Source: a virus (lineage: Duplodnaviria; Caudoviricetes). Taken from it: 54,059 nucleotides of DNA. The position numbers and the translations under genes were made by a program. Where the stretch lies: the IMG/VR virus record IMGVR_UViG_3300033150_000652, positions 1 to 54,059 of that record; one strand, 5' to 3'. Of this stretch, positions 1 through 54,059 are shown piece after piece. The notes under the pieces were generated by a model. It was not told where the DNA came from. It saw only the letters and a list, made by a program, of their open reading frames with translations, and did not search any database. Numbering within the stretch: the first letter of the stretch is position 1; the number at the start of each line of letters is the position of its first letter.

Positions 1-114
1 GGCATATTCATCGGGAGGCAGTTTGCGCAACTCATCCATTGACCAGATTGGCTTGCCGATTGTGGCCCGCGTGATATTGCGCCAATGGGGGTCGGTAATG
101 CCCAATTCGTTAAC
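1..114. repeat. Terminal direct repeat (circularisation overlap), copy 1
   Basis: 1-114 is identical to 53946-54059, and a reading frame runs through the junction. Confidence 0.97.
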
Positions 115-3100
115 AATGCGTCCTATATCTTCAGGCGTCAAGTGCTCGCCCGTTGGCATTCCCGTAAGATTGGGCGGGAATGTCTGTGTAGGAGCAAGAA
201 GGTCGGCCTCACCCGATAGTAACGCCACACTTTCCTTGGGACTTAACCCAAAGAATTTCTTTAAGTCTCCCTTCCACTGCCTGTAAGAGGGCAATTGCCC
301 CTGTTTGAGTTCAGTCAGCGTCTTGCGCAATCGCTCATATTGGTTGTCGCTTACTATCCCTTTCGATTTAGCAATTTCCAAATCCCGAAGCGTGCCATCA
401 ATCTGATCTCGACGTATAGGCGTCCAGACACCATGCTTACCGAGTTCGCCACGATAATGGATGTCTTCAATATCTTCTAATTGAACTCCGCCACCGACAC
501 GCTTTTTATGCTCTATATCCATTCTGCCATAGGAAGTGCCCCCATAAGCCTCTTCGCGTGCAAAAGTCCAGGCAGGGAACTCATTAACCGTCTGGTCCAT
601 ATGACTGATGATGAGCCAACGATCACGCGCAATCTCATCTACAATCTTGCGATATTCTTCGAGAGGGATATCTTCAGGGATATTCTCTACCAATCTTCGA
701 CAAATTGCTTCCCAGTGTTCCATAGATTTGGGACTTATATCACCTGGGACGGGGTGATATCCTAACCCATATTGTAACGACCTTTCCCTTAATCTTTGAG
801 CGGCTTTTTGTGCTTCTTTTGTAAGAACTTTGAAATTTGCCCGCTTCTCAGGGGCAGGGTCCCATCTCTTCAACGCTTCCTGTAGGATTCGATATCGCTC
901 GCCATACTCCTCCCTCATGCTCTTTTCAATAACATCTACCGCTCGTCCCGTCTTAGATTTCGCTTCATCTGCATGGGCTCGGAGTTCCCCAATTGCACGG
1001 TCAAATATATCGTTTACGTCTTGTGCGGATTTTGCGCCATCCAATTGTTTCCCTACCCATTCAAAGATAGGGGAAACGTAATCGGGTGGGGTTTTGCTAG
1101 GATAAGCCAACAGATTCGGCGCTGGCTTCAATGCTTTTTGGATATTCTCTTGAAATTCCCTAGCGTTGGCCGTAAGGTGAGGGTTCATTAATACTTGGCG
1201 TAATTCTTCCACCTTCTGTTCGGGAAGATATGGCGCAATCTCATCCAGAACGCCTTGTACAAGGCGGGGACGCATTTGCTCGAATTCTCCCGCCATTGCA
1301 TCGGCAAATATCTTTTTACTGAATAATGACTCACAACGGCTGTATAAGTCGAGCACAGCGCCTACTACCGTGGCGAGATTTGCTTTCCGCACAAAGCGAG
1401 TTCCTGGTTTCTCTATCTTCTTCCCTATATCCGTCAGGCCCTCTTCGGTAGCCTGCATAACTTTCTGTAACGCAGGGTGTTCTATAGGTTTAGGCTTCCG
1501 CCCAAATAGTTTTTCCACTACCAAATTCCAGGTTTCCCTAGGCGTCTTCTGCCCAATAGGGAAGGGGAGTTCTGCCATTGCTGGCTTCCGCCCAGGAGCA
1601 CCGAATATGGTTTCGCCCCCTAATCGTTCAGGGACTTCCCCCAAAGTCCTCCTTATATAGTAATCGGCGGAATATCCCCCAGGAAGGTTGCCATCGAGGG
1701 TGAGTGTAGTCAGTCCCAAGTTATTCCAAAGGTTGTTCCAGAATGTGCGGAGGGACATGCCCAACCAACTTTCCTTCATCAGTCGGCGGGCATAGTCCAG
1801 GGTTCGAGTGATGACCCCTTTCGTCTGTAAATCTAATCCCAACTCACGGGCCTTGGCTCCTAATATGGCCCGTTTGAATACGTGCTTAATATATCGGTCA
1901 TACTGTTCGGGGGTCAATTGCTCCACATTCAGGCCAAGTGATTCTACTTCTCTATCCACCATCTTTTTAAGCATGGCAGTAGGGTCTTGCGTGGTAACCT
2001 TGTGTATATCATCGGCAAGGTTGGTAATCCTTATAGGGTCAAGAGAGGCAGTAGGAGATAGCGCTTTAACCATCTCCTCGGCAGCGCCCTTGGCCCCTAT
2101 TTGGTCAACACTAGAGAAGATATTGCGTAGTTCATCCATCTTCTCCGCTGGTATATCTTTCCAAGGTATGTCGGCCAACTCAGCGGCTCTCTTAACCACG
2201 GCCGAATAGCCCTTTTCATCAATTACGGTAGGGAATACATCACGATACCATTTGTAAAATTTTTCTTTGGCCCCTCTGGAGATAGCAGGGACTTGTTCTC
2301 CCTCTGGCCCTACCAAATAATGTATCCATTCCAACGGGCCCACATCCTTTGGCTTGGCTTGCATTACCTCATTGAGCACATCATCGACCTCGCGACTGAG
2401 TATCCTCATTTTGGAATAATTAGTCTTCTGTCCTAACCATTTGAGGACAGGGATTTTACCAAACACTGTCCCCTCTGTGCCCCCCATGAGGCCGACCGCT
2501 TTCAACCCCGTCTTAGCAGTTGTTTTAAGAGGCCACATTACGGGCGCTTGTAGGGCCTTGGATATGCCAACGGGAATAAGCCAAGCAGGGTCAAGAAGCA
2601 TCTCGCCAATCATTTCATACCGCCAATCGGCGTGCTCCCTTGCCACCTTAGCCACGTCTTCGATAGGGAGTTCATCGAAGGAAACGCCTCTCTCCTCTTT
2701 TAATCGCTCTATATCTCGCCAGAATTGCGATTCTCGTAAGGGCTCAGGTCTTGAGGGCGCTGGTAATGATGGCGCACCCACCACGGGGACTTTATAAGGG
2801 TGTTTTTTGAGATGATAAATAGGAGACAGAGGGGCAAGTGCCCTAGCAGCAGGCTCTAGCATGAATGTGTATCCTGCCTCTTTGCCAATCTGGTAAATCT
2901 TGGGTATATTCCCCCTGGCTCGCGTTTGCCCCCCTATCGTTCTGGCAGTAGCCAGTTGTTTCTGTTGGGCCTTGGTAGGCGCTAAATAAGGTACGCCAGG
3001 AATATTATAGGGTTGCCTTCCCGCTGCCCTAAAGGGATACACGGTGGTATATAATGCCCCCTTCACCTTCCGCGCTGGTTCGACAAAAGGCCACATGACG

Positions 3101-3693
3101 GGAGTTTCATATCCCAAGGGCCCCCGTGCCGAGAAATAAGGAACCAAACCTAGAAGCCCAGGCCCCAATCCCTTCCGAGGGTCCCCCCAAAGGGAAGCCG
3201 CTAAATCCAAAAGGAATTTATCCGTTGCACTAGGGTCGTATACTTTGGTGGGTATAGTACCCCCATAAGTATGAATCACGCCTGGAGTACCTTGAGGGGG
3301 CTCAAGGCGTTGATACCAATTCTTTAGTCTCTCCCATTCTCCCCCTAGCCAACCCGTTACTTTTCTTCCCGCTTCTTGTACATCACCCCAAGTCCATTCC
3401 GTGATGGGGGGAATGTAGGGCGGTAATCTTGGGGGCGCTTGTCGTATAACTGGTTCGGGCCCGAATTTTTCTGGAGGGACATATTTAGGAATACGCGCGG
3501 GTTTCATCGGTGGAGGCCCAGGACGTGTGCCCCCCAATCTACTAGGCGGAGCACCACGCGGTATGCGCGAAGGTTGCTCTGGCTCATACGGTTGCCCCTC
3601 GTATGGGTCAAATCCCCAATCAGGCTCCTGCTGTCGCCGTCTATTCAATTCCCTTTCAAACTCAGGGTCATCCCAAAACGGTATTACAGCCAT
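1..3693 (-). CDS. Giant virion/DNA-ejection-type protein, 5' part (continues across the junction to 50994; ~2,214 aa total)
   Basis: ATG at 3693 after GAGG (MAVIPFWDDPEFERE...). Translated by hand without a stop to about 1700, and the ORF track shows no closed ORF in this frame below that. In frame with ORF 50994-54050 through the overlap. Confidence 0.85.
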   Translation of the reverse strand, partial: MAVIPFWDDPEFERELNRRRQQEPDWGFDPYEGQPYEPEQPSRIPRGAPPSRLGGTRPGPPPMKPARIPKYVPPEKFGPEPVIRQAPPRLPPYIPPITEWTWGDVQEAGRKVTGWLGGEWERLKNWYQRLEPPQGTPGVIHTYGGTIPTKVYDPSATDKFLLDLAASLWGDPRKGLGPGLLGLVPYFSARGPLGYETPVMWPFVEPARKVKGALYTTVYPFRAAGRQPYNIPGVPYLAPTKAQQKQLATARTIGGQTRARGNIPKIYQIGKEAGYTFMLEPAARALAPLSPIYHLKKHPYKVPVVGAPSLPAPSRPEPLRESQFWRDIERLKEERGVSFDELPIEDVAKVAREHADWRYEMIGEMLLDPAWLIPVGISKALQAPVMWPLKTTAKTGLKAVGLMGGTEGTVFGKIPVLKWLGQKTNYSKMRILSREVDDVLNEVMQAKPKDVGPLEWIHYLVGPEGEQVPAISRGAKEKFYKWYRDVFPTVIDEKGYSAVVKRAAELADIPWKDIPAEKMDELRNIFSSVDQIGAKGAAEEMVKALSPTASLDPIRITNLADDIHKVTTQDPTAMLKKMVDREVESLGLNVEQLTPEQYDRYIKHVFKRAILGAKARELGLDLQTKGVITRTLDYARRLMKESWLGMSLRTFWNNLWNNLGLTTLTLDGNLPGGYSADYYIRRTLGEVPERLGGETIFGAPGRKPAMAELPFPIGQKTPRETWNLVVEKLFGRKPKPIEHPALQKVMQATEEGLTDIGKKIEKPGTRFVRKANLATVVGAVLDLYSRCESLFSKKIFADAMAGEFEQMRPRLVQGVLDEIAPYLPEQKVEELRQVLMNPHLTANAREFQENIQKALKPAPNLLAYPSKTPPDYVSPIFEWVGKQLDGAKSAQDVNDIFDRAIGELRAHADEAKSKTGRAVDVIEKSMREEYGERYRILQEALKRWDPAPEKRANFKVLTKEAQKAAQRLRERSLQYGLGYHPVPGDISPKSMEHWEAICRRLVENIPEDIPLEEYRKIVDEIARDRWLIISHMDQTVNEFPAWTFAREEAYGGTSYGRMDIEHKKRVGGGVQLEDIEDIHYRGELGKHGVWTPIRRDQIDGTLRDLEIAKSKGIVSDNQYERLRKTLTELKQGQLPSYRQWKGDLKKFFGLSPKESVALLSGEADLLAPTQTFPPNLTGMPTGEHLTPEDIGRIVNELGITDPHWRNITRATIGKPIWSMDELRKLPPDEYA

Positions 3694-3887
3694 TCTACCT
3701 CATTACTTGTCAAAGTCATGTTAAGAAGCGATTCCAGATAAACCATAATCGCCTCTTTAGCGTTTTCTAAGGCTTCTTCCTTTGTCATTCCATCTGTATG
3801 GAGCCCCTTAAAGGCGGGGCAATATGCATGAAGCCCAGGCTCATCTGGTTCTATGATTACCTTGATTCCCAATTTCACTACAGCCAT
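3684..3887 (-). CDS. hicB: HicB-like antitoxin (orphan, N-terminal domain only)
   Basis: VIIEPDE..LHAYCPAFKGLHTDGMTKEEALENAKEAI..YLE matches the HicB pattern. Confidence 0.8.
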   Translation of the reverse strand: MAVVKLGIKVIIEPDEPGLHAYCPAFKGLHTDGMTKEEALENAKEAIMVYLESLLNMTLTSNEVEWL

Positions 3888-5599
3888 CTAGGATTCTGCC
3901 ATCCCCATCCTATGTTTTGTCCCCTGCGCTCACTTAAATAACTGCCCTGTCGGAATGTGGGCAATGACGCCCGTTCACTCAACGGTGCCTGCCACATAGT
4001 GGGCGATACTAACTCCTCTAACAACGGTCTCCACAGATTCCAAACGTTCGCTGCTTCTTGGTCAGTTGGCATCCAGTTCAACAGTCTTTGCATTTCTCTG
4101 TCATAATACTCTTGCTGTGCCCTAGTCCTTCTCGCCCCTACGTTCTCCGAGCCCGCCCCATACTTCTGCTGCAGTTGCAATATGCTCGCTATCTGCTGCC
4201 CCACAGGACTATTGGGGTCAATCAATCCCAATTCGTTCCCAGGCTCTCCACCAGGGCCGAATAGTATATCCCTAATCATGTAAGGACGGGAGGCCAAATC
4301 GTATTGCCATTGGTCAATATCCCGTGGTGGCTCCCAATTTTCCAATCCCTGGAAGTAATCCCCATAGATTTCTGGTTCTGCTTTGGCAAGATAACTCATC
4401 CAGTATTCCTGGTCTATAGGCGACATGAAGGGAATCAACTGGTTCACGGCGTCTAGGAATTCCGTTTCCGCTGACCAGTCAACATCCTCTACCCATCGCC
4501 TGCGTTCGTAGAATTCTGGGGCCCAAGGTTCGTAATCCCATTCCCCAGGCCAAGCAGCGTATGGCCTGTACCATTCGGGGGTAGGCTCATTGTAGGGTGG
4601 AGGCTCAGGAGTAGGGCCTGGGGGTTGTGGCCCTGGAGGTTGTGGTGGCCCAGGGGGTCTTTGTTCCGAGCCCCAATAAAGCCCCGCCAGATATGCTAAA
4701 TCACGTTTGCCCAACCCATAATCTTCGGCATTGACAGTGCCCCAGTATTCCCAGCCAGGCCAATCTCCCCCCTCGACAATGCTATTCAGGAGTTCGTCAG
4801 CCTTATCGGTAAGTTCAAATCCTTCCCCCGTCCAGCGTAAATATCCATTCTCTACCAAGGGAAAGATTGATGACGTAAACGATTCGAGGGGCATTCCTGA
4901 TTGTTGAAGCAAATCACTATATGGCATCAATGGGATAAGTGCCTCAGCATTAGCACAACCAGCAAAGAACTTTAGTGCTTCCTGGGCATTCGTGCCAATA
5001 GGGGAATCAGCCCCCCATAGAGCGTCAAGCCCTTCTTTTGTAATATATCCATCTTGTAAAATCCCCTCTTCCTCAAATACGGGGGCCAAGAGATCGGCAT
5101 CTATGGCTAGAAATGATTTGTCCCCATAGCCCAGGTCCTTCGTAAGAAGCCAATCCCTTCCCTGAGGAGTCAGATGAACTCGCCCATCTTGATCAAAAGT
5201 TATATATCCCCAACCTAACAGAAGGGAGAGATAAGAGCCAGTACCTGTATTCTTCTGCCAATCAGATGCATAACTTATGCTCCCTGAGCCAAAAGGATTG
5301 TATGTAAATTTACCCTGGCGCAATAGGTCTTGGAGCATACTTTGGTATTCACTAGGCACTCCAGGCATACCGTTGGCAAGTGCCCATGCGCCTTGCGCCG
5401 TTAAGCCCCATACGTCGGGAAACGCAGGTGCATTCCTACGGGGTGGAGGTACATCGGGAAGAATATCAATATAGCCATTCTCCCATAACCATTGGCGAAT
5501 AGCCTCTTCTTCGGGGTTGCGTTGATATAAATCCTTGTCCTCTTCTATCTCCCCCCCAGGTTCCGCTTGATATCCAAAAATCCAATCATTTAGCGCCAT
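3878..5599 (-). CDS. Hypothetical virion-associated protein, 573 aa
   Basis: Long ORF with SD in the structural module; acidic, with a Pro-rich linker. Confidence 0.7.
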   Translation of the reverse strand: MALNDWIFGYQAEPGGEIEEDKDLYQRNPEEEAIRQWLWENGYIDILPDVPPPRRNAPAFPDVWGLTAQGAWALANGMPGVPSEYQSMLQDLLRQGKFTYNPFGSGSISYASDWQKNTGTGSYLSLLLGWGYITFDQDGRVHLTPQGRDWLLTKDLGYGDKSFLAIDADLLAPVFEEEGILQDGYITKEGLDALWGADSPIGTNAQEALKFFAGCANAEALIPLMPYSDLLQQSGMPLESFTSSIFPLVENGYLRWTGEGFELTDKADELLNSIVEGGDWPGWEYWGTVNAEDYGLGKRDLAYLAGLYWGSEQRPPGPPQPPGPQPPGPTPEPPPYNEPTPEWYRPYAAWPGEWDYEPWAPEFYERRRWVEDVDWSAETEFLDAVNQLIPFMSPIDQEYWMSYLAKAEPEIYGDYFQGLENWEPPRDIDQWQYDLASRPYMIRDILFGPGGEPGNELGLIDPNSPVGQQIASILQLQQKYGAGSENVGARRTRAQQEYYDREMQRLLNWMPTDQEAANVWNLWRPLLEELVSPTMWQAPLSERASLPTFRQGSYLSERRGQNIGWGWQNPRWL

Positions 5600-5801
5600 A
5601 TATCCTCTCCAATCGTTTTCTCATGGTATCCACATATGCTGCCAGACTCTCCTCCCCGTATTTTTCGCTTATCCACTTAATGTCATCTGGTCTCAATTTT
5701 AAGAATGTTTTTACCGCTCTATCGGGCACATTGAACATATCGCCAACTACATCCTGCCATTCACGTAGAACCTGTCGTGCAATGTCAGACCATTCTTCCA
5801 T
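5586..5801 (-). CDS. Hypothetical protein, 71 aa
   Basis: Fills the gap between portal and the next gene, overlapping the latter. Confidence 0.7.
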   Translation of the reverse strand: MEEWSDIARQVLREWQDVVGDMFNVPDRAVKTFLKLRPDDIKWISEKYGEESLAAYVDTMRKRLERIYGAK

Positions 5802-5802
5802 A

Positions 5803-7560
5803 TCACACCTGCGGTTTCTTTCCTGGTACTACGCCTAACGCCTGTTGCATTTGTGTCTTGGGTGCTGGTGCCCCACCCTGCGGGCTGGGTATCTTTGGTG
5901 GCGGTGGCGCACCCTTGCCCGCCTTAGGCATACTCATAGGCAGTCCCCCGCCTGCCATCGTAGCCACCTGTCGTTGGATAATTTGCTGGAACACCTCTTG
6001 TGCTAACGGTAACCATTCCGAGCCCTCCGCTTGCAATGCATCTATAAAGGCGGGTATCATCATCAACGGGTGGCGCAATGCCATCTCCCGCATCTTCTGT
6101 CTCAATTCTTCCTCTGGTTGCTCCACGCCGTAATATCGCTCCATAATGGTGCGGTCGGATAGCACCTGTAACTGCTTGGCTTGTGCACCTATCGTTGCCA
6201 ATCTTGCCTCATCTAGCGGAAGCACCCTGCTTATACTCACATCAATACGCTGTCCCTCTAAGTCTCGCCCCAGCATCTGAATGGCATATGGCTTGCCCTT
6301 AACCTCGCCATAAACGGGGATTAAGGTATCGGGACTGAAATTAGCGCATAAATCGCACATCTTGCGGAATAACACGGATAAACACAATTCCATCTGCTTT
6401 CTTGGAATACCGAGTCTGATACGACCACCTTCCGATAACTGGGACAGGGCATATCCCGATACGCTTCCTGGGCCTTGCCCATACACCGCTTTGGGGAAGC
6501 CCGCTTCTTGCATCTCATCATGGAATATCGTTAACTGTATAGCCATATCAGGCGGAGAGCCAGGCCAGGTGGGAAAACCCACCTCATCCTCTGGGCCTAG
6601 TTCCACCACCTCCCCAATATCGGCATCCACCTCTATAGGCGTAGAGCCCTTATGCATAATCGGCAGGGCAGCATAGACTTTCAGCGCCCTGGCCTGCATG
6701 GACAATAATTTCTCCATCTCCCTTAGGGGGTTCTCTAGGGCAGCCAAGAAACTTAAGCCTGTCCATTCGCCCTTGGGCGAGCCCGTGGGCTTGCAGAAGT
6801 TGATAGTGTAAGGCAAGTCGGTATAGCCAGGCATATGGGTGGGAGGACGTAGAAGTTCTTTCCCCGCAATGATAGTGTTCCAAACCTCGTTGCCTCTGAA
6901 TTCCCAATAATCTATGAAGTCCAGTTCTGTCTTGGCCTTTTGCTTTAGCGACACGTGGTCATATTCTTCTAACGGCCCAAACTCGTCTTCAATATCAAGG
7001 ATGGTACGACGCTGATGATAGATAATCCACTGCCATTTCCTCAACGGGGCCCCAGAGGGCATGGGATAGACATTGGCAGGGTCTATAACCTGCAATACCA
7101 ATGGGCATTCGGGCCAGGCTTCGGGTAGTTCGTCCTCTGGGTCTCGGCGTTCTAATAGTGGCTCCCAATAAGCCCTGAAACAGACCCAACCTTTTACTAG
7201 CATATACCAGAAGGCATCATAGAGAATATCGGTTTCCTGGCGTTCGGAGTTGATGTATAACACGCCCATGAAAAATTTCTCAATCTGTTCGGCAAGGTTG
7301 CGCTGGGCTTCATCCTCAAGGTTGTACACCGAGATTTTGATATTCTGGGCGGCCAGGATACCTGAGGCTATATCTATAATGTTTTGTGGCGTGGATAGGG
7401 TGATACGTTGCTCACTGGGTCTGCGGGGCGTGTCCCAGTGCTCAAGAAAATACAGTTTTTCCATCTTCTCGAACATGGCGTTACGTTTCTCATAGAAATG
7501 ACGCCGTTCAAAGAATTTACCTTTTATCTCCTGTATTATCTCGAAATCGTATTCAGCCAT
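5803..7560 (-). CDS. Portal protein
   Basis: 585 aa downstream of TerL; LQVIDPANVYP, VYGQGPGSVSGYALSQL and LSDRTIME segments and a Q/P-rich tail are typical of podovirus portals. Confidence 0.85.
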   Translation of the reverse strand: MAEYDFEIIQEIKGKFFERRHFYEKRNAMFEKMEKLYFLEHWDTPRRPSEQRITLSTPQNIIDIASGILAAQNIKISVYNLEDEAQRNLAEQIEKFFMGVLYINSERQETDILYDAFWYMLVKGWVCFRAYWEPLLERRDPEDELPEAWPECPLVLQVIDPANVYPMPSGAPLRKWQWIIYHQRRTILDIEDEFGPLEEYDHVSLKQKAKTELDFIDYWEFRGNEVWNTIIAGKELLRPPTHMPGYTDLPYTINFCKPTGSPKGEWTGLSFLAALENPLREMEKLLSMQARALKVYAALPIMHKGSTPIEVDADIGEVVELGPEDEVGFPTWPGSPPDMAIQLTIFHDEMQEAGFPKAVYGQGPGSVSGYALSQLSEGGRIRLGIPRKQMELCLSVLFRKMCDLCANFSPDTLIPVYGEVKGKPYAIQMLGRDLEGQRIDVSISRVLPLDEARLATIGAQAKQLQVLSDRTIMERYYGVEQPEEELRQKMREMALRHPLMMIPAFIDALQAEGSEWLPLAQEVFQQIIQRQVATMAGGGLPMSMPKAGKGAPPPPKIPSPQGGAPAPKTQMQQALGVVPGKKPQV

Positions 7561-7569
7561 ATCCTATCC

Positions 7570-8679
7570 TTACCTTAACTTTAAGGGTATCGGTGTTGGC
7601 ATTACTGGTGGTATATACGGTGCGGGCGTTATTTCGGGCATAATCTGAGGCTCTAAATATAACCAATTTTGTAAATTACTTCTGTTCAGCGTTACCTCTG
7701 GATACTGTGCTGGGGCGTTAAGCAGATAACGCGATTGGTAGAAGGGCCAAGCGCTATAAGGTATTTCCTGCCACGTGGGCCGATTGCCTATCATGCCCTG
7801 CACATAGGCGATATTAGGCCCCTCTGCATATATCTCCCGCCGACCCGTAGGCTCTGGCCCCCGACCGATGATGCTTATGATTTGTCGTGCCAGCCAGGGC
7901 TTCCGTTCATAGAGAGCCTGCGCGACATCCTCGCGAAATTGCCTATATCTATCCCAGTAAGGATTTTCTTCCCAAGGAGCAACCTTAGTCCAAGCACGTA
8001 AGTTTCCCTCCCCACCGAACAGATTTTCCTCCTGTACTTTGTGCCCAAACTCATGGGCTAAAAGCAAATAGGGATTTTCAGGATAGTTATATTCGATAAT
8101 AATACCCCCTTTGGGGATTGTTACCTCCTCGCCACTTAGTGTGTATCCTTTTTGAGTAATGGGTGCGTATCCTCCCGAAGGGCGCAACTCGCCATAGGGC
8201 GGTACATTCATCCATCCCTCAGAACCAGCCTGCATAGCATAGATGGGAGTAACATCAAACATATAATCTATATAATCAGGATTCATCTGAGGGAATATCT
8301 CTTTCATCCGCTCCGCTGTTAACCATTTATCCTCTGGCGTGGCGAGAATAATGGGCGGAGAGCCATATGGTCTTGCTCCTGGAGGCAACATAGGATATTC
8401 TCCCAATATCTCATTGGGCCTCCAATCCTCAAGAAAAACGGTGGGGGTTAGAACATCCTCTTTGCGATATGTAGCCAGGGGAACCGAGAGAGGGAATCCC
8501 CCCGTCGTCAAATCCGCTACTGGGACGCCTGCTATTCTTCGTGGTGGAGTAGAGAGGGGCGGTGGTGTTATTCCCCCAGCAGACGGAAATCCAGGAGGTT
8601 GCGCCCCAGGTTCTTCATACGGCTCTTCCCATTGCGGATGACGTGGTTTGTATCCTCCCTGCTCCGATGGGTCTATCAC
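7570..8679 (-). CDS. MIDPS-tag protein with HExxH zinc-metallopeptidase-like motif
   Basis: N-term MIDPSEQGGYK; LLAHEFGHKVQE with downstream EIYAE. Confidence 0.7.
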   Translation of the reverse strand: MIDPSEQGGYKPRHPQWEEPYEEPGAQPPGFPSAGGITPPPLSTPPRRIAGVPVADLTTGGFPLSVPLATYRKEDVLTPTVFLEDWRPNEILGEYPMLPPGARPYGSPPIILATPEDKWLTAERMKEIFPQMNPDYIDYMFDVTPIYAMQAGSEGWMNVPPYGELRPSGGYAPITQKGYTLSGEEVTIPKGGIIIEYNYPENPYLLLAHEFGHKVQEENLFGGEGNLRAWTKVAPWEENPYWDRYRQFREDVAQALYERKPWLARQIISIIGRGPEPTGRREIYAEGPNIAYVQGMIGNRPTWQEIPYSAWPFYQSRYLLNAPAQYPEVTLNRSNLQNWLYLEPQIMPEITPAPYIPPVMPTPIPLKLR

Positions 8680-8682
8680 ATT

Positions 8683-9447
8683 TCACCTCCATTTCCAATA
8701 TAAGGGCAGATGCAATGGTATTATCGTTGGCGTTGGAGTGGGCGTAGCAGTAGGAACAAGGGTGGGTATAAATCGCTCATTTACATCTATCCTGCTAATA
8801 TCCACTGTCGGCCCTGGCGTAGTCGTCGGCGCTACTATTGGCTCCCCACCCCGATATGGATAAAATTTCCCCAAAACACTGTAGTAGGGCATACTTTCTA
8901 TATCGGGATATGCCTGACTAAGATAGGCATAGGCTTCTTCAGGTTGCGCCTCAGGCGGATATTGTTGAATAGTATCCCATATCCATGAGGGCATTCTTGG
9001 GTTACTTGCAATTGCTGGCTCGTAATACTGCTCCCACCCCGAAGGAATGTTTACAGGACGTTGGAAATCTATAACATGAGTAGCCTCGTGAGCCAATGTG
9101 ATTGGAAGGTCTGGGTTGGGATAGGTTAAATCTATAACCCCATGAGGGCCATAACCCTCACCCTCTACGTATAATCCTGTGGGTATTGTGCCTCCCACAC
9201 GAGGCAATCCTTGGTGTAACCTAATAGGCACGTTCTGTCGTAACCAGTTCTGAATTGTGGGGTCAAAGTCGTATGTTTTAAATACCTCTCCCCATAAATC
9301 AGGTGGCACCGTTGGCGTCGGTGGTGGTGTATATGGCAACGGTGTTATGGTTGGTGCGTTGCTGGTAGGTATGGGCCCACCATAGGTATATCGTTCAAGG
9401 AATCCTCGCGGTCGTTTATAGCCACCTTGTTGCGATGGGTCTATCAA
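8683..9447 (-). CDS. MIDPS-tag protein with HExxH zinc-metallopeptidase-like motif
   Basis: N-term MIDPSQQGGYK; TLAHEATHVID with downstream EEAYAY; PT-rich tail. Confidence 0.7.
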   Translation of the reverse strand: MIDPSQQGGYKRPRGFLERYTYGGPIPTSNAPTITPLPYTPPPTPTVPPDLWGEVFKTYDFDPTIQNWLRQNVPIRLHQGLPRVGGTIPTGLYVEGEGYGPHGVIDLTYPNPDLPITLAHEATHVIDFQRPVNIPSGWEQYYEPAIASNPRMPSWIWDTIQQYPPEAQPEEAYAYLSQAYPDIESMPYYSVLGKFYPYRGGEPIVAPTTTPGPTVDISRIDVNERFIPTLVPTATPTPTPTIIPLHLPLYWKWR

Positions 9448-9456
9448 TTTATCCTC

Positions 9457-10053
9457 CTACCAAGGTATTTCCCCACTGAAACCATAATCTCGCGGGATAA
9501 ACATGTATGGAGGTGGGAATTCACCTTGTGTTGAGAGCATAGGAACCGCCCTAGCGCTCCTGGGGGGCACTCGCAGTGGTGGACGTATACCGACGGGTGG
9601 TGGCCCCACAAAACGCCAATCTATATTGGGTATCCTTGGGGGGGGATATGTCGCTGATAGATTCCTCTCGGCCCAGTCTCTAAAGGGCGCTATCTCTGGC
9701 AGAAAATAATTATATCGTCTAAGGGTTGATAGATTCCTCTCGGCCCAATCTCTGAAAGGTGCCACCCAGTCCCTAAGAGTTTGATAGGGTTGATATACTA
9801 CTGGCAGTTCAGGTGGTTCCAATATCCTCTTGCCTAAACGCCACGCGGGTCTAAGTATAGGGGGAACAGACTGTTCTATCCCAGGTGAATATTGTGGCAG
9901 AAAGTCTAATGCGCCGATATTCCTCCTGGCGAAATCGTGAAAAGGGAAAAGATTGGGCGGAGGCGGAGAGGCGGTATATCTCTCCCTAAATCCCCGCGGG
10001 TATTTCTTTTTCTCTTTGGGTTTATAACCGCCCTGCTCTGAAGGGTCTATCAT
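9457..10053 (-). CDS. MIDPS-tag Pro-rich protein with internal repeats
   Basis: N-term MIDPSEQGGYK; PFRDWAERNLS twice plus PFHDFARRNIG. Confidence 0.7.
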   Translation of the reverse strand: MIDPSEQGGYKPKEKKKYPRGFRERYTASPPPPNLFPFHDFARRNIGALDFLPQYSPGIEQSVPPILRPAWRLGKRILEPPELPVVYQPYQTLRDWVAPFRDWAERNLSTLRRYNYFLPEIAPFRDWAERNLSATYPPPRIPNIDWRFVGPPPVGIRPPLRVPPRSARAVPMLSTQGEFPPPYMFIPRDYGFSGEIPW

Positions 10054-10066
10054 TTATTCCTCCTTT

Positions 10067-10612
10067 CTATGCCCCCATTGGCATTCCTGGCCTTATTCCA
10101 CCCATCGGTGGTCTCATTCCTGGCCCCCCACCCATTCCTGGGGGCGCACCTAATCTACCCTGTGCTATCATGCGCATTAGCACCTGAATCCAGGGCCATA
10201 ACTGCGCCCATAGTTGGGGCGGGATATTCGCTGGCGGTGCTGGCATATTGCCCATATTCGGTGGCATAGGGCGCTGGCCCATCATCGTGGGGGGTCGCAT
10301 TCCCATTCCACCCCCAGGGGGCAGTCCAAGAGCAGGCCGAAGCCCCATTCCGCCCACGCCTGCACGCATGGGAGGACGTGCACCCATAGGTGGCCCAGCA
10401 CTTCTCGTTGGAGGCGGTGTGCCCCTCATTGGCGGTCTCATACCCGCAGGAGGAGCCTCCCTTGTTGGGGGCCGTGGTGCGCCTCTTCCTTTCTTCCTAG
10501 GCACCCAGTTGCGCAGATTTTCCTCGTCTCGCTCTTCCTCTTCGTCTCTCTCGCCCTGACGGGCCCAGTTCGCCCATCTCTTTCGTCTCTTGTCCCCACC
10601 TGGATCGTACAT
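10067..10612 (-). CDS. Low-complexity P/G/M/R-rich protein
   Basis: SD GGAGG; MYDPGG N-terminus; MRPP repeats. Confidence 0.65.
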   Translation of the reverse strand: MYDPGGDKRRKRWANWARQGERDEEEERDEENLRNWVPRKKGRGAPRPPTREAPPAGMRPPMRGTPPPTRSAGPPMGARPPMRAGVGGMGLRPALGLPPGGGMGMRPPTMMGQRPMPPNMGNMPAPPANIPPQLWAQLWPWIQVLMRMIAQGRLGAPPGMGGGPGMRPPMGGIRPGMPMGA

Positions 10613-10879
10613 TTATTCCTCCTTTTTACTTATTTGTATTCCGAAACAGCGCCCGCAGTTGGCGCATTTCCACAGTTCATCCCCTCCGCCACCTATGTAA
10701 ACGGATACTTCCAACCTCTCAACGTCTGGACTCCCGCAGTGGGGACAGTTCAGGCGCTTTTGGGCCAGGTGGTGTAGTAAGGATTTACTGGCCGATAAAT
10801 GATGTAATATGTTGGTGATTCTGGCTCTCCCAACCGACGTAGCATCCATTCTGCCAATCTCACCTGCAATTCCAACCAT
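10613..10879 (-). CDS. Zinc-ribbon protein (start uncertain)
   Basis: CPHCGS...WKCANCG near the C-terminus. Confidence 0.45.
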   Translation of the reverse strand: MVGIAGEIGRMDATSVGRARITNILHHLSASKSLLHHLAQKRLNCPHCGSPDVERLEVSVYIGGGGDELWKCANCGRCFGIQISKKEE

Positions 10880-10915
10880 ACGATTTGAATTATAAGTTTT
10901 ATCATCTCACTCGTC

Positions 10916-12301
10916 CTAAAAGTTAAACGGACTTCGCCATCGTGCTCTACGTTTCCTCTTGATGATGCCGTAATGGTCTACTAAGGCGTAAATCAGGGCC
11001 TTAATACTATCGCAATATCTATCTATCGGTTTATCGCTGACTGGCTTCCCCTCTTTATCTTTGGGATATTGATACAGCCCGAATTCCTTGAATATTCCCT
11101 TACAAGCAGGATTAAACTTAACCCTGGGCCTTCCATCGGCGGGGTTCTTCAAAAATGTATGTAAAACATATATCCCGTCTTTTATCATCACGGGTCGGGA
11201 TACAACTGGTATGCTCGTTAACGCTGACCAGACTTCAATCGGCGCTTTCCCCGCCTGGGCGTGCTGCCTGCCTCCAAAGTGGCATATCACAATCTTATCT
11301 ACCTTCTTCCACCAGGGCTTTAACTTACAGGCGTAAATTACCTCCTCATGCACCATCTTTTGCAAATACAATTCGTCAATGACTTCCACATCATTGCCAT
11401 AAAACTGCATGGCTAAGCAGGCGTAATAACTTCCACCCGCATCACCCCTGTATCCTGGGTCTATAGCCAGCACAACGTCTTCTTTCTCGTTAAACTTAAC
11501 GTCAAATGATACGTGAGTGGCATAATCGAATTCTGGGAACACGACCGTAGCGGGTGGACAGGGCACGGCACCGCATCTTTCCATGAACATGGCATGGGTG
11601 TACATCTTCTCCAGTTTGATTATCTCTGGGTCTTCTCTACCCCCTGGGTATATCTTGGTATTTGCCCAGGAGGGGATGGAGAAACTTACCCCGCCCTCAA
11701 AGTTATCGCCCTGCCATCTTTTCCATAAATCAACGTACCAGCCGAAACTTCCCTCGAAGGTTCCTATCAATAATAACCAGCCCCGCTTTTCAGCCACCCT
11801 ACCGACTAACCTCAAGTACGTTTCTTCCGTCATCTGGGCAGCCTCGCACATAAGAATCCCATCGGGGGCTTTCGCTGCCAGTTTAACAGGGTCTTCCGCC
11901 GTTTTCGTCTCCAGGGTAACGCCAGTCTTAGTTATTAAAGTACATGGCCCCTGCCTAGGCCAGGAGATAGTCTGTATGTATGCTTCGTGAAACCTCTTCA
12001 GCCATTCCACTACGTAAGTGAATTCTGGCCTTGTTAATTCATATGTCTGCGCTACTAACCAGTATAGCGCTCCTGGGGGAGCAAACAGTATATCTGAGGC
12101 TAACTCCGCTGCCCCACACAAACTCTTTCCCGCTCGCTCTCCCCCAGCAACTAACCTATTCCGCTCATTACATTTATGCACAGGAATCTGACCCTCATGA
12201 GGGTCGTATCCAATCCTATCGAATACACGTAGTTTGTCTTCAAACGAAGCATACATTATCTGCCTGCGAGAAAGGTATCTCTTAATATTGGGGGCGGACA
12301 A
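10916..12301 (-). CDS. terL: Terminase large subunit
   Basis: YDPHEGQ Q-motif, Walker A AGGERAGKS, Walker B-like ILMCEAAQ, RNase H-like AIDPGY and VIDELY. Confidence 0.92.
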   Translation of the reverse strand: MSAPNIKRYLSRRQIMYASFEDKLRVFDRIGYDPHEGQIPVHKCNERNRLVAGGERAGKSLCGAAELASDILFAPPGALYWLVAQTYELTRPEFTYVVEWLKRFHEAYIQTISWPRQGPCTLITKTGVTLETKTAEDPVKLAAKAPDGILMCEAAQMTEETYLRLVGRVAEKRGWLLLIGTFEGSFGWYVDLWKRWQGDNFEGGVSFSIPSWANTKIYPGGREDPEIIKLEKMYTHAMFMERCGAVPCPPATVVFPEFDYATHVSFDVKFNEKEDVVLAIDPGYRGDAGGSYYACLAMQFYGNDVEVIDELYLQKMVHEEVIYACKLKPWWKKVDKIVICHFGGRQHAQAGKAPIEVWSALTSIPVVSRPVMIKDGIYVLHTFLKNPADGRPRVKFNPACKGIFKEFGLYQYPKDKEGKPVSDKPIDRYCDSIKALIYALVDHYGIIKRKRRARWRSPFNF

Positions 12302-12359
12302 TCTCCCCGCACAACAGTGGGGAAATTGTTAAGACAAATCTCCCCTGCCCTGTTAATCG

Positions 12360-12602
12360 CTATGTGATAGATGATCCTCTGCTAATCCCTGTGCGATAGA
12401 TGATATCCCCCGTTGCCTCTGTGGGCTCCGCCTCTCGCGCAACAATGGGAGAGTCGTTAAGATAAATCTCCTCTGCTGTGCTAATCCCCGTGCGATAGAG
12501 TATATCCTCGCCCACCCTTGTTGGCCTTGCCCCTCCACAATTAGGGCATTTAGCCCTATTGCCCTCTACAATAGAGCCGCAATATTCACACTTCCAATAC
12601 AT
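12360..12602 (-). CDS. Zinc-ribbon protein with duplicated DIxYRTGIS motif
   Basis: WKCEYCG...KCPNCGG; SD GGAGG. Confidence 0.65.
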   Translation of the reverse strand: MYWKCEYCGSIVEGNRAKCPNCGGARPTRVGEDILYRTGISTAEEIYLNDSPIVAREAEPTEATGDIIYRTGISRGSSIT

Positions 12603-12618
12603 TTCAGCCTCCCCTAGA

Positions 12619-12867
12619 TTATTTTTCTTTTTTATTTTTCATCGCCTCTTCGTATACCCGATTGATTTCCTCGTATATCGCCTCCATCTGTGGGTATTTC
12701 TCTGGGTCGTATTCGGGCATGTCATGGAGCATCACTTGTATCTCCAACAATATCTGCGATACGCCATGTATAAAGTTCGCTACTTGCCCTAAATACTCCC
12801 GTATCTGTTCCTGCCTCTTCGCTAATGCCATAACGAAATGCACTAGTTCTTTGTTATCATTTTCCAT
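12619..12867 (-). CDS. Hypothetical helical protein
   Basis: SD GGAG; contiguous with neighbours. Confidence 0.65.
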   Translation of the reverse strand: MENDNKELVHFVMALAKRQEQIREYLGQVANFIHGVSQILLEIQVMLHDMPEYDPEKYPQMEAIYEEINRVYEEAMKNKKEK

Positions 12868-13063
12868 GTTTATTCTCCATTTCTTGATGCACTATATAGC
12901 GAATAAGGCAGGAAAGGGAACAAAACTGCTTGCCTGGCTGCTTGGTATCTTGCCAGCAGGTTCCCTCCCACTCATCGCCACAATAATCACAAGTCCCCCT
13001 TAGTAACCTCAGGTTCTGGAACGCAGTGCGAAGAAACCCCGATGTTTTGTCAGTATTTTTCAT
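12857..13063 (-). CDS. Small zinc-finger protein
   Basis: CDYCG...FCSLSC. Confidence 0.6.
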   Translation of the reverse strand: MKNTDKTSGFLRTAFQNLRLLRGTCDYCGDEWEGTCWQDTKQPGKQFCSLSCLIRYIVHQEMENKHGK

Positions 13064-13066
13064 TTG

Positions 13067-13315
13067 TTAAACCTCCCCATAAAGTGAACAAAGAGCAGAT
13101 ATACAGACACGCACTAACGATAGCATTCCATCTGGGCGCAGAAGAATAATGCACGATTTAGGACTATCCCCCTCCCTGTCAATAGCAATGTATAGAGGCT
13201 CATGCTCATGCCCCCCTGCTCGACCCGCATGTATTGCCATGTTATCATACTTCTGGATGTCAATGGATTGCAAGGTGATTTTACCGCCATCAACTGTGGG
13301 TAGTATACGTATCAT
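13067..13315 (-). CDS. Hypothetical protein
   Basis: SD GGGGAG upstream; contiguous. Confidence 0.55.
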   Translation of the reverse strand: MIRILPTVDGGKITLQSIDIQKYDNMAIHAGRAGGHEHEPLYIAIDREGDSPKSCIILLRPDGMLSLVRVCISALCSLYGEV

Positions 13316-13333
13316 CTGTTAACTCCCCCTTTT

Positions 13334-13395
13334 TAGCAGGGGCCGCCTTTCGACGGCCCCGCACTCCGCCACCGAAGCGACGGAGGAGACCGCTA
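13334..13395 (-). other. Structured RNA element: UUCG and GAAA tetraloop hairpins
   Basis: CUCCGUCGC-UUCG-GUGGCGGAG and GGGGCCGUC-GAAA-GGCGGCCCC directly upstream of the SD of 13315. Confidence 0.5.
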
Positions 13396-13638
13396 GTAAA
13401 CCCAATCCGTTTGTCATGTGCTAATCCTGTTATTGTAAAGCCTAGAATTTGCGGTAGTAAATGGAAGGGAGGGACCCTACTACGAGACACTGCTTCGCTT
13501 AAGGCCATGCATGTATATCCCCCCATAGTGGTAGGGCGACGGTACGGAGGGGAGGCAGGGAAGGAAGTATGTATCGTATCGGCGCTGACCCCCAAACCCT
13601 CATCATCTCTACGCCCAGCCCGAACTGCGAACTCGAAC

Positions 13639-13773
13639 TCAATAACACAATCGCACAAGTGCAATCAACACACACATTGCCAGCGTTCCCGATAACATGT
13701 ATAGCGCTAAGCCGATTGCCACACATAGCATTATGATTACAAACTTCACCACGCTATCAAGTACACGTATCAT
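13639..13773 (-). CDS. Small membrane peptide 4 (44 aa)
   Basis: MIRVLDSVVKFVIIMLCVAIGLALYMLSGTLAMCVLIALVRLCY; ATGA overlap with peptide 3. Confidence 0.5.
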   Translation of the reverse strand: MIRVLDSVVKFVIIMLCVAIGLALYMLSGTLAMCVLIALVRLCY

Positions 13774-13862
13774 CGTGACAACACATATGCTACGTACAGT
13801 AACAGTAACACGATGTATGTAATCGCATGCGTGACAAGCCACACGGCCATACGCTTAATCAT
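13770..13862 (-). CDS. Small membrane peptide 3 (30 aa)
   Basis: MIKRMAVWLVTHAITYIVLLLLYVAYVLSR; ATGA overlaps at both ends. Confidence 0.5.
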   Translation of the reverse strand: MIKRMAVWLVTHAITYIVLLLLYVAYVLSR

Positions 13863-13939
13863 CGCACACACCACGCCAACCAAAACGCAACGATTACAAA
13901 CACAACCGCAATTGCAAACTGCCAGTCTCTATTCTTCAT
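13859..13939 (-). CDS. Small membrane peptide 2 (26 aa)
   Basis: MKNRDWQFAIAVVFVIVAFWLAWCVR; overlapping start and stop. Confidence 0.5.
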   Translation of the reverse strand: MKNRDWQFAIAVVFVIVAFWLAWCVR

Positions 13940-14033
13940 CACGCACCCCGCATATCCACAGTAGCACTACAGCGATTGCCCACAACACGCAGCGCACCAC
14001 GCACATTATCGCATCATGTATCCACTCACGCAT
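13929..14033 (-). CDS. Small membrane peptide 1 (34 aa)
   Basis: MREWIHDAIMCVVRCVLWAIAVVLLWICGVRDEE; start overlaps the end of TerS. Confidence 0.5.
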   Translation of the reverse strand: MREWIHDAIMCVVRCVLWAIAVVLLWICGVRDEE

Positions 14034-14391
14034 CGCTTTTATCGCCATGCTTGCCATACCACAACTCTCTTATCTGATCTATTAACTCGCTATCGGTAAT
14101 ATCTATACGTGCCTGAGGCGGAAGCCCTAAGATATACTTTATCACCAACTCTGCGGCTTTCGTATTGCCCTTCTCTGCCTGTGCAAATAACGCATCAATT
14201 ACTTTCGCGAATCGCTCCTCGGCTTTCGCCCGCAGTATGTCCATCATAACGCGAGTCCTGGCCCGCGGACGGCCTCCGCCCGGCAATGGTGGATGACCCT
14301 TCACAAATCGCCCCTTTTCATCACGTATGCGCACCACGGCTTCAGCCTCTTTATTCAATTCGCCAAGTTTCGGAATTTTGCCCTCAGACAC
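14026..14391 (-). CDS. terS: Terminase small subunit (putative)
   Basis: RDEKGRFVKGH...GGGRP motif and AEKGNTKAA..; first gene of the late operon. Confidence 0.75.
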   Translation of the reverse strand: MSEGKIPKLGELNKEAEAVVRIRDEKGRFVKGHPPLPGGGRPRARTRVMMDILRAKAEERFAKVIDALFAQAEKGNTKAAELVIKYILGLPPQARIDITDSELIDQIRELWYGKHGDKSDA

Positions 14392-14474
14392 AGCACCAGC
14401 CCTCCAAAACTGGATTTCTCGTTTCCTCTTTTCAGAAACACCGTTTCCATTCTCACGCCTCTCTGTTCACGTCT

Positions 14475-14503
14475 ATCATACCACAAACGTGCGCCAAACG
14501 CAA
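14475..14503 (-). promoter_or_regulatory. Late-operon promoter
   Basis: TTGCGT-17-TATGAT with extended -10, carrying the GTTTGTGGTATGAT motif. Confidence 0.65.
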
Positions 14504-14599
14504 ATTCACATCACACATACCCGTATAGAGTATACTTTTGCATGTTTATGTCAACGCCCTTCGTGTAGTACTTGTAATAATGTCAACTTACTTTTCTTC

Positions 14600-14683
14600 G
14601 TTATCACAAAGCAATCCGTGATAACCGCCATTATAGTCAAGCCGAACGCTGTTATCATCAATGTGAGTTGTAAACTTGATAAC
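14600..14683. repeat. Four GTTATCA/TGATAAC boxes forming two inverted pairs
   Basis: 14600-14607/14618-14625 and 14651-14657/14677-14683, in the AT-rich divergent intergenic region. Confidence 0.6.
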
Positions 14684-14776
14684 GATATTGTCAAGATTAT
14701 TAGATTACAGTATAAGAGAAGATTACAGTTTTTTCATATTCACGAAATTCATACCCTCGCGGGGTATCGCAAGGTA

Positions 14777-14804
14777 TTGACTTTCAGAAATTCTATGCTA
14801 TACT
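14777..14804 (+). promoter_or_regulatory. Early promoter
   Basis: TTGACT-16-TATACT with extended -10 TGc. Confidence 0.7.
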
Positions 14805-14835
14805 GAAAGCGCAAAACTGAAAGGAGAGAAGTAAG

Positions 14836-15039
14836 ATGATCACTACCACAAAACAAGTATCGAACGAAACCTGGAGATTATATCTCCCGCAAAACGATGA
14901 AGAGCACAAAGCGCTAAACCGTTTCGCAACATTCAATCACAGTATCAAAGATAACATACATTATACTTTCGTTGACTTCTTCAACAACACAGAGTATCTC
15001 AACAAATTCAAATCACAATTTGAAGTAATCGAACTATAA
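14836..15039 (+). CDS. Early hypothetical protein
   Basis: SD AAAGGAGAGAAG. Confidence 0.7.
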   Translation: MITTTKQVSNETWRLYLPQNDEEHKALNRFATFNHSIKDNIHYTFVDFFNNTEYLNKFKSQFEVIEL

Positions 15040-15045
15040 CCAAAA

Positions 15046-15084
15046 CGGGGGCCGCGCATCCGTCACCACGCGGAGGAGGATAAA
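15046..15084 (+). repeat. Intergenic element A, copy 1 (39 bp; hairpin plus SD)
   Basis: Identical to 15641-15679. Confidence 0.9.
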
Positions 15085-15085
15085 G

Positions 15086-15295
15086 ATGAAACACTATGCG
15101 TATATCGAAACTCGCGAGCCCGGCCCACGCTCTCCGGGCGAGCGGGTGGAGACAAGCCCGGCAGTATACCCTTACCGCGCTTCCGCACAAGAGCGAAACG
15201 CGGCCGGGGATACTATCTTCCGCCGCTTTGTCGGATGTTTTGACACATTCGACAAAGCATGGAAAGCAGCAGAAGCCGCGCTAAATGACAACTGA
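15086..15295 (+). CDS. Early hypothetical protein
   Basis: SD supplied by element A. Confidence 0.7.
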   Translation: MKHYAYIETREPGPRSPGERVETSPAVYPYRASAQERNAAGDTIFRRFVGCFDTFDKAWKAAEAALNDN

Positions 15296-15360
15296 ATAGT
15301 TTTACCTTCACCCTGCCCCTCACCCGCTGGGGGGCAGGACTGAGGGCAAAACAAGAAAGG
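15295..15360 (+). repeat. Intergenic element B, copy 1 (long hairpin plus SD)
   Basis: AATAGTTTTACCTTCACCCT...TGAGGGCAAAAC shared with 15837-15902. Confidence 0.85.
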
Positions 15361-15363
15361 AGA

Positions 15364-15603
15364 ATGAAAGTGAAACACGTGATTTATATCTACAACGAAG
15401 AATATTTCGATGCTCACGACGATTTTTATAAAGTCATTGTCCACACCAAGCATCCTTGCTGGTGTGGGGAGTGGGATTACTGTATTGATGATGAGACTTT
15501 TGAACTCCTCCGTCTCCGGTTGGCCCCGCTCTTCGAGGAGTGGGAAGTGGCGGGGGTAGATCATGGCTTCCTGGATTGGTTCAATGAGTCAGTTTGTCTA
15601 TAG
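15364..15603 (+). CDS. Early hypothetical protein
   Basis: SD AAAGGAG. Confidence 0.7.
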   Translation: MKVKHVIYIYNEEYFDAHDDFYKVIVHTKHPCWCGEWDYCIDDETFELLRLRLAPLFEEWEVAGVDHGFLDWFNESVCL

Positions 15604-15640
15604 TCTTTCAGTATCCTCTAGTCGGATCGAAGGATTGAAT

Positions 15641-15679
15641 CGGGGGCCGCGCATCCGTCACCACGCGGAGGAGGATAAA
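15641..15679 (+). repeat. Intergenic element A, copy 2
   Basis: Identical to 15046-15084. Confidence 0.9.
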
Positions 15680-15841
15680 ATGAAGGCAGTAAAGATGACC
15701 GCCAACGGCAAAATCAAATGCCCAGGATGCGGGCGCAAAATCAAGGCAGAGTACCGCCAACAGACCCCCGCGCCATGCGGTTGCGATTGGGTCTGGGAAA
15801 ACGGCCGTCTGATCGCCGTCCCGCATCGCACAATTAAATAG
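15680..15841 (+). CDS. Small zinc-ribbon protein
   Basis: ATG at 15680 after element A; CPGCG...CGC. Confidence 0.7.
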   Translation: MKAVKMTANGKIKCPGCGRKIKAEYRQQTPAPCGCDWVWENGRLIAVPHRTIK

Positions 15842-15902
15842 TTTTACCTTCACCCTCCGCATTACTCCGGTAGTGCGGAGGAATGAGGGCAAAACTGAAA
15901 GG
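15837..15902 (+). repeat. Intergenic element B, copy 2
   Basis: Same basal stem as copy 1 with a different but fully paired apical stem. Confidence 0.85.
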
Positions 15903-15912
15903 GAAAAAGAAA

Positions 15913-16206
15913 ATGCAAATCATGAGAATCAAAAATAAAAATAAATATGTGAAGATCGTAGACCCCCCACCCTGGCGGGAGCCGCCGCGACCCAACTTCA
16001 TTTACGTTTGCACCGTCACCCTCTGGCCCACGTCAATCTTCGGCCAGATTGAGACTTGTGGTTGGATCGAAAGCGATAAACTTGAAGCCTTACCCACCAA
16101 GCAACACAAAAAGATAGAACGCCAATACCAAGCCTTGCTGGACAGGCAAAACGAGCGATCAGAAGCATGGCATAATATATATAAAAGTACGAAAGGAGAG
16201 AAATAA
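15913..16206 (+). CDS. Early hypothetical protein
   Basis: ATG after element B. Confidence 0.6.
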   Translation: MQIMRIKNKNKYVKIVDPPPWREPPRPNFIYVCTVTLWPTSIFGQIETCGWIESDKLEALPTKQHKKIERQYQALLDRQNERSEAWHNIYKSTKGEK

Positions 16207-16207
16207 A

Positions 16208-16789
16208 ATGGGATGGACAGCACTACACCGTCAACGTGGTATCAGTACAAAAGAATTTTACCAAAAAGAACTCTGGGCCAACGGAAAGTATAAGATCATC
16301 CTCGCCTCGCAACCCAACCCATCTGAGGCATACCTAGCAGTACGACGCCCAGATGGCGCCGTGTTTGCCATGGTGTGCGCTCAGGAATGGAGGCGAGGAT
16401 ATATCAACTTTGTCTACAAAGTTGGAGATGAGGGCATGGGCCCCGCTTGGTACAACTGCCCCCGCAAGATACTAGAAGCTCTAAGCCCAGTGAAAGAGTT
16501 ATACCCCATCGAGACCTGGGCGTTCAAACACGCCGCTCTGTGGCGGGTTCGTTGCTGGCAAAGAATCCGCAAGTGGGAAAGCCTCACGCTTGGCACCCAA
16601 TTACTTTTCGATCCACCCTTGCGCCTACGCGGTGGCGGAGAGTTATGCCAAGCCACAATCACATCACTACGCCCCCTTGTGGTGCGAAGCAACGCGGGCC
16701 CTTTAGTGCGGCTCACAAAACAGTTGGCTACAGAAGCCACTATTCTACGAAAGGAGAGACATCATGAGACACTGCGGACATTGCCATGA
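16208..16789 (+). CDS. DUF6927-like protein
   Basis: MGW start; YK..DEGMGP..YNCP.KIL..LSP and WR.RC pattern. Confidence 0.6.
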   Translation: MGWTALHRQRGISTKEFYQKELWANGKYKIILASQPNPSEAYLAVRRPDGAVFAMVCAQEWRRGYINFVYKVGDEGMGPAWYNCPRKILEALSPVKELYPIETWAFKHAALWRVRCWQRIRKWESLTLGTQLLFDPPLRLRGGGELCQATITSLRPLVVRSNAGPLVRLTKQLATEATILRKERHHETLRTLP

Positions 16790-16967
16790 GTGCGGTACAC
16801 CGTTAATTAAGTGCCTTGACGGTGAGGAATGGTGCCCCAAGTGCGAGCAGTATAAGCGCTATCGCTCGCATGGGTGGCGCACCCCAGACACAACGGGGGA
16901 TTGGGAATGCCCCGATCCCCCCACAAATAAAAGGAGAGAAGTAAAATGCAAGCAATTCTATCACTAG
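16764..16967 (+). CDS. Zinc-finger protein
   Basis: CHECG...WCPKC; SD. Confidence 0.6.
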   Translation: MRHCGHCHECGTPLIKCLDGEEWCPKCEQYKRYRSHGWRTPDTTGDWECPDPPTNKRREVKCKQFYH

Positions 16968-17596
16968 ACCGTGAGCAAGCCAAAGCCCTGAAGTACATGA
17001 AAAAATTTACCTCGAAGGATAAAGACTTCCCTATCCTGCAATGCCTTCACTTTGAGGTCACGCCTGGCAAAGTGCAAATCGTAGCAGCGGATGGATACCG
17101 CCTCGCTGTTTACGCCTTGCCTTGCCAATCAGGAGATACGTTCGCCGTCAACATCCCTGCCAAGCCCTTCTGCCGCTTGCTATCCGCCCGCTACTCTACA
17201 ATTATCATGCTTACACCCGACGTGGCTAGCGTTGACGGCCTAACCGTTCAGCGCACCGAGGGCAAATATCCCAATTGGCAAGGTATCATTGGAGATACTA
17301 AACTCGCTACGCTACCCCTTACAATCAACCCTCAATATCTCCATGAATTCGCCGAGTGGCTAAAGATTTTCACTAAATGCCCATTCCCACTCAACCTCTT
17401 TACGGAGTGCTATATCCCAACGTCCTCACTCTACACTGATAGCAAAAAGCCTCACGTCTGGACTTACCGCATAGACGACTATGGGGCCTTCCTTTACATG
17501 GTCATGCCCATGAACTGGACGGGAAGCCACCCTCCATTTGTCGCCCTGAACCCTAAACACTTTACGGGAGAGAGCAAAGATGAAACTATGCCGTAA
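16946..17596 (+). CDS. DNA polymerase III beta-clamp-like protein (truncated)
   Basis: AADGYRL, GKYPNWQ.II, INPQYL and MVMPM motifs. Confidence 0.7.
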   Translation: MQAILSLDREQAKALKYMKKFTSKDKDFPILQCLHFEVTPGKVQIVAADGYRLAVYALPCQSGDTFAVNIPAKPFCRLLSARYSTIIMLTPDVASVDGLTVQRTEGKYPNWQGIIGDTKLATLPLTINPQYLHEFAEWLKIFTKCPFPLNLFTECYIPTSSLYTDSKKPHVWTYRIDDYGAFLYMVMPMNWTGSHPPFVALNPKHFTGESKDETMP

Positions 17597-17724
17597 CTGC
17601 TACCAGAGACCAACACTACCTAACCGTGAATTCTGCCTACAGTGCACACTGAAATTTCAACGCCAAATCAACACAACTGTTACAACGATATATCGCCTCA
17701 TCCAAGCGGAAAGGAATACGAAAA

Positions 17725-18195
17725 ATGAAAAATAAAATAATTCTTCTCACCCTTGCCTTGCTCTTTACGCTAACCGTACCCGTCCACGCTGGCCCTTACC
17801 TGCCGTTCTATCCCTACATATCAGAGATAAACCCCGCCGATGGGTACTTTGAGATCGCTGTGCCCTACGCCACCACACTAACCTTCGCCGTCTACGTTGA
17901 CTGTCCCGAATTCAACGATGAGCGAACGGTGGAATGGTATCACAACGTCCCACTACGCGCTGGTAAGAACGCACTATTTACCAGCATCTTCCACGACCTG
18001 AGTGGACGGGTGGAATTCGGTACATTATGCGGCCCACCCTACAGTGGCGAGCCGTGGATGTACCCCGTCAAATTCAATATCAACGACATCCCAGACGACC
18101 AAGCCTTACTTGCTATGTATACCTACGACGGCCTGACCTGGGAATACACGATTGGCAACCCATCGCCCGAATGGGTGATGATAAAATCTAAGTAA
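17725..18195 (+). CDS. Secreted protein with signal peptide
   Basis: MKNKIILLTLALLFTLTVPVHA signal; PYISEINP start is reminiscent of a lamin-tail domain. Confidence 0.65.
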   Translation: MKNKIILLTLALLFTLTVPVHAGPYLPFYPYISEINPADGYFEIAVPYATTLTFAVYVDCPEFNDERTVEWYHNVPLRAGKNALFTSIFHDLSGRVEFGTLCGPPYSGEPWMYPVKFNINDIPDDQALLAMYTYDGLTWEYTIGNPSPEWVMIKSK

Positions 18196-18207
18196 AAGGA
18201 GAGAATA

Positions 18208-18768
18208 ATGAAAGTTTACGGAGTTTATGGTGGATACTACTCTAGGGTTGGAATGCACCTTGAGCCAACCCGCATCATCGAGGCAGAAGAGTTCCTCGAT
18301 TTGGTGAATGCGCCCCCTGAAGTTCGCGAGTTTGTTCTTCGCCGACAGCCGATTCGATGGCGACAGTTATTCAATCGCCGCCTTTATCGGTTGGTGGGCC
18401 CACGAATTTACTGGTTTTTGAGCCGACGGAAAATGCTTCCGCGAGAACGGGGCATCCCCTGTTGGTGTCTGGACGCATATTGGGGGGCCCCAGACCGGCT
18501 TGAGATTGAAGGGCCAAGCCTCAAAGGCGAAGTTGATCTCCAGCACTTTATCTTGCCAGAGACTAAATTTGGCTGGGTCATGCCCACGCACCCCTTTGAC
18601 CCAGACCCCAGCCTAGATTGGAAGGCGGTCATTGGGGCCGATTCCTACGCGTGGCACGATGGCCGACTTGCCTTTCGCGTTGAAAAAGCCTCCGTGGCAG
18701 CCCACCGGAGTCGCTATCAGGCAGTGCGATTACCGGCTGCGGGAACCGCATTCGATATTAGGGAATAG
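18208..18768 (+). CDS. Hypothetical protein
   Basis: SD AAAGGAGAGAA; 186 aa. Confidence 0.7.
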   Translation: MKVYGVYGGYYSRVGMHLEPTRIIEAEEFLDLVNAPPEVREFVLRRQPIRWRQLFNRRLYRLVGPRIYWFLSRRKMLPRERGIPCWCLDAYWGAPDRLEIEGPSLKGEVDLQHFILPETKFGWVMPTHPFDPDPSLDWKAVIGADSYAWHDGRLAFRVEKASVAAHRSRYQAVRLPAAGTAFDIRE

Positions 18769-18896
18769 AATGTAGTCCTGAACAATTGAATATCCGCCTC
18801 CCGTTCGGAGAACGGCGGACGGGATACCGTGCGCGTGGCCCGACACCACGACGGGAGGCTTGGGCAAAACCTTGAAGCCGAAGGGAGAAAAACAAA

Positions 18897-19151
18897 ATGT
18901 ATAAATCCGATTGGGAAGAATGGCTAGCAGAAATGGACCCCAACACTGGCGAGACCATTTGGGCTATCTATCGCAAACAGATAGCCCCCATCCCCGCCTG
19001 GCTTAAACGCGCCCACAACTGGGCCTGGGCCATCTTTGCCCGCCTCCCTCTCCCCCTGGCCCGCTGGTGGGATCGCCATGTACTGAGGCCACTAGAGGAT
19101 CGCCTAGGCAGGTATTATACCTATAGGGAGGCAAAAATAAACTATGACTAG
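18897..19151 (+). CDS. Hypothetical protein
   Basis: SD GGGAG. Confidence 0.6.
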   Translation: MYKSDWEEWLAEMDPNTGETIWAIYRKQIAPIPAWLKRAHNWAWAIFARLPLPLARWWDRHVLRPLEDRLGRYYTYREAKINYD

Positions 19152-19314
19152 AGAAGAGTTAACCTTGAGGCTTGAATATATAGAAGACGAGGTGGAATAT
19201 TGGGCCAAAGAACACACAAGCCCACGCATAGCCCAACTTCATTTGCTTAAAGCGATAGCCCTTGCCATCACTACCCTAGGCTATATACTATTGCACACTA
19301 AAGATACTGATTGA
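19144..19314 (+). CDS. Small hypothetical protein (56 aa)
   Basis: SD GGGAGG; overlaps the previous stop; hand-translated MTREELTLRLEY... Confidence 0.5.
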   Translation: MTREELTLRLEYIEDEVEYWAKEHTSPRIAQLHLLKAIALAITTLGYILLHTKDTD

Positions 19315-19561
19315 ATGGAGCCTTGTCATACCTGTACCCATACCTGGCTTGCATGATACGCAACAATCGCTGCCTCGCTCTGTACGTGTGCGACCTCTCA
19401 TGACAAGCCTTGCACAACACGCATAAGTTGGAAAGGGAATCTTGAATTGTTAAAGTACGCTTGCCGAAATGAGAACGAGGAATGATGTGATGAACGTCAA
19501 CACCTTGCTTCCCACACAAAATACAAAGCGCACCGTCACGCTCTATGACGGCACGCCTCAA
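19298..19561 (-). CDS. HNH endonuclease
   Basis: RDG..C.LC...DVHHI...NL..LC..CH. Confidence 0.88.
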   Translation of the reverse strand: MRRAVIERDGALCILCGKQGVDVHHIIPRSHFGKRTLTIQDSLSNLCVLCKACHERSHTYRARQRLLRIMQARYGYRYDKAPFNQYL

Positions 19562-19773
19562 CTCCCTTTGAGCCTTGCCCGTAACACACTTTGCAATGCT
19601 GATTTCACCTCTTTCAATACCGTGATGTTGGCTTTTGCCTCCCTGTACTGGGGCTCGACCTCCACCAACTTCTGCCCCCAGTCCAGCAACTCGGCCACTA
19701 CCTGGCCCAACAACGTCTCTAACTCATATACATCCAATTGCCTTAGTTCTTCCTTATTTATGCCTTCTAGCAC
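19558..19773 (-). CDS. Small coiled-coil protein
   Basis: GTG after GGAGG; helical heptads. Confidence 0.55.
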   Translation of the reverse strand: MLEGINKEELRQLDVYELETLLGQVVAELLDWGQKLVEVEPQYREAKANITVLKEVKSALQSVLRARLKGS

Positions 19774-19936
19774 GTCGCCTCCCTTTTCTTTTATACTTCT
19801 TTTTTCTCTTGACACGCTCAGGCAAAGCCTTGTAGTTCACGCCATTCAGCCACTCGTTCAACTGGGCACGGCTAATCTCGCCCCGCTCAAAGAGACGATA
19901 CATCTTCCTCCACTGGGCTTTACTACGTACAGGCAT
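19754..19936 (-). CDS. Small basic phage protein (MPxxSKAQ type)
   Basis: MPVRSKAQWRKMY...LPERV; K/R-rich tail. Confidence 0.65.
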   Translation of the reverse strand: MPVRSKAQWRKMYRLFERGEISRAQLNEWLNGVNYKALPERVKRKKKYKRKGRRRARRHK

Positions 19937-19960
19937 TGCAATGCTCCGCAAAAAATAATT

Positions 19961-20197
19961 TTATTTTTTCTTTTTCTTGCGCCCTCTCTTGGGCATCTTC
20001 CGAAGCGTCAGCGCAAGCCTCGCCCTTCGCCCAACCTTATCCTTCCGCTTGGCAGCAGCGCGGAGTTTCGACACAGGAATGGGCTTATCTGGTGGCACAC
20101 CCAAATCCTTGTGCAACTGCCCCGGCCTCTTGATAGCGGATTGTATCCACTTCTTCTTGCGGGGCTTACGCTTTGCAGTTGTCCTTTTCCTTGCCAT
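19961..20197 (-). CDS. Small Lys/Arg-rich phage protein (KKWIQ.AIK.PG.L type)
   Basis: SD GGAGG; KKWIQSAIKRPGQLHKDLGVP...RRARLALTLRKM. Confidence 0.7.
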   Translation of the reverse strand: MARKRTTAKRKPRKKKWIQSAIKRPGQLHKDLGVPPDKPIPVSKLRAAAKRKDKVGRRARLALTLRKMPKRGRKKKKK

Positions 20198-20248
20198 CTC
20201 ACCTCCGGCGGGTTCTATTCGCGCGTATCCCACCCCCCGCCCACATAT

Positions 20249-20277
20249 ATCATACCACAAACTGGAACGAATTGCAA
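20249..20277 (-). promoter_or_regulatory. Promoter for the 20197-19298 cluster
   Basis: TTGCAA-17-TATGAT with GTTTGTGGTATGAT. Confidence 0.65.
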
Positions 20278-20289
20278 AACGAGGATGAA

Positions 20290-20907
20290 ATGAGCAAGAT
20301 TAAAGATTACAAAATGCAACCATGCAATTGGAGTTCCATAGCAGATTTAATTAAACATTATCATTACTTGCATAGGAAACCCGCTTGCATTATGCAATGC
20401 TTTATTCTATTAGACACAGACAACTTAACGCCACTAGGCGCAGCGGTTTTCACTGCTGCCAGATTCCAATATGCTAAGAAGTTCCTTGAGTTCGCAAGGC
20501 TATGGGTAGATGATAGATGCCCACGCAATACCGAAAGTCGCTTTGTGGGTTACTGCCTAAGATACTTAGCCACTCAATACCCCGATTATGAGGGCGTAGT
20601 AACCTGGGCCGACCCGCAACAAGGACATGACGGTACACTCTACAAGGCATGTAATTTTGTATTTGATGGATATAGCCGCCCAGTGTCCCGATATTACAAT
20701 CCCAAAACAAAGAGAATAATATATGAAAAAACAAGAGTTCGTCCGCATTGGGTAAAGGTTGACACCCAACCCCCTAAACTACGATATATATATTATTTTA
20801 ATCCTAAAGTCCGCGAAAATGTGCAACACAAGTTCTCACATTACCACAGTCATAATCATCCCAGCCGCACACAAGGCAAGCACGGCTACAACCCACAACG
20901 CCGATAA
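20290..20907 (+). CDS. Mom-like adenine modification protein
   Basis: HYLHRKP, EFARLW..D..PRNTESRF, VVTWADP.QGHDGT.YKA.NF. Confidence 0.8.
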   Translation: MSKIKDYKMQPCNWSSIADLIKHYHYLHRKPACIMQCFILLDTDNLTPLGAAVFTAARFQYAKKFLEFARLWVDDRCPRNTESRFVGYCLRYLATQYPDYEGVVTWADPQQGHDGTLYKACNFVFDGYSRPVSRYYNPKTKRIIYEKTRVRPHWVKVDTQPPKLRYIYYFNPKVRENVQHKFSHYHSHNHPSRTQGKHGYNPQRR

Positions 20908-21000
20908 TTGTATTGTCTATCCACCGCAAAAGACATGGGGCGAAATCACAGAACAAATATTGGAAAAACGTAAAAAATTATGGAAACGCTTGGCAGGCTC

Positions 21001-21030
21001 TTGACATTGGGGTCAAGTTTGTGGTATAAT
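21001..21030 (+). promoter_or_regulatory. Strong sigma70-type promoter with a palindromic operator over the -35
   Basis: TTGACA-18-TATAAT with extended -10; CTTGAC-N6-GTCAAG at 21000-21017. Confidence 0.8.
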
Positions 21031-21058
21031 GAGTATGAGAAAAATGGGGAGGCTCCTC

Positions 21059-21193
21059 ATGAAAACAACAGCAAGATATTATTATACCACTTCTATAAGG
21101 ACGATAGTCCTCCTCCTTATCCCTTCTCTCCTTTCTTCTGGGGTGGCGGTTGGCCGGGGCCGCCACCCCGCCTACCTCGGAGGTGAGCCATGA
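21059..21193 (+). CDS. Possible small ORF (44 aa) or leader
   Basis: SD GGGAGG; ATGA overlap with the next gene. Confidence 0.4.
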   Translation: MKTTARYYYTTSIRTIVLLLIPSLLSSGVAVGRGRHPAYLGGEP

Positions 21194-21387
21194 TTGATAT
21201 TGTTGATATTTGTATCTTAATCGCACTTAGCCTTTATATGGCAAGTATCTGTTCTCTGATCGAATCCGCTATGCCCGAGGAACCAACCACCCTAGAACTT
21301 ATAGCCCTTTGCAGTCGTGGTTCCGCATCATTTCTACTTATTGTCGCTACTTATTTATTATGGTTAATAGTAAGAGGTAAATTATGA
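21190..21387 (+). CDS. Small membrane protein (2 TM)
   Basis: Hydrophobic segments; SD GGAGG; directly upstream of SLT. Confidence 0.6.
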   Translation: MIDIVDICILIALSLYMASICSLIESAMPEEPTTLELIALCSRGSASFLLIVATYLLWLIVRGKL

Positions 21388-22091
21388 ACAGACAACGCCT
21401 TGAACAAGCACGTCAGATCGGAGACTCCGTTGGCACGGGATTAGCCTCTGGCATCATCGCTACAACCGAAGCCTTAAGCAAAACCCACAAAACACTCCAC
21501 AAAAGATACGGAGGCAAACTTATCGCCATGTATATGCTCATCGCTCTCATTATTGCGGTTGCTATTAGCCCCGCCCCCGAAGTTGCCGGGCCTGTAGTGG
21601 CGGGCCAGACTATGCCTACACCCCTGCCTCTTGTCCTACCTGCAAGAATTCAACTCAAAGAATTCGACTGCCCCTACAAAGAGATATTTATCCGTGAGGG
21701 CAAGCGGGTGGACATCCCCTGGCAATTGCTAGCAGCCACGGCCAAGTATGAAAGTTCCTTCGACCCCAAGGCCGTATCTAAGGACGGCTATTACTCCCGT
21801 GGCCTCGGCCAGTTCATCAAGTCCACCTGGTTCCACGTAACGAAAGGCACGGGCTGGACATGGGATGATGCTTTTGACCCCGCCAAAAACATCTGGGCGA
21901 TGGCTACTTATTACAATAGCCTCCGCAAGCAAGTATACAAGCCTGGCCTCACAGAGAAGCAAATCGTCTATCGTATGGTGCTAGCCTACACCTGGGGGCC
22001 TAGCAATGTTATTAAGTATGGAACGAAAGCACCAGCGTATAAGATTAGGCATACCGAAAGGATATTGAGATATTGTGGGTACCTACCCTGA
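21384..22091 (+). CDS. Membrane-anchored lytic transglycosylase (SLT domain)
   Basis: LAATAKYESSFDP, GLGQFIKSTW, FDP.KNI, AYTWG; TM segment before the domain. Confidence 0.88.
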   Translation: MNRQRLEQARQIGDSVGTGLASGIIATTEALSKTHKTLHKRYGGKLIAMYMLIALIIAVAISPAPEVAGPVVAGQTMPTPLPLVLPARIQLKEFDCPYKEIFIREGKRVDIPWQLLAATAKYESSFDPKAVSKDGYYSRGLGQFIKSTWFHVTKGTGWTWDDAFDPAKNIWAMATYYNSLRKQVYKPGLTEKQIVYRMVLAYTWGPSNVIKYGTKAPAYKIRHTERILRYCGYLP

Positions 22092-22272
22092 AGTCGTGGG
22101 AGATTATATAATCATCCTTGACCAGGACGAGTGGTTTATGATAACTTATTGCCCTAAATGTGGAAAGGAGTGCCGTATCCGTTTCAACGGCGCAAGCCCT
22201 GAGGATTTGAACGAGATATTATCAGCAATCCCAAAGTGTACTGTTTGTCAGGAGAAACACGGCGATGATTAA
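22075..22272 (+). CDS. Zinc-binding small protein
   Basis: CPKCG...CTVC. Confidence 0.5.
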   Translation: MGTYPEVVGDYIIILDQDEWFMITYCPKCGKECRIRFNGASPEDLNEILSAIPKCTVCQEKHGDD

Positions 22273-22603
22273 AGAGGCGCTTGAGGCCTACGAAAAGTTT
22301 GACGAGCACGAATATCTTAAGAAGAGGCTCTTGCTCCTGGAGCGATTTGAGAGGCTGATGGGGCGAGAACTATCCCAATCTGAGAGCGCAGAAATCATCT
22401 TGGGCCATCACGCCATCGTAGAGGAGGATTTCGCCATCATGCCTGGAAACGATGATTACTGGCATGTCGCAAAGCGATGCCCTGTATGTAAACACTGGTA
22501 TTATACTCCTCTGGAGGCTCGTACTCTAGTGGAGTTAGGAAAAGCCTTCAGAGCATTGGAGAAAACGTTATGTCCTCTATGCTCGAAAGGGGGGAGAGAG
22601 TGA
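22265..22603 (+). CDS. Hypothetical zinc-binding protein
   Basis: CPVC...CPLC. Confidence 0.6.
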   Translation: MIKEALEAYEKFDEHEYLKKRLLLLERFERLMGRELSQSESAEIILGHHAIVEEDFAIMPGNDDYWHVAKRCPVCKHWYYTPLEARTLVELGKAFRALEKTLCPLCSKGGRE

Positions 22604-23616
22604 TACGTCTACTACTTTCTACCACTATTTTATTCCTTATCCTTTGTGCGCCTACCCTTGCCGACACGGGAGCCAACTTCGGCTACCTAGAATTCCTCTA
22701 TACCAAAGAAGGCAGAGCATCTGACTTTGATACCAACCTGTATTGGCGTGGCAAGGCAACGAGCAGGCTAGACTTTATCCGATTCCCCGCTGGTTGCAGT
22801 GCCGACCTCTACGATTGGCAAAACCCACGAGGTATATCCCCCGAACAAGTCATAGCCTGGGCCAACGACCATCATCTTTACATCACTTGGATTGTCAATA
22901 TCCAAGGGGATTTCCCCCACATCGTGTGTGGACAACCTGCCCATGATTACTGGTTCTGGCATGAGGGAATACTACAAGAAGCATACGAATTCGCCCAATC
23001 GTATCCGCAAATAAAAGTCTATGAGATTGCCAACGAGCCCTGGGCTGGATACCAAAACACAAGCATCGAGGTTTTTAGAGAGAGAGCATACCAGTATGGC
23101 CTGGTAGCCAAACAATATACCCAAGCCATTAAGCAAGCCAATCCCCAAGCAGAGGTCTATATTGGCGCACGTACCGCCTGGGGCACAGACAAAGCCCAGG
23201 CATGGTATGAGGGCATAGAGGCAAGTGGAGCACTAGAGATTGCAGATGGTGTCTATGATCATATTTATTGTTGGGGGGCTATAGACGAGTTTTGGGATGA
23301 GGTTTACGAGCCGAGGATACGGTTGCTAAAGGAACTCTATCCCGATAAGAAAATCTATATTTCTGAGTGGAACCTATGGGGGTGGGATGGCCAGCCTCAT
23401 CCTGCGATAGGGACGGATATGCATACGGCCTTTGTGCAAGAGATGGTAAGGCGACTTGAGAAAGATGTGGCGCTAAATGCGTTCCATGCCCTGCACAGCG
23501 TTGGGGAAGAGAGCGGGCTGGTTGTAAGTTATGGCAATGAGTTCCATCTGGGCAAGGCTTGGTATGGACTATCTAGAAGGCGGTGGCAAATCCTATTGCC
23601 GATGGTGTGGAAATGA
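22600..23616 (+). CDS. Secreted clan GH-A-like glycoside hydrolase
   Basis: Signal peptide; IRFPAGC.AD.YDW, EIANEPW (acid/base) and ISEWN (nucleophile); C-term ILLPMVWK. Confidence 0.8.
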   Translation: MIRLLLSTTILFLILCAPTLADTGANFGYLEFLYTKEGRASDFDTNLYWRGKATSRLDFIRFPAGCSADLYDWQNPRGISPEQVIAWANDHHLYITWIVNIQGDFPHIVCGQPAHDYWFWHEGILQEAYEFAQSYPQIKVYEIANEPWAGYQNTSIEVFRERAYQYGLVAKQYTQAIKQANPQAEVYIGARTAWGTDKAQAWYEGIEASGALEIADGVYDHIYCWGAIDEFWDEVYEPRIRLLKELYPDKKIYISEWNLWGWDGQPHPAIGTDMHTAFVQEMVRRLEKDVALNAFHALHSVGEESGLVVSYGNEFHLGKAWYGLSRRRWQILLPMVWK

Positions 23617-23639
23617 GTCGCCTTATAAAGGAGGAACAA

Positions 23640-23900
23640 ATGACAGGGCGTAAGCAAGAAGACACGATAACAAGCAAACAAATATACATTGCAAGCGTAC
23701 TACTAGCGGGTTATGATAAACCACAGCACTTCCCAATCTGGGTCATTGCGGATAATGCAAATGAGGCCCTAGAGAAAGCAAGGGAGAAAGCACAGGCACT
23801 ATCGCTTGAATCAACGTTTGACATTGTAATGGGGCGAAGTGGCCTCGAATTAACGCAGGGGGAACAATGCCATGAAAGTCAAGTGCGCTTGGTGCGGTAA
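23640..23900 (+). CDS. Hypothetical protein
   Basis: ATG after AAGGAGG. Confidence 0.55.
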   Translation: MTGRKQEDTITSKQIYIASVLLAGYDKPQHFPIWVIADNANEALEKAREKAQALSLESTFDIVMGRSGLELTQGEQCHESQVRLVR

Positions 23901-24030
23901 ATACATTTGTGATAAACCACCGTACTCCGATAAGTCTACAACGGATACAATCTGCCCGAAATGTAAAGAGGAGCAAATTCGATTGCTAGAAAAGAGAAGG
24001 GAGGCAAAAGATGGGATACGTAGAACATAA
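23872..24030 (+). CDS. Small zinc-finger protein (52 aa)
   Basis: Hand-translated MKVKCAWCGK...DTICPKC. Confidence 0.6.
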   Translation: MKVKCAWCGKYICDKPPYSDKSTTDTICPKCKEEQIRLLEKRREAKDGIRRT

Positions 24031-24214
24031 CGGTATTTGGGAAACATTTGAGGATGTGCAAAAACAGATTAACGCGTTGAGAGAAGAGAACCGAAAGTTG
24101 AAAGAACGCCTAGACTACCTTGAAGGCTATGTCCGCATTCACCCTGTGTTTGGTGAAGGCGACAGGCCAGATGAGGGCGTAGACTACCATGCTGGCCCTT
24201 GGTGGAGGCCATGA
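24011..24214 (+). CDS. Small coiled-coil protein
   Basis: SD GGGAGG. Confidence 0.6.
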   Translation: MGYVEHNGIWETFEDVQKQINALREENRKLKERLDYLEGYVRIHPVFGEGDRPDEGVDYHAGPWWRP

Positions 24215-24450
24215 AACACAAATGGTGGGTTGCAGAAAAAGACGGTGATAGCGGCTTGCTATTGATAAGCCCCCTAGAAGCAAATAAAGGGGGAAATATA
24301 ACAATCACAACGGGACTTTGCTATGTAACAACACCTAGGAGACTTAAAGAATTTGGGGCCGAAAAGGTCTGGCTCGTTGACAATGTTTATGAGCCCACTA
24401 AATGGGAGTTAATCTATAATAAACACAATATGGGAGAAAAGGAACAATGA
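24211..24450 (+). CDS. Hypothetical protein
   Basis: ATGA overlap; SD GGAGG. Confidence 0.55.
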   Translation: MKHKWWVAEKDGDSGLLLISPLEANKGGNITITTGLCYVTTPRRLKEFGAEKVWLVDNVYEPTKWELIYNKHNMGEKEQ

Positions 24451-24609
24451 ACACGGTTTGGCATGGCTTTGAGGTGAACGTAGACGAAGACGCCATTCGG
24501 CGCTTCGTGGCAAGGCAACACGGGTGCACCCCTGAAGATGTAATTATTATACGCACGGGCGGGTGTACCATTGCCCGCCCTAAGACAAAAGAGGAAAAGG
24601 AGAACAAAG

Positions 24610-25734
24610 ATGGCAGAGAATAAACAGGAATACCAATTGACAGTACGCAACGATATAGTACCTGATTTCGCCATACCCCTCGACGAGGCTCGCCGTCGTA
24701 TACAGCAACTCCAACGATTTGTAAAAGATATGATGAAAGAGGGTGTGGATTACGGTAAAATCCCTGGCGTGGACAAGCCCTCTTTGTGGAAACCAGGCGC
24801 AGAGAAACTCATCAATATCTTCGGCCTAGACCTAGAACTCATCGAAGTTGACCGCGTAGAGGATTGGGATAAAGGCTTCTTCTACTATAAATACCGCGCT
24901 ACCCTTCGCTGTGCCAAAACGGGTAGAATCCTTGGCATATGTGAAGGGTCATGTAATAGCATGGAATCCAAATACCGTTGGCGGGCAATTCCTGAATGGA
25001 AAGCGTCCGACTATGATAAGCAAAGAGCAGTCCGCATTGAAACCAGGCGCTCAAAGGGTGGACACGAGTATACTGTATATATAGTAGAGAACGATGACCC
25101 CTTCTCCCTCGTCAACACTCTTCAAAAAATGGGACAGAAAAGAGCCATCATCGGTGCGACTCTCATCGCCACCCGCGCTAGCGATATATTCACGCAAGAT
25201 GTAGAGGATTTGCCTAGTGAGGTCATTGAGGGTGAGGCTAGAGAAATTCCCCCAGAACCACCCGTGAAGCAACCACAACGTAGACCAGCCAATAAAAAAA
25301 GAGTCCCTGACCATCCTTGGCCCGCCGAGTTCCTCAAAAAGGCGTTCGCAGAGAACGTCCAAGTAGCCGAAAAGAGGGGGGCAACAGGCCCTGCCACAGA
25401 CAAGCAAGCCCAGACCCTGGCCCGCTTGCTAGAGGAAATCTGGGCAGGTGAGGACGACGCCAAGTTCAAACGGTATGGATTGCTTAAGTACCTCTTTGGG
25501 GGCGATATGGATTCCTGCAAGAAACTCTCCAAGGCCCAAGCCAGAGTCCTGTTCGATTGGATTATCGAGAAGGAACGAGACGAGTCTGGTGGCTTCATCA
25601 TCAAGCCCTATGTCCGTGCCGAAGCCGACGCCTGCCTGCAAGCATGCGTTGAGGAACTGGGCCAGATGCGCATGGAAAGCGTCGGGGATGTAAGTGATGA
25701 GGAACTAGAGCAAGTATCGCCAGTATCCCATTAA
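24610..25734 (+). CDS. Putative recombination (single-strand annealing) protein
   Basis: EGVDYGKIPG..KPSLWKPGAEKL and NTLQKM.QKRA...S.IFTQDVED; next to a Gam-like gene. Confidence 0.6.
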   Translation: MAENKQEYQLTVRNDIVPDFAIPLDEARRRIQQLQRFVKDMMKEGVDYGKIPGVDKPSLWKPGAEKLINIFGLDLELIEVDRVEDWDKGFFYYKYRATLRCAKTGRILGICEGSCNSMESKYRWRAIPEWKASDYDKQRAVRIETRRSKGGHEYTVYIVENDDPFSLVNTLQKMGQKRAIIGATLIATRASDIFTQDVEDLPSEVIEGEAREIPPEPPVKQPQRRPANKKRVPDHPWPAEFLKKAFAENVQVAEKRGATGPATDKQAQTLARLLEEIWAGEDDAKFKRYGLLKYLFGGDMDSCKKLSKAQARVLFDWIIEKERDESGGFIIKPYVRAEADACLQACVEELGQMRMESVGDVSDEELEQVSPVSH

Positions 25735-25744
25735 GGAGACACAT

Positions 25745-26254
25745 ATGGACACCGTAAAACTCTATGAGGACACCGAAACCCGCTTTGAGATTAATGACCT
25801 AGATAGCCTAAACTGGCTGTTAAAGAAAATTGCCCTACTGGAACGCCAAAAGCAGGACATCATAGAACTCCGTGATAAAGAGATTGCCCGTATCCAAGCA
25901 AAAGCACAAGCAATGATAGATACGGTGCAAAGCCAAATAGATTTCTTCCTAGACTCTTATGGCCCACAAGCCGAGCAGTTTGTGAAACGGTATACGACGG
26001 GCACAAAGAGGCGCTCGGTACAGACCTTGTGGGGCAGAGCGGGTTTTCGTAGGAGCAGGGAGACACTTCAGATACACAATACAGAAGCCGTTATCAACTT
26101 TGCCAAGCAGAGAAATCTACCCGTGAAGGTGATAGAAAAACCATTAGTTAAACCCCTGCTAGAATACGCAAAAGAAACAGGCGAAATTCCAGAAGGGGCA
26201 GAATATGTGCCATCAGAGGATAAGTTCTATCTGAAAGCAGAGTGGAAGGAATGA
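25745..26254 (+). CDS. Mu Gam-like host-nuclease inhibitor
   Basis: FEI.D....NW.LKKI, coiled coil, KRRS..T.WG..GFR, TGEIP.G. Confidence 0.7.
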   Translation: MDTVKLYEDTETRFEINDLDSLNWLLKKIALLERQKQDIIELRDKEIARIQAKAQAMIDTVQSQIDFFLDSYGPQAEQFVKRYTTGTKRRSVQTLWGRAGFRRSRETLQIHNTEAVINFAKQRNLPVKVIEKPLVKPLLEYAKETGEIPEGAEYVPSEDKFYLKAEWKE

Positions 26255-26321
26255 ACCACATGGGTAAATACTTGGCTGCACCTAGCCCATGTGATTCATG
26301 AAATCTTAACAGAAAGGAGGT

Positions 26322-26606
26322 GTGAGCGGCGTGGGCACCACCAGAAAAATTGAAAAGAAAGAGACGCGGGACGGTGGTATATTGATAGCGCTGGTGGTGC
26401 CCGCTCTCATTCCCATGATGGCTATTAAACATTTGTGTAATAAAATCAAACGCTATTTAACAAAACGAGATAAACATTTAATAAGGCAAGACTGGTTCTG
26501 GTCAGAAGGCTGGCAAAGGGCCGAGCAAGAGGCGGAGAAGGACTTGGCCGAGGGGCGATATGAGGATTATGAGGATATGGATGAGTTCATCGAGAGTTTG
26601 AAATGA
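26322..26606 (+). CDS. Protein with an antitoxin-like C-terminus
   Basis: QDWFWSEGWQRAEQEAEKDLAEGR resembles the C-terminus of AbrB/MazE-type antitoxins. Confidence 0.55.
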   Translation: MSGVGTTRKIEKKETRDGGILIALVVPALIPMMAIKHLCNKIKRYLTKRDKHLIRQDWFWSEGWQRAEQEAEKDLAEGRYEDYEDMDEFIESLK

Positions 26607-27010
26607 TGTATACATTCAGCATCAAAGGCAGAATTGAACCCTGCGCCGCGTCGAAAGAGGCGATACGCGCACAACTAGTTGCCCAAATGGATTATCGAGG
26701 ATGGGGCAGATTGCCGGCCAAAACCCCGCTATTAGTTTCGATGCATATAGCGCCTATTCACCGCGACTACTACATAGATGATTTAATCAGAGCCATACTT
26801 GATGCTATGACGGGGATTGTATTCCCCGATGCCCGCTGGATTGACGAATTATCCGTCAAGCAGGTGGAGCGAGTGTGGCTACCCCGCCTTGATAGTGGCC
26901 CCTTGCCCCACTTTGATGAGGGCGTTTGGGTTTTAGTAAATACATTGGAAGAAAATGGGCATAGAAAGCAAGATAAAAACGCCAATGAGTTTATCGAGAG
27001 CCTGGAATGA
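26603..27010 (+). CDS. RusA-like resolvase (degenerate)
   Basis: IDDLIRAILDAMTGIVFPDARWI versus the RusA pattern DxDNxxKxxxDAL.G....DD. Confidence 0.6.
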   Translation: MMYTFSIKGRIEPCAASKEAIRAQLVAQMDYRGWGRLPAKTPLLVSMHIAPIHRDYYIDDLIRAILDAMTGIVFPDARWIDELSVKQVERVWLPRLDSGPLPHFDEGVWVLVNTLEENGHRKQDKNANEFIESLE

Positions 27011-27321
27011 CAAGCGAGTCGCCGAAAAATGTCGAGCGGACAATAGCCCAAAAGACTGGAGGAACCCGTGTCGGCGTCACGGGAAAGGCAACTCCTGACG
27101 TAGTAAATGATTGGCTTAGTATAGAGGTCAAGAGCCGACAGCGGTTACCGCTCTGGTTGAAAAATGCCATGGCGCAAGCAAAGCGAAACGCAATAGAGGG
27201 CACACTGGCTATTGTGGTGTTACATGAGAAGCGACAGAGATATGATGATGATATTGTGATGATGACGCTCAAGGATTTCAATGATTGGTTTGGGGGAGCA
27301 GATGGAAATCAAAGTACGTAA
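27007..27321 (+). CDS. PD-(D/E)XK nuclease / Holliday junction resolvase-like
   Basis: ER.IA...GG.R...PDV....SIEVK...A..QA. Confidence 0.75.
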   Translation: MTSESPKNVERTIAQKTGGTRVGVTGKATPDVVNDWLSIEVKSRQRLPLWLKNAMAQAKRNAIEGTLAIVVLHEKRQRYDDDIVMMTLKDFNDWFGGADGNQST

Positions 27322-27505
27322 GGAATGCAAAGTCTGTAAAGCGATAGAAGAACACCTCGGCGAAGTGGAAACGGAATGTTCCGCCTGCCACGGCGAGCGG
27401 GTAGTCGAAGCATGGATACCGCTGGATGATTTGATAGCATATGCACTTGCACGATTGCGAGTTATACAGAAGATGGAGAACGATGAATGCCCAAGCCACG
27501 AGTAA
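27302..27505 (+). CDS. Small zinc-binding protein
   Basis: CKVC...CSACHG; SD GGGAG. Confidence 0.55.
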   Translation: MEIKVRKECKVCKAIEEHLGEVETECSACHGERVVEAWIPLDDLIAYALARLRVIQKMENDECPSHE

Positions 27506-28314
27506 TTGACCCTGCATTTTTTGACGATTTGGACATAGCAAGCCTTACCCGTGATGAACGGTTACTTATTACGGGCATGATAGCCAAATGCGCTGATGAC
27601 TATGGACGGTTACGAGCACACCCAAAGTATCTTCGCAAAGAGGTATTTGGCTACGATGAAGACATCACAGCCGAGGACGTAGCCATAATGCGGGAACACA
27701 TTATCGCACATTGGAAGAATATTTTGCTCTATACTGTCAATGGAGAAGAGTATTTTTATATCAAAAATTGGGACAAATTTCAGAAAATTCGTTACCGAGT
27801 TCCCAGTAAACTTCCGCCACCCCCTAGCGAACTCCCACAAAAATCAGAAGATGATTATTCAGAACCCGCGGGAGATTCTGCACAACTTTCGCGCGAAATT
27901 AGCGACAATTTTGCGGAAAATTCGCACCAATTTAGCGCTAAAGTTACGCCAAATTCCCCTAGAGTAGTGTTGAGTAGTGTAGAGAAGAGTAGTCGTAGTG
28001 TAGAGTTAAACACACAAAACGACGACAACCACAACAAATCACCACCTCTTGATGACATAACGATGAGCGTTTCAAGAGAATGGGCTAAAGCACGTGGGGG
28101 ATTAGTCAACTCCCTTGATGCCGAGATGCTTGAGGAACTTGAGCAAGAGTATGGCCCGCAATGGGTGCTGGACGCCATTCGAGAGGCGAATAAATCACGC
28201 ACACGGGGAAGGGCCATCAACCTGAAATTCGTGGAAAGTATCCTGCAACGCTGGAAACAAGAGGGCAAAGATAGCCAATTCCGACCTGCGGGGAAAATCA
28301 AATGGCTGAAGTAG
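27487..28314 (+). CDS. Replication initiator with DnaD-like C-terminal domain
   Basis: R.I.P.FF.D...ADDYGR N-terminus; NLKFVESIL.RW..EG C-terminus; upstream of dnaB. Confidence 0.8.
   Translation: MPKPRVIDPAFFDDLDIASLTRDERLLITGMIAKCADDYGRLRAHPKYLRKEVFGYDEDITAEDVAIMREHIIAHWKNILLYTVNGEEYFYIKNWDKFQKIRYRVPSKLPPPPSELPQKSEDDYSEPAGDSAQLSREISDNFAENSHQFSAKVTPNSPRVVLSSVEKSSRSVELNTQNDDNHNKSPPLDDITMSVSREWAKARGGLVNSLDAEMLEELEQEYGPQWVLDAIREANKSRTRGRAINLKFVESILQRWKQEGKDSQFRPAGKIKWLK
27883..28005. repeat. Putative replication origin (iterons inside the initiator gene)
   Basis: Imperfect palindromes at 27883, 27906 and 27928 (~22-bp period), then GAGTAGTGT repeats. Confidence 0.55.
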
Positions 28315-29606
28315 GTTCACCGCTGAAAAATTTAGAGATTGAGCAGGCGCTGTTGGGTTCGCTCCTCATTGACGGCAGTCGTATCTTCGAGGTCTGCACT
28401 GTCATAGAGCCTGACGACTTTGCCTCGTCTACCCACAGCACTATCTATAGCGCTATGCTGGATATTGCTCATGCGGGGAAGGAGATAGACTTGCTAGTCC
28501 TTTCGGACGAGTTGGAGCGTCAGGGGAAACTAGCCAAACTAGGGCATAAAAATATCCACGGCGCGGCCTATATCTCCTGGTTACCAACGGTTACTCCCAC
28601 GTCCGTTCATGCTGTACACTATGCCAAGACGGTGCGGGATTATGCTCTCCGTCGGCGATTGCTCAACGTGGCTCAGAAGATTGTTACCGCTAGCCACGAT
28701 AGCGATTCGGGGGAGCAGGCATTAACTCAAGCGCTCACCTGGCTCAATGCCGTTAACCAACACGCCACGGTTAAATTACAGCCCATCTCAGAGGCGGTGG
28801 ATGAGTTTACCGTCAGGCTTACAGACTGGCTAGAGAGACCCCGTGAAGTATGGGGTCTCTCCACGGGCCTCAAAGACTTGGATGAGTTGACAGGGGGATT
28901 GGAGCAGGGAGAATTCGTCATTATCGCTGGTCGTCCTGGGATGGGCAAATCCAGTCTGGCTCTTCAGATCGCACGCCATGTGGCAGAAGAGGGACATGGT
29001 GTGGTATTCTTCAGTTTGGAGATGAGCATAAACCAACTGATGATGCGCCTCACCTGTTCTGGGGCTAAAGTAGATAGTGGGCTGGTTAGGCGAGGCAAAT
29101 TGAGTGAATACCAACGGGAGAAATTGTGGGATGAACTGCTTGAGATTCAACGATTACCTCTTTGGTGGTGTTGCCATTCCAATATCACGACGAGAGAAGC
29201 CACAAACGAAGTGGCACGACTACAAACGCAACATGATATAGCGCTGGTGATATTTGATTATATCCAGTTGGCACGGGCCAAAGGTGAAAGCCAGAACATC
29301 AGAGTTAGCAAGATTAGCCAGGGACTTAAGCACCTAGCAGTTACTCTGAACGTGTGTGTAGTTGGCGTGTCCCAATTGAGCCGTGCTATCGAGTCGCGGT
29401 TAGACCCAGAACCGAGACTATCGGATTTGAGAGATAGCGGCTCACTGGAACAGGATGCGGATAAGGTGATATTCCTACACCGCAACAAAGATGACAAAAC
29501 CGTACAGGTGATATTGGCGAAAAACAGGAATGGGGCAGCAAATATTGGGTTGAGGCAATTGGTGTTCTTACCAGAGTACACAATGTTTGGGGAGATTATG
29601 AAATGA
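28302..29606 (+). CDS. dnaB: Replicative DNA helicase
   Basis: AGRPGMGKS, FSLEMS, DYIQL, SQLSR, DLRDSGSLEQDAD, KNRNG. Confidence 0.97.
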   Translation: MAEVGSPLKNLEIEQALLGSLLIDGSRIFEVCTVIEPDDFASSTHSTIYSAMLDIAHAGKEIDLLVLSDELERQGKLAKLGHKNIHGAAYISWLPTVTPTSVHAVHYAKTVRDYALRRRLLNVAQKIVTASHDSDSGEQALTQALTWLNAVNQHATVKLQPISEAVDEFTVRLTDWLERPREVWGLSTGLKDLDELTGGLEQGEFVIIAGRPGMGKSSLALQIARHVAEEGHGVVFFSLEMSINQLMMRLTCSGAKVDSGLVRRGKLSEYQREKLWDELLEIQRLPLWWCCHSNITTREATNEVARLQTQHDIALVIFDYIQLARAKGESQNIRVSKISQGLKHLAVTLNVCVVGVSQLSRAIESRLDPEPRLSDLRDSGSLEQDADKVIFLHRNKDDKTVQVILAKNRNGAANIGLRQLVFLPEYTMFGEIMK

Positions 29607-29824
29607 ATAATTATACAGTACCCATGAGAAAATGGCTTTATATCATGCTCTGGACTATTGCATTATGTTTTGAGGCTATTGCGCGGCGGGTAGTCATATT
29701 CCTCAAATCGTGGGGGACATTTCCAGGGGAGATTAAAGATATTCACAAAATTGTAATATGGAGGTGGGAATATAAAGAGAATGAGGAAAGAATGAGAAAA
29801 GAAATTGTGGGGAAAAAACGATAA
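29603..29824 (+). CDS. WxWEY-family small membrane protein 1
   Basis: Hydrophobic segment followed by IWRWEY. Confidence 0.6.
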   Translation: MNNYTVPMRKWLYIMLWTIALCFEAIARRVVIFLKSWGTFPGEIKDIHKIVIWRWEYKENEERMRKEIVGKKR

Positions 29825-29852
29825 GAGCATACAAGTTTGGGGAGGTGGCGAG

Positions 29853-30053
29853 ATGAATAACGAGGAGTTGGCCAAAAGATTATTCCATGCACCTAAGGAC
29901 AAGTGTAAGTATTGCGACGCTAAACTTCAATGGGAATTCAGCATGGAAGACGGGGATGGAAAGTGGTATAGAAAACTGTGCCCGCAATGTGGCTGGGTTT
30001 ATGAGGTGGCATGTGTTTTGAGGGAGGCTTCTCGCAATGAGGGGGCAATATGA
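29853..30053 (+). CDS. Zinc-ribbon protein
   Basis: CKYC...CPQCG; SD GGAGG. Confidence 0.6.
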   Translation: MNNEELAKRLFHAPKDKCKYCDAKLQWEFSMEDGDGKWYRKLCPQCGWVYEVACVLREASRNEGAI

Positions 30054-30226
30054 GAAGGTGGCTTTTCATAGCACGCTGGATGGTAGTGTGGGCGGTTAGT
30101 TGTATTGTGAATCAAATACGCATCATCATTAAGATGTGTCTAAAACTCCCTCGCGATATTCTAGACGGATATTATCTTGCGCAGTGGGAATGGGAATATA
30201 TTAACAGAAAAGAGGTAAGTACATAA
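30050..30226 (+). CDS. WxWEY-family small membrane protein 2 (58 aa, not in ORF track)
   Basis: MRRWLFIARWMVVWAVSCIV...QWEWEY; ATGA overlap. Confidence 0.6.
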   Translation: MRRWLFIARWMVVWAVSCIVNQIRIIIKMCLKLPRDILDGYYLAQWEWEYINRKEVST

Positions 30227-30250
30227 TAGGCGCCGAGAAGAGGTGAAAAG

Positions 30251-30628
30251 ATGAAATTTATCGTAGATCGCACGAGTCTGTATGGCAACGAAGATAAACC
30301 ATGCGAGGGGGCATTTCGCGGTAAGGTGCTTTTTGTTGATGAACGCACCGTTGATAACACCTCGAAAATTCCAACATATCGTGGAGAGTCCGAATGGTGG
30401 TATCGGAAAGGTATGAATCATCGTGTTGAGAATGGTTGTATTAAACGTGATTTTGAGAAGGAAGTATGGTTCATTGAGATTGACTCATTGGAAGATTTGA
30501 TGCGCTTTGTTGAAAAGCACGGTCGCATAGTAATTGACTACTGGACCTTCTATGAGAATTTCTTTGTTGATTATAAATTAAAGACGCCATACTTTCGGAT
30601 TGAGATCTATGATGCTTGGCGGGAGTGA
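30251..30628 (+). CDS. Hypothetical phage protein
   Basis: KPCEGA...WFIEIDSLEDL...IEIYD; SD GAGG. Confidence 0.7.
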   Translation: MKFIVDRTSLYGNEDKPCEGAFRGKVLFVDERTVDNTSKIPTYRGESEWWYRKGMNHRVENGCIKRDFEKEVWFIEIDSLEDLMRFVEKHGRIVIDYWTFYENFFVDYKLKTPYFRIEIYDAWRE

Positions 30629-30759
30629 AAACATGATTACTTTTCTGATTGCTTTTGTTGCCTTGATGTTGCTGTTGCTCTACTCGCTGATGTGTACGGC
30701 GGGGCGGGCAAGTCGAAACAAGGATATGTATCTTTATGGATTTGAGAAAGGAGATTAAC

Positions 30760-31161
30760 ATGTCGAAAGTAATATGCGATGTGTGTGGTAAAGAAATTGA
30801 GGAGGAGGATGCCATGATCATTGGGCGTCCTTGGCTGGGATATTCGATATATTGCTCGAAGGCTTGTTCGCAGGCTAATCCAATAATGGCACGGGTAGAT
30901 AGAATAATTGCAGGCGATGATCCAGGGAAAGATACCTTCTGTGGTTCAGTAACTTGTCCTTGTAGTGTTTTAGGTAGGTGCACCGCAACCCCAGAAACCT
31001 TTGGGCAAGCGTGTGAACAGGACGAGGAAAGAGTAAGGCAGGGAGAAAAACCCAAAATGTTGGATCAGTGTTTAATCCTAAGGGGCTGGATGAAACTGGA
31101 CGAATCGGGTCCCTCTTGGCGAAAATTTAACCCTGATGAGGCGGTGAGTTCTACTGCATAG
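30760..31161 (+). CDS. Cys-rich hypothetical protein
   Basis: CDVCGK...YCS..C; SD AAGGAG. Confidence 0.6.
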   Translation: MSKVICDVCGKEIEEEDAMIIGRPWLGYSIYCSKACSQANPIMARVDRIIAGDDPGKDTFCGSVTCPCSVLGRCTATPETFGQACEQDEERVRQGEKPKMLDQCLILRGWMKLDESGPSWRKFNPDEAVSSTA

Positions 31162-31274
31162 GAGGCTTAACGTGAAGTGGCGAGTTGTACTGTTATGCTT
31201 TGCAATATCACTGATGTGTATCCTGTTGCCCCTGGCGGTGATGGTTATCGCTTTGAGCGGAAAGTGAGACCCAA

Positions 31275-31592
31275 ATGAAGAAAACTGAGATAGTCGTAGA
31301 TTGCCCCCTCTGCGCTACATACTGGGAGGCACGGCAACAATTTAATAGAATGTGTGATATTCTGGCTGAGGCCGTGAATTCTAATGACCTCACCGAGGAA
31401 CTGTACAACCAGTGTGTCGAAGCGTTAAAAGAATTCAATAGAGCGGGCAGGGCTATGCTCCGAGAACACCCTCGCTGCGCTGGGTGTACTATCCTGCTAG
31501 GGAAAGGACATGATACGTCCTATGTCAACGTGGGGGGAAAGTTGTTCTGTCTCAATTGCTTTAGAGAAGCCGTGCTCGTAGAGGAGGAATAA
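31275..31592 (+). CDS. Zinc-binding hypothetical protein
   Basis: Three CxxC pairs. Confidence 0.6.
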   Translation: MKKTEIVVDCPLCATYWEARQQFNRMCDILAEAVNSNDLTEELYNQCVEALKEFNRAGRAMLREHPRCAGCTILLGKGHDTSYVNVGGKLFCLNCFREAVLVEEE

Positions 31593-31594
31593 CT

Positions 31595-31933
31595 ATGCGT
31601 GTTGTGGTCTGTCCTTACTACAAAGTCCAAAATAGCCTCTTCTGTGCCTGGTGCCCAGAAGACCCACCTTGTGTAAAATTGGGACTGGACATAGAATGCG
31701 AGGAATGCACGTTGCCCGATTGTCCCTGTATGGAAGAACCAACACCAGAGAGGGAAAAGGCATTCAAGGCATGGCAAGAGAGGCGCAAGAAGTCCACGAA
31801 AAAGCGCAAGAAATCTCCACGGCTTCGTGAATGTGCCAACCCTAACTGTCATAACTTAGTAACCTCATCAAGCAAATCTGGGTTGTGTCGCAGTTGTTCA
31901 CAGATGTTAAGGTTTAATGGGAAATATAAATGA
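31595..31933 (+). CDS. Cys-rich hypothetical protein
   Basis: Multiple CxxC; SD GAGGAGG. Confidence 0.6.
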   Translation: MRVVVCPYYKVQNSLFCAWCPEDPPCVKLGLDIECEECTLPDCPCMEEPTPEREKAFKAWQERRKKSTKKRKKSPRLRECANPNCHNLVTSSSKSGLCRSCSQMLRFNGKYK

Positions 31934-32151
31934 TTGAATGGGATAAAATCAAGGCAGAGATGAAATCCCAAAACACAATTGAGGCCATTCTGCGTTTCGG
32001 TTATGCTCTTGTGTGGGTCATTGTCTGGTCGGCTGAGCACGTTATTAAAACCCTCATCGGCCTGCCCCACCGTTGCTGGGTATGGCTACAACTATATTAC
32101 GTCATAGCGCTCTGGAACTGGGAATATCGTAAGGACAAACGCAATGTATAG
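31930..32151 (+). CDS. WxWEY-family small membrane protein 3
   Basis: Hydrophobic segment followed by LWNWEY. Confidence 0.6.
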   Translation: MIEWDKIKAEMKSQNTIEAILRFGYALVWVIVWSAEHVIKTLIGLPHRCWVWLQLYYVIALWNWEYRKDKRNV

Positions 32152-32746
32152 GGCTTTTGTATTCCTAGTCTTGTTATCCGTCCTGCTCACAGGTTGCACT
32201 GAAGAGACGCCGACCCCTGTTCCCCCTACTCCTACGCCTACCCGAACGCCAGTGCCAACTCATGTGCCAGCGGGAACGGCTATTTCTCCCCTTTGGGTAG
32301 CCTATGTGGATGCTTGGCAACCAGATACGGAACATTGTAATCAGAACCCATCACTGCGCAAAGGAACACAATACACTTTTATGCGGTTTCAGATTCCCTA
32401 CGGACAGTATAGGGCCACATTGCGATTCTGTGTCCGTCATGCCACTAATGAGAGCCCCATCTTCGTTGAGGCCCACGTGCTGAAACAGCTCGTCAGTTGT
32501 CATACTACATGGAACGACTTACCTCCCGATTTCAACGATGATTACCTGGGCGGAGGACTATATGAGCCGTGGTATGCGGGGGGCTGTAGGGTGTATCCGA
32601 CGGGGGAATATTCTTTCCTGCTGGAGGGCGCGATGGAATATTGGCAACAGATAGGTAATTATGGCTTGATATTGCTCGCAAGGGATTGTGAGGGGGATGT
32701 AAGCGTGGGCTATAGGCTTGATGGCTTTGAGTTAATCTTAGAATGA
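32144..32746 (+). CDS. Lipoprotein with PT linker and DNRLRE-like domain
   Basis: Lipobox LTGC; PTPTPT; AYVDAWQPD, ATLR, TWN and NYGLIL segments. Confidence 0.65.
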   Translation: MYRAFVFLVLLSVLLTGCTEETPTPVPPTPTPTRTPVPTHVPAGTAISPLWVAYVDAWQPDTEHCNQNPSLRKGTQYTFMRFQIPYGQYRATLRFCVRHATNESPIFVEAHVLKQLVSCHTTWNDLPPDFNDDYLGGGLYEPWYAGGCRVYPTGEYSFLLEGAMEYWQQIGNYGLILLARDCEGDVSVGYRLDGFELILE

Positions 32747-33441
32747 ATGAAAAATCAGCACAGTTAAGATTAGGCCCATATCTATTGGGTCCCAATGATA
32801 CTCCTCAAAATGGTATAATTACAGGAGATGCCCGCCAATTGGCATTGGATATCCCCGATGAATCTGTTGACTTAATTCTGTGCGATCCCATCTATCAGAA
32901 TTTTGAGGACTACGCATGGTTAGTGGAAATCGGAGAGCGGATTTTAGTGGAAGGGGGTAATCTTATCGCTCAATGCGGGCATGAACATCTTCCTAAAATT
33001 TTGCAAATAATGACCTCAGGGAAATTGCAATACGTGTGGGTATTAGCCGAACATTTATATGGGACAAATGCCTCGATATATTCTAAAAGAATTGTGGTGA
33101 AATGGAAGCCATTCGTATGGGTTGCTAAGGGCAACCGAATGGGCGATTGGGTTTTTGATATGTTGCTGGGAGGCGGACACGATAAATCATCCCACAAGTG
33201 GCAAGATTCCCCTAGAATATTTATGCAACTTATCCAGCGCTTGGTTCCTGTTGATGGTGTGGTTTTTGATCCCTTTGTGGGTTCGGGGACGGTGCCCCTT
33301 GCATGTAAAATGATGGGGCGACATTATTTGGGATTTGAAATTGAGCCCGATATGGCCCAGACAGCCCGTGAGCGAATCTGTCAAGCAAATCCCCCCCTTT
33401 TTGTTATAGATTATGAACAATTAAAGATAATACCTGAATGA
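32743..33441 (+). CDS. N4-cytosine/N6-adenine DNA methyltransferase (beta class)
   Basis: VDLILCDPIY (DPPY-like) followed by VFDPFVGSGT and GFEI. Confidence 0.88.
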   Translation: MNEKSAQLRLGPYLLGPNDTPQNGIITGDARQLALDIPDESVDLILCDPIYQNFEDYAWLVEIGERILVEGGNLIAQCGHEHLPKILQIMTSGKLQYVWVLAEHLYGTNASIYSKRIVVKWKPFVWVAKGNRMGDWVFDMLLGGGHDKSSHKWQDSPRIFMQLIQRLVPVDGVVFDPFVGSGTVPLACKMMGRHYLGFEIEPDMAQTARERICQANPPLFVIDYEQLKIIPE

Positions 33442-33459
33442 ATAGAATAGGAGGATAAA

Positions 33460-33711
33460 ATGGGTACAGCATATTTTCTCATAGACCATGAAATACTCCA
33501 AAGGGTAATGCGGTTTCCTTTAGGTGTGAGAATCGTTGGTATTTCGCTCCCCCCATCGAGACCAGACGCGATTATAATTTATATAGAGCACCCAGATTTG
33601 CCCCACGTAAAGGAGGGGGAAATGATCCCTTGCCTTGAGCCTAGCGTTACCCTTACGCCGTCTAACACAATTTGGCATTGGGGAATAGATAATGAGAAGG
33701 GGGAAGAGTGA
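33460..33711 (+). CDS. Hypothetical protein
   Basis: SD AGGAGG. Confidence 0.65.
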   Translation: MGTAYFLIDHEILQRVMRFPLGVRIVGISLPPSRPDAIIIYIEHPDLPHVKEGEMIPCLEPSVTLTPSNTIWHWGIDNEKGEE

Positions 33712-33870
33712 AAAGAAAGCCCTGTTCAGGTTGCGGTAATCCTATCCACGAGGAGAACTATATCAGCATAGAAGTTTACTTCGGCGAGGATTCGGCGACG
33801 TTGCTTTTCCATGGTTGGGAATGTGTGAAGAAATGGATGGAAGGTAGGAAATTGCTAAAGGAGAAGGAAA

Positions 33871-34254
33871 ATGGCAAATAATAGGATTTGGTTGGTACAT
33901 AGGGAAACTGGTTTAGCGATAATGCTAGGCAAACACATGGGAATAGGCTGGTACAGAGCACCAAAGAGAAAAAGACTCCAAAAGTATTACGACTATCTTG
34001 ATGAGATTACAGACAATCCAGAGGATTTGATTCTAGTCATTGAAGATGCGACCTACGCTCCCTGTTTAACAGACAAGTGGAAGTACGGTGATAAGGTCAA
34101 TGGTTTCCATACCATCATCTTGCTAGATGAAGAATTGAAGGGAAAGAAATCGCGTCCACGAAAATGGGGCAGGAGAAGACTCTGGCTCAAGCGCTTAAAA
34201 AGAGCACTCAAATCATGTCAAGAGCGACTTGAGGGAGAAACAATAACTGACTAG
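33871..34254 (+). CDS. Hypothetical protein
   Basis: SD AAGGAG; last plus-strand gene. Confidence 0.65.
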   Translation: MANNRIWLVHRETGLAIMLGKHMGIGWYRAPKRKRLQKYYDYLDEITDNPEDLILVIEDATYAPCLTDKWKYGDKVNGFHTIILLDEELKGKKSRPRKWGRRRLWLKRLKRALKSCQERLEGETITD

Positions 34255-34292
34255 GTATAGAGGCTATAAGTTAGTGGTGAAACTCTATTGAT

Positions 34293-34326
34293 AAAGAAAA
34301 CCCAGGGTTGACGTATCAACCCTGGG
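34293..34326 (-). terminator. Intrinsic terminator of the late transcript
   Basis: 11-bp stem CCCAGGGTTGA/TCAACCCTGGG followed by a U-rich tract on the minus strand. Confidence 0.8.
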
Positions 34327-34450
34327 GCCTTAATATAAACCCACCCTTGCATGGCAAAAGTGGGGCCTTGATTCAATAGTGAACCCCACGGGCCCCAGGT
34401 GGCGGGGAGGCGATTCCACAAGGAGCCCGCGGGCGTCCACTTCAAGATGG

Positions 34451-34765
34451 TTATTTAAGCCCTAGGTATTCCTTGGCAAAGTTATGGACGTAGTTAGCCC
34501 CCCTGCCAATAGCCAGTCCAGTTATAACAACGCCTACCCAGGGCGGATTGGCAATTGCCCCTAACATGGCGCGGAGTAAATCCAGATTGTAGACGAAAGC
34601 CAAGACTAACCCCACACCTGCCCCAATGTATTTCAACGGTTGGGCCTTCTCCACTTCTGGGTGTTTCTCTTTCAACCAATCAATCCACGAGGCGAAGAGA
34701 TACTCCGTCATACTCTCCGCGATGAAGGCTAATGCCAATGCCACTAAATACGGTACGAAATTCAT
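34451..34765 (-). CDS. Holin-like membrane protein
   Basis: Three hydrophobic segments; G..ITGL.IGRGANYVH. Confidence 0.65.
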   Translation of the reverse strand: MNFVPYLVALALAFIAESMTEYLFASWIDWLKEKHPEVEKAQPLKYIGAGVGLVLAFVYNLDLLRAMLGAIANPPWVGVVITGLAIGRGANYVHNFAKEYLGLK

Positions 34766-34778
34766 GTTTTACCTCCCT

Positions 34779-35573
34779 TTATTGTATAAATTTTACCTGT
34801 TTCTTATCTGGCTCAATCAAAATCTCTATTGGGCCGACTGGTAATGGTCTCATCCCTGCCCGTTCTGCATAGGCTGGTTGGTCGAGGAAAGACCCACAAC
34901 TAGCCGCGTAGCAATTCTTTGTCCGTACTCCATACCTAGTACAATACAATTTGCTCATTCCTATTACTCGCTTGCGGTGGTCATGCCCCGCCAACACGAT
35001 GTCGGCCTCTACCCACCCCAGTATGCGCTCCAGGTTTAATGCACCCGCTCCCATTAAGCGCCCTCCCCACCAGCCATGCGTTAGGAAAAAGGTGAGAACG
35101 AAGGCACTGTTACCCAACCTTTTGAACGTGAGCCGTAAGAATCCCGATGGGCCTACAAGTTTTGGCTCACCCTTATCGCATAGATTTTCTATGATGCTAC
35201 TATATACATCCCGCTCCCAATGGTCATATATCGCTCGCTCATGATTACCCTCCACTGAGGCTAGGATTTTGGGGCCAATGGGCTTCAGTATCTCAATCAA
35301 ATGTGCTCGCTGTGCTTTGGCTAAATCCCCCTTTCCCCAGAGCCAATTGGGTAAATCCTCTGGATCGAAACGCCTATCCTTCCTGTTAATGAATTCACAC
35401 ATATCGCCAAGCAAGATAGTGTAACATTTGTCATCATGCGCTATATCATCCACTACCCTCTTAAATAACTTCTCATCACATGCTTTATTGCCCAAATGAA
35501 TATCTGACAGTGGTACAATACGAAACACATCCGAACGTGAAGTATATTCAATTGTATGGGAAATCAACCGCAT
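34779..35573 (-). CDS. Calcineurin-like metallophosphoesterase
   Basis: SDIHLG, GD, GNHE, HG and GHDH motifs. Confidence 0.88.
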   Translation of the reverse strand: MRLISHTIEYTSRSDVFRIVPLSDIHLGNKACDEKLFKRVVDDIAHDDKCYTILLGDMCEFINRKDRRFDPEDLPNWLWGKGDLAKAQRAHLIEILKPIGPKILASVEGNHERAIYDHWERDVYSSIIENLCDKGEPKLVGPSGFLRLTFKRLGNSAFVLTFFLTHGWWGGRLMGAGALNLERILGWVEADIVLAGHDHRKRVIGMSKLYCTRYGVRTKNCYAASCGSFLDQPAYAERAGMRPLPVGPIEILIEPDKKQVKFIQ

Positions 35574-35582
35574 GTTTTCTCC

Positions 35583-35888
35583 TTACTGGAATAGTTGCAC
35601 CAAAAGTTTCAACCCCTCCACTAAGCCAGCCCCCACTGCCCCTACACTGAGCATTTTGGCTATAGTTATTCGGTTGTCAGTTATTTGCTGTTTCACCTCC
35701 TTTAACTCGTTGTGGTTCTCATTTGCCCGTGCTATGACTTCCCGATATGGGCAGGTGTCGTGCATCTGGGATACTAACGTGGTTAACTCCGCCACTGCCT
35801 CCCTAGTGCTCGCCGTAATCCTGGTGAGTTCTTTGACGTCCGATTTGATTTCCTGAATATCCTGCGCATACGGCGAAGTCATAAGCAC
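35583..35888 (-). CDS. Coiled-coil protein with C-terminal TM segment
   Basis: Heptads plus a hydrophobic tail, in the lysis-region position. Confidence 0.6.
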   Translation of the reverse strand: MLMTSPYAQDIQEIKSDVKELTRITASTREAVAELTTLVSQMHDTCPYREVIARANENHNELKEVKQQITDNRITIAKMLSVGAVGAGLVEGLKLLVQLFQ

Positions 35889-35892
35889 CTCC

Positions 35893-36357
35893 CTACGTCA
35901 TCTTTCTTAATACCACTAACAGACTAGACATCTGTATCGTATTGGCCCTGTCCAGTATCTCCCACTTGTAAGGCGTATAATATGAATACTCTTTCCCCAA
36001 CTCCGTGCTGGGGTCGAAGAAATCAAACGTTTTGGGGTCAAACCGCCACCTATGTGTGGGGTCGGCATAGGCGTTCTCATGCTTCCAATAGGGGACGGCA
36101 ACCTTGAGAATTCCCTTCGGCTTGAGAATTCGCCAGCATTCGTTAAAGGATTCCACCAGCGTTATCTCCAAATGCTCAAACACAGATGAGGCGATTATCA
36201 TATCAAATTCTTCATCAGGCCAGGGCCAGGGGATATAATTCAAATCCCATGCCACATCTATCTCTGGGCGATGCTTTCTCAAATCATGGTTAACCACTTG
36301 AACGTCATCGCCCTTGTATATCCTATCGCCCGCCCCTAGATTCAAGACTTTTTTCAC
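35893..36357 (-). CDS. Class I SAM-dependent methyltransferase
   Basis: LNLGAG, DLN..PWP, EHL, RILKP.G, DPTH. Confidence 0.85.
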   Translation of the reverse strand: MKKVLNLGAGDRIYKGDDVQVVNHDLRKHRPEIDVAWDLNYIPWPWPDEEFDMIIASSVFEHLEITLVESFNECWRILKPKGILKVAVPYWKHENAYADPTHRWRFDPKTFDFFDPSTELGKEYSYYTPYKWEILDRANTIQMSSLLVVLRKMT

Positions 36358-36358
36358 T

Positions 36359-38224
36359 CTACGCTCCTGTCGGGATGGCTATGCATGTAACCATCCGCGT
36401 CACTATGGTAACCGTATCCGCCGCATTATAACGTAGCCCCTGTATCTCTATCGTATGCGCTCCCGCTACCACACTGGTGAACACGCGGCAGAAAGTCATG
36501 GCGTTCCGACAATCTGCCGCTGCCTCACCTATCCATTCGGTGCTAGGGCTGTTAGTAGTATCGTCCAACATAAGGCGTAGGTTCAACGACGCGTTTCTCG
36601 CCGTATCGCTCTCCCATGCCACATAAACGATGCAGACAATATCGCTCTCTTCCTCTAGGGTAATGCTGACATCCAGATTGGGGTCATCCTGCCAATTGGG
36701 CGCGGCCCCTGTTACATTCCAATCGGTGTTCTCTATCTGGGTGGTGGTAACTACGTTGTGGGAGGTGAGAATAGAGGCAATAGTGCTGTCGTGCTGACAT
36801 CTAAACCTTTCTACCCCATCATCCTCTCTATACCAAATATCCCCATCCACAGGAGAAGCGGGGTCAGCAGAACGTCCCCTGAGATAAACATGCCCAAGAC
36901 CTGCTCCATCATGATATAGACCTACTACTGGGTTATCAAGTGTGTCGCGAATCTCCAAATTATTTTCCTGGAGATATAAATCTTCCCAAGCCGTTAGGCT
37001 ACCCTTTTTTGCTATAAACACATGGCCCGAGTTATCTCCTCCTCTAACCCACAAAGAGATATAATCTGTTCCTTCTGTTTTACCATACATAGAGATTCCC
37101 GCTGCTTCGGCGGGAGTGCTTTCTGGAGTTATAGCATCTAAGTTTACAGTAGTTACCCCATCTGCATGATGATAAGCAGAAGCCTTGAGACCTGGTATGA
37201 AATCGGCGGTAAGGTCCCCATATTTTTCAGTAGTGAGTACCAGAGTCATACCATCAGCGATACCACTTGTGTTGTCCATGGATTTGAGAATTAGTTGACT
37301 GCCAAGTGAGCCTATCTCTGATCGCATTTTCAGATACGAATCAATACTATAATCACTTTGGTTGTCGTAATATTTCATAAGGCGTCGCGTATAATCACCA
37401 TAGAAATTTATCGTCCCATCACTTGATAACAACTCAATAGTTTTTTCTCCCCCTTTCATCCCCCTAAAACTCTCCCCATCCATAATCCAGCCATTGTCAT
37501 CGGCGTTCTCCCCGCTTTTTATCGTTACCCTGTCCGCCCGCAAATCACCAGCAGTAATCATCTCTGCCCGTAGGTTGCGGATTATGTCCCTTGTACCACG
37601 CTCTAGTCCCAGTTCCAGTCGGGTTAGTCTATCTTCCAACTCTTCTATCTTTCGTATCAATTCAGGGTTCACATCTTCCTCCTCTTTTTTCTCGCCTGAT
37701 ACCACTCTGCCCCCGATGCTGGGTATCATTATATCTATGTGGTCTTCCATCCAGCGCTCTAATGCTTCTTCATCATATATCGTGTCTTCCCACAAATCGT
37801 ATACGGTGAAGCCCATCCCCTCCAGGACGGCTCGCTGGGCCTCATCTTTGGCCTCCGCCGCCAAGCCTGTGTGCCAGTATTCGCCTTGAATGCGAATGAT
37901 GACTTTGGCTTCTGGTAGGATGAAGTCCGCCACCACACCACCTAATTCCAGTCTACCGCCCATGAAACTGGATTGGAAGTCAAAGTACACGTGGCGCTTC
38001 AGCAGTTCCTTATAAACTATCCGCTCTGGTAACGTGCCAAAGACTTCGCTTTTCGGTACTGCCCTGCGCTCTAAATCTTCTTCGGGCTTAGGGATTCCTC
38101 TACGGTGTACAACAACCTCGTCATCCCATTTAATCTTCTTGGGCCGAGGTTTCGCTGGCTTCGCTGGCCGTATCTTCTTTATTTGTTGTATTTTTCTGAC
38201 GTAACGCCAGGACTTTTTTGCCAC
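36359..38224 (-). CDS. Tail fibre-like protein with N-terminal DUF559/Vsr-like domain
   Basis: PER...ADF......IRIQG.YWH...D......G..V..LWE followed by a coiled coil and a beta-rich region. Confidence 0.65.
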   Translation of the reverse strand: MAKKSWRYVRKIQQIKKIRPAKPAKPRPKKIKWDDEVVVHRRGIPKPEEDLERRAVPKSEVFGTLPERIVYKELLKRHVYFDFQSSFMGGRLELGGVVADFILPEAKVIIRIQGEYWHTGLAAEAKDEAQRAVLEGMGFTVYDLWEDTIYDEEALERWMEDHIDIMIPSIGGRVVSGEKKEEEDVNPELIRKIEELEDRLTRLELGLERGTRDIIRNLRAEMITAGDLRADRVTIKSGENADDNGWIMDGESFRGMKGGEKTIELLSSDGTINFYGDYTRRLMKYYDNQSDYSIDSYLKMRSEIGSLGSQLILKSMDNTSGIADGMTLVLTTEKYGDLTADFIPGLKASAYHHADGVTTVNLDAITPESTPAEAAGISMYGKTEGTDYISLWVRGGDNSGHVFIAKKGSLTAWEDLYLQENNLEIRDTLDNPVVGLYHDGAGLGHVYLRGRSADPASPVDGDIWYREDDGVERFRCQHDSTIASILTSHNVVTTTQIENTDWNVTGAAPNWQDDPNLDVSITLEEESDIVCIVYVAWESDTARNASLNLRLMLDDTTNSPSTEWIGEAAADCRNAMTFCRVFTSVVAGAHTIEIQGLRYNAADTVTIVTRMVTCIAIPTGA

Positions 38225-40941
38225 TAAACCTCCACTAAAGTGATTTGCACTTGCGTCTCCAGCGCCTCACCACCACCAGGTTTGTGCTCTCTGCCGATAA
38301 CCTGTAATGAAGATAGATAGACAGTATGTGAATCTCCCCAGGGGTCATAAAACGTAATGGGAGCAGTTGAATCTCTCGCTGTTCTAAGAGCGGCTAGTTT
38401 TGCCTTTCCCGTTATTGAATCCCGCCGTCCATCTAAAGTCTTTTCCTCTTCGGCGCAAGTTACAATCAATCGCCACCCCCAGGTCGTTACGGGACGCAAC
38501 ATGTATTTCACAGAAAAAGCCTCTAAAACGGGGGAGGTGCTAGAGTCAGTAGTCTGCAAGTTAAACCGCAATTGAATCTGTTTTCCCGTAGTGTCGGAGG
38601 GGAAATATAGCGTTTGAACGGGAGATTGGTCTACCGTGTTATCCCCCGTTCCACCCGCATCGGTTAAATCCGTCTTCCATGCTCCCCCATCCAGTGAATA
38701 TTCTACGCTAATAGTCCTTGTCCCCGCTGCTAGATAATTCGTCCGCAGGGTAACGCTCTTGAAACATTTATCAATTTCCTGTAAGCCCCCGTCGAATTTG
38801 GAGGTATACAGATAATGATCGCCAGAAGTCTCGTAATAGTCATAGGGCAAATCATTGAGGGCCTGCAACCTTATCTCCGCCGTTACAGGGGAATTGGTTG
38901 CTCTGGTGTAGTTAAACCACAGCGCATCATGGTCTACGCTGGAGTAATTCATCGTGTTAACTTGATACGGCGAATCGGCAAGAGAGCAAATCCTATGCCA
39001 CCCCACGCCGTCATAGGCCAGCAAGTTATCATGTGCACTTGCCTCATTATCTTCTGCAATGACATAGAGGAATTTGCCACGAGGGGTAAGACATCTGAAG
39101 TTGCCATAGGCCCTATAGGGGAAGGTTTCCACGTATCTTGGCGGGGTTACATCCTGTAGTGTAGACCCCGTGTAGCGATACAGTCTATTGCGCACATTGA
39201 AATATAATGCTCCCCGCCAGACGCACATAGTCTGGAAGTTAATACTGTGTCGCTCACGAGAGAAGTCCTGTACCTGGTAAGCCAGTTTATCATTGCTGAC
39301 TACCCACAGCCCATCTTCTCTAGCCACATACAAGTTATTGTTGTACGAAATCATATTGACGATGGGAATCTGCCCAGGGCCAACTTCTATTACGTCTATA
39401 TCGTCATTACCCCCGCCCTCCAAATCAGAGCCATCGGGTTCGGAGGCATAGTGCAGATATGAAGTCCCATCCTCGGCGGCCCAGAGGTAACCGCCATGAA
39501 TACAGAGTACCCGTATATCATTCGGAGGATTATCGGCCTTCCCCATGTAACTGGGCTTGCCATTGGTATCTATTTTATGCATACGAGCCTCGTTGATGGC
39601 GACAAAGAGGTAATCCCCCGTAGATACTGCATCATAACATGTGCCCGTCTTCAACGCTGTGGCAATGAAATCCCAACGGCTTCCCAATACGTGGCCCGTC
39701 GTAGCCCCAAAGGTGATAGTTACGCCATTGTTTAACGTTTGGGCATCACCCGTAATTGCCACCCCCGTTGCATCCCAAGTCGCCCCGCCATCATCGCTCC
39801 ACTTAAAGGTGTCAGGAGTGCCCGTTCCATCTATCTCTACCCGATAGTTTATCCGCCCTCTCCCCGTAAATGTCCCCCCAATTGTCAAATCATCTAGGTC
39901 ATTCGGATGGGAGAAATCAATCTCGCTAACATCATCAATATAGGCGGCCTTAGCCTTGATACGCCAATAGTCTCCCTTGGTATGGCCCGTGCGACTATCG
40001 AATGTAACGTCTACGCCATAATCATTACCATTAGGCGTTAAGTCCTGTGCCGTTCCTGGCGTGATGGGTGTCCCCGTATCATCCCAAGTTACACCATCGT
40101 CATCGGATACTTTGAACGTATCCGTCTCTCCTGTTCCATCTATCTCCACCCGATAGATAATATCGCCAGTGTGAGTAAACGTTCCGCTAGCAGTTAGGTC
40201 ATCAGGGCCTGTGCCGTGGAATTCGGCTTCAACTATCTCTGAGGCATGAGCGGTAAATTCCCATCTATCCCCTACGGCGTGCCCCGTAGTATTAGCAAAG
40301 GTAATCTCCACGCCATTGTTCAATGTCTGAGCCGACCCTGTAATCGCCACGCCCGTAGCATCCCAGGTAGAGCCACCATCGTCTGACCATTTGAAAGTAT
40401 CAGGAGAACCCGCCCCATCTATCTCTACTACGTAGTCCAGGTCGCTTGTCCCCGTGTATGTTCCGCTAGTGCTGAGGTCATTCAGGCCCGCCGATGTAAA
40501 GGTTAAGTCCCCAATGTAGCTCAGGTCAGCCCAACTGGAGCCATCCCATACTCTAACCCCCGAATTGCCATCCTGTAGGGCGTAGAGTTTATCATTGAAA
40601 TCCACAAATTTGATAACACTTTCGCCCGTTTCCCCATTGGTCGTATCAATGGCCGTGGCAAGTATGGCAATACCATTGTGGCGGGTATCTACGTAGTTCC
40701 CGCTTCTGGCATAGCCCCATTCGTCCGTGAAGTAGGGGAAACCAAACCCGTGTTGCCAATCATCTTGGGCCCAGACTTGCCACAAAGTGAAATCGGAATA
40801 AGTTATTTGCCCAGAGGATACACGAGGGGCAAAGTCGGATATGTCCACTTGCCTAAAGGCTTGAGGACTTACTAGGTTAAATCCATAATCTGTACCGTTT
40901 ATGGTTAGAACAATGTCGTGAGTCTTACCTGCTGTTGGCAT
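38224..40941 (-). CDS. Tail nozzle/stabilisation-type protein with three internal repeats
   Basis: 905 aa, beta-rich, after the adaptor; triple DTFKxSDDG repeat. Confidence 0.65.
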   Translation of the reverse strand: MPTAGKTHDIVLTINGTDYGFNLVSPQAFRQVDISDFAPRVSSGQITYSDFTLWQVWAQDDWQHGFGFPYFTDEWGYARSGNYVDTRHNGIAILATAIDTTNGETGESVIKFVDFNDKLYALQDGNSGVRVWDGSSWADLSYIGDLTFTSAGLNDLSTSGTYTGTSDLDYVVEIDGAGSPDTFKWSDDGGSTWDATGVAITGSAQTLNNGVEITFANTTGHAVGDRWEFTAHASEIVEAEFHGTGPDDLTASGTFTHTGDIIYRVEIDGTGETDTFKVSDDDGVTWDDTGTPITPGTAQDLTPNGNDYGVDVTFDSRTGHTKGDYWRIKAKAAYIDDVSEIDFSHPNDLDDLTIGGTFTGRGRINYRVEIDGTGTPDTFKWSDDGGATWDATGVAITGDAQTLNNGVTITFGATTGHVLGSRWDFIATALKTGTCYDAVSTGDYLFVAINEARMHKIDTNGKPSYMGKADNPPNDIRVLCIHGGYLWAAEDGTSYLHYASEPDGSDLEGGGNDDIDVIEVGPGQIPIVNMISYNNNLYVAREDGLWVVSNDKLAYQVQDFSRERHSINFQTMCVWRGALYFNVRNRLYRYTGSTLQDVTPPRYVETFPYRAYGNFRCLTPRGKFLYVIAEDNEASAHDNLLAYDGVGWHRICSLADSPYQVNTMNYSSVDHDALWFNYTRATNSPVTAEIRLQALNDLPYDYYETSGDHYLYTSKFDGGLQEIDKCFKSVTLRTNYLAAGTRTISVEYSLDGGAWKTDLTDAGGTGDNTVDQSPVQTLYFPSDTTGKQIQLRFNLQTTDSSTSPVLEAFSVKYMLRPVTTWGWRLIVTCAEEEKTLDGRRDSITGKAKLAALRTARDSTAPITFYDPWGDSHTVYLSSLQVIGREHKPGGGEALETQVQITLVEV

Positions 40942-40942
40942 A

Positions 40943-42034
40943 TCACCACCCTAAAGGATTTTCTGATGAAGAATAACGTCGGCCTTTCTCTGGATGATGT
41001 ACCGTTCCAGGGATATGTTTATCCCTATATTTCACGATGTACTCATTAGCCATCTGCTCATTGTATTGCATGAGCCAACGATAAGTATCCACCGTGTGCT
41101 CTGGCGCCTCTACCATCATCATCCGATATAATTCGGCCATAGCCTTTAACATGATGTATTCCATCGGCGCATTGGTAGTGTCCGTAATCGCCGATAAGGT
41201 GTCATGCTCTTTTTCGTAAACCAGTTTGATGGTCATGCCCGATAAGTAGTAATGATTCAAACGCAGGTATTGAGTGCCCGCTTCTTCTTCCACTCGCCAG
41301 TCATAAATCTGCACCCAGGCGTATTCATCGCCTACGTCCTTAATGACATACTCGGTATCACCATCTACGGGATTGGTCGTCCAGGCGCTACTTACGGTAA
41401 TGGTATCCGATGTGTTGCTAGATATGGTGCGTTGCTGGCCCTTTCCCGTCCCATCCACCAGCGCAATCTTGTATCCATCATCGAATTCATTAACCGTCCA
41501 CGACTGATCTGTATCCTGCAAAGTAGTATCGCTTTGCGTCCCATTGGCCGTTCCCGATGAGGATTTTGATACGTTTTCAATGTATACCTGCGCTAGACGC
41601 TTAACGCCAGATGGTAACGTGTATTTCAAGGTATCATCACATACTACTAGGGTGTCCTCATCTACCTTTTTTTCAAAAAAGTAGGGCCAACATGACCTGA
41701 TGGCAGCGTTGATCGCCCGCTTGTATTCCTCGAACCTAAACCGCTTGAACAGCCAGTAGGTATCACCACTTTCCACGGCAGCACTAAAGGCAGGGGCCAC
41801 AGTCAAGGTATCACTGGAAGCGGTAAAGTCGGTTACTTTGCGTTCTTCCCCCTGGGGAGCATTGCCATCAGTAGTAGTACGTATATAGACCCAGGATTCG
41901 TTCCAGTAATCGTCTGCCTCAGTACGATTCGTGGTGTCTACTACTGTGGTTGTCGAGCCCCCCGTAGCCGTTTGCTCTTCAAAGTCCCGCATACGGCGGG
42001 CAAGTTCTTCTACCAGTGTAGCAAGGGTAGCCAT
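40943..42034 (-). CDS. Head-tail adaptor-like protein
   Basis: TLATL..EL, AINAAI, Y.LP pattern; two inserted copies of a beta domain. Confidence 0.65.
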   Translation of the reverse strand: MATLATLVEELARRMRDFEEQTATGGSTTTVVDTTNRTEADDYWNESWVYIRTTTDGNAPQGEERKVTDFTASSDTLTVAPAFSAAVESGDTYWLFKRFRFEEYKRAINAAIRSCWPYFFEKKVDEDTLVVCDDTLKYTLPSGVKRLAQVYIENVSKSSSGTANGTQSDTTLQDTDQSWTVNEFDDGYKIALVDGTGKGQQRTISSNTSDTITVSSAWTTNPVDGDTEYVIKDVGDEYAWVQIYDWRVEEEAGTQYLRLNHYYLSGMTIKLVYEKEHDTLSAITDTTNAPMEYIMLKAMAELYRMMMVEAPEHTVDTYRWLMQYNEQMANEYIVKYRDKHIPGTVHHPEKGRRYSSSENPLGW

Positions 42035-42411
42035 TAGTACGCTCCTAGGATATGTGCCGAAATAGAGCCAGTTGTGGGTGCAGTGTTACATTCGATGTTC
42101 ACCCGCACAAAGGGGAAGTAGGCGATGCTGGATACTAGGATATAGGCCGTGCCACTAGGCGCAGCATTGGCACTCAGTCCGCTTACGTCCATAACGCCAT
42201 TGCCGTCAATATCCCACGCGCCCTGGGCCTTAACGACGGCGGTATGATTCAAATCGTTATCCACCATCACCCCTAAGACCCGATTCCCCCTCACATCCAG
42301 CCAACTGGAGTTGTGGGCAGCCGTATCCCTTATCGCTTCTGCACTGAAGGCAGCGGTGTCGAAATAACCTGCCCTCACCCTTGCCCATTGGTTCTCTAGT
42401 TTTACGGTCAT
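42034..42411 (-). CDS. Putative structural protein
   Basis: Beta-rich; SD GGAGG; in the structural operon. Confidence 0.6.
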   Translation of the reverse strand: MTVKLENQWARVRAGYFDTAAFSAEAIRDTAAHNSSWLDVRGNRVLGVMVDNDLNHTAVVKAQGAWDIDGNGVMDVSGLSANAAPSGTAYILVSSIAYFPFVRVNIECNTAPTTGSISAHILGAY

Positions 42412-42420
42412 ATTACCTCC

Positions 42421-43194
42421 TTACTTTACTGGAATAATTAAATCCACATCCATCTCACCAGCGCCGAATTTGGGACTACTCGTGCCGTATTTGCGGTCTA
42501 TCTCCTGCATTTGCTTCTGCACTACTATATCCTCTTGCATGGCTGACAGTACACCCTTGCGCTCCATTGCCTCTTGGCGTCCTAGCGCTCGCAGTTCTAG
42601 TTCCTTTGCAATACTCTCTGGGACTTCGCAAACCACACCCTTGGGAATCGTTACTCTTACTCCCTGATAAGTAAAGTTTTCCCCCGTGGGACTCATATAG
42701 CGCACTTTGCGTTCGCTCTTCAATCTAGCAAGTGTCATCTGCGCTGCTGCCCTGACGTTCAACGCAGCGTTCTTAACGTCTCTGGCAGCCTTAGCCTTGG
42801 CTTTGGCTTTAACGGTGGGGTCTATGCTGTCTAGCCTGTTCCAAATCTCCCTAATTTGGTTGTTCAACGCAGCATCACGGGCTTCTCGTTTCTTCTGCTC
42901 CCGCTCATAGTGCTCCTGCAGTTTCCATATCTGCTCGTTAGTAGCCTGGATGACACGCCCCAACTCTTCCTCTAGCATAGGCTTAAGCAGGAGCACAAAC
43001 TGGAGCATCTGATTATCCGTAGCGGTCGCATACTGCTCCGCCATCGCCTTAAGTGCCTCTGGCTTGTCCACCGTAATGGTGGAACGAGGCTCTTTGGGTT
43101 TATCTGCTAAATCCTTATGCTGCCAGCAATAATCCCCGTGTGTAGCGTTCCTATTACACTGTGTGCCATCAGCCTTAATCGCTTTGCATCTCAT
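42421..43194 (-). CDS. C3H zinc-finger plus coiled-coil protein
   Basis: CKA.K.DG.QC...A..GDYCWQH. Confidence 0.65.
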   Translation of the reverse strand: MRCKAIKADGTQCNRNATHGDYCWQHKDLADKPKEPRSTITVDKPEALKAMAEQYATATDNQMLQFVLLLKPMLEEELGRVIQATNEQIWKLQEHYEREQKKREARDAALNNQIREIWNRLDSIDPTVKAKAKAKAARDVKNAALNVRAAAQMTLARLKSERKVRYMSPTGENFTYQGVRVTIPKGVVCEVPESIAKELELRALGRQEAMERKGVLSAMQEDIVVQKQMQEIDRKYGTSSPKFGAGEMDVDLIIPVK

Positions 43195-44032
43195 CTGTTA
43201 ATCCTCCCCATATTTCCTGATGTTTCTTGGCCCAGTTATCCCATGTGAAGTCCGTTAAATCCCTGCGCGGGCCATGTTCTTCAACTAATGCCTCCAATGT
43301 GCCGATTAAATCCTCTGTAGTCCAATACTCAGCACAACCGAAATCCTTAGCAAATCCTATAGGTCTGCTTATGATAGGCACCCCGCATGCTAACGCTTCC
43401 AAAACCCCATGTGGCCCACCCTCGGCATAGGCAAGGCTCAGGTAGTAATCAAACTCCTGTATGTATCGAGGATAGTCCTCGTGCCTTGCTTCGGGCACAT
43501 AGGTTACCCTCACTCCATTTAAGGCCAGTGCGCCGACTATATGATCCCAGCCTGGCCCCACTATAATGAAGTGAAAGGGGCTTAAGTCCATGCGCCAGGA
43601 TAGTTCTATCAGGGTGTATTCACCCTTTCGCCCATTCACATAGGGCCTGCCCGTCAGTCCTATCCGAATGGGCCTGGGTTTAAACATCTTATCAATACCA
43701 GGATACACAACTGTTATCTTTTCTCCTGGTATCCCCAGTTCTATCAGGACATCCTTACTATGCCGAGAGGGGCACATAATGTGTACACATTTACCACATG
43801 CTGCGCGTGCTTTGTCCCCCCAATCTACATTGAGGTGCGTAAACCACATGGTAGCCACCGTAGGCGGGTCGTTATCTATTAGCGGATGCCAGAACAGGTA
43901 ATGGTTAATATCGGCTTCAGGGTCTGGCTTGGTATCTATGGTGATATTGTCCACCCGTTTGGCTATCTCACGAGCATATCGGTCTAGAATCCAGCCCTTT
44001 TCGTTGATGATAATATTAACTTTTGGCATCAC
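43175..44032 (-). CDS. Glycosyltransferase, GT-B/GT4-like
   Basis: VVYPGID, RKG, EGGPHGVLEALACGVPII. Confidence 0.88.
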   Translation of the reverse strand: MMPKVNIIINEKGWILDRYAREIAKRVDNITIDTKPDPEADINHYLFWHPLIDNDPPTVATMWFTHLNVDWGDKARAACGKCVHIMCPSRHSKDVLIELGIPGEKITVVYPGIDKMFKPRPIRIGLTGRPYVNGRKGEYTLIELSWRMDLSPFHFIIVGPGWDHIVGALALNGVRVTYVPEARHEDYPRYIQEFDYYLSLAYAEGGPHGVLEALACGVPIISRPIGFAKDFGCAEYWTTEDLIGTLEALVEEHGPRRDLTDFTWDNWAKKHQEIWGGLTDEMQSD

Positions 44033-44906
44033 CCACCTCGGCTAGGATTTCCCTCAATTCCTGGATAGCCCCAGCCTCATTGTCACCCTGCCTGCGTAGG
44101 CTTTCTATCTGTTGTTCGATGGTCTTTTGCTGTTCCAGGAGTTTTTTGATTTTTAATTTGATGCCCTCTAACTGCTTCTCGTGTCCTCGTAGTCTTAGTT
44201 CCAAATTCTTTTTGTCCATTTTACCTCCCCTCAGTTTCCATACTTCAAAGAAATATCTTGCCAATGCAATATCCGCTCTCTGCTTCCGATAATGCTCAAA
44301 GCCTATCGGGATGTGCAGAAAGTGTCCACACCTTAAACCACAATCCATCCAGATGTCTATGCCCGCTTTCCGCACGTAGTAACAGAACCTCAAGTCAGCC
44401 CCAATTCTTTTCTGCCCATGCCAGGCTTCGGGCATAGCGCCGTCCATTACGAATGGTGCATCCCCAATGAGTGGCTTCACCGCCTCAAATACCGAACGGT
44501 GCACCAGGAAACAGCCCCAACCTGTAGCCCCTACTTTGATTAGCCCTTCGTCAGGGAAATCTATAAGAGGAAGCATAGGCCAGTTGAAATCGGGGTCATT
44601 CTCATATGCGATGGGAAAGCAAGGATTGAGTTGTCGGCGGAAGTATAATCCGCTTATCGCTTGTTTCTTATGTGAGAGCAATCTCTCTAGTGTATCGGGA
44701 GGGAATTGCATGTCCCCATCCAGATACAGGATGTAATCGTGTTTGCTCTGCAGAAATTGTTCCGTTAGTTGTTGTCTGGATATATCTCCCCTGGAGGAAT
44801 GGCGTAGCATTATCTGGTCTTCGTTGCTTCGACGGATGTTGACAATGCTGGTATATGCCTCCATGTTGGTTATAACCGCTGTCGCTATGCCGATGAAAAC
44901 GCTCAT
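44016..44906 (-). CDS. Glycosyltransferase, GT-A/GT2-like, with C-terminal coiled coil
   Basis: YILYLDGDM (DxD), LERLL, GWGCFLVHRSVFE, GADLRFC. Confidence 0.85.
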   Translation of the reverse strand: MSVFIGIATAVITNMEAYTSIVNIRRSNEDQIMLRHSSRGDISRQQLTEQFLQSKHDYILYLDGDMQFPPDTLERLLSHKKQAISGLYFRRQLNPCFPIAYENDPDFNWPMLPLIDFPDEGLIKVGATGWGCFLVHRSVFEAVKPLIGDAPFVMDGAMPEAWHGQKRIGADLRFCYYVRKAGIDIWMDCGLRCGHFLHIPIGFEHYRKQRADIALARYFFEVWKLRGGKMDKKNLELRLRGHEKQLEGIKLKIKKLLEQQKTIEQQIESLRRQGDNEAGAIQELREILAEVGDAKS

Positions 44907-44920
44907 TAAACCTCTCCATA

Positions 44921-44945
44921 GGAGGGGGGAGTTGCCTCCCCCCTC
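44921..44945 (-). terminator. Strong hairpin after the capsid-associated genes
   Basis: GAGGGGGGAG-GCAA-CUCCCCCCUC; no clear U tract. Confidence 0.45.
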
Positions 44946-44951
44946 TAGTTT

Positions 44952-45359
44952 CTAGGCAAACACACTCGTCATTGTCAGTTTATGCCACATGGTGCTGGCC
45001 GTTGATAGTGATGTGGCGTTGTATTTGATGTACAGGTCGCTACCAGACTTGACGATTTTGAAGCCCCAGTTCTGGGTCACACTAGCATCAGTACCCTCCA
45101 GCGCTTTGATTTCCATGTTGGCCAGTACGTTAAACTGGTCAGCACTGTAATCCCACTGGATGTACTTGGTTGCCGTACTCCCGTAGAAGTAGGCATCCCC
45201 CGTAGGCGCGGTGTTCGCCGTGCCATGAGAGAATTTTCCCTTCACCGTCATGGTAGTGTTCAGTTCATCATATACATTGTCCAGCCAATCACATATCACA
45301 TCGGCAGCCTGACGACCCTGACGGGCGACGTTGCTAACCTTTGCGCTAACTCCCATCAT
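44952..45359 (-). CDS. Putative capsid-associated protein
   Basis: SD GGAGG; downstream of the capsid gene. Confidence 0.6.
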   Translation of the reverse strand: MMGVSAKVSNVARQGRQAADVICDWLDNVYDELNTTMTVKGKFSHGTANTAPTGDAYFYGSTATKYIQWDYSADQFNVLANMEIKALEGTDASVTQNWGFKIVKSGSDLYIKYNATSLSTASTMWHKLTMTSVFA

Positions 45360-45368
45360 GCACCTCCC

Positions 45369-45752
45369 TTATTCGCCAATGGCGAGCAAGGAGACGATGA
45401 TGTTCCCCACCGTAGTACCAGTAGAGTAAATCTGGTCAAGGTTGAAATGTATGATGTCGCCCGCATCGGCGGTGTTGTAGTGCATGTCCGCTCCAGATAC
45501 GGTGGCCGTAGCCGCGACGGTGCTCACTGCCACCGTAACCGTCGCTGCTGTCCAGCAATCTGAACCCGCAATCTCCATCATCACTTGCGAAGCCGTGGTA
45601 ACCGCTGTGGTTGACGGCTTGGCATAAATGGATAGATGGTCAATGCGGAGACTGCAAGGCGCAACGAACCCCGCAAGGTCATCACCTTCACTGGCACCCA
45701 GGTCAAACGTCCAGAGCAACGGTTTGCCTACATAATCATATGTTGCAGCCAT
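45369..45752 (-). CDS. Putative capsid decoration protein
   Basis: Small beta-rich A/T/V protein immediately after the capsid gene. Confidence 0.6.
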   Translation of the reverse strand: MAATYDYVGKPLLWTFDLGASEGDDLAGFVAPCSLRIDHLSIYAKPSTTAVTTASQVMMEIAGSDCWTAATVTVAVSTVAATATVSGADMHYNTADAGDIIHFNLDQIYSTGTTVGNIIVSLLAIGE

Positions 45753-45762
45753 TCTATCCTCC

Positions 45763-48430
45763 TTAACTCAAGTCGTTCACGTGCTCTAACCGAACGTACC
45801 AATTGTCATTCAGGGACTTGCAATCGTGTGATGCTTTCCAACCCACGCTACCACGTAGGTTCAATGGGTTGTCCGCCCCACCAGAGTCCACTGGCTTGAC
45901 AATCAGTTCCACCGGCCTTACACGTTGACCCGTCATGGTGTGTTCCTCAGTGCCCGCCGTGTCTACTTCCTGCGGTAACGTATTGCCTATGCCAACTATA
46001 CCGTAGGCTTCTTTCAATCTGTTACCCCCCATTTGGGTGGATAGGTCATTTCTGCCTATCTCTCATGGTTTCCCATGAGTTCGGACTATCCCTTGGATTT
46101 GACAATCCCGCTCATTATAGTCTCTGAACGTTCCCCATTTCTGAGGCTTCGCTGCGGGTTACCCAATCCTTAGCCTTTTTAAGCATTCGCGCTTATCCTT
46201 TCGGATTACGCTGTAGCGGCTAAGGCTCTAAGGGCGTTCCTGCAATTTCGAGCGTTTTGCATCGGCAAAGAATTTTCACCGATGAACAGCATGGCATAGA
46301 CATCAGCGTTACTTGCACCTCCATCCGTCCACTCTTTCACATTCGAGGACATGTAGAAGTCGCAGTTCAAGAACGACCCAATGTATCCTGTCTTCATCGG
46401 GTTGCTCTCATCCCGCGCATACGCGCCCTCGAAAGCATTCCGCTCTGTTACTTGTGAACCCTTTCGGGCGGGCTAGTCATTTCTGCTAGCCTCTCATGGT
46501 TTCCCATGAGTTCGGACTGTCGCTTCACCTTGCGGTGTCCCCTCGCTCAACGAGCATTAACATAGTGCATATTCATTTTATAATCAAACATAGGCAACAC
46601 ATATGGACGGATAATATCAAACAGTTTTTGGCCCTCTTTGGCCCCCATTCCCAATACCCAATATTTACCCTTATGCCTCGAAATGCGAGTTGAAATTCCA
46701 AATCGCTCGGTTAGAAACTCTCGCATAATTTCATGTTCTTCACGGCTGAAAGCCTGGGTATGGAAATGAATTTCTCTGCTTTTGGGAGACTTGCGTCCCG
46801 ATGTCAAAACTCGATAGTGGATGGTTAACGAACCATCATCCATATACCAATATGCCAATCCTTGTGCATCCAATGGCATCAGGGCCTGCAAACTTATTGT
46901 TTTTCTTCCATTAGGATACCACCGTTTGCGCAATTTGGTATAGATAGGATGCGTGCGTGTCTCGGCAATTATTGTACCATATCCCCACCCATTATCAGGG
47001 ACCTCTCGCACATTTACGTGCGTTATCTCACGCAAAATAGCCACTTTGTGTAAAAGATACGAGCGTTGTGAGGGACTATGCTGTAGTTTAAGCATCGCAT
47101 GACGCCCCCCGTGGGATACTACAAGGCTTGCATCTCCCAAAATCATACCCGTCAATATGTTCAGCGGAACGGACACTATATGCCCTCCTTTTGCTGCTAT
47201 GTTAATGTCTCTAGTCTCTGCCCCTAGTTCGGAATCAATTCCCATCAGCATCTGCTGACCCTTGGGTCGGGTTGCCATGCGCTTTAGCGTTTAGGCTTTC
47301 CCGTTATTCAGAGGGGATTTAACGTTCCCGAATGCTAAGCGGCCAGGAACGACGGGTCCTGCATTAGAGTTACCCACAATCTGTTACTTGTTAACCCTTT
47401 CGGGCGGATAGGTCATTTCTGCCTATCTCTCCACCTTCACCGTTAGGTTATACGTGGAGTTCGGACTATATCATCACCCACTTGGGGTGCCCCGCTCATA
47501 GTCTCTACACACGCCCACCTTTCGGCTGCTTGGCTCGGTATTACCCTCCTCAGGGCTTCCACCGAATTCACGGGGTTTTCCACCGCATATTGCTACGCGG
47601 CGCACCTGGTTAAACAAGTGTCGGGATGAAGTATCGCCACATACCGCGCCCCCTCCACTGGCAGGGCATCGTTCGCCATAAGCGTGCCCAGGGCCTTCAC
47701 TACGTCCGTATAAGAAATCTTATCGTTCGTAGTATCCAGCCCCGTTCGAGCCGTAGCAGTCCCCGAATACTGCACAGAACCGTTTGCCACTAGGACATCG
47801 CGGGTGAGAGTGTCAATAGACAATCCGCACTGCTCGCCTAGGATAGCACTGAAGTTCTGAAGTATCGGGTCAATGCTGGTCAACTCAAGCACATCGCTAT
47901 GGCGTAGATAGTACCCGTACCAAGAGGGCGTGGCCGTAACCTTCGTAACGCTGGCGCTACCCGCTGCTGGCGTCTGGCCCTCGGTAAGAGCCGTAGTAGT
48001 CGCGCTCAAGGCACCGAACTTACGCCATTGAAGTTTGTTACCCTCATTCTTGTTAATGGTCGCCTTGACCCCCCACCGCCCATGAATGAGCCGTGGTAAC
48101 GCACGGGTCAAGAGTCGCATTTCGTAGTCAATCTGTTACCCCTCGGTTATATTCAGTTTATTAAAGTTCCGAGTGGGCTGGTCATTTCTGCCAGCCTCTC
48201 CACCTTCACTGTTAGGTTATACGTGGAGTTCAGACTATATCATCATCCCAGAGGGATGCTCCCCGCATAGTCGTTACACACGCCCGCCTTTCGGCTGCTT
48301 GGCTCGGTATTACCCTCCTCAGGGCTTCCACCGAATTCAGGGAGTTATTGCCCCATAGTTGCCTATGGGCGACGCACTATCCGTACGTCCGCATTTCATT
48401 GCTAAGCGTACTGGTTGTCTCCGTAGCCAT
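45763..48430 (-). CDS. Major capsid protein (N4-gp56 type), five exons: 48385-48430, 47617-48128, 47345-47376, 46278-46440, 45763-46014; 334 aa spliced
   Basis: Joins give EMRTY/YEMRLL, ILHPDT/WVTLMQDPSFL/NAF and LFIG/KEAYG; family motifs LTEG.TP, YVAILHP and NPLN.RG.VGWK; 1005 nt in frame. Confidence 0.92.
46015..46277 (-). ncRNA. Group I intron 4 (263 nt)
   Basis: P1 caucggU/Gccgaug, P10 aaagaa/uucuuu, P aauugcaggaa, Q aacccgcagc, R uucagagacua, S gggauaguc. Confidence 0.92.
46441..47344 (-). mobile_element. Group I intron 3 (904 nt) carrying a homing endonuclease
   Basis: P1 cguuccU/Gggaacg, P10 gaaugcu/agcauuc, R gcagagacu, S gcgacaguc. Confidence 0.92.
46547..47176 (-). CDS. LAGLIDADG homing endonuclease (two-motif), intron-encoded
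   Basis: LTGMILGDASL and LAYWYMDDGS; GTG at 47176 after AAGGAGG. Confidence 0.92.
   Translation of the reverse strand: MSVPLNILTGMILGDASLVVSHGGRHAMLKLQHSPSQRSYLLHKVAILREITHVNVREVPDNGWGYGTIIAETRTHPIYTKLRKRWYPNGRKTISLQALMPLDAQGLAYWYMDDGSLTIHYRVLTSGRKSPKSREIHFHTQAFSREEHEIMREFLTERFGISTRISRHKGKYWVLGMGAKEGQKLFDIIRPYVLPMFDYKMNMHYVNAR
47377..47616 (-). ncRNA. Group I intron 2 (240 nt)
   Basis: P1 cacU/Ggug, P10 ugg/cca, R guagagacua, S gauauaguc; core nearly identical to intron 1. Confidence 0.9.
48129..48384 (-). ncRNA. Group I intron 1 (256 nt)
   Basis: P1 gacgU/Gcguc, P10 acua/uagu, R guaacgacua, S gauauaguc, terminal G. Confidence 0.92.
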
Positions 48431-48483
48431 TCTAAACCTCCTTCAAGTGTTTCCCCCAGTACGCTTTTACGCATACTGGGTTG

Positions 48484-49155
48484 TTAAACTGGTATCTCGT
48501 CTTTGCTTAGTTTCCCCGAAGCACCCTGTCGGAATATCTCCTCCATTTCCTCCCAGGAGAGTTCCTTCCAGGAACGCCTCTTGGAAACCCTGCGTGGGAC
48601 ACCACTAGCAACCTTCGGGGGTTCCGCACGTCGGCCAGTACGACGGTCTTTCAGCCAATCCATAGCAGAACGCTGCATGGCTTCAGGACTGGAGTAATCC
48701 AGTTTGTCCTTCGGGATGCCGTATTCTTGGCTATACCATTCCGCCATCGAATCGCGATAAGCACGCGCTTGCTCTAAAGCCTGAAGTTGGGCGGCCTGTT
48801 GCTGAGTTTGCAGAGCAATATTGCGATAATACTCTGCCAACTGCCTGGCCTCCTCAAGTTCCGCCTGCTCCCGCTCCGCTGGCGTAAGGCTAGCATAATA
48901 CTGCTCCCGTAGACGCTGTTGCAAACTCGCCAATTGCTGCTGATACACGGCAAGTTGCCTCTGGTACTCCGCCTCCCGCTGCCTGAATTGCTGTTCCGTC
49001 TCATGTGCCTTGCGCTGGAACGTACTCTTCAGTTTGTTGATGTCCTCTTGCAGTTTAGCAACTTGCGCCTGAGTGTCTTGGGCGTCAACTTCGGGCGTCG
49101 CCTCTTGTACTTCTTCGGCAACCCCTTCGTTAACCCCTACCACTTCCTCTGGCAT
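48484..49155 (-). CDS. Scaffolding protein (putative)
   Basis: Acidic N-terminus and Q/E-rich coiled coil, immediately upstream of the capsid gene. Confidence 0.75.
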   Translation of the reverse strand: MPEEVVGVNEGVAEEVQEATPEVDAQDTQAQVAKLQEDINKLKSTFQRKAHETEQQFRQREAEYQRQLAVYQQQLASLQQRLREQYYASLTPAEREQAELEEARQLAEYYRNIALQTQQQAAQLQALEQARAYRDSMAEWYSQEYGIPKDKLDYSSPEAMQRSAMDWLKDRRTGRRAEPPKVASGVPRRVSKRRSWKELSWEEMEEIFRQGASGKLSKDEIPV

Positions 49156-49169
49156 TTTACACCTCCCTT

Positions 49170-50993
49170 TTATAGTATCCAGGGCTTATGCTGATTGAAC
49201 CCACCACGCGGCGTCGGGATAGGATAACGTGGCCGTTGTGGTGGCCTCGCTATGCCTCCCACCCTGCCCCTAGGCTGCGGGGGCGTCCAATCAACAGGCC
49301 CAGAACCTACTGGTAATTTGGCTAGTAGGTCTTCCCACGTCTCATACTCCGTCGGAGGACCTATCATCGCTGGCCTGAATACCTCCCACCAAGTGGTATA
49401 ACGACCAGGCACTTCCTCTGGTAATTTCTCAAACAACGATTCCCATGTCTCATAGGTGGTCAACGGTTCTTGTACGATTTCGCCTAAATATTCCTTCCAT
49501 GCTTCTGGAGTTTCTGGCAATGGGATTTGGTTCTCCCACTTTTCCTTTACGACATCCCAGAACATCCCACCAAACATGGCTAACCAACTATCGAAATTCG
49601 GTTGGTCAAAGCGATTGCGCTCATATAGATTTTGTAGCATATTCCATAATGGGCGGGGGATATATTCCCCATACATCCAATAACGGCTCAAAGCATCCAT
49701 CGCTTCCTGGCCCGCATTAGAAGCAAGCCAGTCCAGATTGGGCCGCTCCGTCTCCTCCTCTTCAGGTGGTTTGTATTCGGGCAATTCGTATTCGGGGAAA
49801 TACCCCAAAGAAACATCACGCCAGAATGCTCCCTCTAGTAAGTCTGCCCAATCGCTGTAACTTTCAGCGCCCATATCGTTCCGTTTGTAAAGAATTCTTA
49901 ATGCCCGCTGCAGGGCTCGCCATGTCTCCGAGGGGATTCGTTCCCCCGACCACCACCAATCGGTTAAAGTATGGAATAAATCGGGCCCTAATCCTTGCTT
50001 TAACCAGTTCCATAATTCCGTGTTGGGCTCTGGCTGTTCTTCTCCCTCTGGCCCACCCTCGCCAAAATACCAATCTAATAACGCTTTCAGGTCATCACGA
50101 CTTTCCAAAAACGGTACTAATTGTGGATATGCCGTTGCCAGCCAAGGGTCAATTGGAACCGTAATGCTATCCCATGTTCGCCATAAATCCTCGAAAGCAC
50201 GCTTAGCATCTTCGTCGCTCTCTACCAGATTTTTGAAAATCTTATGGAGGGTTTCCGTTGCACCCTCTTGAACGAAATACCATTGTAGCGTTTCTAGCAA
50301 ATCGTCTACACTATCAAAATTATCTGCAATGCGGGGATCGTCCTTTACCCTGTCCCATACCTCATCCATATCCCCCGATAGCATATCGGCAAATACATCT
50401 TCAAAGAATGTGCGATTTGCTTCGTCTCGTATTAAATCAATAAATGTGTTGTGGCGACCTTCTAATGCTTCCTGGGTGGTGAAATACTCCCTAACCGCTT
50501 TAAGGAATTCCCCCATTCCCGTTCGTTGCCATATGTCCACAATGCGGGGTTGGTTGAGAATAATCCACTCTATAATGTCCCTATCCGAGGCATCGGGATT
50601 GTCCTTCATATACTGCCATACGGCCTCATACATCGCCCGCACTTCGTCATTCTGCATATGGCGACGGAAGGCATCCATGAGTTCTTCGGATGGCTTTTGT
50701 GCCTGTTCTATTGGGTCTCCCCAGCGCTCTTCCCACTTGGCCGCCTCATTGGGGAAGCGATTTTTCAAATGATTGAAAAAGCCCTCTAGGTCATTTTGCC
50801 ACCGTTCGAGACGATTCCAAGGTACCGCTTGAGTAGCATAAGTCCATCCTGCCTCCAAACCATATTCGTACATGACTTTCAGGATACGTTTCATCGTTTC
50901 ACGATACCGCCCAGCACTAAAGGTACTAGGGTCGGGATAGCCCTCTTGTTCCCATACTTGTATCAACCAATCAGGAGGTAGTTGTGAGGCCAT
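49170..50993 (-). CDS. Hypothetical acidic helical protein, 607 aa
   Basis: Long ORF with repeated helical units and T.YETWE.L..KLP repeats. Confidence 0.7.
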   Translation of the reverse strand: MASQLPPDWLIQVWEQEGYPDPSTFSAGRYRETMKRILKVMYEYGLEAGWTYATQAVPWNRLERWQNDLEGFFNHLKNRFPNEAAKWEERWGDPIEQAQKPSEELMDAFRRHMQNDEVRAMYEAVWQYMKDNPDASDRDIIEWIILNQPRIVDIWQRTGMGEFLKAVREYFTTQEALEGRHNTFIDLIRDEANRTFFEDVFADMLSGDMDEVWDRVKDDPRIADNFDSVDDLLETLQWYFVQEGATETLHKIFKNLVESDEDAKRAFEDLWRTWDSITVPIDPWLATAYPQLVPFLESRDDLKALLDWYFGEGGPEGEEQPEPNTELWNWLKQGLGPDLFHTLTDWWWSGERIPSETWRALQRALRILYKRNDMGAESYSDWADLLEGAFWRDVSLGYFPEYELPEYKPPEEEETERPNLDWLASNAGQEAMDALSRYWMYGEYIPRPLWNMLQNLYERNRFDQPNFDSWLAMFGGMFWDVVKEKWENQIPLPETPEAWKEYLGEIVQEPLTTYETWESLFEKLPEEVPGRYTTWWEVFRPAMIGPPTEYETWEDLLAKLPVGSGPVDWTPPQPRGRVGGIARPPQRPRYPIPTPRGGFNQHKPWIL

Positions 50994-53945
50994 CTATTTC
51001 CTCCTCTTCGGTAGACGCTTTTCCACCCAGGGATACTTGCGTCGTAGATAACTAAATACCCAATCGGCGTTCAGCCATTTGCGCCTGCGGATTTCCTTAC
51101 CGTAATTCTTCTTCAGCCATGCCCATGTCGTATCCACGCCGTATATAAACATCCGCGTAAGCACTGCAATCTCAAATATCTCATCCTCATTTATACGAGG
51201 TGGTTTTTGTCGTTTTCTCTTCCCCTCTTTGGTCTCTGGCACGATAGGTGTGGTAGGCCCCTCCACTGCCTCCTTGTATCCTGGCGGGGTAGGTTGACCT
51301 TTCACCGAGAATGGAGGCGTAGGCCCCTTTTCTCCTATGCGCCCAGGTCGTATTGGGTGCACTAACTCTTCGGGAGGCTCAAATCCGCCCTTGGGATAGA
51401 AGGTGGCGTATTCAGGGCTGATACGCCGTAACTCTTCTCTTGCCCCCCAGAATTCCTTTAATACCTGGAATTCATGTGAGTTCTTGTCCAACTTTTTGTT
51501 GAAGTAATCGTCCTGAATGTCATAGATATTACGCCCAGCCTTATCACTAAACATTTGAACTAATCGGTCATTTTCGCGCCTAGCCTTCTCTACGGCGCTC
51601 AACTCCTCTGGGAGAATTCGTCTGCCCCCATATATTGGCCCCGTTACAGGTACTGTGGGCCCCATTGGTGGTGGGATTGGCACGCCAAACAATTGCTCCG
51701 CCCGTCGTTCTCCAGGATATTCAACTTGTGGAGGCACAACTCCCCACTGGAATGGCCTCTCCGTGCCTCCAGGGACTTGATGTAGCCAGGCCCACATCTG
51801 CTCATCCGCCAGCCTTGCCCTTTCCTCGGCGGGGTAAAATCGCTTGAACGGTTTGCCCAGTAATCTGTTCAATCCTGGATGCAATCTTAATTGACGCCAA
51901 ATCTCAGATTCCAATATCTCCCGTTCCGTATCATTGCGGGCCATGTATTCCTCAAGATCGGGGAATACCACATCAGATAGCGCCTGTTCTACCTCTTTTC
52001 TATCCCATTCAGGATGTATCCTGATGACTTCTTCTATGTAGTCTCTTGCAGGCTTCGGCCCATACTGAGCAACTACCTTATCCTTGTCCTCACTGGCAAA
52101 GAATTCGTTTTGGGCTTGTGTCATCTCATCACGATATAGACGATAGGCCGCTTCCAGCGGGTCATCAAACTCGCCTAGTGCCCGCTCAAACTCTATTTCC
52201 CTAACAGGGATACCCTCACCTTCTACATACTGGGCCAGCATCTCCCCTCGTGGGATTCCTTCAGGGGTTAGTTGCCGTTTGAATATATCCCTTGCCCTGT
52301 AGTAGGCATCCCAATCAATCTTGCCCTCAGCATCCTTGAATTCGTCAGGCTTAATCTCTCGATATTCTTTAACCGCCCGCTCTGCTGGGGTCTCTGGTTT
52401 CCATTCTCGCAATACATCAGCAAATTTCTTTTTCCAATCACCTAATGCTGCATAATACTCTTGCTGTAATCTGTAATGCTCACGCGTGCCAGGAGTGCGC
52501 AAGGCTAGTTCTGGTTCATATTGCTTTTGTATGGCCTCCCTACCCTTATAATATTCGGCGAGTCTGATTTCCTTTCGCGCTTCCTCTGGGTCATCAAAGG
52601 CCATCCAATAGGTGATAAGTTCTGGGTGTTCCTCTAAAATATCGGATTTGGTTTTTACTTTCCCAATATCCATCCCCTCTGCCCTGCGCTCTCCAGGTGC
52701 TCCAAGATATGGCCTCTCCCTGGGCGCTTCTTTGTATTCCTTATATATCTGTCGTAATCGTACTTCCTCTGGCGTGGCGTATTGGATATTGAACGGTGCG
52801 AACATATTGATAAGCCGACGCCATTCATCTCGATTTTCAGCAGCCCTCATCGCCTCGTCCAATGTAGGCCCACCATAAGCAATGGCCCTCATTGCTCCCA
52901 TATGCCCAATAGCACCACTAGGCTCCAACGTAGTGGCGATTTCCCTCGCCCCTCTATACCGTTTCCATCTATCTTCAGTAGGCGTAAACATCGTTTCTAC
53001 AAAGGCATGAGCCGCCTCTTTCTTGCCTTCTGCTTCCAATGGCCTCCAAGCGGCAGGACGTTTATTGAATATATCTTCTACTGCCCGTAACCCCTTAAAT
53101 GGTGCCAGCATCCCTGTCTTCAGATAATATAAACTTTGCCCAGGTAACGTTGCCCCCTCCCCTGGTTGTCGAGGCCAGGAGAATCTTCCTATATGGCTCC
53201 AAGGTATCAAATCCCACGGCTGTTGCTCTGCTGTTACCCCCGCCCAATAGAGGGGCAAATCCCACCAAGGCCAAAGATTTAATCCCACCGTTTGTAACCC
53301 CCGCCTGGCGTAATATGCCGCCCTTTGCCAGGGGGCCATTTCCTCTAGTTCCTTGGAAGACAATCGTTCATATGGCTCTCGGAATTGTGTGGCAGGGGCA
53401 AATAATGGGCGCAAGTCAATTCCAATTGCCCCAAATGGGGTATTGATTATGTAATTATATTTGAACCTAGAAGTTAACCCCGTTTCCTCGCGTGCACCCT
53501 CCGTTCCTCTTGCATATTGACGTACCCAACGCGCGGCTTGAGGGCGTCTCTCTAGTACTTCAGCAAGACCAAATAGGTTTCGTATCTGCCATTTATGGAA
53601 GGGGAAAATCCAATCTAATAGCCAGTCGAAATCGGTGTTATTAGCATAATCTAACAGAATATCGTTAACTTTTATATAGGCGGTGTCCCTAGCCTCCGCT
53701 AACGCATCGGCCCATTCTTGGGCGTATTTTCTGGCTATCGCCATCACTTGGTCTGCATCTTTGGCGCTTACTTCTACAGGTTCTTCTGTTAATGTCTTTA
53801 AGGCCGTCTCCCGCCAAGTCTCTAATTCATCTACAAAACTTGCTACCTCATCGTCTATATGCTTGACAAAACTTGTGTAGAAATCAGCAGGAGTAGCGCC
53901 TGCGCCAGCCGCTTTTGCCCGCTTTAGCATCTCTCGTTCAATCTT
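50994..53945 (-). CDS. Giant virion/DNA-ejection-type protein, 3' part
   Basis: 1018-aa ORF in the track; DY...FPF..W...N segment resembles large podovirus internal proteins (inference). Confidence 0.8.
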   Translation of the reverse strand, partial: KIEREMLKRAKAAGAGATPADFYTSFVKHIDDEVASFVDELETWRETALKTLTEEPVEVSAKDADQVMAIARKYAQEWADALAEARDTAYIKVNDILLDYANNTDFDWLLDWIFPFHKWQIRNLFGLAEVLERRPQAARWVRQYARGTEGAREETGLTSRFKYNYIINTPFGAIGIDLRPLFAPATQFREPYERLSSKELEEMAPWQRAAYYARRGLQTVGLNLWPWWDLPLYWAGVTAEQQPWDLIPWSHIGRFSWPRQPGEGATLPGQSLYYLKTGMLAPFKGLRAVEDIFNKRPAAWRPLEAEGKKEAAHAFVETMFTPTEDRWKRYRGAREIATTLEPSGAIGHMGAMRAIAYGGPTLDEAMRAAENRDEWRRLINMFAPFNIQYATPEEVRLRQIYKEYKEAPRERPYLGAPGERRAEGMDIGKVKTKSDILEEHPELITYWMAFDDPEEARKEIRLAEYYKGREAIQKQYEPELALRTPGTREHYRLQQEYYAALGDWKKKFADVLREWKPETPAERAVKEYREIKPDEFKDAEGKIDWDAYYRARDIFKRQLTPEGIPRGEMLAQYVEGEGIPVREIEFERALGEFDDPLEAAYRLYRDEMTQAQNEFFASEDKDKVVAQYGPKPARDYIEEVIRIHPEWDRKEVEQALSDVVFPDLEEYMARNDTEREILESEIWRQLRLHPGLNRLLGKPFKRFYPAEERARLADEQMWAWLHQVPGGTERPFQWGVVPPQVEYPGERRAEQLFGVPIPPPMGPTVPVTGPIYGGRRILPEELSAVEKARRENDRLVQMFSDKAGRNIYDIQDDYFNKKLDKNSHEFQVLKEFWGAREELRRISPEYATFYPKGGFEPPEELVHPIRPGRIGEKGPTPPFSVKGQPTPPGYKEAVEGPTTPIVPETKEGKRKRQKPPRINEDEIFEIAVLTRMFIYGVDTTWAWLKKNYGKEIRRRKWLNADWVFSYLRRKYPWVEKRLPKRRK

Positions 53946-54059
53946 GGCATATTCATCGGGAGGCAGTTTGCGCAACTCATCCATTGACCAGATTGGCTTG
54001 CCGATTGTGGCCCGCGTGATATTGCGCCAATGGGGGTCGGTAATGCCCAATTCGTTAAC
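53946..54059. repeat. Terminal direct repeat, copy 2
   Basis: Identical to 1-114. Confidence 0.97.

Follow-up and report, generated by a model that had tools for sequence, protein, structure and literature searches.

Three adjacent minus-strand open reading frames between the genes for the large terminase subunit (TerL) and the portal open with the same short peptide, MIDPS(E/Q)QGGYK, and their codons indicate that this N-terminal tag is under selection as a peptide. We propose, with a probability of about 0.4, that the tag, written M-(I/Y)-D-P-[S-x-Q]-G-G-x-K to include a shorter form on a fourth gene, is a docking peptide that would load the products of genes A–D into or onto the head, resembling the T4 capsid-targeting sequence (CTS) without being a member of it. 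The window is the whole stretch of phage DNA analyzed, 54,059 bp in length, and the features discussed are the following.

10916..12301, minus strand: TerL, large terminase subunit, the upstream border of the inserted block
10613..10879, minus strand: Zn88, an 88-aa zinc-ribbon protein (CxxC..CxxC), first gene of the block
10067..10612, minus strand: gene A, 181 aa, ATG start, with the short tag MYDPGGDK at 10589-10612
9457..10053, minus strand: gene B, 198 aa, ATG start, with the tag at 10021-10053
9973-9999, minus strand: second motif of gene B, PRGFRERYT
9727-9762 and 9655-9690, minus strand: internal 12-aa repeat of gene B
8683..9447, minus strand: gene C, 254 aa, TTG start, with the tag at 9415-9447; putative zincin-like peptidase
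9385-9411, minus strand: second motif of gene C, PRGFLERYT
9076-9090, minus strand: HEATH of gene C (residues 120-124)
7570..8679, minus strand: gene D, 369 aa, GTG start, with the tag at 8647-8679; putative zincin-like peptidase
8041-8055, minus strand: HEFGH of gene D (residues 209-213)
5803..7560, minus strand: portal protein, the downstream border of the block

The tag reads MIDPSEQGGYK in B and D and MIDPSQQGGYK in C, where position 6 is Gln, giving 10–11 of 11 identical residues across the three genes. ORF coordinates and translations confirm the initial annotation on this point, including the ATG (B), TTG (C) and GTG (D) start codons that precede the tag, as well as the PRGFxERYT motif common to B and C. 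The fourth gene that it had noted as opening with MYDPGG is gene A, whose start, MYDPGGDK, corresponds to the tag with three residues fewer (9-nt gap when the four starts were aligned as DNA with MAFFT). An AGGAGG-type ribosome-binding site lies 5–7 nt before the start of each of B, C and D. Across tag codons 2–11, the three pairs of B, C and D differ by 5, 5 and 4 synonymous and by 1, 0 and 1 non-synonymous changes, with 23–25 of 30 nucleotides identical per pair. Such synonymous-dominated differences imply that the similarity is maintained in the peptide rather than left by a recent DNA copy; the proposed selection on the peptide is thus borne out by near synonymous-only codon drift (4–5 versus 0–1 changes per pair). 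They are also evidence that A–D are translated. A constraint on RNA or on translation initiation, such as start structure or a codon ramp, would find some support in the strong AGGAGG sites common to all four A–D starts and in the 15 nucleotides upstream of the starts that are identical between A and B, and the idea that these ORFs are not real genes in the lack of homologues for A–D in the searches described below. Differences at synonymous third positions with the amino acids fixed are, however, the opposite of what an RNA constraint predicts, and we find either explanation hardly credible.

The G-G-x-K segment sits at a fixed distance from the tag end in all four proteins, which would suit a cleavable leader that a protease of phage or host origin removes at Gly-Gly or past Lys11, whether or not the leader also serves in targeting. 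We consider this improbable. Double-glycine leaders are much longer than the nine residues that precede Gly-Gly here, and in B and D Lys11 precedes a Pro, a poor context for cleavage. The genome yielded neither a C39-type nor a prohead protease, the latter giving no family match among 49 phage proteins in Pfam and PHROGs. On the other side stands the T4 precedent, in which tags are described as removed after loading (PMC9026906).

When all 54,059 bp of the contig were translated in six frames, IDP[ST]xQGG occurred three times, always at the B, C and D starts, and PRGFxERY twice, in B and C. Start codons that precede x-D-P and 40 or more codons number six in the contig, and only those of A–D have a good ribosome-binding site. 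The motif search for further tagged cargos recommended in the initial annotation gave no other N-terminal copy in IMG/VR, JGI metagenome contigs or GTDB. Specifically, the degenerate DNA pattern of the tag had no matches in IMG/VR, and the pattern requiring a start codon and leaving position 6 free had none in JGI metagenome contigs; in GTDB genomes a single match, GIDPSWQGGYKEM, was internal to a 642-aa membrane protein and was taken as chance. PRGFxERYT likewise gave one match in IMG/VR, internal to an unrelated 288-aa ORF and taken as chance; scans with both patterns may leave out records of the window's own genome. Among 79 related loci, no shared N-termini were detected save one exact repeat in L039.

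Two further resemblances were seen within the phage. Residues 3–21 of B match residues 29–47 of the giant protein at 8 of 19 positions with equal DP-to-PRG spacing (z 3.0); being one of 60 comparisons and not kept in the giant proteins of relatives, this likeness was dismissed as chance. The disordered C-terminal tail of the portal (residues 535–585) contains PSPQGG at about 5872-5889.

Proline makes up 20, 19, 17 and 15% of A, B, C and D, respectively, compared with 2.5–9.6% in 15 other proteins of this phage. The product of gene A, which also contains 17% Gly, has a net charge of +15 and that of gene B a net charge of +9; both are basic, low-complexity proteins, whereas C and D each have a PT-rich C-terminus. 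The maximal 19-residue Kyte-Doolittle mean is 0.29–1.02 in Zn88 and A–D, revealing no signal or membrane segment, and together with the proline content this suggests that A–D are soluble and extended. Because A–D have no hydrophobic segment, we discarded a Tat or Sec signal; a RiPP-like conserved leader was set aside because the proteins are too long (181–369 aa) and modification enzymes are absent nearby.

None of A–D gave a significant match in Pfam, PHROGs or NCBIfam. A word-index search of 5.8 billion proteins returned only gene C itself at E≤10, and for gene D both this search and phmmer against 1.84 billion representatives returned only the query; phmmer of C and D against the PDB gave none. 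By tblastn against 50,697 phage records, B had no matches at E≤1, C had two (E 0.3, chance) and D none.

BLASTP among B, C and D aligned N-termini only, with a longer stretch shared between B and C. After removal of the tag, C and D nevertheless aligned collinearly, with a Smith-Waterman score of 77 against 48.9 ± 7.8 in shuffles (z 3.6, reached by 0 of 300); the alignment, with 62 of 205 pairs identical, includes YPxxP..LAHExxH, E(A/I)YA and the PT-rich C-terminus. C and D are, by this alignment, distant paralogues. In contrast, the bodies of A and B show no significant similarity to the other tagged proteins (z −1.3 to 2.0). The earlier statement that the rest of each protein diverges therefore holds for A and B, with these z values, and fails for C and D, which are collinear and share HExxH. 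Full-length similarity through simple duplication, raised there as grounds for refutation, likewise divides the set: C and D remain collinear without the tag, and the bodies of A and B show no similarity.

The paralogy of C and D means that duplication accounts for part of the shared-tag pattern. In its full form, this explanation would make the tag a remnant of tandem duplication from one gene and the N-terminus an intrinsic part of each protein, for instance a zincin pro-peptide, a metal-site-capping segment or a folding nucleus, with no role as an address. The collinear C–D alignment (z 3.6, 62/205 identical pairs), the B–C sharing beyond the tag and the common reading frame of B, C and D all speak for it. 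Yet the tag is identical at 10–11 of 11 residues while little of the C/D core beyond LAHExxH and some adjoining residues is retained, it lies 25–190 proline-rich residues away from the C and D cores, and it is also carried by A and B, which have neither HExxH nor detectable body similarity. We hold duplication as the whole explanation to be unlikely.

The HExxH motifs HEATH (C) and HEFGH (D) occupy aligned positions within YPxxP..LAHExxH and are absent from A and B. Over this stretch, gene D gave two sub-threshold Pfam matches, DUF6055 (E 0.012) and Peptidase_M43 (E 0.082), and gene C gave no Pfam match. ESM Atlas leads pointed to ATLF and Peptidase_Mx1 clusters at 0.83 for gene C, and those for gene D stood at 0.87–0.88; taken together, the leads for C and D comprise ATLF, M90 and Mx1 clusters at 0.83–0.88. 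From HExxH in both proteins and these sub-threshold leads, C and D may be zincin-type metallopeptidases. E-(A/I)-Y-A, common to C and D and aligned about 45–65 residues after HExxH, could supply a candidate third metal ligand. The single-sequence AF2 model of D (pLDDT 32) was unusable.

The genes run TerL-Zn88-A-B-C-D-portal on one strand with spacers of 36, 0, 13, 9, 3 and 9 nt, the stop codon of Zn88 adjoining the ATG of gene A. Promoter matches (18 versus 15.4 in shuffles) and terminator matches (6 versus 8.5) showed no enrichment over shuffles. The tight same-strand run, the AGGAGG sites of the individual genes and the shuffle-level promoter and terminator matches together suggest that A–D would be co-expressed with the head genes. 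B, C and D share a reading frame, with TAG and TGA stops; read-through joining them was rejected, as a strong ribosome-binding site precedes every one of the three, no tRNA gene is present and the same stops are used elsewhere (TAG in TerL and A), D ending in TAA.

The placement of the tagged genes between TerL and portal was confirmed, for TerL by profile and for the portal by fold. TerL matches PHROG phrog_2 at E 1e-20 and, weakly, Pfam Terminase_6N; by tblastn it matched 177 phage records, with identities near 26%, and it is 37% identical to L001 TerL. The portal AF2 model, based on a 59-sequence alignment, has a pLDDT of 81.6 and a pTM of 0.75, and Foldseek placed the phage SU10 portal first (E 3.6e-16), followed by the Pan3, Pa223, N4, P22 and T7 portals, so that the predicted fold confirms the assignment. 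Relatives of the portal comprise 11 proteins and 79 IMG/VR loci, and a profile of 59 portals had no matches at E≤1 among PDB sequences. Zn88 has sub-threshold zinc-ribbon Pfam matches and matches phrog_6504 at 9.5e-6; it may be regarded as a candidate adaptor. A predicted complex of the portal (59-row alignment) with residues 1–60 of B scored 0.01 in a run without controls, which speaks neither for nor against binding. A 223-aa candidate scaffold protein is encoded at 48484-49155.

The 3.3-kb block formed by Zn88 and A–D is private to this phage among the relatives examined. In 52 of the 79 related loci fetched the portal ORF is complete, and in all 52 TerL abuts the portal, with a median gap of 8 nt and a maximum of 679, compared with 3,355 nt here. 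A–D and Zn88 had no tblastn matches in the 79 loci. Synteny support for an address label is therefore missing, as no relative carries the genes, and the heads of the relatives assemble without A–D. What the relatives do conserve is the portal followed by a 200–450-aa protein and a 2,600–2,900-aa ORF; large proteins beside the portal thus appear to be already present in the clade. N4, whose portal is among the nearest solved folds, is described as packaging a giant protein (PMC5512222).

One reading of this insertion, which we regard as possible if doubtful, treats the block as an autonomous plug-in unit of cargo, bringing its own zinc-ribbon adaptor and an address peptide for the capsid that has not been seen before. 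Inserted in this lineage specifically, at a TerL-portal junction that is otherwise closed, it would use M-h-D-P-(SxQ)-G-G-x-K as the address and PRGFxERYT as an optional second element, and from it a podovirus-like phage would gain two additional zincin peptidases carried in the virion along with two basic proteins of low complexity. In that case, capsid addressing by a short N-terminal peptide would have evolved separately from that of T4 and might be acquired as a mobile unit.

A private, dispensable insertion with its own zinc-ribbon gene is also what one would expect if the tag docked a partner outside the virion (Zn88, or a chaperone, protease or target of the host) and A–D, expressed late, served to manipulate the host or in accessory roles and stayed out of the particle. 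A single shared partner is common for short linear motifs, and nothing links the tag to a head protein. Against this, a TerL-portal run with spacers of 0–36 nt is an odd site for non-structural accessory genes, at a junction otherwise closed in 52/52 relatives, and we judge a non-virion partner rather unlikely.

Docking to the head, the reading we prefer, draws on peptide-level selection behind three different start codons with bodies that are unrelated (A, B) or only remotely related (C–D), on the confinement of A–D to one tight TerL-to-portal run, on a clade that appears to have large proteins beside the portal and on portal folds that include N4, on the proline-rich, soluble character of A–D, and on the precedents of T4 IPIII, P1 DarB and zincin-like phage proteins near portal or terminase genes. 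The absence of the block from all relatives examined, the lack of any further N-terminal copy of the tag or of PRGFxERYT in the databases scanned, the failure to see a prohead protease or a T4-type L/I-x-E cut site, and the C–D duplication count against it. Under head docking, one common partner would recognize the tag on four different proline-rich soluble proteins during head assembly, with PRGFxERYT as a second motif after the tag in B and C, and A–D would thereby enter the virion, or be fixed to it, along with the portal. C and D would then be enzymes carried by the virion, which would either accompany the delivered DNA or be exposed on the particle. The tag, its conservation as a peptide, the gene order, the private insertion and the HExxH motifs are observed; we infer that A–D are expressed alongside the head genes, attach to a component of the head and are packaged, as well as any processing and the peptidase function. 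Experiments have established head-loading peptides of this short kind in very few phages (T4 and P1 in the works cited here), and protein-delivery tools build on them. An 8–11-residue tag in an unrelated lineage, on a block that its relatives lack, would, if the proposal is correct, show that such addressing evolves repeatedly and can be taken up as a unit, and would offer a minimal tag for a simple procapsid co-expression system; as a counterweight, the tag was found in a single uncultured genome.

Three known systems invite comparison. Zincin-like peptidases are reported to recur in phage proteins beside portal or terminase genes, and polyvalent proteins to combine 2–15 effector domains per polypeptide, with delivery alongside the DNA proposed (Iyer et al. 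2017, PMC5512222). The block shares with these polyvalent and MuF-linked effectors the portal-terminase neighborhood and HExxH zincin-like modules. Unlike polyvalent proteins, A–D come from separate ORFs of 181–369 aa, every one of which has a ribosome-binding site and a stop codon to itself; they are fused to neither portal nor MuF, and C and D have no significant zincin profile match.

In P1, DarB's N-terminal 30 residues are described as targeting a reporter to the capsid, with a signal longer than 9 and shorter than 30 residues and with co-encoded accessory proteins that aid loading (PMC9024508). In C and B, the stretch made up of the tag and PRGFxERYT covers 21–28 residues and is of similar length. 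DarB is, however, one 250-kDa protein as opposed to a set of tagged small proteins, and no sequence relation between the two was found.

For T4, the first 10 residues of IPIII are reported to suffice for head loading and are common to diverged internal proteins; the carriers include IPI, IPII, IPIII and Alt, and the CTS is processed by gp21, with residues 8 and 10 governing processing (PMC9026906; PMC3012670). The present system differs in that B, C and D have no sequence match beyond chance among 50,697 deposited phage records, this podovirus-like phage has no relationship to T4, two of the carriers (C and D) are paralogues, and neither a gp21-type protease nor, in the tag, the T4-type L/I-x-E cut site or any hydrophobic-x-Glu site is seen. 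The two are alike in having about 10 extreme N-terminal residues shared by neighboring proteins with diverged mature parts, genes located among head genes, and a cargo that is in part enzymatic, here putatively. The formal parallel to the T4 CTS drawn in the initial annotation, about 10 N-terminal residues common to otherwise diverged proteins, accords with the T4 system as described (PMC9026906).

The 54,059-bp contig carries a 114-bp terminal direct repeat, and we therefore take the window to be a circular assembly of a phage genome. On the minus strand, TerL, an 88-residue zinc-ribbon protein (Zn88), four proteins termed A to D and the portal are encoded in that order by tightly packed genes, with successive intergenic spacers of 36, 0, 13, 9, 3 and 9 nt:

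10916–12301, minus strand, TerL (phrog_2 at 1e-20; ~26% identity to the terminases of 177 deposited phages)
10613–10879, minus strand, zinc-ribbon protein Zn88, 88 aa
10067–10612, minus strand, A, 181 aa
9457–10053, minus strand, B, 198 aa
8683–9447, minus strand, C, 254 aa
7570–8679, minus strand, D, 369 aa
5803–7560, minus strand, portal (fold match of an AF2 model)

An AGGAGG-type ribosome-binding site precedes each of A–D. Between positions 5000 and 15000, neither promoter-like matches (18 versus 15.4 in shuffles) nor terminator-like matches (6 versus 8.5) were in excess. B, C and D lie in one reading frame (7570–10053), and between neighbours stand one stop codon (TAG, TGA) and a short spacer (9 and 3 nt); given their individual ribosome-binding sites, we judged this common frame a coincidence (1 in 9).

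Family matches of the portal were weak in Pfam and PHROG, and a 59-sequence portal profile found no match among PDB sequences. An AF2 model built from the same 59 sequences was confident (pLDDT 81.6, pTM 0.75), and Foldseek ranked the SU10 portal first (E 3.6e-16), followed by those of Pan3, Pa223, N4, P22, SPP1 and T7, placing the predicted fold closest to podovirus portals. The position of A–D between TerL and portal, as given in the initial annotation, is thus correct.

B, C and D begin with MIDPSEQGGYK (ATG start), MIDPSQQGGYK (TTG) and MIDPSEQGGYK (GTG), respectively, and translation of the genome in six frames contains IDP[ST]xQGG at just three places, all of them these starts, which bears out the shared tag first noticed in the sequence. 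A second motif, PRGFxERY, occurs twice in the six-frame translation, 8 residues past the tag in B and 1 residue past it in C. Over tag codons 2–11, the three pairs differ synonymously at 5, 5 and 4 codons and non-synonymously at 1, 0 and 1, in agreement with the earlier proposal of selection on the peptide. Since the nucleotides have changed and the peptide has been kept, the tag is neither a recent copy nor conserved at the RNA level; the same pattern contradicts an RNA or translation effect, or A–D being non-genes, either of which is hardly credible. A starts with MYDPGGDK, which MAFFT aligns at the DNA level with a 9-nt gap as a tag lacking S-x-Q, giving the consensus M-h-D-P-(SxQ)-G-G-x-K. 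Six start codons in the genome lead into x-D-P and 40 or more codons; of these, only the four at A–D have a good ribosome-binding site. This 8–11-residue peptide, under purifying selection at the very start of four proteins whose bodies differ, looks like a shared docking motif. A leader cleaved at Gly-Gly or Lys is an improbable reading of it.

Across IMG/VR, JGI metagenome contigs and GTDB genomes, the motif search proposed earlier turned up neither another tag at an N-terminus nor a genuine second-motif copy; two internal matches in all were taken as chance. In the six frames of the genome, PS.QGG recurs only once, where the disordered C-terminal tail of the adjacent portal reads IPSPQGGAP (window ~5872–5889); the closest portal relative has QPQGGPP at that tail position. 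The resemblance may be coincidental in a tail rich in P, Q and G, or may hint at mimicry of the portal tail by the tag.

By BLASTP, only the N-termini of B, C and D aligned with one another. Without their first 11 residues, however, C and D gave a collinear local alignment (C 38–249 with D 104–366; 62/205 pairs identical) scoring 77 against 48.9 ± 7.8 in shuffles (z 3.6; 0/300 shuffles reached this score), and on this basis they are evidently old paralogues. The alignment takes in YPxxP..LAHExxH, an E-(A/I)-Y-A stretch and the PT-rich C-terminus, with HExxH reading HEATH in C and HEFGH in D, so that the claim that the rest of each protein diverges fails for this pair. The bodies of A and B had no significant similarity to the rest of the block (z −1.3 to 2.0), and B contains an internal 12-residue repeat. 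That the tag is simply an intrinsic N-terminal element retained by duplicated genes, a reading favoured by the kinship of C and D, seems to us rather unlikely.

C and D are probably small zincin-type peptidases, a putative assignment from the HExxH motif. The best Pfam matches over the D core were DUF6055 (E 0.012) and Peptidase_M43 (E 0.082), and C matched no Pfam family there. The nearest named ESM Atlas clusters (ATLF, M90, Mx1) scored 0.83–0.88, short of the 0.9 threshold, and serve as leads. PDB sequence searches on the zincin question were empty, and a model of D predicted from its sequence alone could not be used (pLDDT 32). Proline makes up 15–20% of A–D versus 2.5–9.6% of 15 other proteins of the phage; no hydrophobic segment was found in A–D, and net charge is +15 in A, +9 in B, −8 in C and −12 in D. 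Relatives were found neither for D among 5.8 billion proteins (word-index search) or 1.84 billion representatives (phmmer), nor for C by word-index search at E ≤ 10, and none of 50,697 deposited phage genomes gave B, C or D a meaningful match.

Protein relatives of the portal number 11 (28–40% identity), and a search of IMG/VR with their alignment supplied 90 candidates encoding a relative, of which the best 80 were kept, giving 79 distinct loci. TerL lies directly upstream of the portal in all 52 loci with a complete, non-duplicate portal ORF, at a median gap of 8 nt (range −64 to 679 nt) versus 3,355 nt in this phage. L001, the nearest relative (40% identity in the portal), has a gap of 257 nt that holds no convincing gene. 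This TerL type was found in L001 alone (37% identity); in the other 51 complete loci, this portal family goes with another TerL, 509 aa long and ending in ELRS, which suggests terminase replacement within the clade. Zn88 and A–D had no tblastn match in the 79 loci at E ≤ 0.01, whereas genes after the portal had weak counterparts (p71 in 12, a 573-aa protein in 25, the halves of a giant ORF in 4 and 9). Gene content thus indicates that the block is a private insertion of this phage and is dispensable for head assembly in the clade. Docking of the tag to a non-virion partner, possibly the co-inserted Zn88 or a host protein, is unlikely, if the likeliest of the alternatives. Among ORF starts of the 79 loci and the window, the only pairs with 7 or more of 11 residues in common were the three of this phage and one exact repeat in locus L039, where starts 15458 and 15892 (one ORF of 52 and one of 543 aa) agree in their first 12 residues (ALLPMGAAPKLK following the start), probably owing to a local repeat in the DNA.

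In the relatives, the portal is followed by a 200–450-aa protein and then by a 2,600–2,900-aa ORF, which lies where this phage has its giant ORF and in which an N-terminal (P)FW..P.F motif recurs; very large proteins are thus encoded beside the portal in this clade. Other features of the genome are:

1–3693 and 50994–54050, minus strand, giant ORF running off the contig start, in frame across the 114-bp repeat
20173–20907, plus-strand early region, Mom-like DNA-modification protein (PF25680, 2e-25)
25745–26254, plus-strand early region, Mu Gam-like end-protection protein (PF07352, 7e-16)
43175–44906, inside the structural module, two glycosyltransferase genes (Pfam GT2 and GT1/GT4 families)
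45763–48480, minus strand, major capsid protein gene in pieces
45763–46032 and 46206–46397, minus strand, capsid-like ORF pieces
46062–46287, minus strand, group I intron match (Rfam, 53.1 bits)
46547–47278, minus strand, LAGLIDADG homing-endonuclease ORF among the capsid-like pieces (PF03161, 8e-36)
47593–48120, minus strand, capsid-like ORF piece (phrog_1357, 7e-28)
48203–48394, minus strand, group I intron match (Rfam, 51 bits)

The arrangement at 45763–48480 suggests two introns, and probably three, in one capsid gene. The giant ORF (~2,214 aa by coordinate arithmetic, its pieces unjoined) matched nothing in Pfam or PHROG; by analogy with N4-like phages, its product may be packaged.

In our leading, still tentative reading (probability about 0.4), A–D are attached through the tag to one head component and would be carried in or on the virion, C and D serving as virion-borne peptidases. 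Wedged into the head-assembly run, the A–D genes would most simply be co-expressed with the portal; the tag would then dock their products onto a single head component, they would be carried inside or on the virion, and the putative peptidases C and D would act there. Internal cargo and external decoration are both candidates; C has PT-rich linkers, and these, like the two glycosyltransferase genes, are compatible with surface display and also raise the possibility of glycosylated virion proteins. We have lowered the claim, as the clade's heads assemble without the block, a single genome is known to carry the tag, and its sharing is partly explained by duplication; head loading is plausible but unproven.

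Known targeting signals offer a comparison. Two sources (PMC9026906; PMC3012670) describe the first 10 residues of T4 IPIII as enough for loading, and a propeptide common to diverged internal proteins that gp21 later cuts off; another describes the P1 DarB signal (PMC9024508). No prohead protease was visible among the phage proteins in Pfam and PHROG searches, and no T4-type cut site in the tag. For these reasons, and because tblastn of B, C and D against deposited phage genomes showed no sequence relation, the tag belongs to neither the T4 capsid-targeting sequence nor the P1 DarB signal; in its proposed docking and loading role, it would work much as both do.

What the first reader, a model, noticed from the sequence alone, without database searches (positions are those of the whole stretch)
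45763..48430. Major capsid gene split by four group I introns, including a 32-nt micro-exon
Every junction has a U-G pair in P1, a P10 pairing with the next exon and a terminal G. Splicing restores a continuous 334-aa N4-gp56-type capsid protein. Introns make up 1,663 of 2,668 nt and each introduces an in-frame stop if retained, so the most abundant virion protein needs four self-splicing events. Phage group I introns are best known in DNA-metabolism genes; multi-intron genes exist (e.g. phage Twort), but four in a capsid gene is exceptional to my knowledge. Splicing could gate capsid output on GTP/Mg2+ status (inference).
Basis: partly seen in the sequence, partly recalled or inferred. Interest (0 to 1): 0.92.

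Follow-up and report, generated by a model that had tools for sequence, protein, structure and literature searches.

The report
Phage capsid gene with four introns
The only major capsid gene of this complete 54-kb phage genome is cut into five pieces by four related self-splicing-type (group I) introns, a real but already documented kind of arrangement that must be spliced out of the RNA before the virus can build its shell.

Summary
On the minus strand, 48430..45763 holds five exons (46, 512, 32, 163 and 252 nt) and four introns (256, 240, 904 and 263 nt).

- **Product:** the joined 334-aa protein aligns with 62 intronless N4-gp56-type capsid proteins, with no gap at any junction.
- **Splice signals:** all four junctions have a U.G pair in P1, a P10 of 3-7 bp and a terminal G.
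- **Rfam RF00028:** I4 scores 53.1 bits and I1 51.0 (both over the cut-off), I2 41.5 and I3 only 14.8.
- **I3:** it carries a 666-nt insert with an I-SceI-like LAGLIDADG gene. Its 3' domain matches I4 and a model built from I1+I2.
- **Family:** the same intron lineage sits at other sites of this capsid gene in 7 of 121 related loci, with strong covariation.

Splicing itself is not shown, because no RNA run was listed.

"Exceptional" is overstated. A crAss-like capsid gene in five fragments, capsid introns in LittleE and Tuc2009, and intron-dense Jug phages are in print. This scan has also noted multi-intron capsid genes on other DNA. GTP/Mg gating is untested.

Verdict: new member of a known kind, moderate interest.

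The parts
48437..48444 (-). Shine-Dalgarno-like GAAGGAGG, 6 nt before the capsid ATG
   Evidence: Read directly from the sequence.
48385..48430 (-). Exon 1 (46 nt; codons 1-15 plus one base)
   Evidence: tblastn: residues 1-15 of homologues P0001-P0005 match 48430..48386. The P1 register in the Rfam alignment agrees. U.G pair at the junction.
48129..48384 (-). Intron 1 (256 nt, no ORF), group I
   Evidence: RF00028 51.0 bits, cut-off 50, E 4.3e-10. P1 GACGU|AC with GU[G]CGUC, P10 of 4 bp, terminal G. 47 of 47 modelled pairs are standard.
47617..48128 (-). Exon 2 (512 nt)
   Evidence: tblastn E 2e-67 to P0002. TIGR04387 112.7 bits, profile positions 15-193.
47377..47616 (-). Intron 2 (240 nt, no ORF), group I, close paralogue of intron 1
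   Evidence: RF00028 41.5 bits (below the cut-off of 50), E 3e-07 in the window. 88.6% identical to I1 over 167 nt. P1 CACU|UG with CA[G]GUG, P10 of 3 bp, terminal G.
47345..47376 (-). Exon 3, the 32-nt micro-exon (WVTLMQDPSF plus two bases)
   Evidence: tblastn 47376..47347 to residues 185-194 of P0003. No gap in the 62-homologue alignment.
46441..47344 (-). Intron 3 (904 nt): a group I core of about 238 nt plus a 666-nt insert (47210..46545) between the P7 5' strand and the P3 3' strand
   Evidence: RF00028 only 14.8 bits, E 1.9. My model R1 scores the 3' part 46441..46571 at 46.1 bits. 88% identical to I4 over 50 nt. P1 of 6 exon pairs plus U.G, P10 of 7 bp, terminal G. P3 UCCCCUC (47317..47311) pairs with GAGGGGA (46544..46538). 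P8 is CACC-GCAA-GGUG at 46537..46526.
46547..47176 (-). LAGLIDADG homing-endonuclease gene inside intron 3. Likely start is GTG 47176, 7 nt after AAGGAGG (47190..47184). The longest ORF starts at ATG 47278.
   Evidence: Pfam PF03161 E 4.8e-36 over residues 6-185 of the 209-aa form. PHROG 11023 E 7e-18. PDB: 6x1j E 3.8e-14, I-SceI E 4e-10. The start site is read from the sequence.
46278..46440 (-). Exon 4 (163 nt)
   Evidence: tblastn E 4e-19 to P0003. TIGR04387 profile positions 213-263.
46015..46277 (-). Intron 4 (263 nt, no ORF), group I
   Evidence: RF00028 53.1 bits, E 1e-10. R1 55.2 bits. P1 CAUCGGU|GAA with UUU[G]CCGAUG, P10 of 6 bp, terminal G.
45763..46014 (-). Exon 5 (252 nt including the TAA stop)
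   Evidence: tblastn E 8e-26 to P0003. TIGR04387 profile positions 272-323.

Best explanation
The single N4-gp56-type (HK97-fold family) major capsid gene of this complete 54,059-bp phage genome with direct terminal repeats is interrupted by four group I introns of one related lineage.

Proposed mechanism:
1. The gene is transcribed with the other minus-strand structural genes.
2. Each intron folds into the group I core.
3. Each intron removes itself by the standard two-step guanosine-initiated transesterification: attack at the U.G pair of P1, then exon ligation after the terminal G, guided by P10.
4. This yields an mRNA for a 334-aa capsid protein.

Intron 3 carries an I-SceI-like double-motif LAGLIDADG homing endonuclease. 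It presumably cuts intron-less capsid alleles of co-infecting relatives and copies the intron in. Introns 2 and 4 lie only 32 and 163 exon bases away and can ride along by co-conversion.

The four copies are mosaics. They share core or tail modules, but each has its own guide sequence.

Shown here (computationally): the boundaries, colinearity of the product, ribozyme-core homology and covariation, and the endonuclease family.

Inferred: transcription, actual self-splicing, endonuclease activity and its target, and co-conversion.
For: - **Genome:** a complete virus record with terminal repeats.
- **Colinearity:** 62 intronless homologues of 310-345 aa align with no junction gap.
- **Capsid family:** TIGR04387 hits on exons 2, 4 and 5 fall in colinear profile order.
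- **RF00028:** I4 53.1 and I1 51.0 bits (at or above the cut-off of 50), I2 41.5 bits with E 3e-07.
- **Splice signals:** 4 of 4 junctions have U.G, P10 and a terminal G.
- **Stops:** an in-frame stop follows 2-23 codons into each retained intron.
- **Paralogy:** I1/I2 are 88.6% identical over 167 nt and I3/I4 88% over 50 nt. I1 versus I2 is 34% identical in P1-P2, 89% in the core and 30% in the tail.
- **My model R1 (built from I1+I2):** it finds I4 (55 bits), the I3 3' part (46 bits) and introns in capsid genes of relatives: L113, L082, L083, L009, L084, L115 and L116.
- **Covariation on 9 of these introns:** 92.2% of cells are paired against 60.9% in shuffles (0 of 500 reach it). 39 of 47 pairs change on both sides. 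Slid controls give 39-43%.
- **Endonuclease:** PF03161 E 4.8e-36 and I-SceI-like by sequence.
- **Print precedent for spliced capsid introns:** PMC3706429 and PMC7886860.
Against: - No RNA evidence: no sequencing run holding this stretch was listed, so splicing is inferred.
- Intron 3 scores only 14.8 bits on RF00028. Its two halves searched alone give no RF00028 hit.
- R1 does not recognise the I3 5' half on its own. Its P7 has only 4 clean pairs by my reading, and its 666-nt insert sits in an unusual place.
- Intron 2 is below Rfam's cut-off and has a short P1 (3 exon pairs plus U.G) and a short P10 (3 bp).
- The covariation alignment was fitted to the model, and the I3 and I4 rows in it are partial.
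- The intron subgroup was not determined.
Confidence: 0.85

Rival explanations
1. The inserts are group I introns, but not all are autonomous. Intron 3 (insert inside the core, weak P7) and perhaps intron 2 (short P1 and P10) need a protein helper. That helper could be the LAGLIDADG protein acting as a maturase, or a host RNA chaperone. Capsid yield would then depend on that factor.
For: I3 scores 14.8 bits on RF00028, and its halves alone give no hit. I2 scores 41.5 bits, below the cut-off of 50, with P1 and P10 of 3 bp each. That some LAGLIDADG proteins act as maturases is established knowledge (recalled); the Fig. 3 legend in PMC7886860 calls LAGLIDADG an 'intron-encoded endonuclease maturase'.
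Against: All expected helices of I3 can be drawn, including a perfect 7-bp P3 and a 7-bp P10. The I2 core is 89% identical to that of I1, which passes Rfam's cut-off. Phage group I introns studied so far mostly self-splice in vitro (recalled).
Confidence: 0.2
2. One reading: the four introns are kept because splicing acts as a regulatory gate that ties capsid production to the cell's GTP/Mg2+ or translation state.
For: In-frame stops lie 2-23 codons inside each intron. This fits the known coupling of T4 intron splicing to translation (Sandegren and Sjoberg 2007, seen only as a reference entry).
Against: 112 of 121 related loci have uninterrupted capsid genes, so the introns are dispensable for this capsid family. 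Presence of a homing endonuclease and variable insertion sites point to selfish spread instead.
Confidence: 0.08
3. The capsid gene is a dead, insertion-riddled pseudogene in a defective or mis-assembled genome, and no functional capsid protein is made from it.
For: Introns make up 62% of the gene. There is no expression data.
Against: All five exons are free of frameshifts and stops and are 54-57% identical to the five best-matching full-length homologues over the full length. The ribozyme helices keep pairing through compensatory changes. The record is a complete genome with terminal repeats. No second copy of this capsid gene was sought or seen. The boundaries obey group I rules at 4 of 4 junctions.
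Confidence: 0.03

Closest known systems
MCP gene of crAss-like phage, Zeta group (cMAG OLRF01000054; Yutin et al. 2021, PMC7886860; passages read)
   Same: A major capsid gene split into five fragments by four intervening segments, with group I intron-type domains in the spacers. A metagenome-assembled phage, with splicing inferred.
   Different: [quoted passage not shown] Its introns were recognised through encoded protein domains in three of four spacers. Here the genome is 54 kb, Rfam and my model R1 found introns only in the capsid gene, three of four introns have no ORF, and splice sites are defined to the base.
Staphylococcus phage Twort orf142 (three group I introns in one gene; Landthaler and Shub 1999; seen only as a reference title)
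   Same: Several ORF-less group I introns in one phage gene. The title reports exon skipping by the ribozymes.
   Different: Three introns rather than four. Gene identity and intron subgroup (IA2, recalled) were not compared here. Twort splicing is shown experimentally.
Mycobacteriophage LittleE capsid intron and lactococcal phage Tuc2009 capsid intron (Pope et al. 2013, PMC3706429; passages read)
   Same: An intron in the major capsid gene carrying a LAGLIDADG-like endonuclease ORF, with U at the exon end and G at the intron end. The authors argue splicing must be very efficient, given the hundreds of capsid copies needed per virion.
   Different: One intron per gene, with splicing proven by RT-PCR and N-terminal sequencing. 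Its endonuclease ORF lies on the opposite strand. The capsid family is unrelated.
Jug (jumbo gut) phages (PMC12880540; passages read)
   Same: Many small (about 206 nt) group I introns interrupting essential phage genes. Splicing of 37 of 76 was supported by metatranscriptome reads.
   Different: 360-402 kb genomes. The examples given are terL, nrdD and DNA polymerase, not a four-intron capsid gene.
I-SceI and PDB 6x1j 'probable intron-encoded endonuclease 1'
   Same: The intron-3 ORF matches them over about 190 residues (E 4e-10 and 3.8e-14). It is a single-chain enzyme with two LAGLIDADG motifs.
   Different: I-SceI sits in a yeast mitochondrial rRNA intron. Activity and target of the phage protein are unknown.

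Membership tests
Group I catalytic intron (Rfam RF00028) | Conserved core (P3-P9) scoring at or above the family's gathering score of 50 bits | tested here: inconclusive
   Met for I4 (53.1 bits) and I1 (51.0 bits). I2 scores 41.5 bits, below the cut-off but E 3e-07. I3 scores 14.8 bits, E 1.9. So 2 of 4 pass, 1 is near, and 1 fails because of its 666-nt insert.
Group I catalytic intron (Rfam RF00028) | Last exon base U forming a U.G wobble inside P1 with an internal guide sequence | tested here: met
   4 of 4 junctions. The positions were fixed independently by protein colinearity.
Group I catalytic intron (Rfam RF00028) | Terminal G (omega G) and a P10 pairing of the guide with the 3' exon | tested here: met
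   4 of 4 introns end in G. P10 is 4, 3, 7 and 6 bp.
Group I catalytic intron (Rfam RF00028) | Helices maintained by compensatory change among relatives | tested here: met
   9 introns (4 from the window, 5 from related loci): 92.2% paired against 60.9% shuffled, 39 of 47 pairs with changes on both sides, slid controls 39-43%. Caveat: the alignment was fitted to the model.
Group I catalytic intron (Rfam RF00028) | P7 helix with the guanosine-binding site | tested here: inconclusive
   GACUAU/AUAGUC is present in I1, I2 and I4, from the Rfam alignments and motif positions. I3 has only GACU/AGUC. The binding-site base pair itself was not examined.
Group I catalytic intron (Rfam RF00028) | Self-splicing with exogenous guanosine and Mg2+ | not testable with these tools
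   No RNA run was listed. Needs a bench assay.
N4-gp56 family major capsid protein (NCBIfam TIGR04387; Pfam PF25209) | Whole-protein score at or above the curated cut-off (60 bits), covering the profile colinearly | tested here: met
   Exon 2 alone scores 112.7 bits (profile 15-193), exon 4 covers profile 213-263 and exon 5 covers 272-323. The intronless homologue P0002 scores 160.7 bits. Homologues carry PF25209. The joined protein itself could not be handed to the family tools.
LAGLIDADG homing endonuclease (Pfam PF03161) | Domain match above the cut-off, and two LAGLIDADG motifs with acidic residues | tested here: met
   124.7 bits against a cut-off of 25. The motifs ...GMILGDASL... and ...YWYMDDGSL... 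were read from the translation. Cleavage activity is not testable here.

The most novel reading that the evidence does not exclude
One group I intron lineage, marked by a conserved CAGAAAUGA loop on P9.1 and a GUAACAG-type 3' tail, has specialised on this capsid-gene family. It has moved to at least ten different codon positions by swapping only its guide (P1-P2) and tail modules, while the core is exchanged between copies within one gene. That pattern would best fit reverse-splicing-type retargeting plus recombination rather than classical homing. In this phage the single LAGLIDADG enzyme of intron 3 would then drive all four introns into naive genomes as one block. If so, this 54-kb phage is a compact natural system for watching group I introns acquire new sites.
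Probability: 0.3. Interest if true: 0.65.

Novelty: new member of a known kind. Interest (0 to 1): 0.45.

Why it matters
A virion needs hundreds of capsid subunits, so four ribozymes must all work efficiently on the most highly demanded late mRNA. Any failure gives a truncated protein. That makes this gene a stringent natural test of how well phage group I introns splice in vivo.

The case also has practical weight for annotation. Gene callers report this capsid gene as fragments: the database holds only a 175-aa piece of it. Rfam's single group I model missed every related intron that I gave it from other loci.

The family-level picture is the part with research value. Related introns sit at about ten sites of one capsid family, with mosaic modules and individually matched guides. 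It offers material to test how ORF-less group I introns reach new sites.

It does not open a new category. Multi-intron capsid genes are already in print, and this scan has noted them on other DNA.

Tried and rejected
- **RNA evidence:** The look-up of sequencing runs on 45700-48500 listed no run ('none was listed', no RNA holder listed). Read laying was therefore never used.
- **Contigs of truncated homologues:** I reached some of those contigs through the search for related loci instead.
- **Close relatives:** single-protein scans for close relatives of exon 2 found none in viral contigs or metagenome contigs. Alignment queries worked.
- **I3 halves:** Rfam searches of the two halves of intron 3 alone gave no RF00028 hit. 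R1 with filters off on the I3 5' half gave nothing meaningful, best 0.1 bits.
- **Rfam on interrupted relatives:** L029, L082 and L072 and L084, L113, L115, L116 and L117 gave 0 matches. L009 and L083 were not given to Rfam.
- **P8-loop idea for I3:** I first placed the I3 ORF in the P8 loop. I rejected that once the R1 alignment showed a complete P8 hairpin after the ORF.
- **Split terminase:** I suspected a split terminase gene because the PHROG match starts at profile position 264. I rejected this because the 461-aa ORF contains its own Walker-A-like GERAGKS.
- **Host inference:** homologues in MAG bins come from five unrelated taxa and give no host.
- **Not followed up:** the two-piece match in L072 and the nature of the L117 insert, which no RNA model hit.
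- **Not done:** The intron subgroup (IA/IB/IC) was not determined; the subgroup models cited in PMC12880540 are not on hand.
- **Supplements:** supplementary tables of the cited papers were closed. They may list further multi-intron capsid genes.
Full report
**What is there**

The window is a complete virus record of 54,059 bp with direct terminal repeats. The finding lies on the minus strand. A Shine-Dalgarno-like GAAGGAGG precedes an ATG at 48430. No single ORF spans the region: the ORF list shows only fragments, the largest a 175-aa piece and a 243-aa LAGLIDADG ORF.

**Exon-intron map**

A search with the 164-aa central piece, set to look at longer proteins, gave 64 relatives. Most are 330-343 aa, many carry Pfam PF25209, and some are named 'N4-gp56 family major capsid protein' by their source. 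tblastn of the five best against the region gave five colinear pieces. Combining these with the P1 register of the Rfam alignments gives:

| Part | Coordinates | Length (nt) |
|---|---|---|
| E1 | 48430..48385 | 46 |
| I1 | 48384..48129 | 256 |
| E2 | 48128..47617 | 512 |
| I2 | 47616..47377 | 240 |
| E3 | 47376..47345 | 32 |
| I3 | 47344..46441 | 904 |
| E4 | 46440..46278 | 163 |
| I4 | 46277..46015 | 263 |
| E5 | 46014..45763 | 252 |

- Exons total 1,005 nt (334 aa plus stop) and introns 1,663 nt.
- In an alignment with 62 full-length homologues (64 minus one of 289 aa and one of 408 aa), the joined protein shows no gap at any junction. It is 54-57% identical to the five best-matching of them.
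- NCBIfam TIGR04387 (N4-gp56 family major capsid protein) matches exon 2 alone at 112.7 bits against a cut-off of 60. It matches exons 4 and 5 at successive parts of the profile.
- Reading into any intron meets a stop after 2, 7, 3 or 23 codons.

**Are they group I introns?**

- **Rfam.** RF00028 matches I4 at 53.1 bits and I1 at 51.0 bits, both over the gathering score of 50. It matches I2 at 41.5 bits (E 3e-07 for the whole window) and I3 at only 14.8 bits. Nothing else in the window matches at E up to 0.1.
- **Splice signals.** At all four junctions the last exon base is U, paired with G inside a P1 helix. P10 pairs the guide with the next exon (4, 3, 7 and 6 bp). Every intron ends in G.
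- **Paralogy.** I1 and I2 are 88.6% identical over 167 nt. I3 and I4 are 88% identical over 50 nt. The I2 tail resembles the tails of I3 and I4. Along the I1/I2 alignment, identity is 34% in P1-P2, 89% in the core and 30% in the tail, and the last seven bases are identical. The copies are therefore mosaics with individual guide sequences, as another first-reader note on this stretch had suggested.
- **My covariance model R1.** I built it from I1+I2 with a hand-set structure: 47 pairs, all standard in I1 and 45 of 47 in I2. R1 finds I4 at 55 bits and the 3' part of I3 at 46 bits.

**Intron 3**

- Its low Rfam score comes from a 666-nt insert (47210..46545).
- Upstream of the insert lie P1, the P3 5' strand UCCCCUC, the P4-P6 region and a CAGAGACUAG stretch that matches the J6/7-P7 sequence of I4.
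- Right after the insert come GAGGGGA (a perfect 7-bp P3 partner), a P8 hairpin CACC-GCAA-GGUG, the P7 3' strand, P9, P9.1 and the tail.
- The insert holds an ORF with Pfam LAGLIDADG_2 at E 4.8e-36. Its closest solved relatives are 6x1j and I-SceI.
- AAGGAGG lies 7 nt before an in-frame GTG at 47176. This gives a 209-aa protein that starts where the Pfam match starts and lies wholly inside the insert.
- The place between P7 and P3' is where subgroup IA introns carry P7.1/P7.2. That is recalled, not tested.
- The weak points of I3 are a P7 of only four clean pairs, and no hit when its halves are searched alone.

**Relatives**

- **Truncated database proteins.** Seven proteins of 116-236 aa break off at conserved capsid positions, which hinted at introns elsewhere.
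- **Loci examined.** I examined 121 related loci: 80 from IMG/VR, 36 from metagenomes and 5 from genome bins.
- **tblastn exon maps.** Interrupted capsid genes appear in L029, L082 and L083 among the 80 and in L084, L113, L115, L116 and L117 among the 36.
- **L009.** The exon map missed it. R1 hit it, and DNA comparison with its intron-less relative L024 shows an 834-nt insert after base 47 of the coding sequence. That is the same codon as I1 here and one base later, with its own U.G pair and terminal G.
- **Overall count.** 9 of 121 loci are interrupted. Some loci of the two collections may be the same contig. The 5 genome-bin loci were checked only with R1.
- **R1 hits.** R1 hits 7 of the 121 at E up to 0.01 (L113, L082, L083, L009, L084, L115, L116) and L029 weakly. 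It does not hit L117.
- **Rfam.** It found none of the eight loci I gave it.
- **Multi-intron relative.** L116 has two inserts, each with a LAGLIDADG-like ORF, before its contig ends. The L029 insert carries a LAGLIDADG_1 ORF.
- **Insertion sites.** In the numbering of the window's protein they are about 15/16, 42/43, about 51, 83, 87-88, 117/118, 184/185, 186/187, 196/197 and 251/252.
- **Covariation.** On nine of these introns aligned to R1, 92.2% of cells pair against 60.9% in shuffles (0 of 500 reach it). 39 of 47 pairs change on both sides, and slid controls give 39-43%. The alignment is fitted to the model, so this leans towards the structure.

**How it most likely works**

The pre-mRNA is made with the neighbouring minus-strand structural genes. 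Each intron self-splices by the guanosine pathway and the joined mRNA encodes the capsid protein.

The early stops in each intron would release ribosomes before they enter the ribozyme core. This fits what is known for T4 introns (recalled; the paper was seen only as a reference entry).

The I-SceI-like enzyme of I3 probably cuts intron-less alleles near the E3/E4 joint. Homing is frequently accompanied by co-conversion of flanking markers (review PMC3984707, passage). I2 (32 nt away) and I4 (163 nt away) would therefore be carried along. All of this paragraph is inference.

**Comparison with what is known**

- Capsid-gene introns are in print: LittleE, shown by RT-PCR, and Tuc2009 as cited there (PMC3706429).
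- A crAss-like Zeta-group MCP gene in five fragments, and 'typical' MCP introns in the Delta group, are described in PMC7886860.
- Jug phages average 18.5 group I introns per genome, with 37 of 76 supported by RNA reads (PMC12880540).
- Twort orf142, with three introns, was seen only as a reference title.
- My four paper searches found no description of this N4-gp56-type capsid family as an intron target. I did not see supplements.
- Notes of this scan report capsid genes with three to six introns on other DNA. I did not check those.

**Verdict**

The reading as four group I introns is well supported computationally (about 0.85) but unproven at the RNA level. The claim of exceptionality is overstated, and the regulatory idea is untested. 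This is a new member of a known kind. Its side value is as a compact example of one intron lineage spreading over many sites of a capsid-gene family.

Noticed in passing
L009:4110-4991: A relative with only about 55% capsid identity carries an 834-nt insert after base 47 of its capsid gene. That is the same codon as intron 1 here but one base later, with its own matched guide (GACGCU against GGGCGUC) and a terminal G. No intact ORF over 71 aa was seen on its plus strand.
   Followed up: partly
L116:2024-4000: A metagenome relative has two capsid-gene inserts (about 915 and 951 nt) at sites not used in the window. Each has a LAGLIDADG-like ORF, one on the opposite strand. The contig ends at the position of the window's intron 4, so more may exist.
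   Followed up: partly
46471..46491, 46041..46059, 47403..47425, 48167..48200 (minus strand): All four introns, and those of L113 and L084, keep a nine-base loop (CAGAAAUGA, or CCAGAAAUGA in L084) on a P9.1 stem whose sequence covaries. Most also end in a GUAACAG-type tail. This may be a tertiary-contact motif marking the lineage.
   Followed up: partly
L029, L082, L084, L113, L115, L116, L117: Rfam RF00028 found none of the capsid-gene inserts in these relatives, even at E up to 0.1-1. A two-sequence model from this window found six of the seven. The L117 insert (about 850-980 nt) matched neither, so its nature is unknown.
   Followed up: partly
47184..47190 and 47174..47176 (minus strand): AAGGAGG lies 7 nt before an in-frame GTG inside intron 3. 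This suggests the endonuclease starts there (209 aa) and not at the upstream ATG 47278, whose first 34 codons would overlap P5-P7 of the ribozyme.
   Followed up: partly
44016..44906 (minus strand): A glycosyltransferase-like gene (PHROG 12406/34859, E about 1e-8) sits among the structural genes just downstream of the capsid gene.
   Followed up: no
whole window: 13 of 20 large ORFs tested had no PHROG match at E up to 0.001, including the 1,018-aa, 607-aa and 905-aa structural-block proteins. Recognised were TerL (10916..12301), a DnaB-like helicase (28302..29606) and a replication initiator (27487..28314).
   Followed up: no
L120-L124: Capsid homologues occur on contigs binned into MAGs of five unrelated groups (Puniceicoccaceae, Acidiferrobacteraceae, Ignavibacteriales, Anaerolineales, Dojkabacteria). 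These are probably phage contigs swept into bins, so they give no host clue.
   Followed up: no
L072:4075-4098: The capsid match is in two pieces, with a 22-base offset and three missing residues. This could be a frameshift, a sequencing error or a very small insert.
   Followed up: no

What the first reader, a model, noticed from the sequence alone, without database searches (positions are those of the whole stretch)
46015..48384. The introns are mosaics of shared modules with individually retargeted guide sequences
Introns 1 and 2 have a nearly identical core and the same CCACGTATAACCTAAC.GTGAAGGTGG stem. Introns 3 and 4 share AGTCCGAACTCATGGGAAACCATGAGAG, introns 2 and 4 share GAGATAGGCAGAAATGACCTATCC, and introns 2 and 3 share CGCCCGAAAGGGTT.ACAAGTAACAGA. 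All keep GCAGAAATGAC in a covarying stem and end GTAACAGA..G. Each P1/P10 guide matches only its own site. This implies spread to new sites within one gene with guide reprogramming, plus recombination between introns.
Basis: partly seen in the sequence, partly recalled or inferred. Interest (0 to 1): 0.8.

Follow-up and report, generated by a model that had tools for sequence, protein, structure and literature searches.

The report
Four group I introns in capsid gene
A phage capsid gene is split by four self-splicing group I introns whose shared sequence blocks are mostly stock parts of a very widespread phage intron class, and only introns 1 and 2 show a clear recent exchange of sequence with each other.

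Summary
Four group I introns (256, 240, 904 and 263 nt) interrupt an N4-gp56-type major capsid gene on the minus strand of a complete 54-kb phage.

- GCAGAAATGAC in a covarying stem, and the GTAACA..G end, occur in at least 100 IMG/VR stretches.
- The intron 2/4 block occurs exactly in 91 other IMG/VR stretches, in 58 contexts.
- The core of the intron 3/4 block occurs in 12 others, and some of those are closer to intron 3 than intron 4 is.

Two relations are specific to this genome:
- Introns 1 and 2 share two blocks, 73 nt at 96% and 31 nt at 97%. None of 170 class introns is as close, and there is no exact match elsewhere. Their P1, P2, P3, P8, P9a and tail are no more alike than random class members.
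- Introns 2 and 3 share a tail, but this relation is marginal.

My best reading is patchy gene conversion between introns 1 and 2. Guide reprogramming is not shown, and splicing itself is inferred, not observed.

The parts
48385..48430 (-). Capsid exon 1 (46 nt, ATG at 48430)
   Evidence: Joins in frame to exon 2. The spliced product is colinear with 10 uninterrupted homologues.
48129..48384 (-). Intron 1 (256 nt), group I, no ORF, has P2 with a GCAA loop and a long P9
   Evidence: RF00028 at 51.0 bits, above the gathering score of 50. U.G at the 5' splice site, P1 5 bp, P10 4 bp, terminal G.
48266..48338 (-). I1 copy of shared block 1 (J3/4-P4-P5-P6-P7 5' strand, 73 nt). The I2 copy lies at about 47569-47497
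   Evidence: Edit distance 3 to I2. The best of 170 class introns is at distance 20. Contains most of a 53-nt exact run.
48196..48226 (-). I1 long P9 hairpin (31 nt). The I2 copy lies at 47457-47427
   Evidence: Edit distance 1 to I2. The best of 170-176 class introns is at 7. The 27-mer has 0 exact matches in IMG/VR.
47617..48128 (-). Capsid exon 2 (512 nt)
   Evidence: PF25209 Phage_capsid_4, weak (E 6.2e-4, 20.6 bits, below the cut-off of 27). 70 full-length relatives at E<=0.001; the closest are 332-343 aa (full range 304-433 aa) and up to 60% identical.
47377..47616 (-). Intron 2 (240 nt), group I, no ORF
   Evidence: RF00028 at 41.5 bits, below the gathering score of 50. P1 4 bp, plus 2 intron-intron pairs read by eye. 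P10 3 bp. Terminal G.
47345..47376 (-). Capsid exon 3, a 32-nt mini-exon between introns 2 and 3
   Evidence: Needed for the reading frame and for colinearity (WVTLMQDPSF) with homologues.
46441..47344 (-). Intron 3 (904 nt), group I with a LAGLIDADG endonuclease ORF looped out between the P7 5' strand and P3'
   Evidence: No Rfam hit. P1 7 bp and P10 7 bp. A cofold of the two ribozyme halves gives P3, P4-P6, P8, P9, P9a and P9b.
46547..47278 (-). LAGLIDADG_2 homing endonuclease ORF (243 aa from the first ATG). The likely real start is GTG 47176, behind AAGGAGG at 47190-47184
   Evidence: PF03161, E 7.9e-36. Shine-Dalgarno and GTG positions. The best IMG/VR relative is only 40% identical.
47197..47207 (-). 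5' arm of the 11-bp stem that closes the ORF loop of intron 3. The 3' arm is at 46555-46565
   Evidence: The two arms are exact reverse complements.
46278..46440 (-). Capsid exon 4 (163 nt)
46015..46277 (-). Intron 4 (263 nt), group I, no ORF, no P2, extended P5
   Evidence: RF00028 at 53.1 bits. P1 7 bp, P10 6 bp. 74% identity over 204 nt to Bacillus phage introns.
45763..46014 (-). Capsid exon 5 (252 nt including the stop codon)
46045..46055 (-). GCAGAAATGAC loop of the P9a hairpin in I4. The same motif lies at 46476-46486 (I3), 47412-47422 (I2) and 48181-48191 (I1)
   Evidence: The stem covaries across the class: 92 of 100 matches have 6 contiguous pairs, with 46 distinct stems.

Best explanation
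The capsid gene carries four members of one very widespread class of phage group I introns. The class has a stereotyped 3' extension:
- a P9 hairpin, either short with a GAAA loop or a long variant;
- the linker GAGAG;
- a P9a hairpin whose stem varies freely under the fixed loop CAGAAAUGA;
- a P9b hairpin;
- the tail (A)GUAACA(R)nnG.

Most blocks that the four introns share are stock alleles of this class, not evidence of exchange among the four.

The exception is introns 1 and 2. Two blocks of them are nearly identical and are found nowhere else: J3/4 to the P7 5' strand, and J8/7 to the end of P9. The segments between and around these blocks (P1/guide, P2, P3, P8, P9a, tail) are no more alike than random class members.

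I read this as patchy gene conversion between two co-resident introns of the same subtype. The conversion tracts start and end in linkers that are invariant across the class (AAUUCGGUG, GACUAU, AUAGUCYGAAC, GAGAG). The shared tail of introns 2 and 3, which lie 32 nt apart, may be a third small tract.

Shown: the anatomy, the splice junctions, the guide pairings, and which blocks are generic and which are specific. Inferred: self-splicing, the conversion mechanism and its direction.
For: Four introns and junctions:
- The spliced CDS is 1005 nt and 334 aa. It aligns with 10 uninterrupted homologues with no gap at any junction.
- Rfam RF00028 hits I4, I1 and I2.
- P1 and P10 fit each intron's own junction.
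- The I3 core folds with the ORF looped out.

Generic blocks.

I1/I2 mosaic:
- 180 of 257 columns are identical overall, and the differences are clustered. The pair has a 53-nt exact run and only 4 differences in its best 75-column window. 0 of 20,000 permutations reach either value.
- The 73-nt block is at edit distance 3 and the 31-nt P9 at 1, with 0 of 170 class introns as close.
- The other regions sit at class background. The number of the 170 class introns as close as I2 is: P1/guide 170, P2 19, J2/3+P3 129, P3'-P8 35, P9a 136, tail 128.
- The block sequences have 0 exact matches in the metagenome or IMG/VR collections.
- 11 other same-locus pairs of class introns (about 255-930 nt apart) are only 22-56% identical, with longest exact runs of 9-15 nt, so I1/I2 is exceptional.
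Against: - No reads or RNA data could be obtained, so neither the assembly nor splicing is verified.
- A single continuous conversion tract would also have homogenised the 21-nt P3'-P8 island. Two tracts, or patchy repair, must be assumed.
- The two blocks have similar divergence (3 of 73 and 1 of 31). That fits one duplication event as well as it fits conversion.
- The class background is a pattern-selected sample of about 170-176 unique sequences, not a census, and records very near this genome may have been hidden by the tools.
- The I2/I3 tail (edit distance 3 of 30) is barely closer than an unrelated intron in L288 (distance 4), so a third tract is weakly supported.
Confidence: 0.5

Rival explanations
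1. Duplication with retargeting. One intron (I1 or I2) transposed to the second site in the same gene, by reverse splicing or by ectopic DNA-level insertion. Its guide was then reprogrammed, and P2, P3, P8, P9a and the tail were replaced or diverged.
For: - The near-identical catalytic blocks and P9 are found nowhere else.
- The two blocks have similar divergence.
- Both introns share an architecture that I3 and I4 lack: a P2 with a GCAA loop and a long P9.
- The helices differ by compensatory changes: 11 base pairs are changed on both sides.
- There is a precedent for related introns at different sites: passages of PMC3984707, and the abstract-level listing of PMC1299323.
Against: About 105 nt would have had to reach class-background distance while 104 nt kept 96-97% identity. 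That needs at least four module replacements or extreme diversifying selection on top of the transposition. The two target sites share no guide complementarity, with cross pairings of 1/0.
Confidence: 0.25
2. All four introns descend from spread within this gene, and they swapped modules with one another, producing the pairwise pattern I1-I2 (P9), I3-I4 (P9), I2-I4 (P9a), I2-I3 (tail).
For: - By eye, the three 3' modules each come in two forms, distributed so that all four combinations occur for every pair of modules.
- In samples not selected for them, the shared alleles are uncommon. The I3/I4 P9 hairpin is exact in 0 of 171, and the I2/I4 P9a hairpin in 3 of 111.
Against: - The I2/I4 hairpin is exact in 91 other IMG/VR stretches.
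- The I3/I4 hairpin is exact in 12 others, and outside introns are closer to I3 than I4 is: 46/48 against 40/48.
- I4's tail is closer to outside introns (edit distance 3) than to I1 (7). I1's P9a is identical to L042 and L079.
- The cores of I3, I4 and I1/I2 are mutually as distant as random class members, at edit distance 28-30 of 73.
Confidence: 0.12
3. Four fully independent acquisitions. Every similarity, including I1/I2, reflects convergence on favoured hairpins.
For: Short hairpin alleles do recur in otherwise unrelated introns. I1's P3'-P8 is at edit distance 2 of 21 from L377. The P9a allele shared by I2 and I4 occurs in 58 contexts.
Against: A 53-nt exact run spanning loops and non-conserved stems, with 0 of 170 class introns within distance 19, cannot be convergence.
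Confidence: 0.05
4. Assembly chimera. The shared blocks were created by mis-joining of reads at repeats in a metagenome assembly.
For: The record is a metagenome-derived IMG/VR contig, and its longest internal repeat is 53 nt.
Against: All five exons are present, in order and in frame. Every intron has a guide that fits both of its own flanks. A mis-join at the I1/I2 repeat would have deleted exon 2. The other blocks, of 28 nt or less, are shorter than a read.
Confidence: 0.03

Closest known systems
Staphylococcus phage Twort orf142: three group I introns in one ORF
   Same: Several group I introns lie in one phage protein gene. Two of them are highly similar to each other, and a very short exon sits between two introns: 23 nt in Twort, 32 nt here. 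I saw passages of PMC10136302 describing this. The original 1999 paper was not seen.
   Different: Here there are four introns and the gene is the major capsid gene. The similar pair (I1/I2) flanks the 512-nt exon, not the mini-exon. The similarity is confined to two blocks. Exon skipping is untested.
Brochothrix phage A9 ribonucleotide reductase intron (NC_015253)
   Same: I4's whole 3' extension aligns at 79% over 75 of 76 nt. The host gene is annotated in four pieces, two of them very short (26 and 47 codons), so it is multi-intron with mini-exons.
   Different: The gene and the phage family (Herelleviridae) differ. I did not examine its other introns.
Bastillevirinae group I introns, e.g. 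Bacillus phage vB_BsuM-Goe27 (PMC11878797)
   Same: I4 aligns at 74% over 204 nt, including P9 and the GCAGAAATGAC hairpin with a different, compensated stem. The paper (abstract, section 16 and passages read) says phage introns fit the IA2/IA3 labels poorly.
   Different: Those introns lie in other genes. The paper's structure figures are in supplements that I could not open, so I cannot say whether this 3' extension is described there.
Related group I introns at different rDNA sites, attributed to reverse splicing (PMC1299323; review PMC3984707)
   Same: The idea is the same: an intron moves to a new site whose flank pairs with the guide.
   Different: [quoted passage not shown] Here the two sites share no guide complementarity.
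Capsid-gene introns in other phages: mycobacteriophage LittleE (PMC3706429) and Vibrio phage 1.232.O (MG592596)
   Same: An intron with a homing endonuclease lies in a major capsid gene. Splicing was shown for LittleE (passages read). The Vibrio phage intron aligns with the I4 core at 76.5% over 135 nt and sits between the capsid CDS and an HNH gene.
   Different: Each has a single intron, and the endonuclease families differ.

Membership tests
Group I intron (Rfam RF00028) | Covariance-model score at or above the gathering score (50 bits) | tested here: inconclusive
   I4 53.1 and I1 51.0 pass. I2 at 41.5-41.9 is below the threshold. I3 gives no hit because of its 640-nt ORF loop. The model is insensitive for this class: only 3 of 13 class loci scanned gave a hit.
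Group I intron (Rfam RF00028) | 5' splice site after a U that forms a U.G pair in P1 with an internal guide sequence | tested here: met
   Met in 4 of 4 introns, with P1 of 5, 4, 7 and 7 contiguous pairs starting at the U.G.
Group I intron (Rfam RF00028) | Intron ends in G, and the guide also pairs with the 3' exon (P10) | tested here: met
   All four end in G. P10 is 4, 3, 7 and 6 pairs.
Group I intron (Rfam RF00028) | Core helices P3-P8 present | tested here: met
   cmscan alignments for I1, I2 and I4. For I3, a cofold of the two halves gives P3, P4-P6 and P8. P7 of I3 was read by eye only.
Group I intron (Rfam RF00028) | Precise excision restores the host reading frame | tested here: met
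   The 1005-nt CDS is colinear with 10 homologues at all four junctions.
Group I intron (Rfam RF00028) | Self-splicing activity | not testable with these tools
   No RNA or DNA sequencing run was listed.
LAGLIDADG homing endonuclease (Pfam PF03161) | Profile match above the cut-off, and an ORF in a peripheral loop of the intron | tested here: met
   124 bits against a cut-off of 25, E 7.9e-36. The ORF loop is closed by an 11-bp stem. Cleavage activity and target were not tested.
N4-gp56-type major capsid protein (Pfam PF25209) | Profile match, and full-length colinearity with family members | tested here: met
   Exon 2 alone scores 20.6 bits, below the cut-off of 27. However, 62 of the 70 relatives found carry PF25209, and the spliced product aligns end to end with 10 of them.
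   Generic: the I2/I4 block (91 exact elsewhere), the I3/I4 block (12), the loop and the end motif (at least 100). Specific: only the I1/I2 blocks and, marginally, the I2/I3 tail.
Twort orf142-type multi-intron gene | Three or more group I introns in one phage ORF, including a closely similar pair | tested here: met
   There are four introns. I1/I2 are 70% identical overall and 96-97% in two blocks. Exon skipping, the functional hallmark, is not testable here.

The most novel reading that the evidence does not exclude
The four introns are a window onto a pan-phage intron class that evolves by shuffling small hairpin modules at invariant linker sequences. Within one transcript, co-resident copies exchange patches (I1/I2, perhaps I2/I3), while their long-range and peripheral helices (P2, P3, P8, P9a, P9b) stay different. 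That difference would keep neighbouring ribozymes from forming hybrid folds that skip exons, a natural counterpart of the engineered 'differentiated tandem introns' of PMC10136302.

Hints:
- Across the class, the same 24-nt P9a hairpin sits next to both P9 architectures and several tail types.
- 20 of 223 class loci carry two or more class introns, often about 255-313 nt apart.
- The I1/I2 helices differ by 11 compensated base pairs.
Probability: 0.2. Interest if true: 0.7.

Novelty: new member of a known kind. Interest (0 to 1): 0.45.

Why it matters
Four self-splicing introns in a 1-kb gene that must be expressed at very high level is an extreme case of intron load in a phage. A 32-nt exon lies between two of the ribozymes. 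The I1/I2 pair is a clean natural example of two co-resident group I ribozymes with identical catalytic blocks but different guides and different P2, P3, P8 and P9a helices. That makes it a ready substrate for testing exon skipping, hybrid-ribozyme formation and guide swapping.

The negative result matters for the scan as well. Short identical hairpins between phage group I introns are not evidence of exchange unless they are checked against the class, which holds hundreds of members that Rfam's model largely misses.

Tried and rejected
- **Close capsid relatives from exon 2 alone:** none confirmed.
- **Whole-domain identity ranking with free end gaps:** rejected. Cheap gaps inflated every identity (median 0.79-0.86) and gave nonsense ranks. 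It was replaced by module-wise edit distances. One search failed on a regular expression and was rewritten.
- **Genome-wide scan for alternative guide targets (second half):** not used. The pair count ran on past the guide into P2, so its numbers are not meaningful.
- **Rfam on the capsid relatives with insertions (L123, L128, L135):** nothing at the gathering score or at E<=0.01. The nature of those insertions stays open.
- **Sequencing runs:** none was listed for 45763-48430, and no RNA holder was listed.
- **The genome search 'relatives':** not available for a virus record.
- **Paper PMC113830:** not held. The original Twort orf142 paper was not seen.
- **Supplements:** closed, so the secondary-structure supplements of PMC11878797 could not be checked for this 3' extension.
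- **'Not in print':** None listed one, but that is a narrow search.
- **Subgroup label:** I considered and dropped one (IC3-like or IA2). It rested on recall only.
Full report
**What is there.** The window is a complete 54,059-base virus record with direct terminal repeats. On the minus strand, between 48430 and 45763, lies a major capsid gene in five exons: 48430-48385, 48128-47617, 47376-47345, 46440-46278 and 46014-45763. Four insertions separate them: I1 48384-48129 (256 nt), I2 47616-47377 (240 nt), I3 47344-46441 (904 nt) and I4 46277-46015 (263 nt). Joining the exons gives 1005 nt and 334 aa.

Exon 2 alone finds 70 longer proteins at E<=0.001. The closest are 332-343 aa (the full range is 304-433 aa), most carry Pfam PF25209, and some are named N4-gp56 family major capsid protein by their source. 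The spliced product aligns with 10 of them without any gap at the four junctions. The junctions fall at ..MRT|Y....HPDT|W....SF|L.. and ..FIG|K...

**They are group I introns.**
- Rfam RF00028 scores I4 at 53.1 bits and I1 at 51.0, both above the gathering score of 50. I2 scores 41.5, below it. I3 is not found.
- Every intron follows a U, ends in G, and has a guide near its 5' end that pairs with both flanks. Contiguous P1/P10 pairs are 5/4, 4/3, 7/7 and 7/6.
- I3 holds a LAGLIDADG_2 ORF (E 7.9e-36). An 11-bp stem (47207-47197 with 46565-46555) loops this ORF out between the P7 5' strand and P3'.
- A Shine-Dalgarno sequence at 47190-47184 and a GTG at 47176 look like the real start of the ORF. 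With the ORF removed, the two halves of I3 cofold into P3, P4-P6, P8, P9, P9a and P9b.
- Splicing itself is inferred. No sequencing run could be listed.

Shared exact runs are 53 nt (I1/I2), 28 nt (I3/I4), 26 nt (I2/I4) and 15+12 nt (I2/I3). The longest shared run in 300 shuffles of I2 and I4 was 6-13 nt. Among the four junctions each guide fits only its own, with off-diagonal pairings of at most 2/1 or 1/3. The I1 and I2 guides are short, though, and other positions in the CDS score as well or better by the same count.

**Most blocks are generic to a large intron class.**
- The pattern AGTCYGAACTC..GCAGAAATGAC found 100 IMG/VR stretches. All show the same 3' extension:
  - a P9 hairpin, either short with a GNRA-type loop or a long variant containing AUAAC;
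  - the linker GAGAG;
  - a 5-6 bp stem under the loop CAGAAAUGA;
  - a third hairpin;
  - the tail (A)GTAACA(R)nnG.
- The stem under that loop covaries. 92 of the 100 matches have six contiguous pairs, in 46 different stems.
- The same signature occurs in prokaryote genome contigs. They come from many phyla.
- It also occurs in named cultured phages:
  - Bacillus phage Goe27;
  - Brochothrix phage A9, where I4's whole 3' extension aligns at 79% and the host ribonucleotide reductase gene is annotated in four pieces;
  - Lysinibacillus, Thomasclavelia and Lactococcus phages.
- The I2/I4 block GAGATAGGCAGAAATGACCTATCC is exact in 91 other IMG/VR stretches, in 58 different contexts. These include both P9 types and several tail types.
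- The 23-nt core of the I3/I4 block is exact in 12 other stretches, and the full 28-mer in 4 of those 12. L226 and L227 match I3's 48-nt P9+P9a at 46/48, whereas I4 matches at 40/48.
- I4's tail is closer to outside introns (edit distance 3) than to I1 (7). I1's P9a hairpin is identical in L042 and L079.

**What is specific to this genome.**
- The I1/I2 P9 hairpin has no exact match in IMG/VR.
- The I1/I2 P5 block has none in the metagenome contigs.
- The I2/I3 tail has none in either collection.
- Records very near this genome may have been withheld by these tools.

I compared I1 region by region with I2 and with 170 class introns.

| Region of I1 | Length (nt) | Edit distance to I2 | Class introns as close as I2 (of 170) | Best class intron |
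|---|---|---|---|---|
| J3/4 to P7 5' strand | 73 | 3 | 0 | 20 |
| P9 | 31 | 1 | 0 | 7 |
| P1/guide | 14 | 5 | 170 | 3 |
| P2 | 21 | 6 | 19 | 5 |
| J2/3 + P3 | 11 | 3 | 129 | 1 |
| P3'-P8 | 21 | 7 | 35 | 2 |
| P9a | 21 | 5 | 136 | 0 |
| Tail | 46 | 19 | 128 | 13 |

The clustering of differences is far beyond permutation: 0 of 20,000 reach it. Between I1 and I2, 11 base pairs are changed on both sides: 5 in P2, 2 in P3, 1 in P8 and 3 in P9a.

As a comparison, 20 of 223 class loci carry two or more class introns. I examined 11 such pairs (about 255-930 nt apart). They are 22-56% identical, with longest exact runs of 9-15 nt. Co-resident class introns are therefore normally not close paralogues, and I1/I2 is exceptional.

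The I2/I3 tail (edit distance 3 of 30) ranks first of 177 for both introns. An unrelated intron in L288 is at distance 4 from I2, so this link is weak.

**How I read it.** I1 and I2 are a real mosaic. Two blocks have recent common ancestry, and they are set in segments that are unrelated beyond class level. The block edges coincide with linkers that are conserved across the class: AAUUCGGUG, GACUAU, AUAGUCYGAAC and GAGAG. That is where homologous recombination between diverged class members would be expected to start and resolve.

I therefore favour patchy gene conversion between two resident introns of the same subtype (about 0.5). The alternative is duplication to a new site followed by guide reprogramming and replacement of at least four modules (about 0.25). 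The similar divergence of the two blocks fits either. Their cores are as far from each other and from I1/I2 as random class members, at edit distance 28-30 of 73.

An assembly artefact is unlikely. All exons are present and in frame, and each guide fits its own flanks. I could not test this with reads.

**Survey of related capsid genes.** An alignment-based scan gave 546 confirmed relatives in IMG/VR, of which the best 80 were kept. None of the 80 has an insertion at any of the four sites, and none has the class loop motif inside the gene. Four have insertions elsewhere: L123 (about 222 nt at residue 49/50), L128 and L130 (about 995 nt near residue 85, with a LAGLIDADG-like ORF on the opposite strand) and L135 (about 1 kb near residues 101-116). 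L136 shows a frame break only. Rfam finds nothing in the three of these insertion loci that I scanned: L123, L128 and L135. The intron 3 endonuclease has no close relative; the best of 40 loci is 40% identical.

**Comparison with what is known.** The nearest precedent is Twort orf142: three group I introns in one ORF, two of them highly similar, a 23-nt exon between them, and exon skipping (passages of PMC10136302). That paper also shows that making tandem introns different in P1, P10 and peripheral helices suppresses exon skipping. This makes the compensated differences between I1 and I2 worth testing, although I1's P3 5' strand could still form 4 of 5 pairs with I2's P3 3' strand (by eye), so discrimination there would be weak.

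Related introns at different sites have been ascribed to reverse splicing in rDNA. The review passages I read say direct evidence is lacking (PMC3984707; PMC1299323 seen as a listing only). Capsid-gene introns are known singly, in LittleE (PMC3706429 passages) and in Vibrio phage 1.232.O. The Bastillevirinae study notes that phage introns fit the classical subgroups poorly (PMC11878797, section 16). I give no subgroup label.

**Verdict.** The sequence facts are confirmed. The mosaic-by-exchange reading is largely explained away by class-wide stock modules. One real and unusual mosaic pair remains (I1/I2), in a capsid gene with an unusually high intron load. I file it as a new member of a known kind, of moderate interest.

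Noticed in passing
window 47345-47376 (-): Exon 3 is only 32 nt long, so the ORF-less intron 2 sits 32 nt from the insertion site of the endonuclease-bearing intron 3. Intron 2 would probably be co-converted whenever intron 3 homes. This is an inference.
   Followed up: no
window 47176-47207 and 46555-46565 (-): The LAGLIDADG ORF probably starts at GTG 47176, behind AAGGAGG at 47190-47184, rather than at ATG 47278 inside P5. An exact 11-bp stem encloses the ORF loop.
   Followed up: partly
L006-L105, L226-L447 (IMG/VR and prokaryote genome contigs): A very widespread group I intron class has a fixed CAGAAAUGA loop on a freely covarying stem and a GUAACA..G tail. Rfam RF00028 at the gathering score found only 3 of the 13 class loci scanned, so the class is under-detected by the standard model.
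   Followed up: partly
L097, L016, L043, L081, L088, L105, L368, L283, L322, L445, L089 and others: 20 of 223 class loci carry two or three class-type 3' domains on one strand, often about 255-313 nt apart. These are tandem introns separated by very short exons, so multi-intron genes with mini-exons are common for this class.
   Followed up: partly
L448 (Brochothrix phage A9, NC_015253 82184-83660): The ribonucleotide reductase gene is annotated as four CDS pieces, two of them only 26 and 47 codons long. A class-type intron 3' domain ends exactly at the start of the last piece.
   Followed up: no
L123 341-562; L128 311-1305; L130; L135 2053-3048: Four of the 80 related capsid genes have insertions at other positions. 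The one in L128 carries a LAGLIDADG-like ORF on the opposite strand. Rfam gave no match in L123, L128 or L135 (L130 was not scanned), so their nature is unknown.
   Followed up: partly
L005 (Vibrio phage 1.232.O, MG592596 7594-7728): The region after the annotated 'major capsid protein' CDS aligns with the core of intron 4 and is followed by an HNH nuclease gene. The capsid gene of that phage is probably intron-split and its annotation truncated.
   Followed up: no
L377 and window 48245-48265 (-): I1's P3'-P8 segment is at edit distance 2 of 21 from an otherwise unrelated intron in a Peptococcaceae genome contig. Short hairpin alleles recur across the class in unrelated backgrounds.
   Followed up: no
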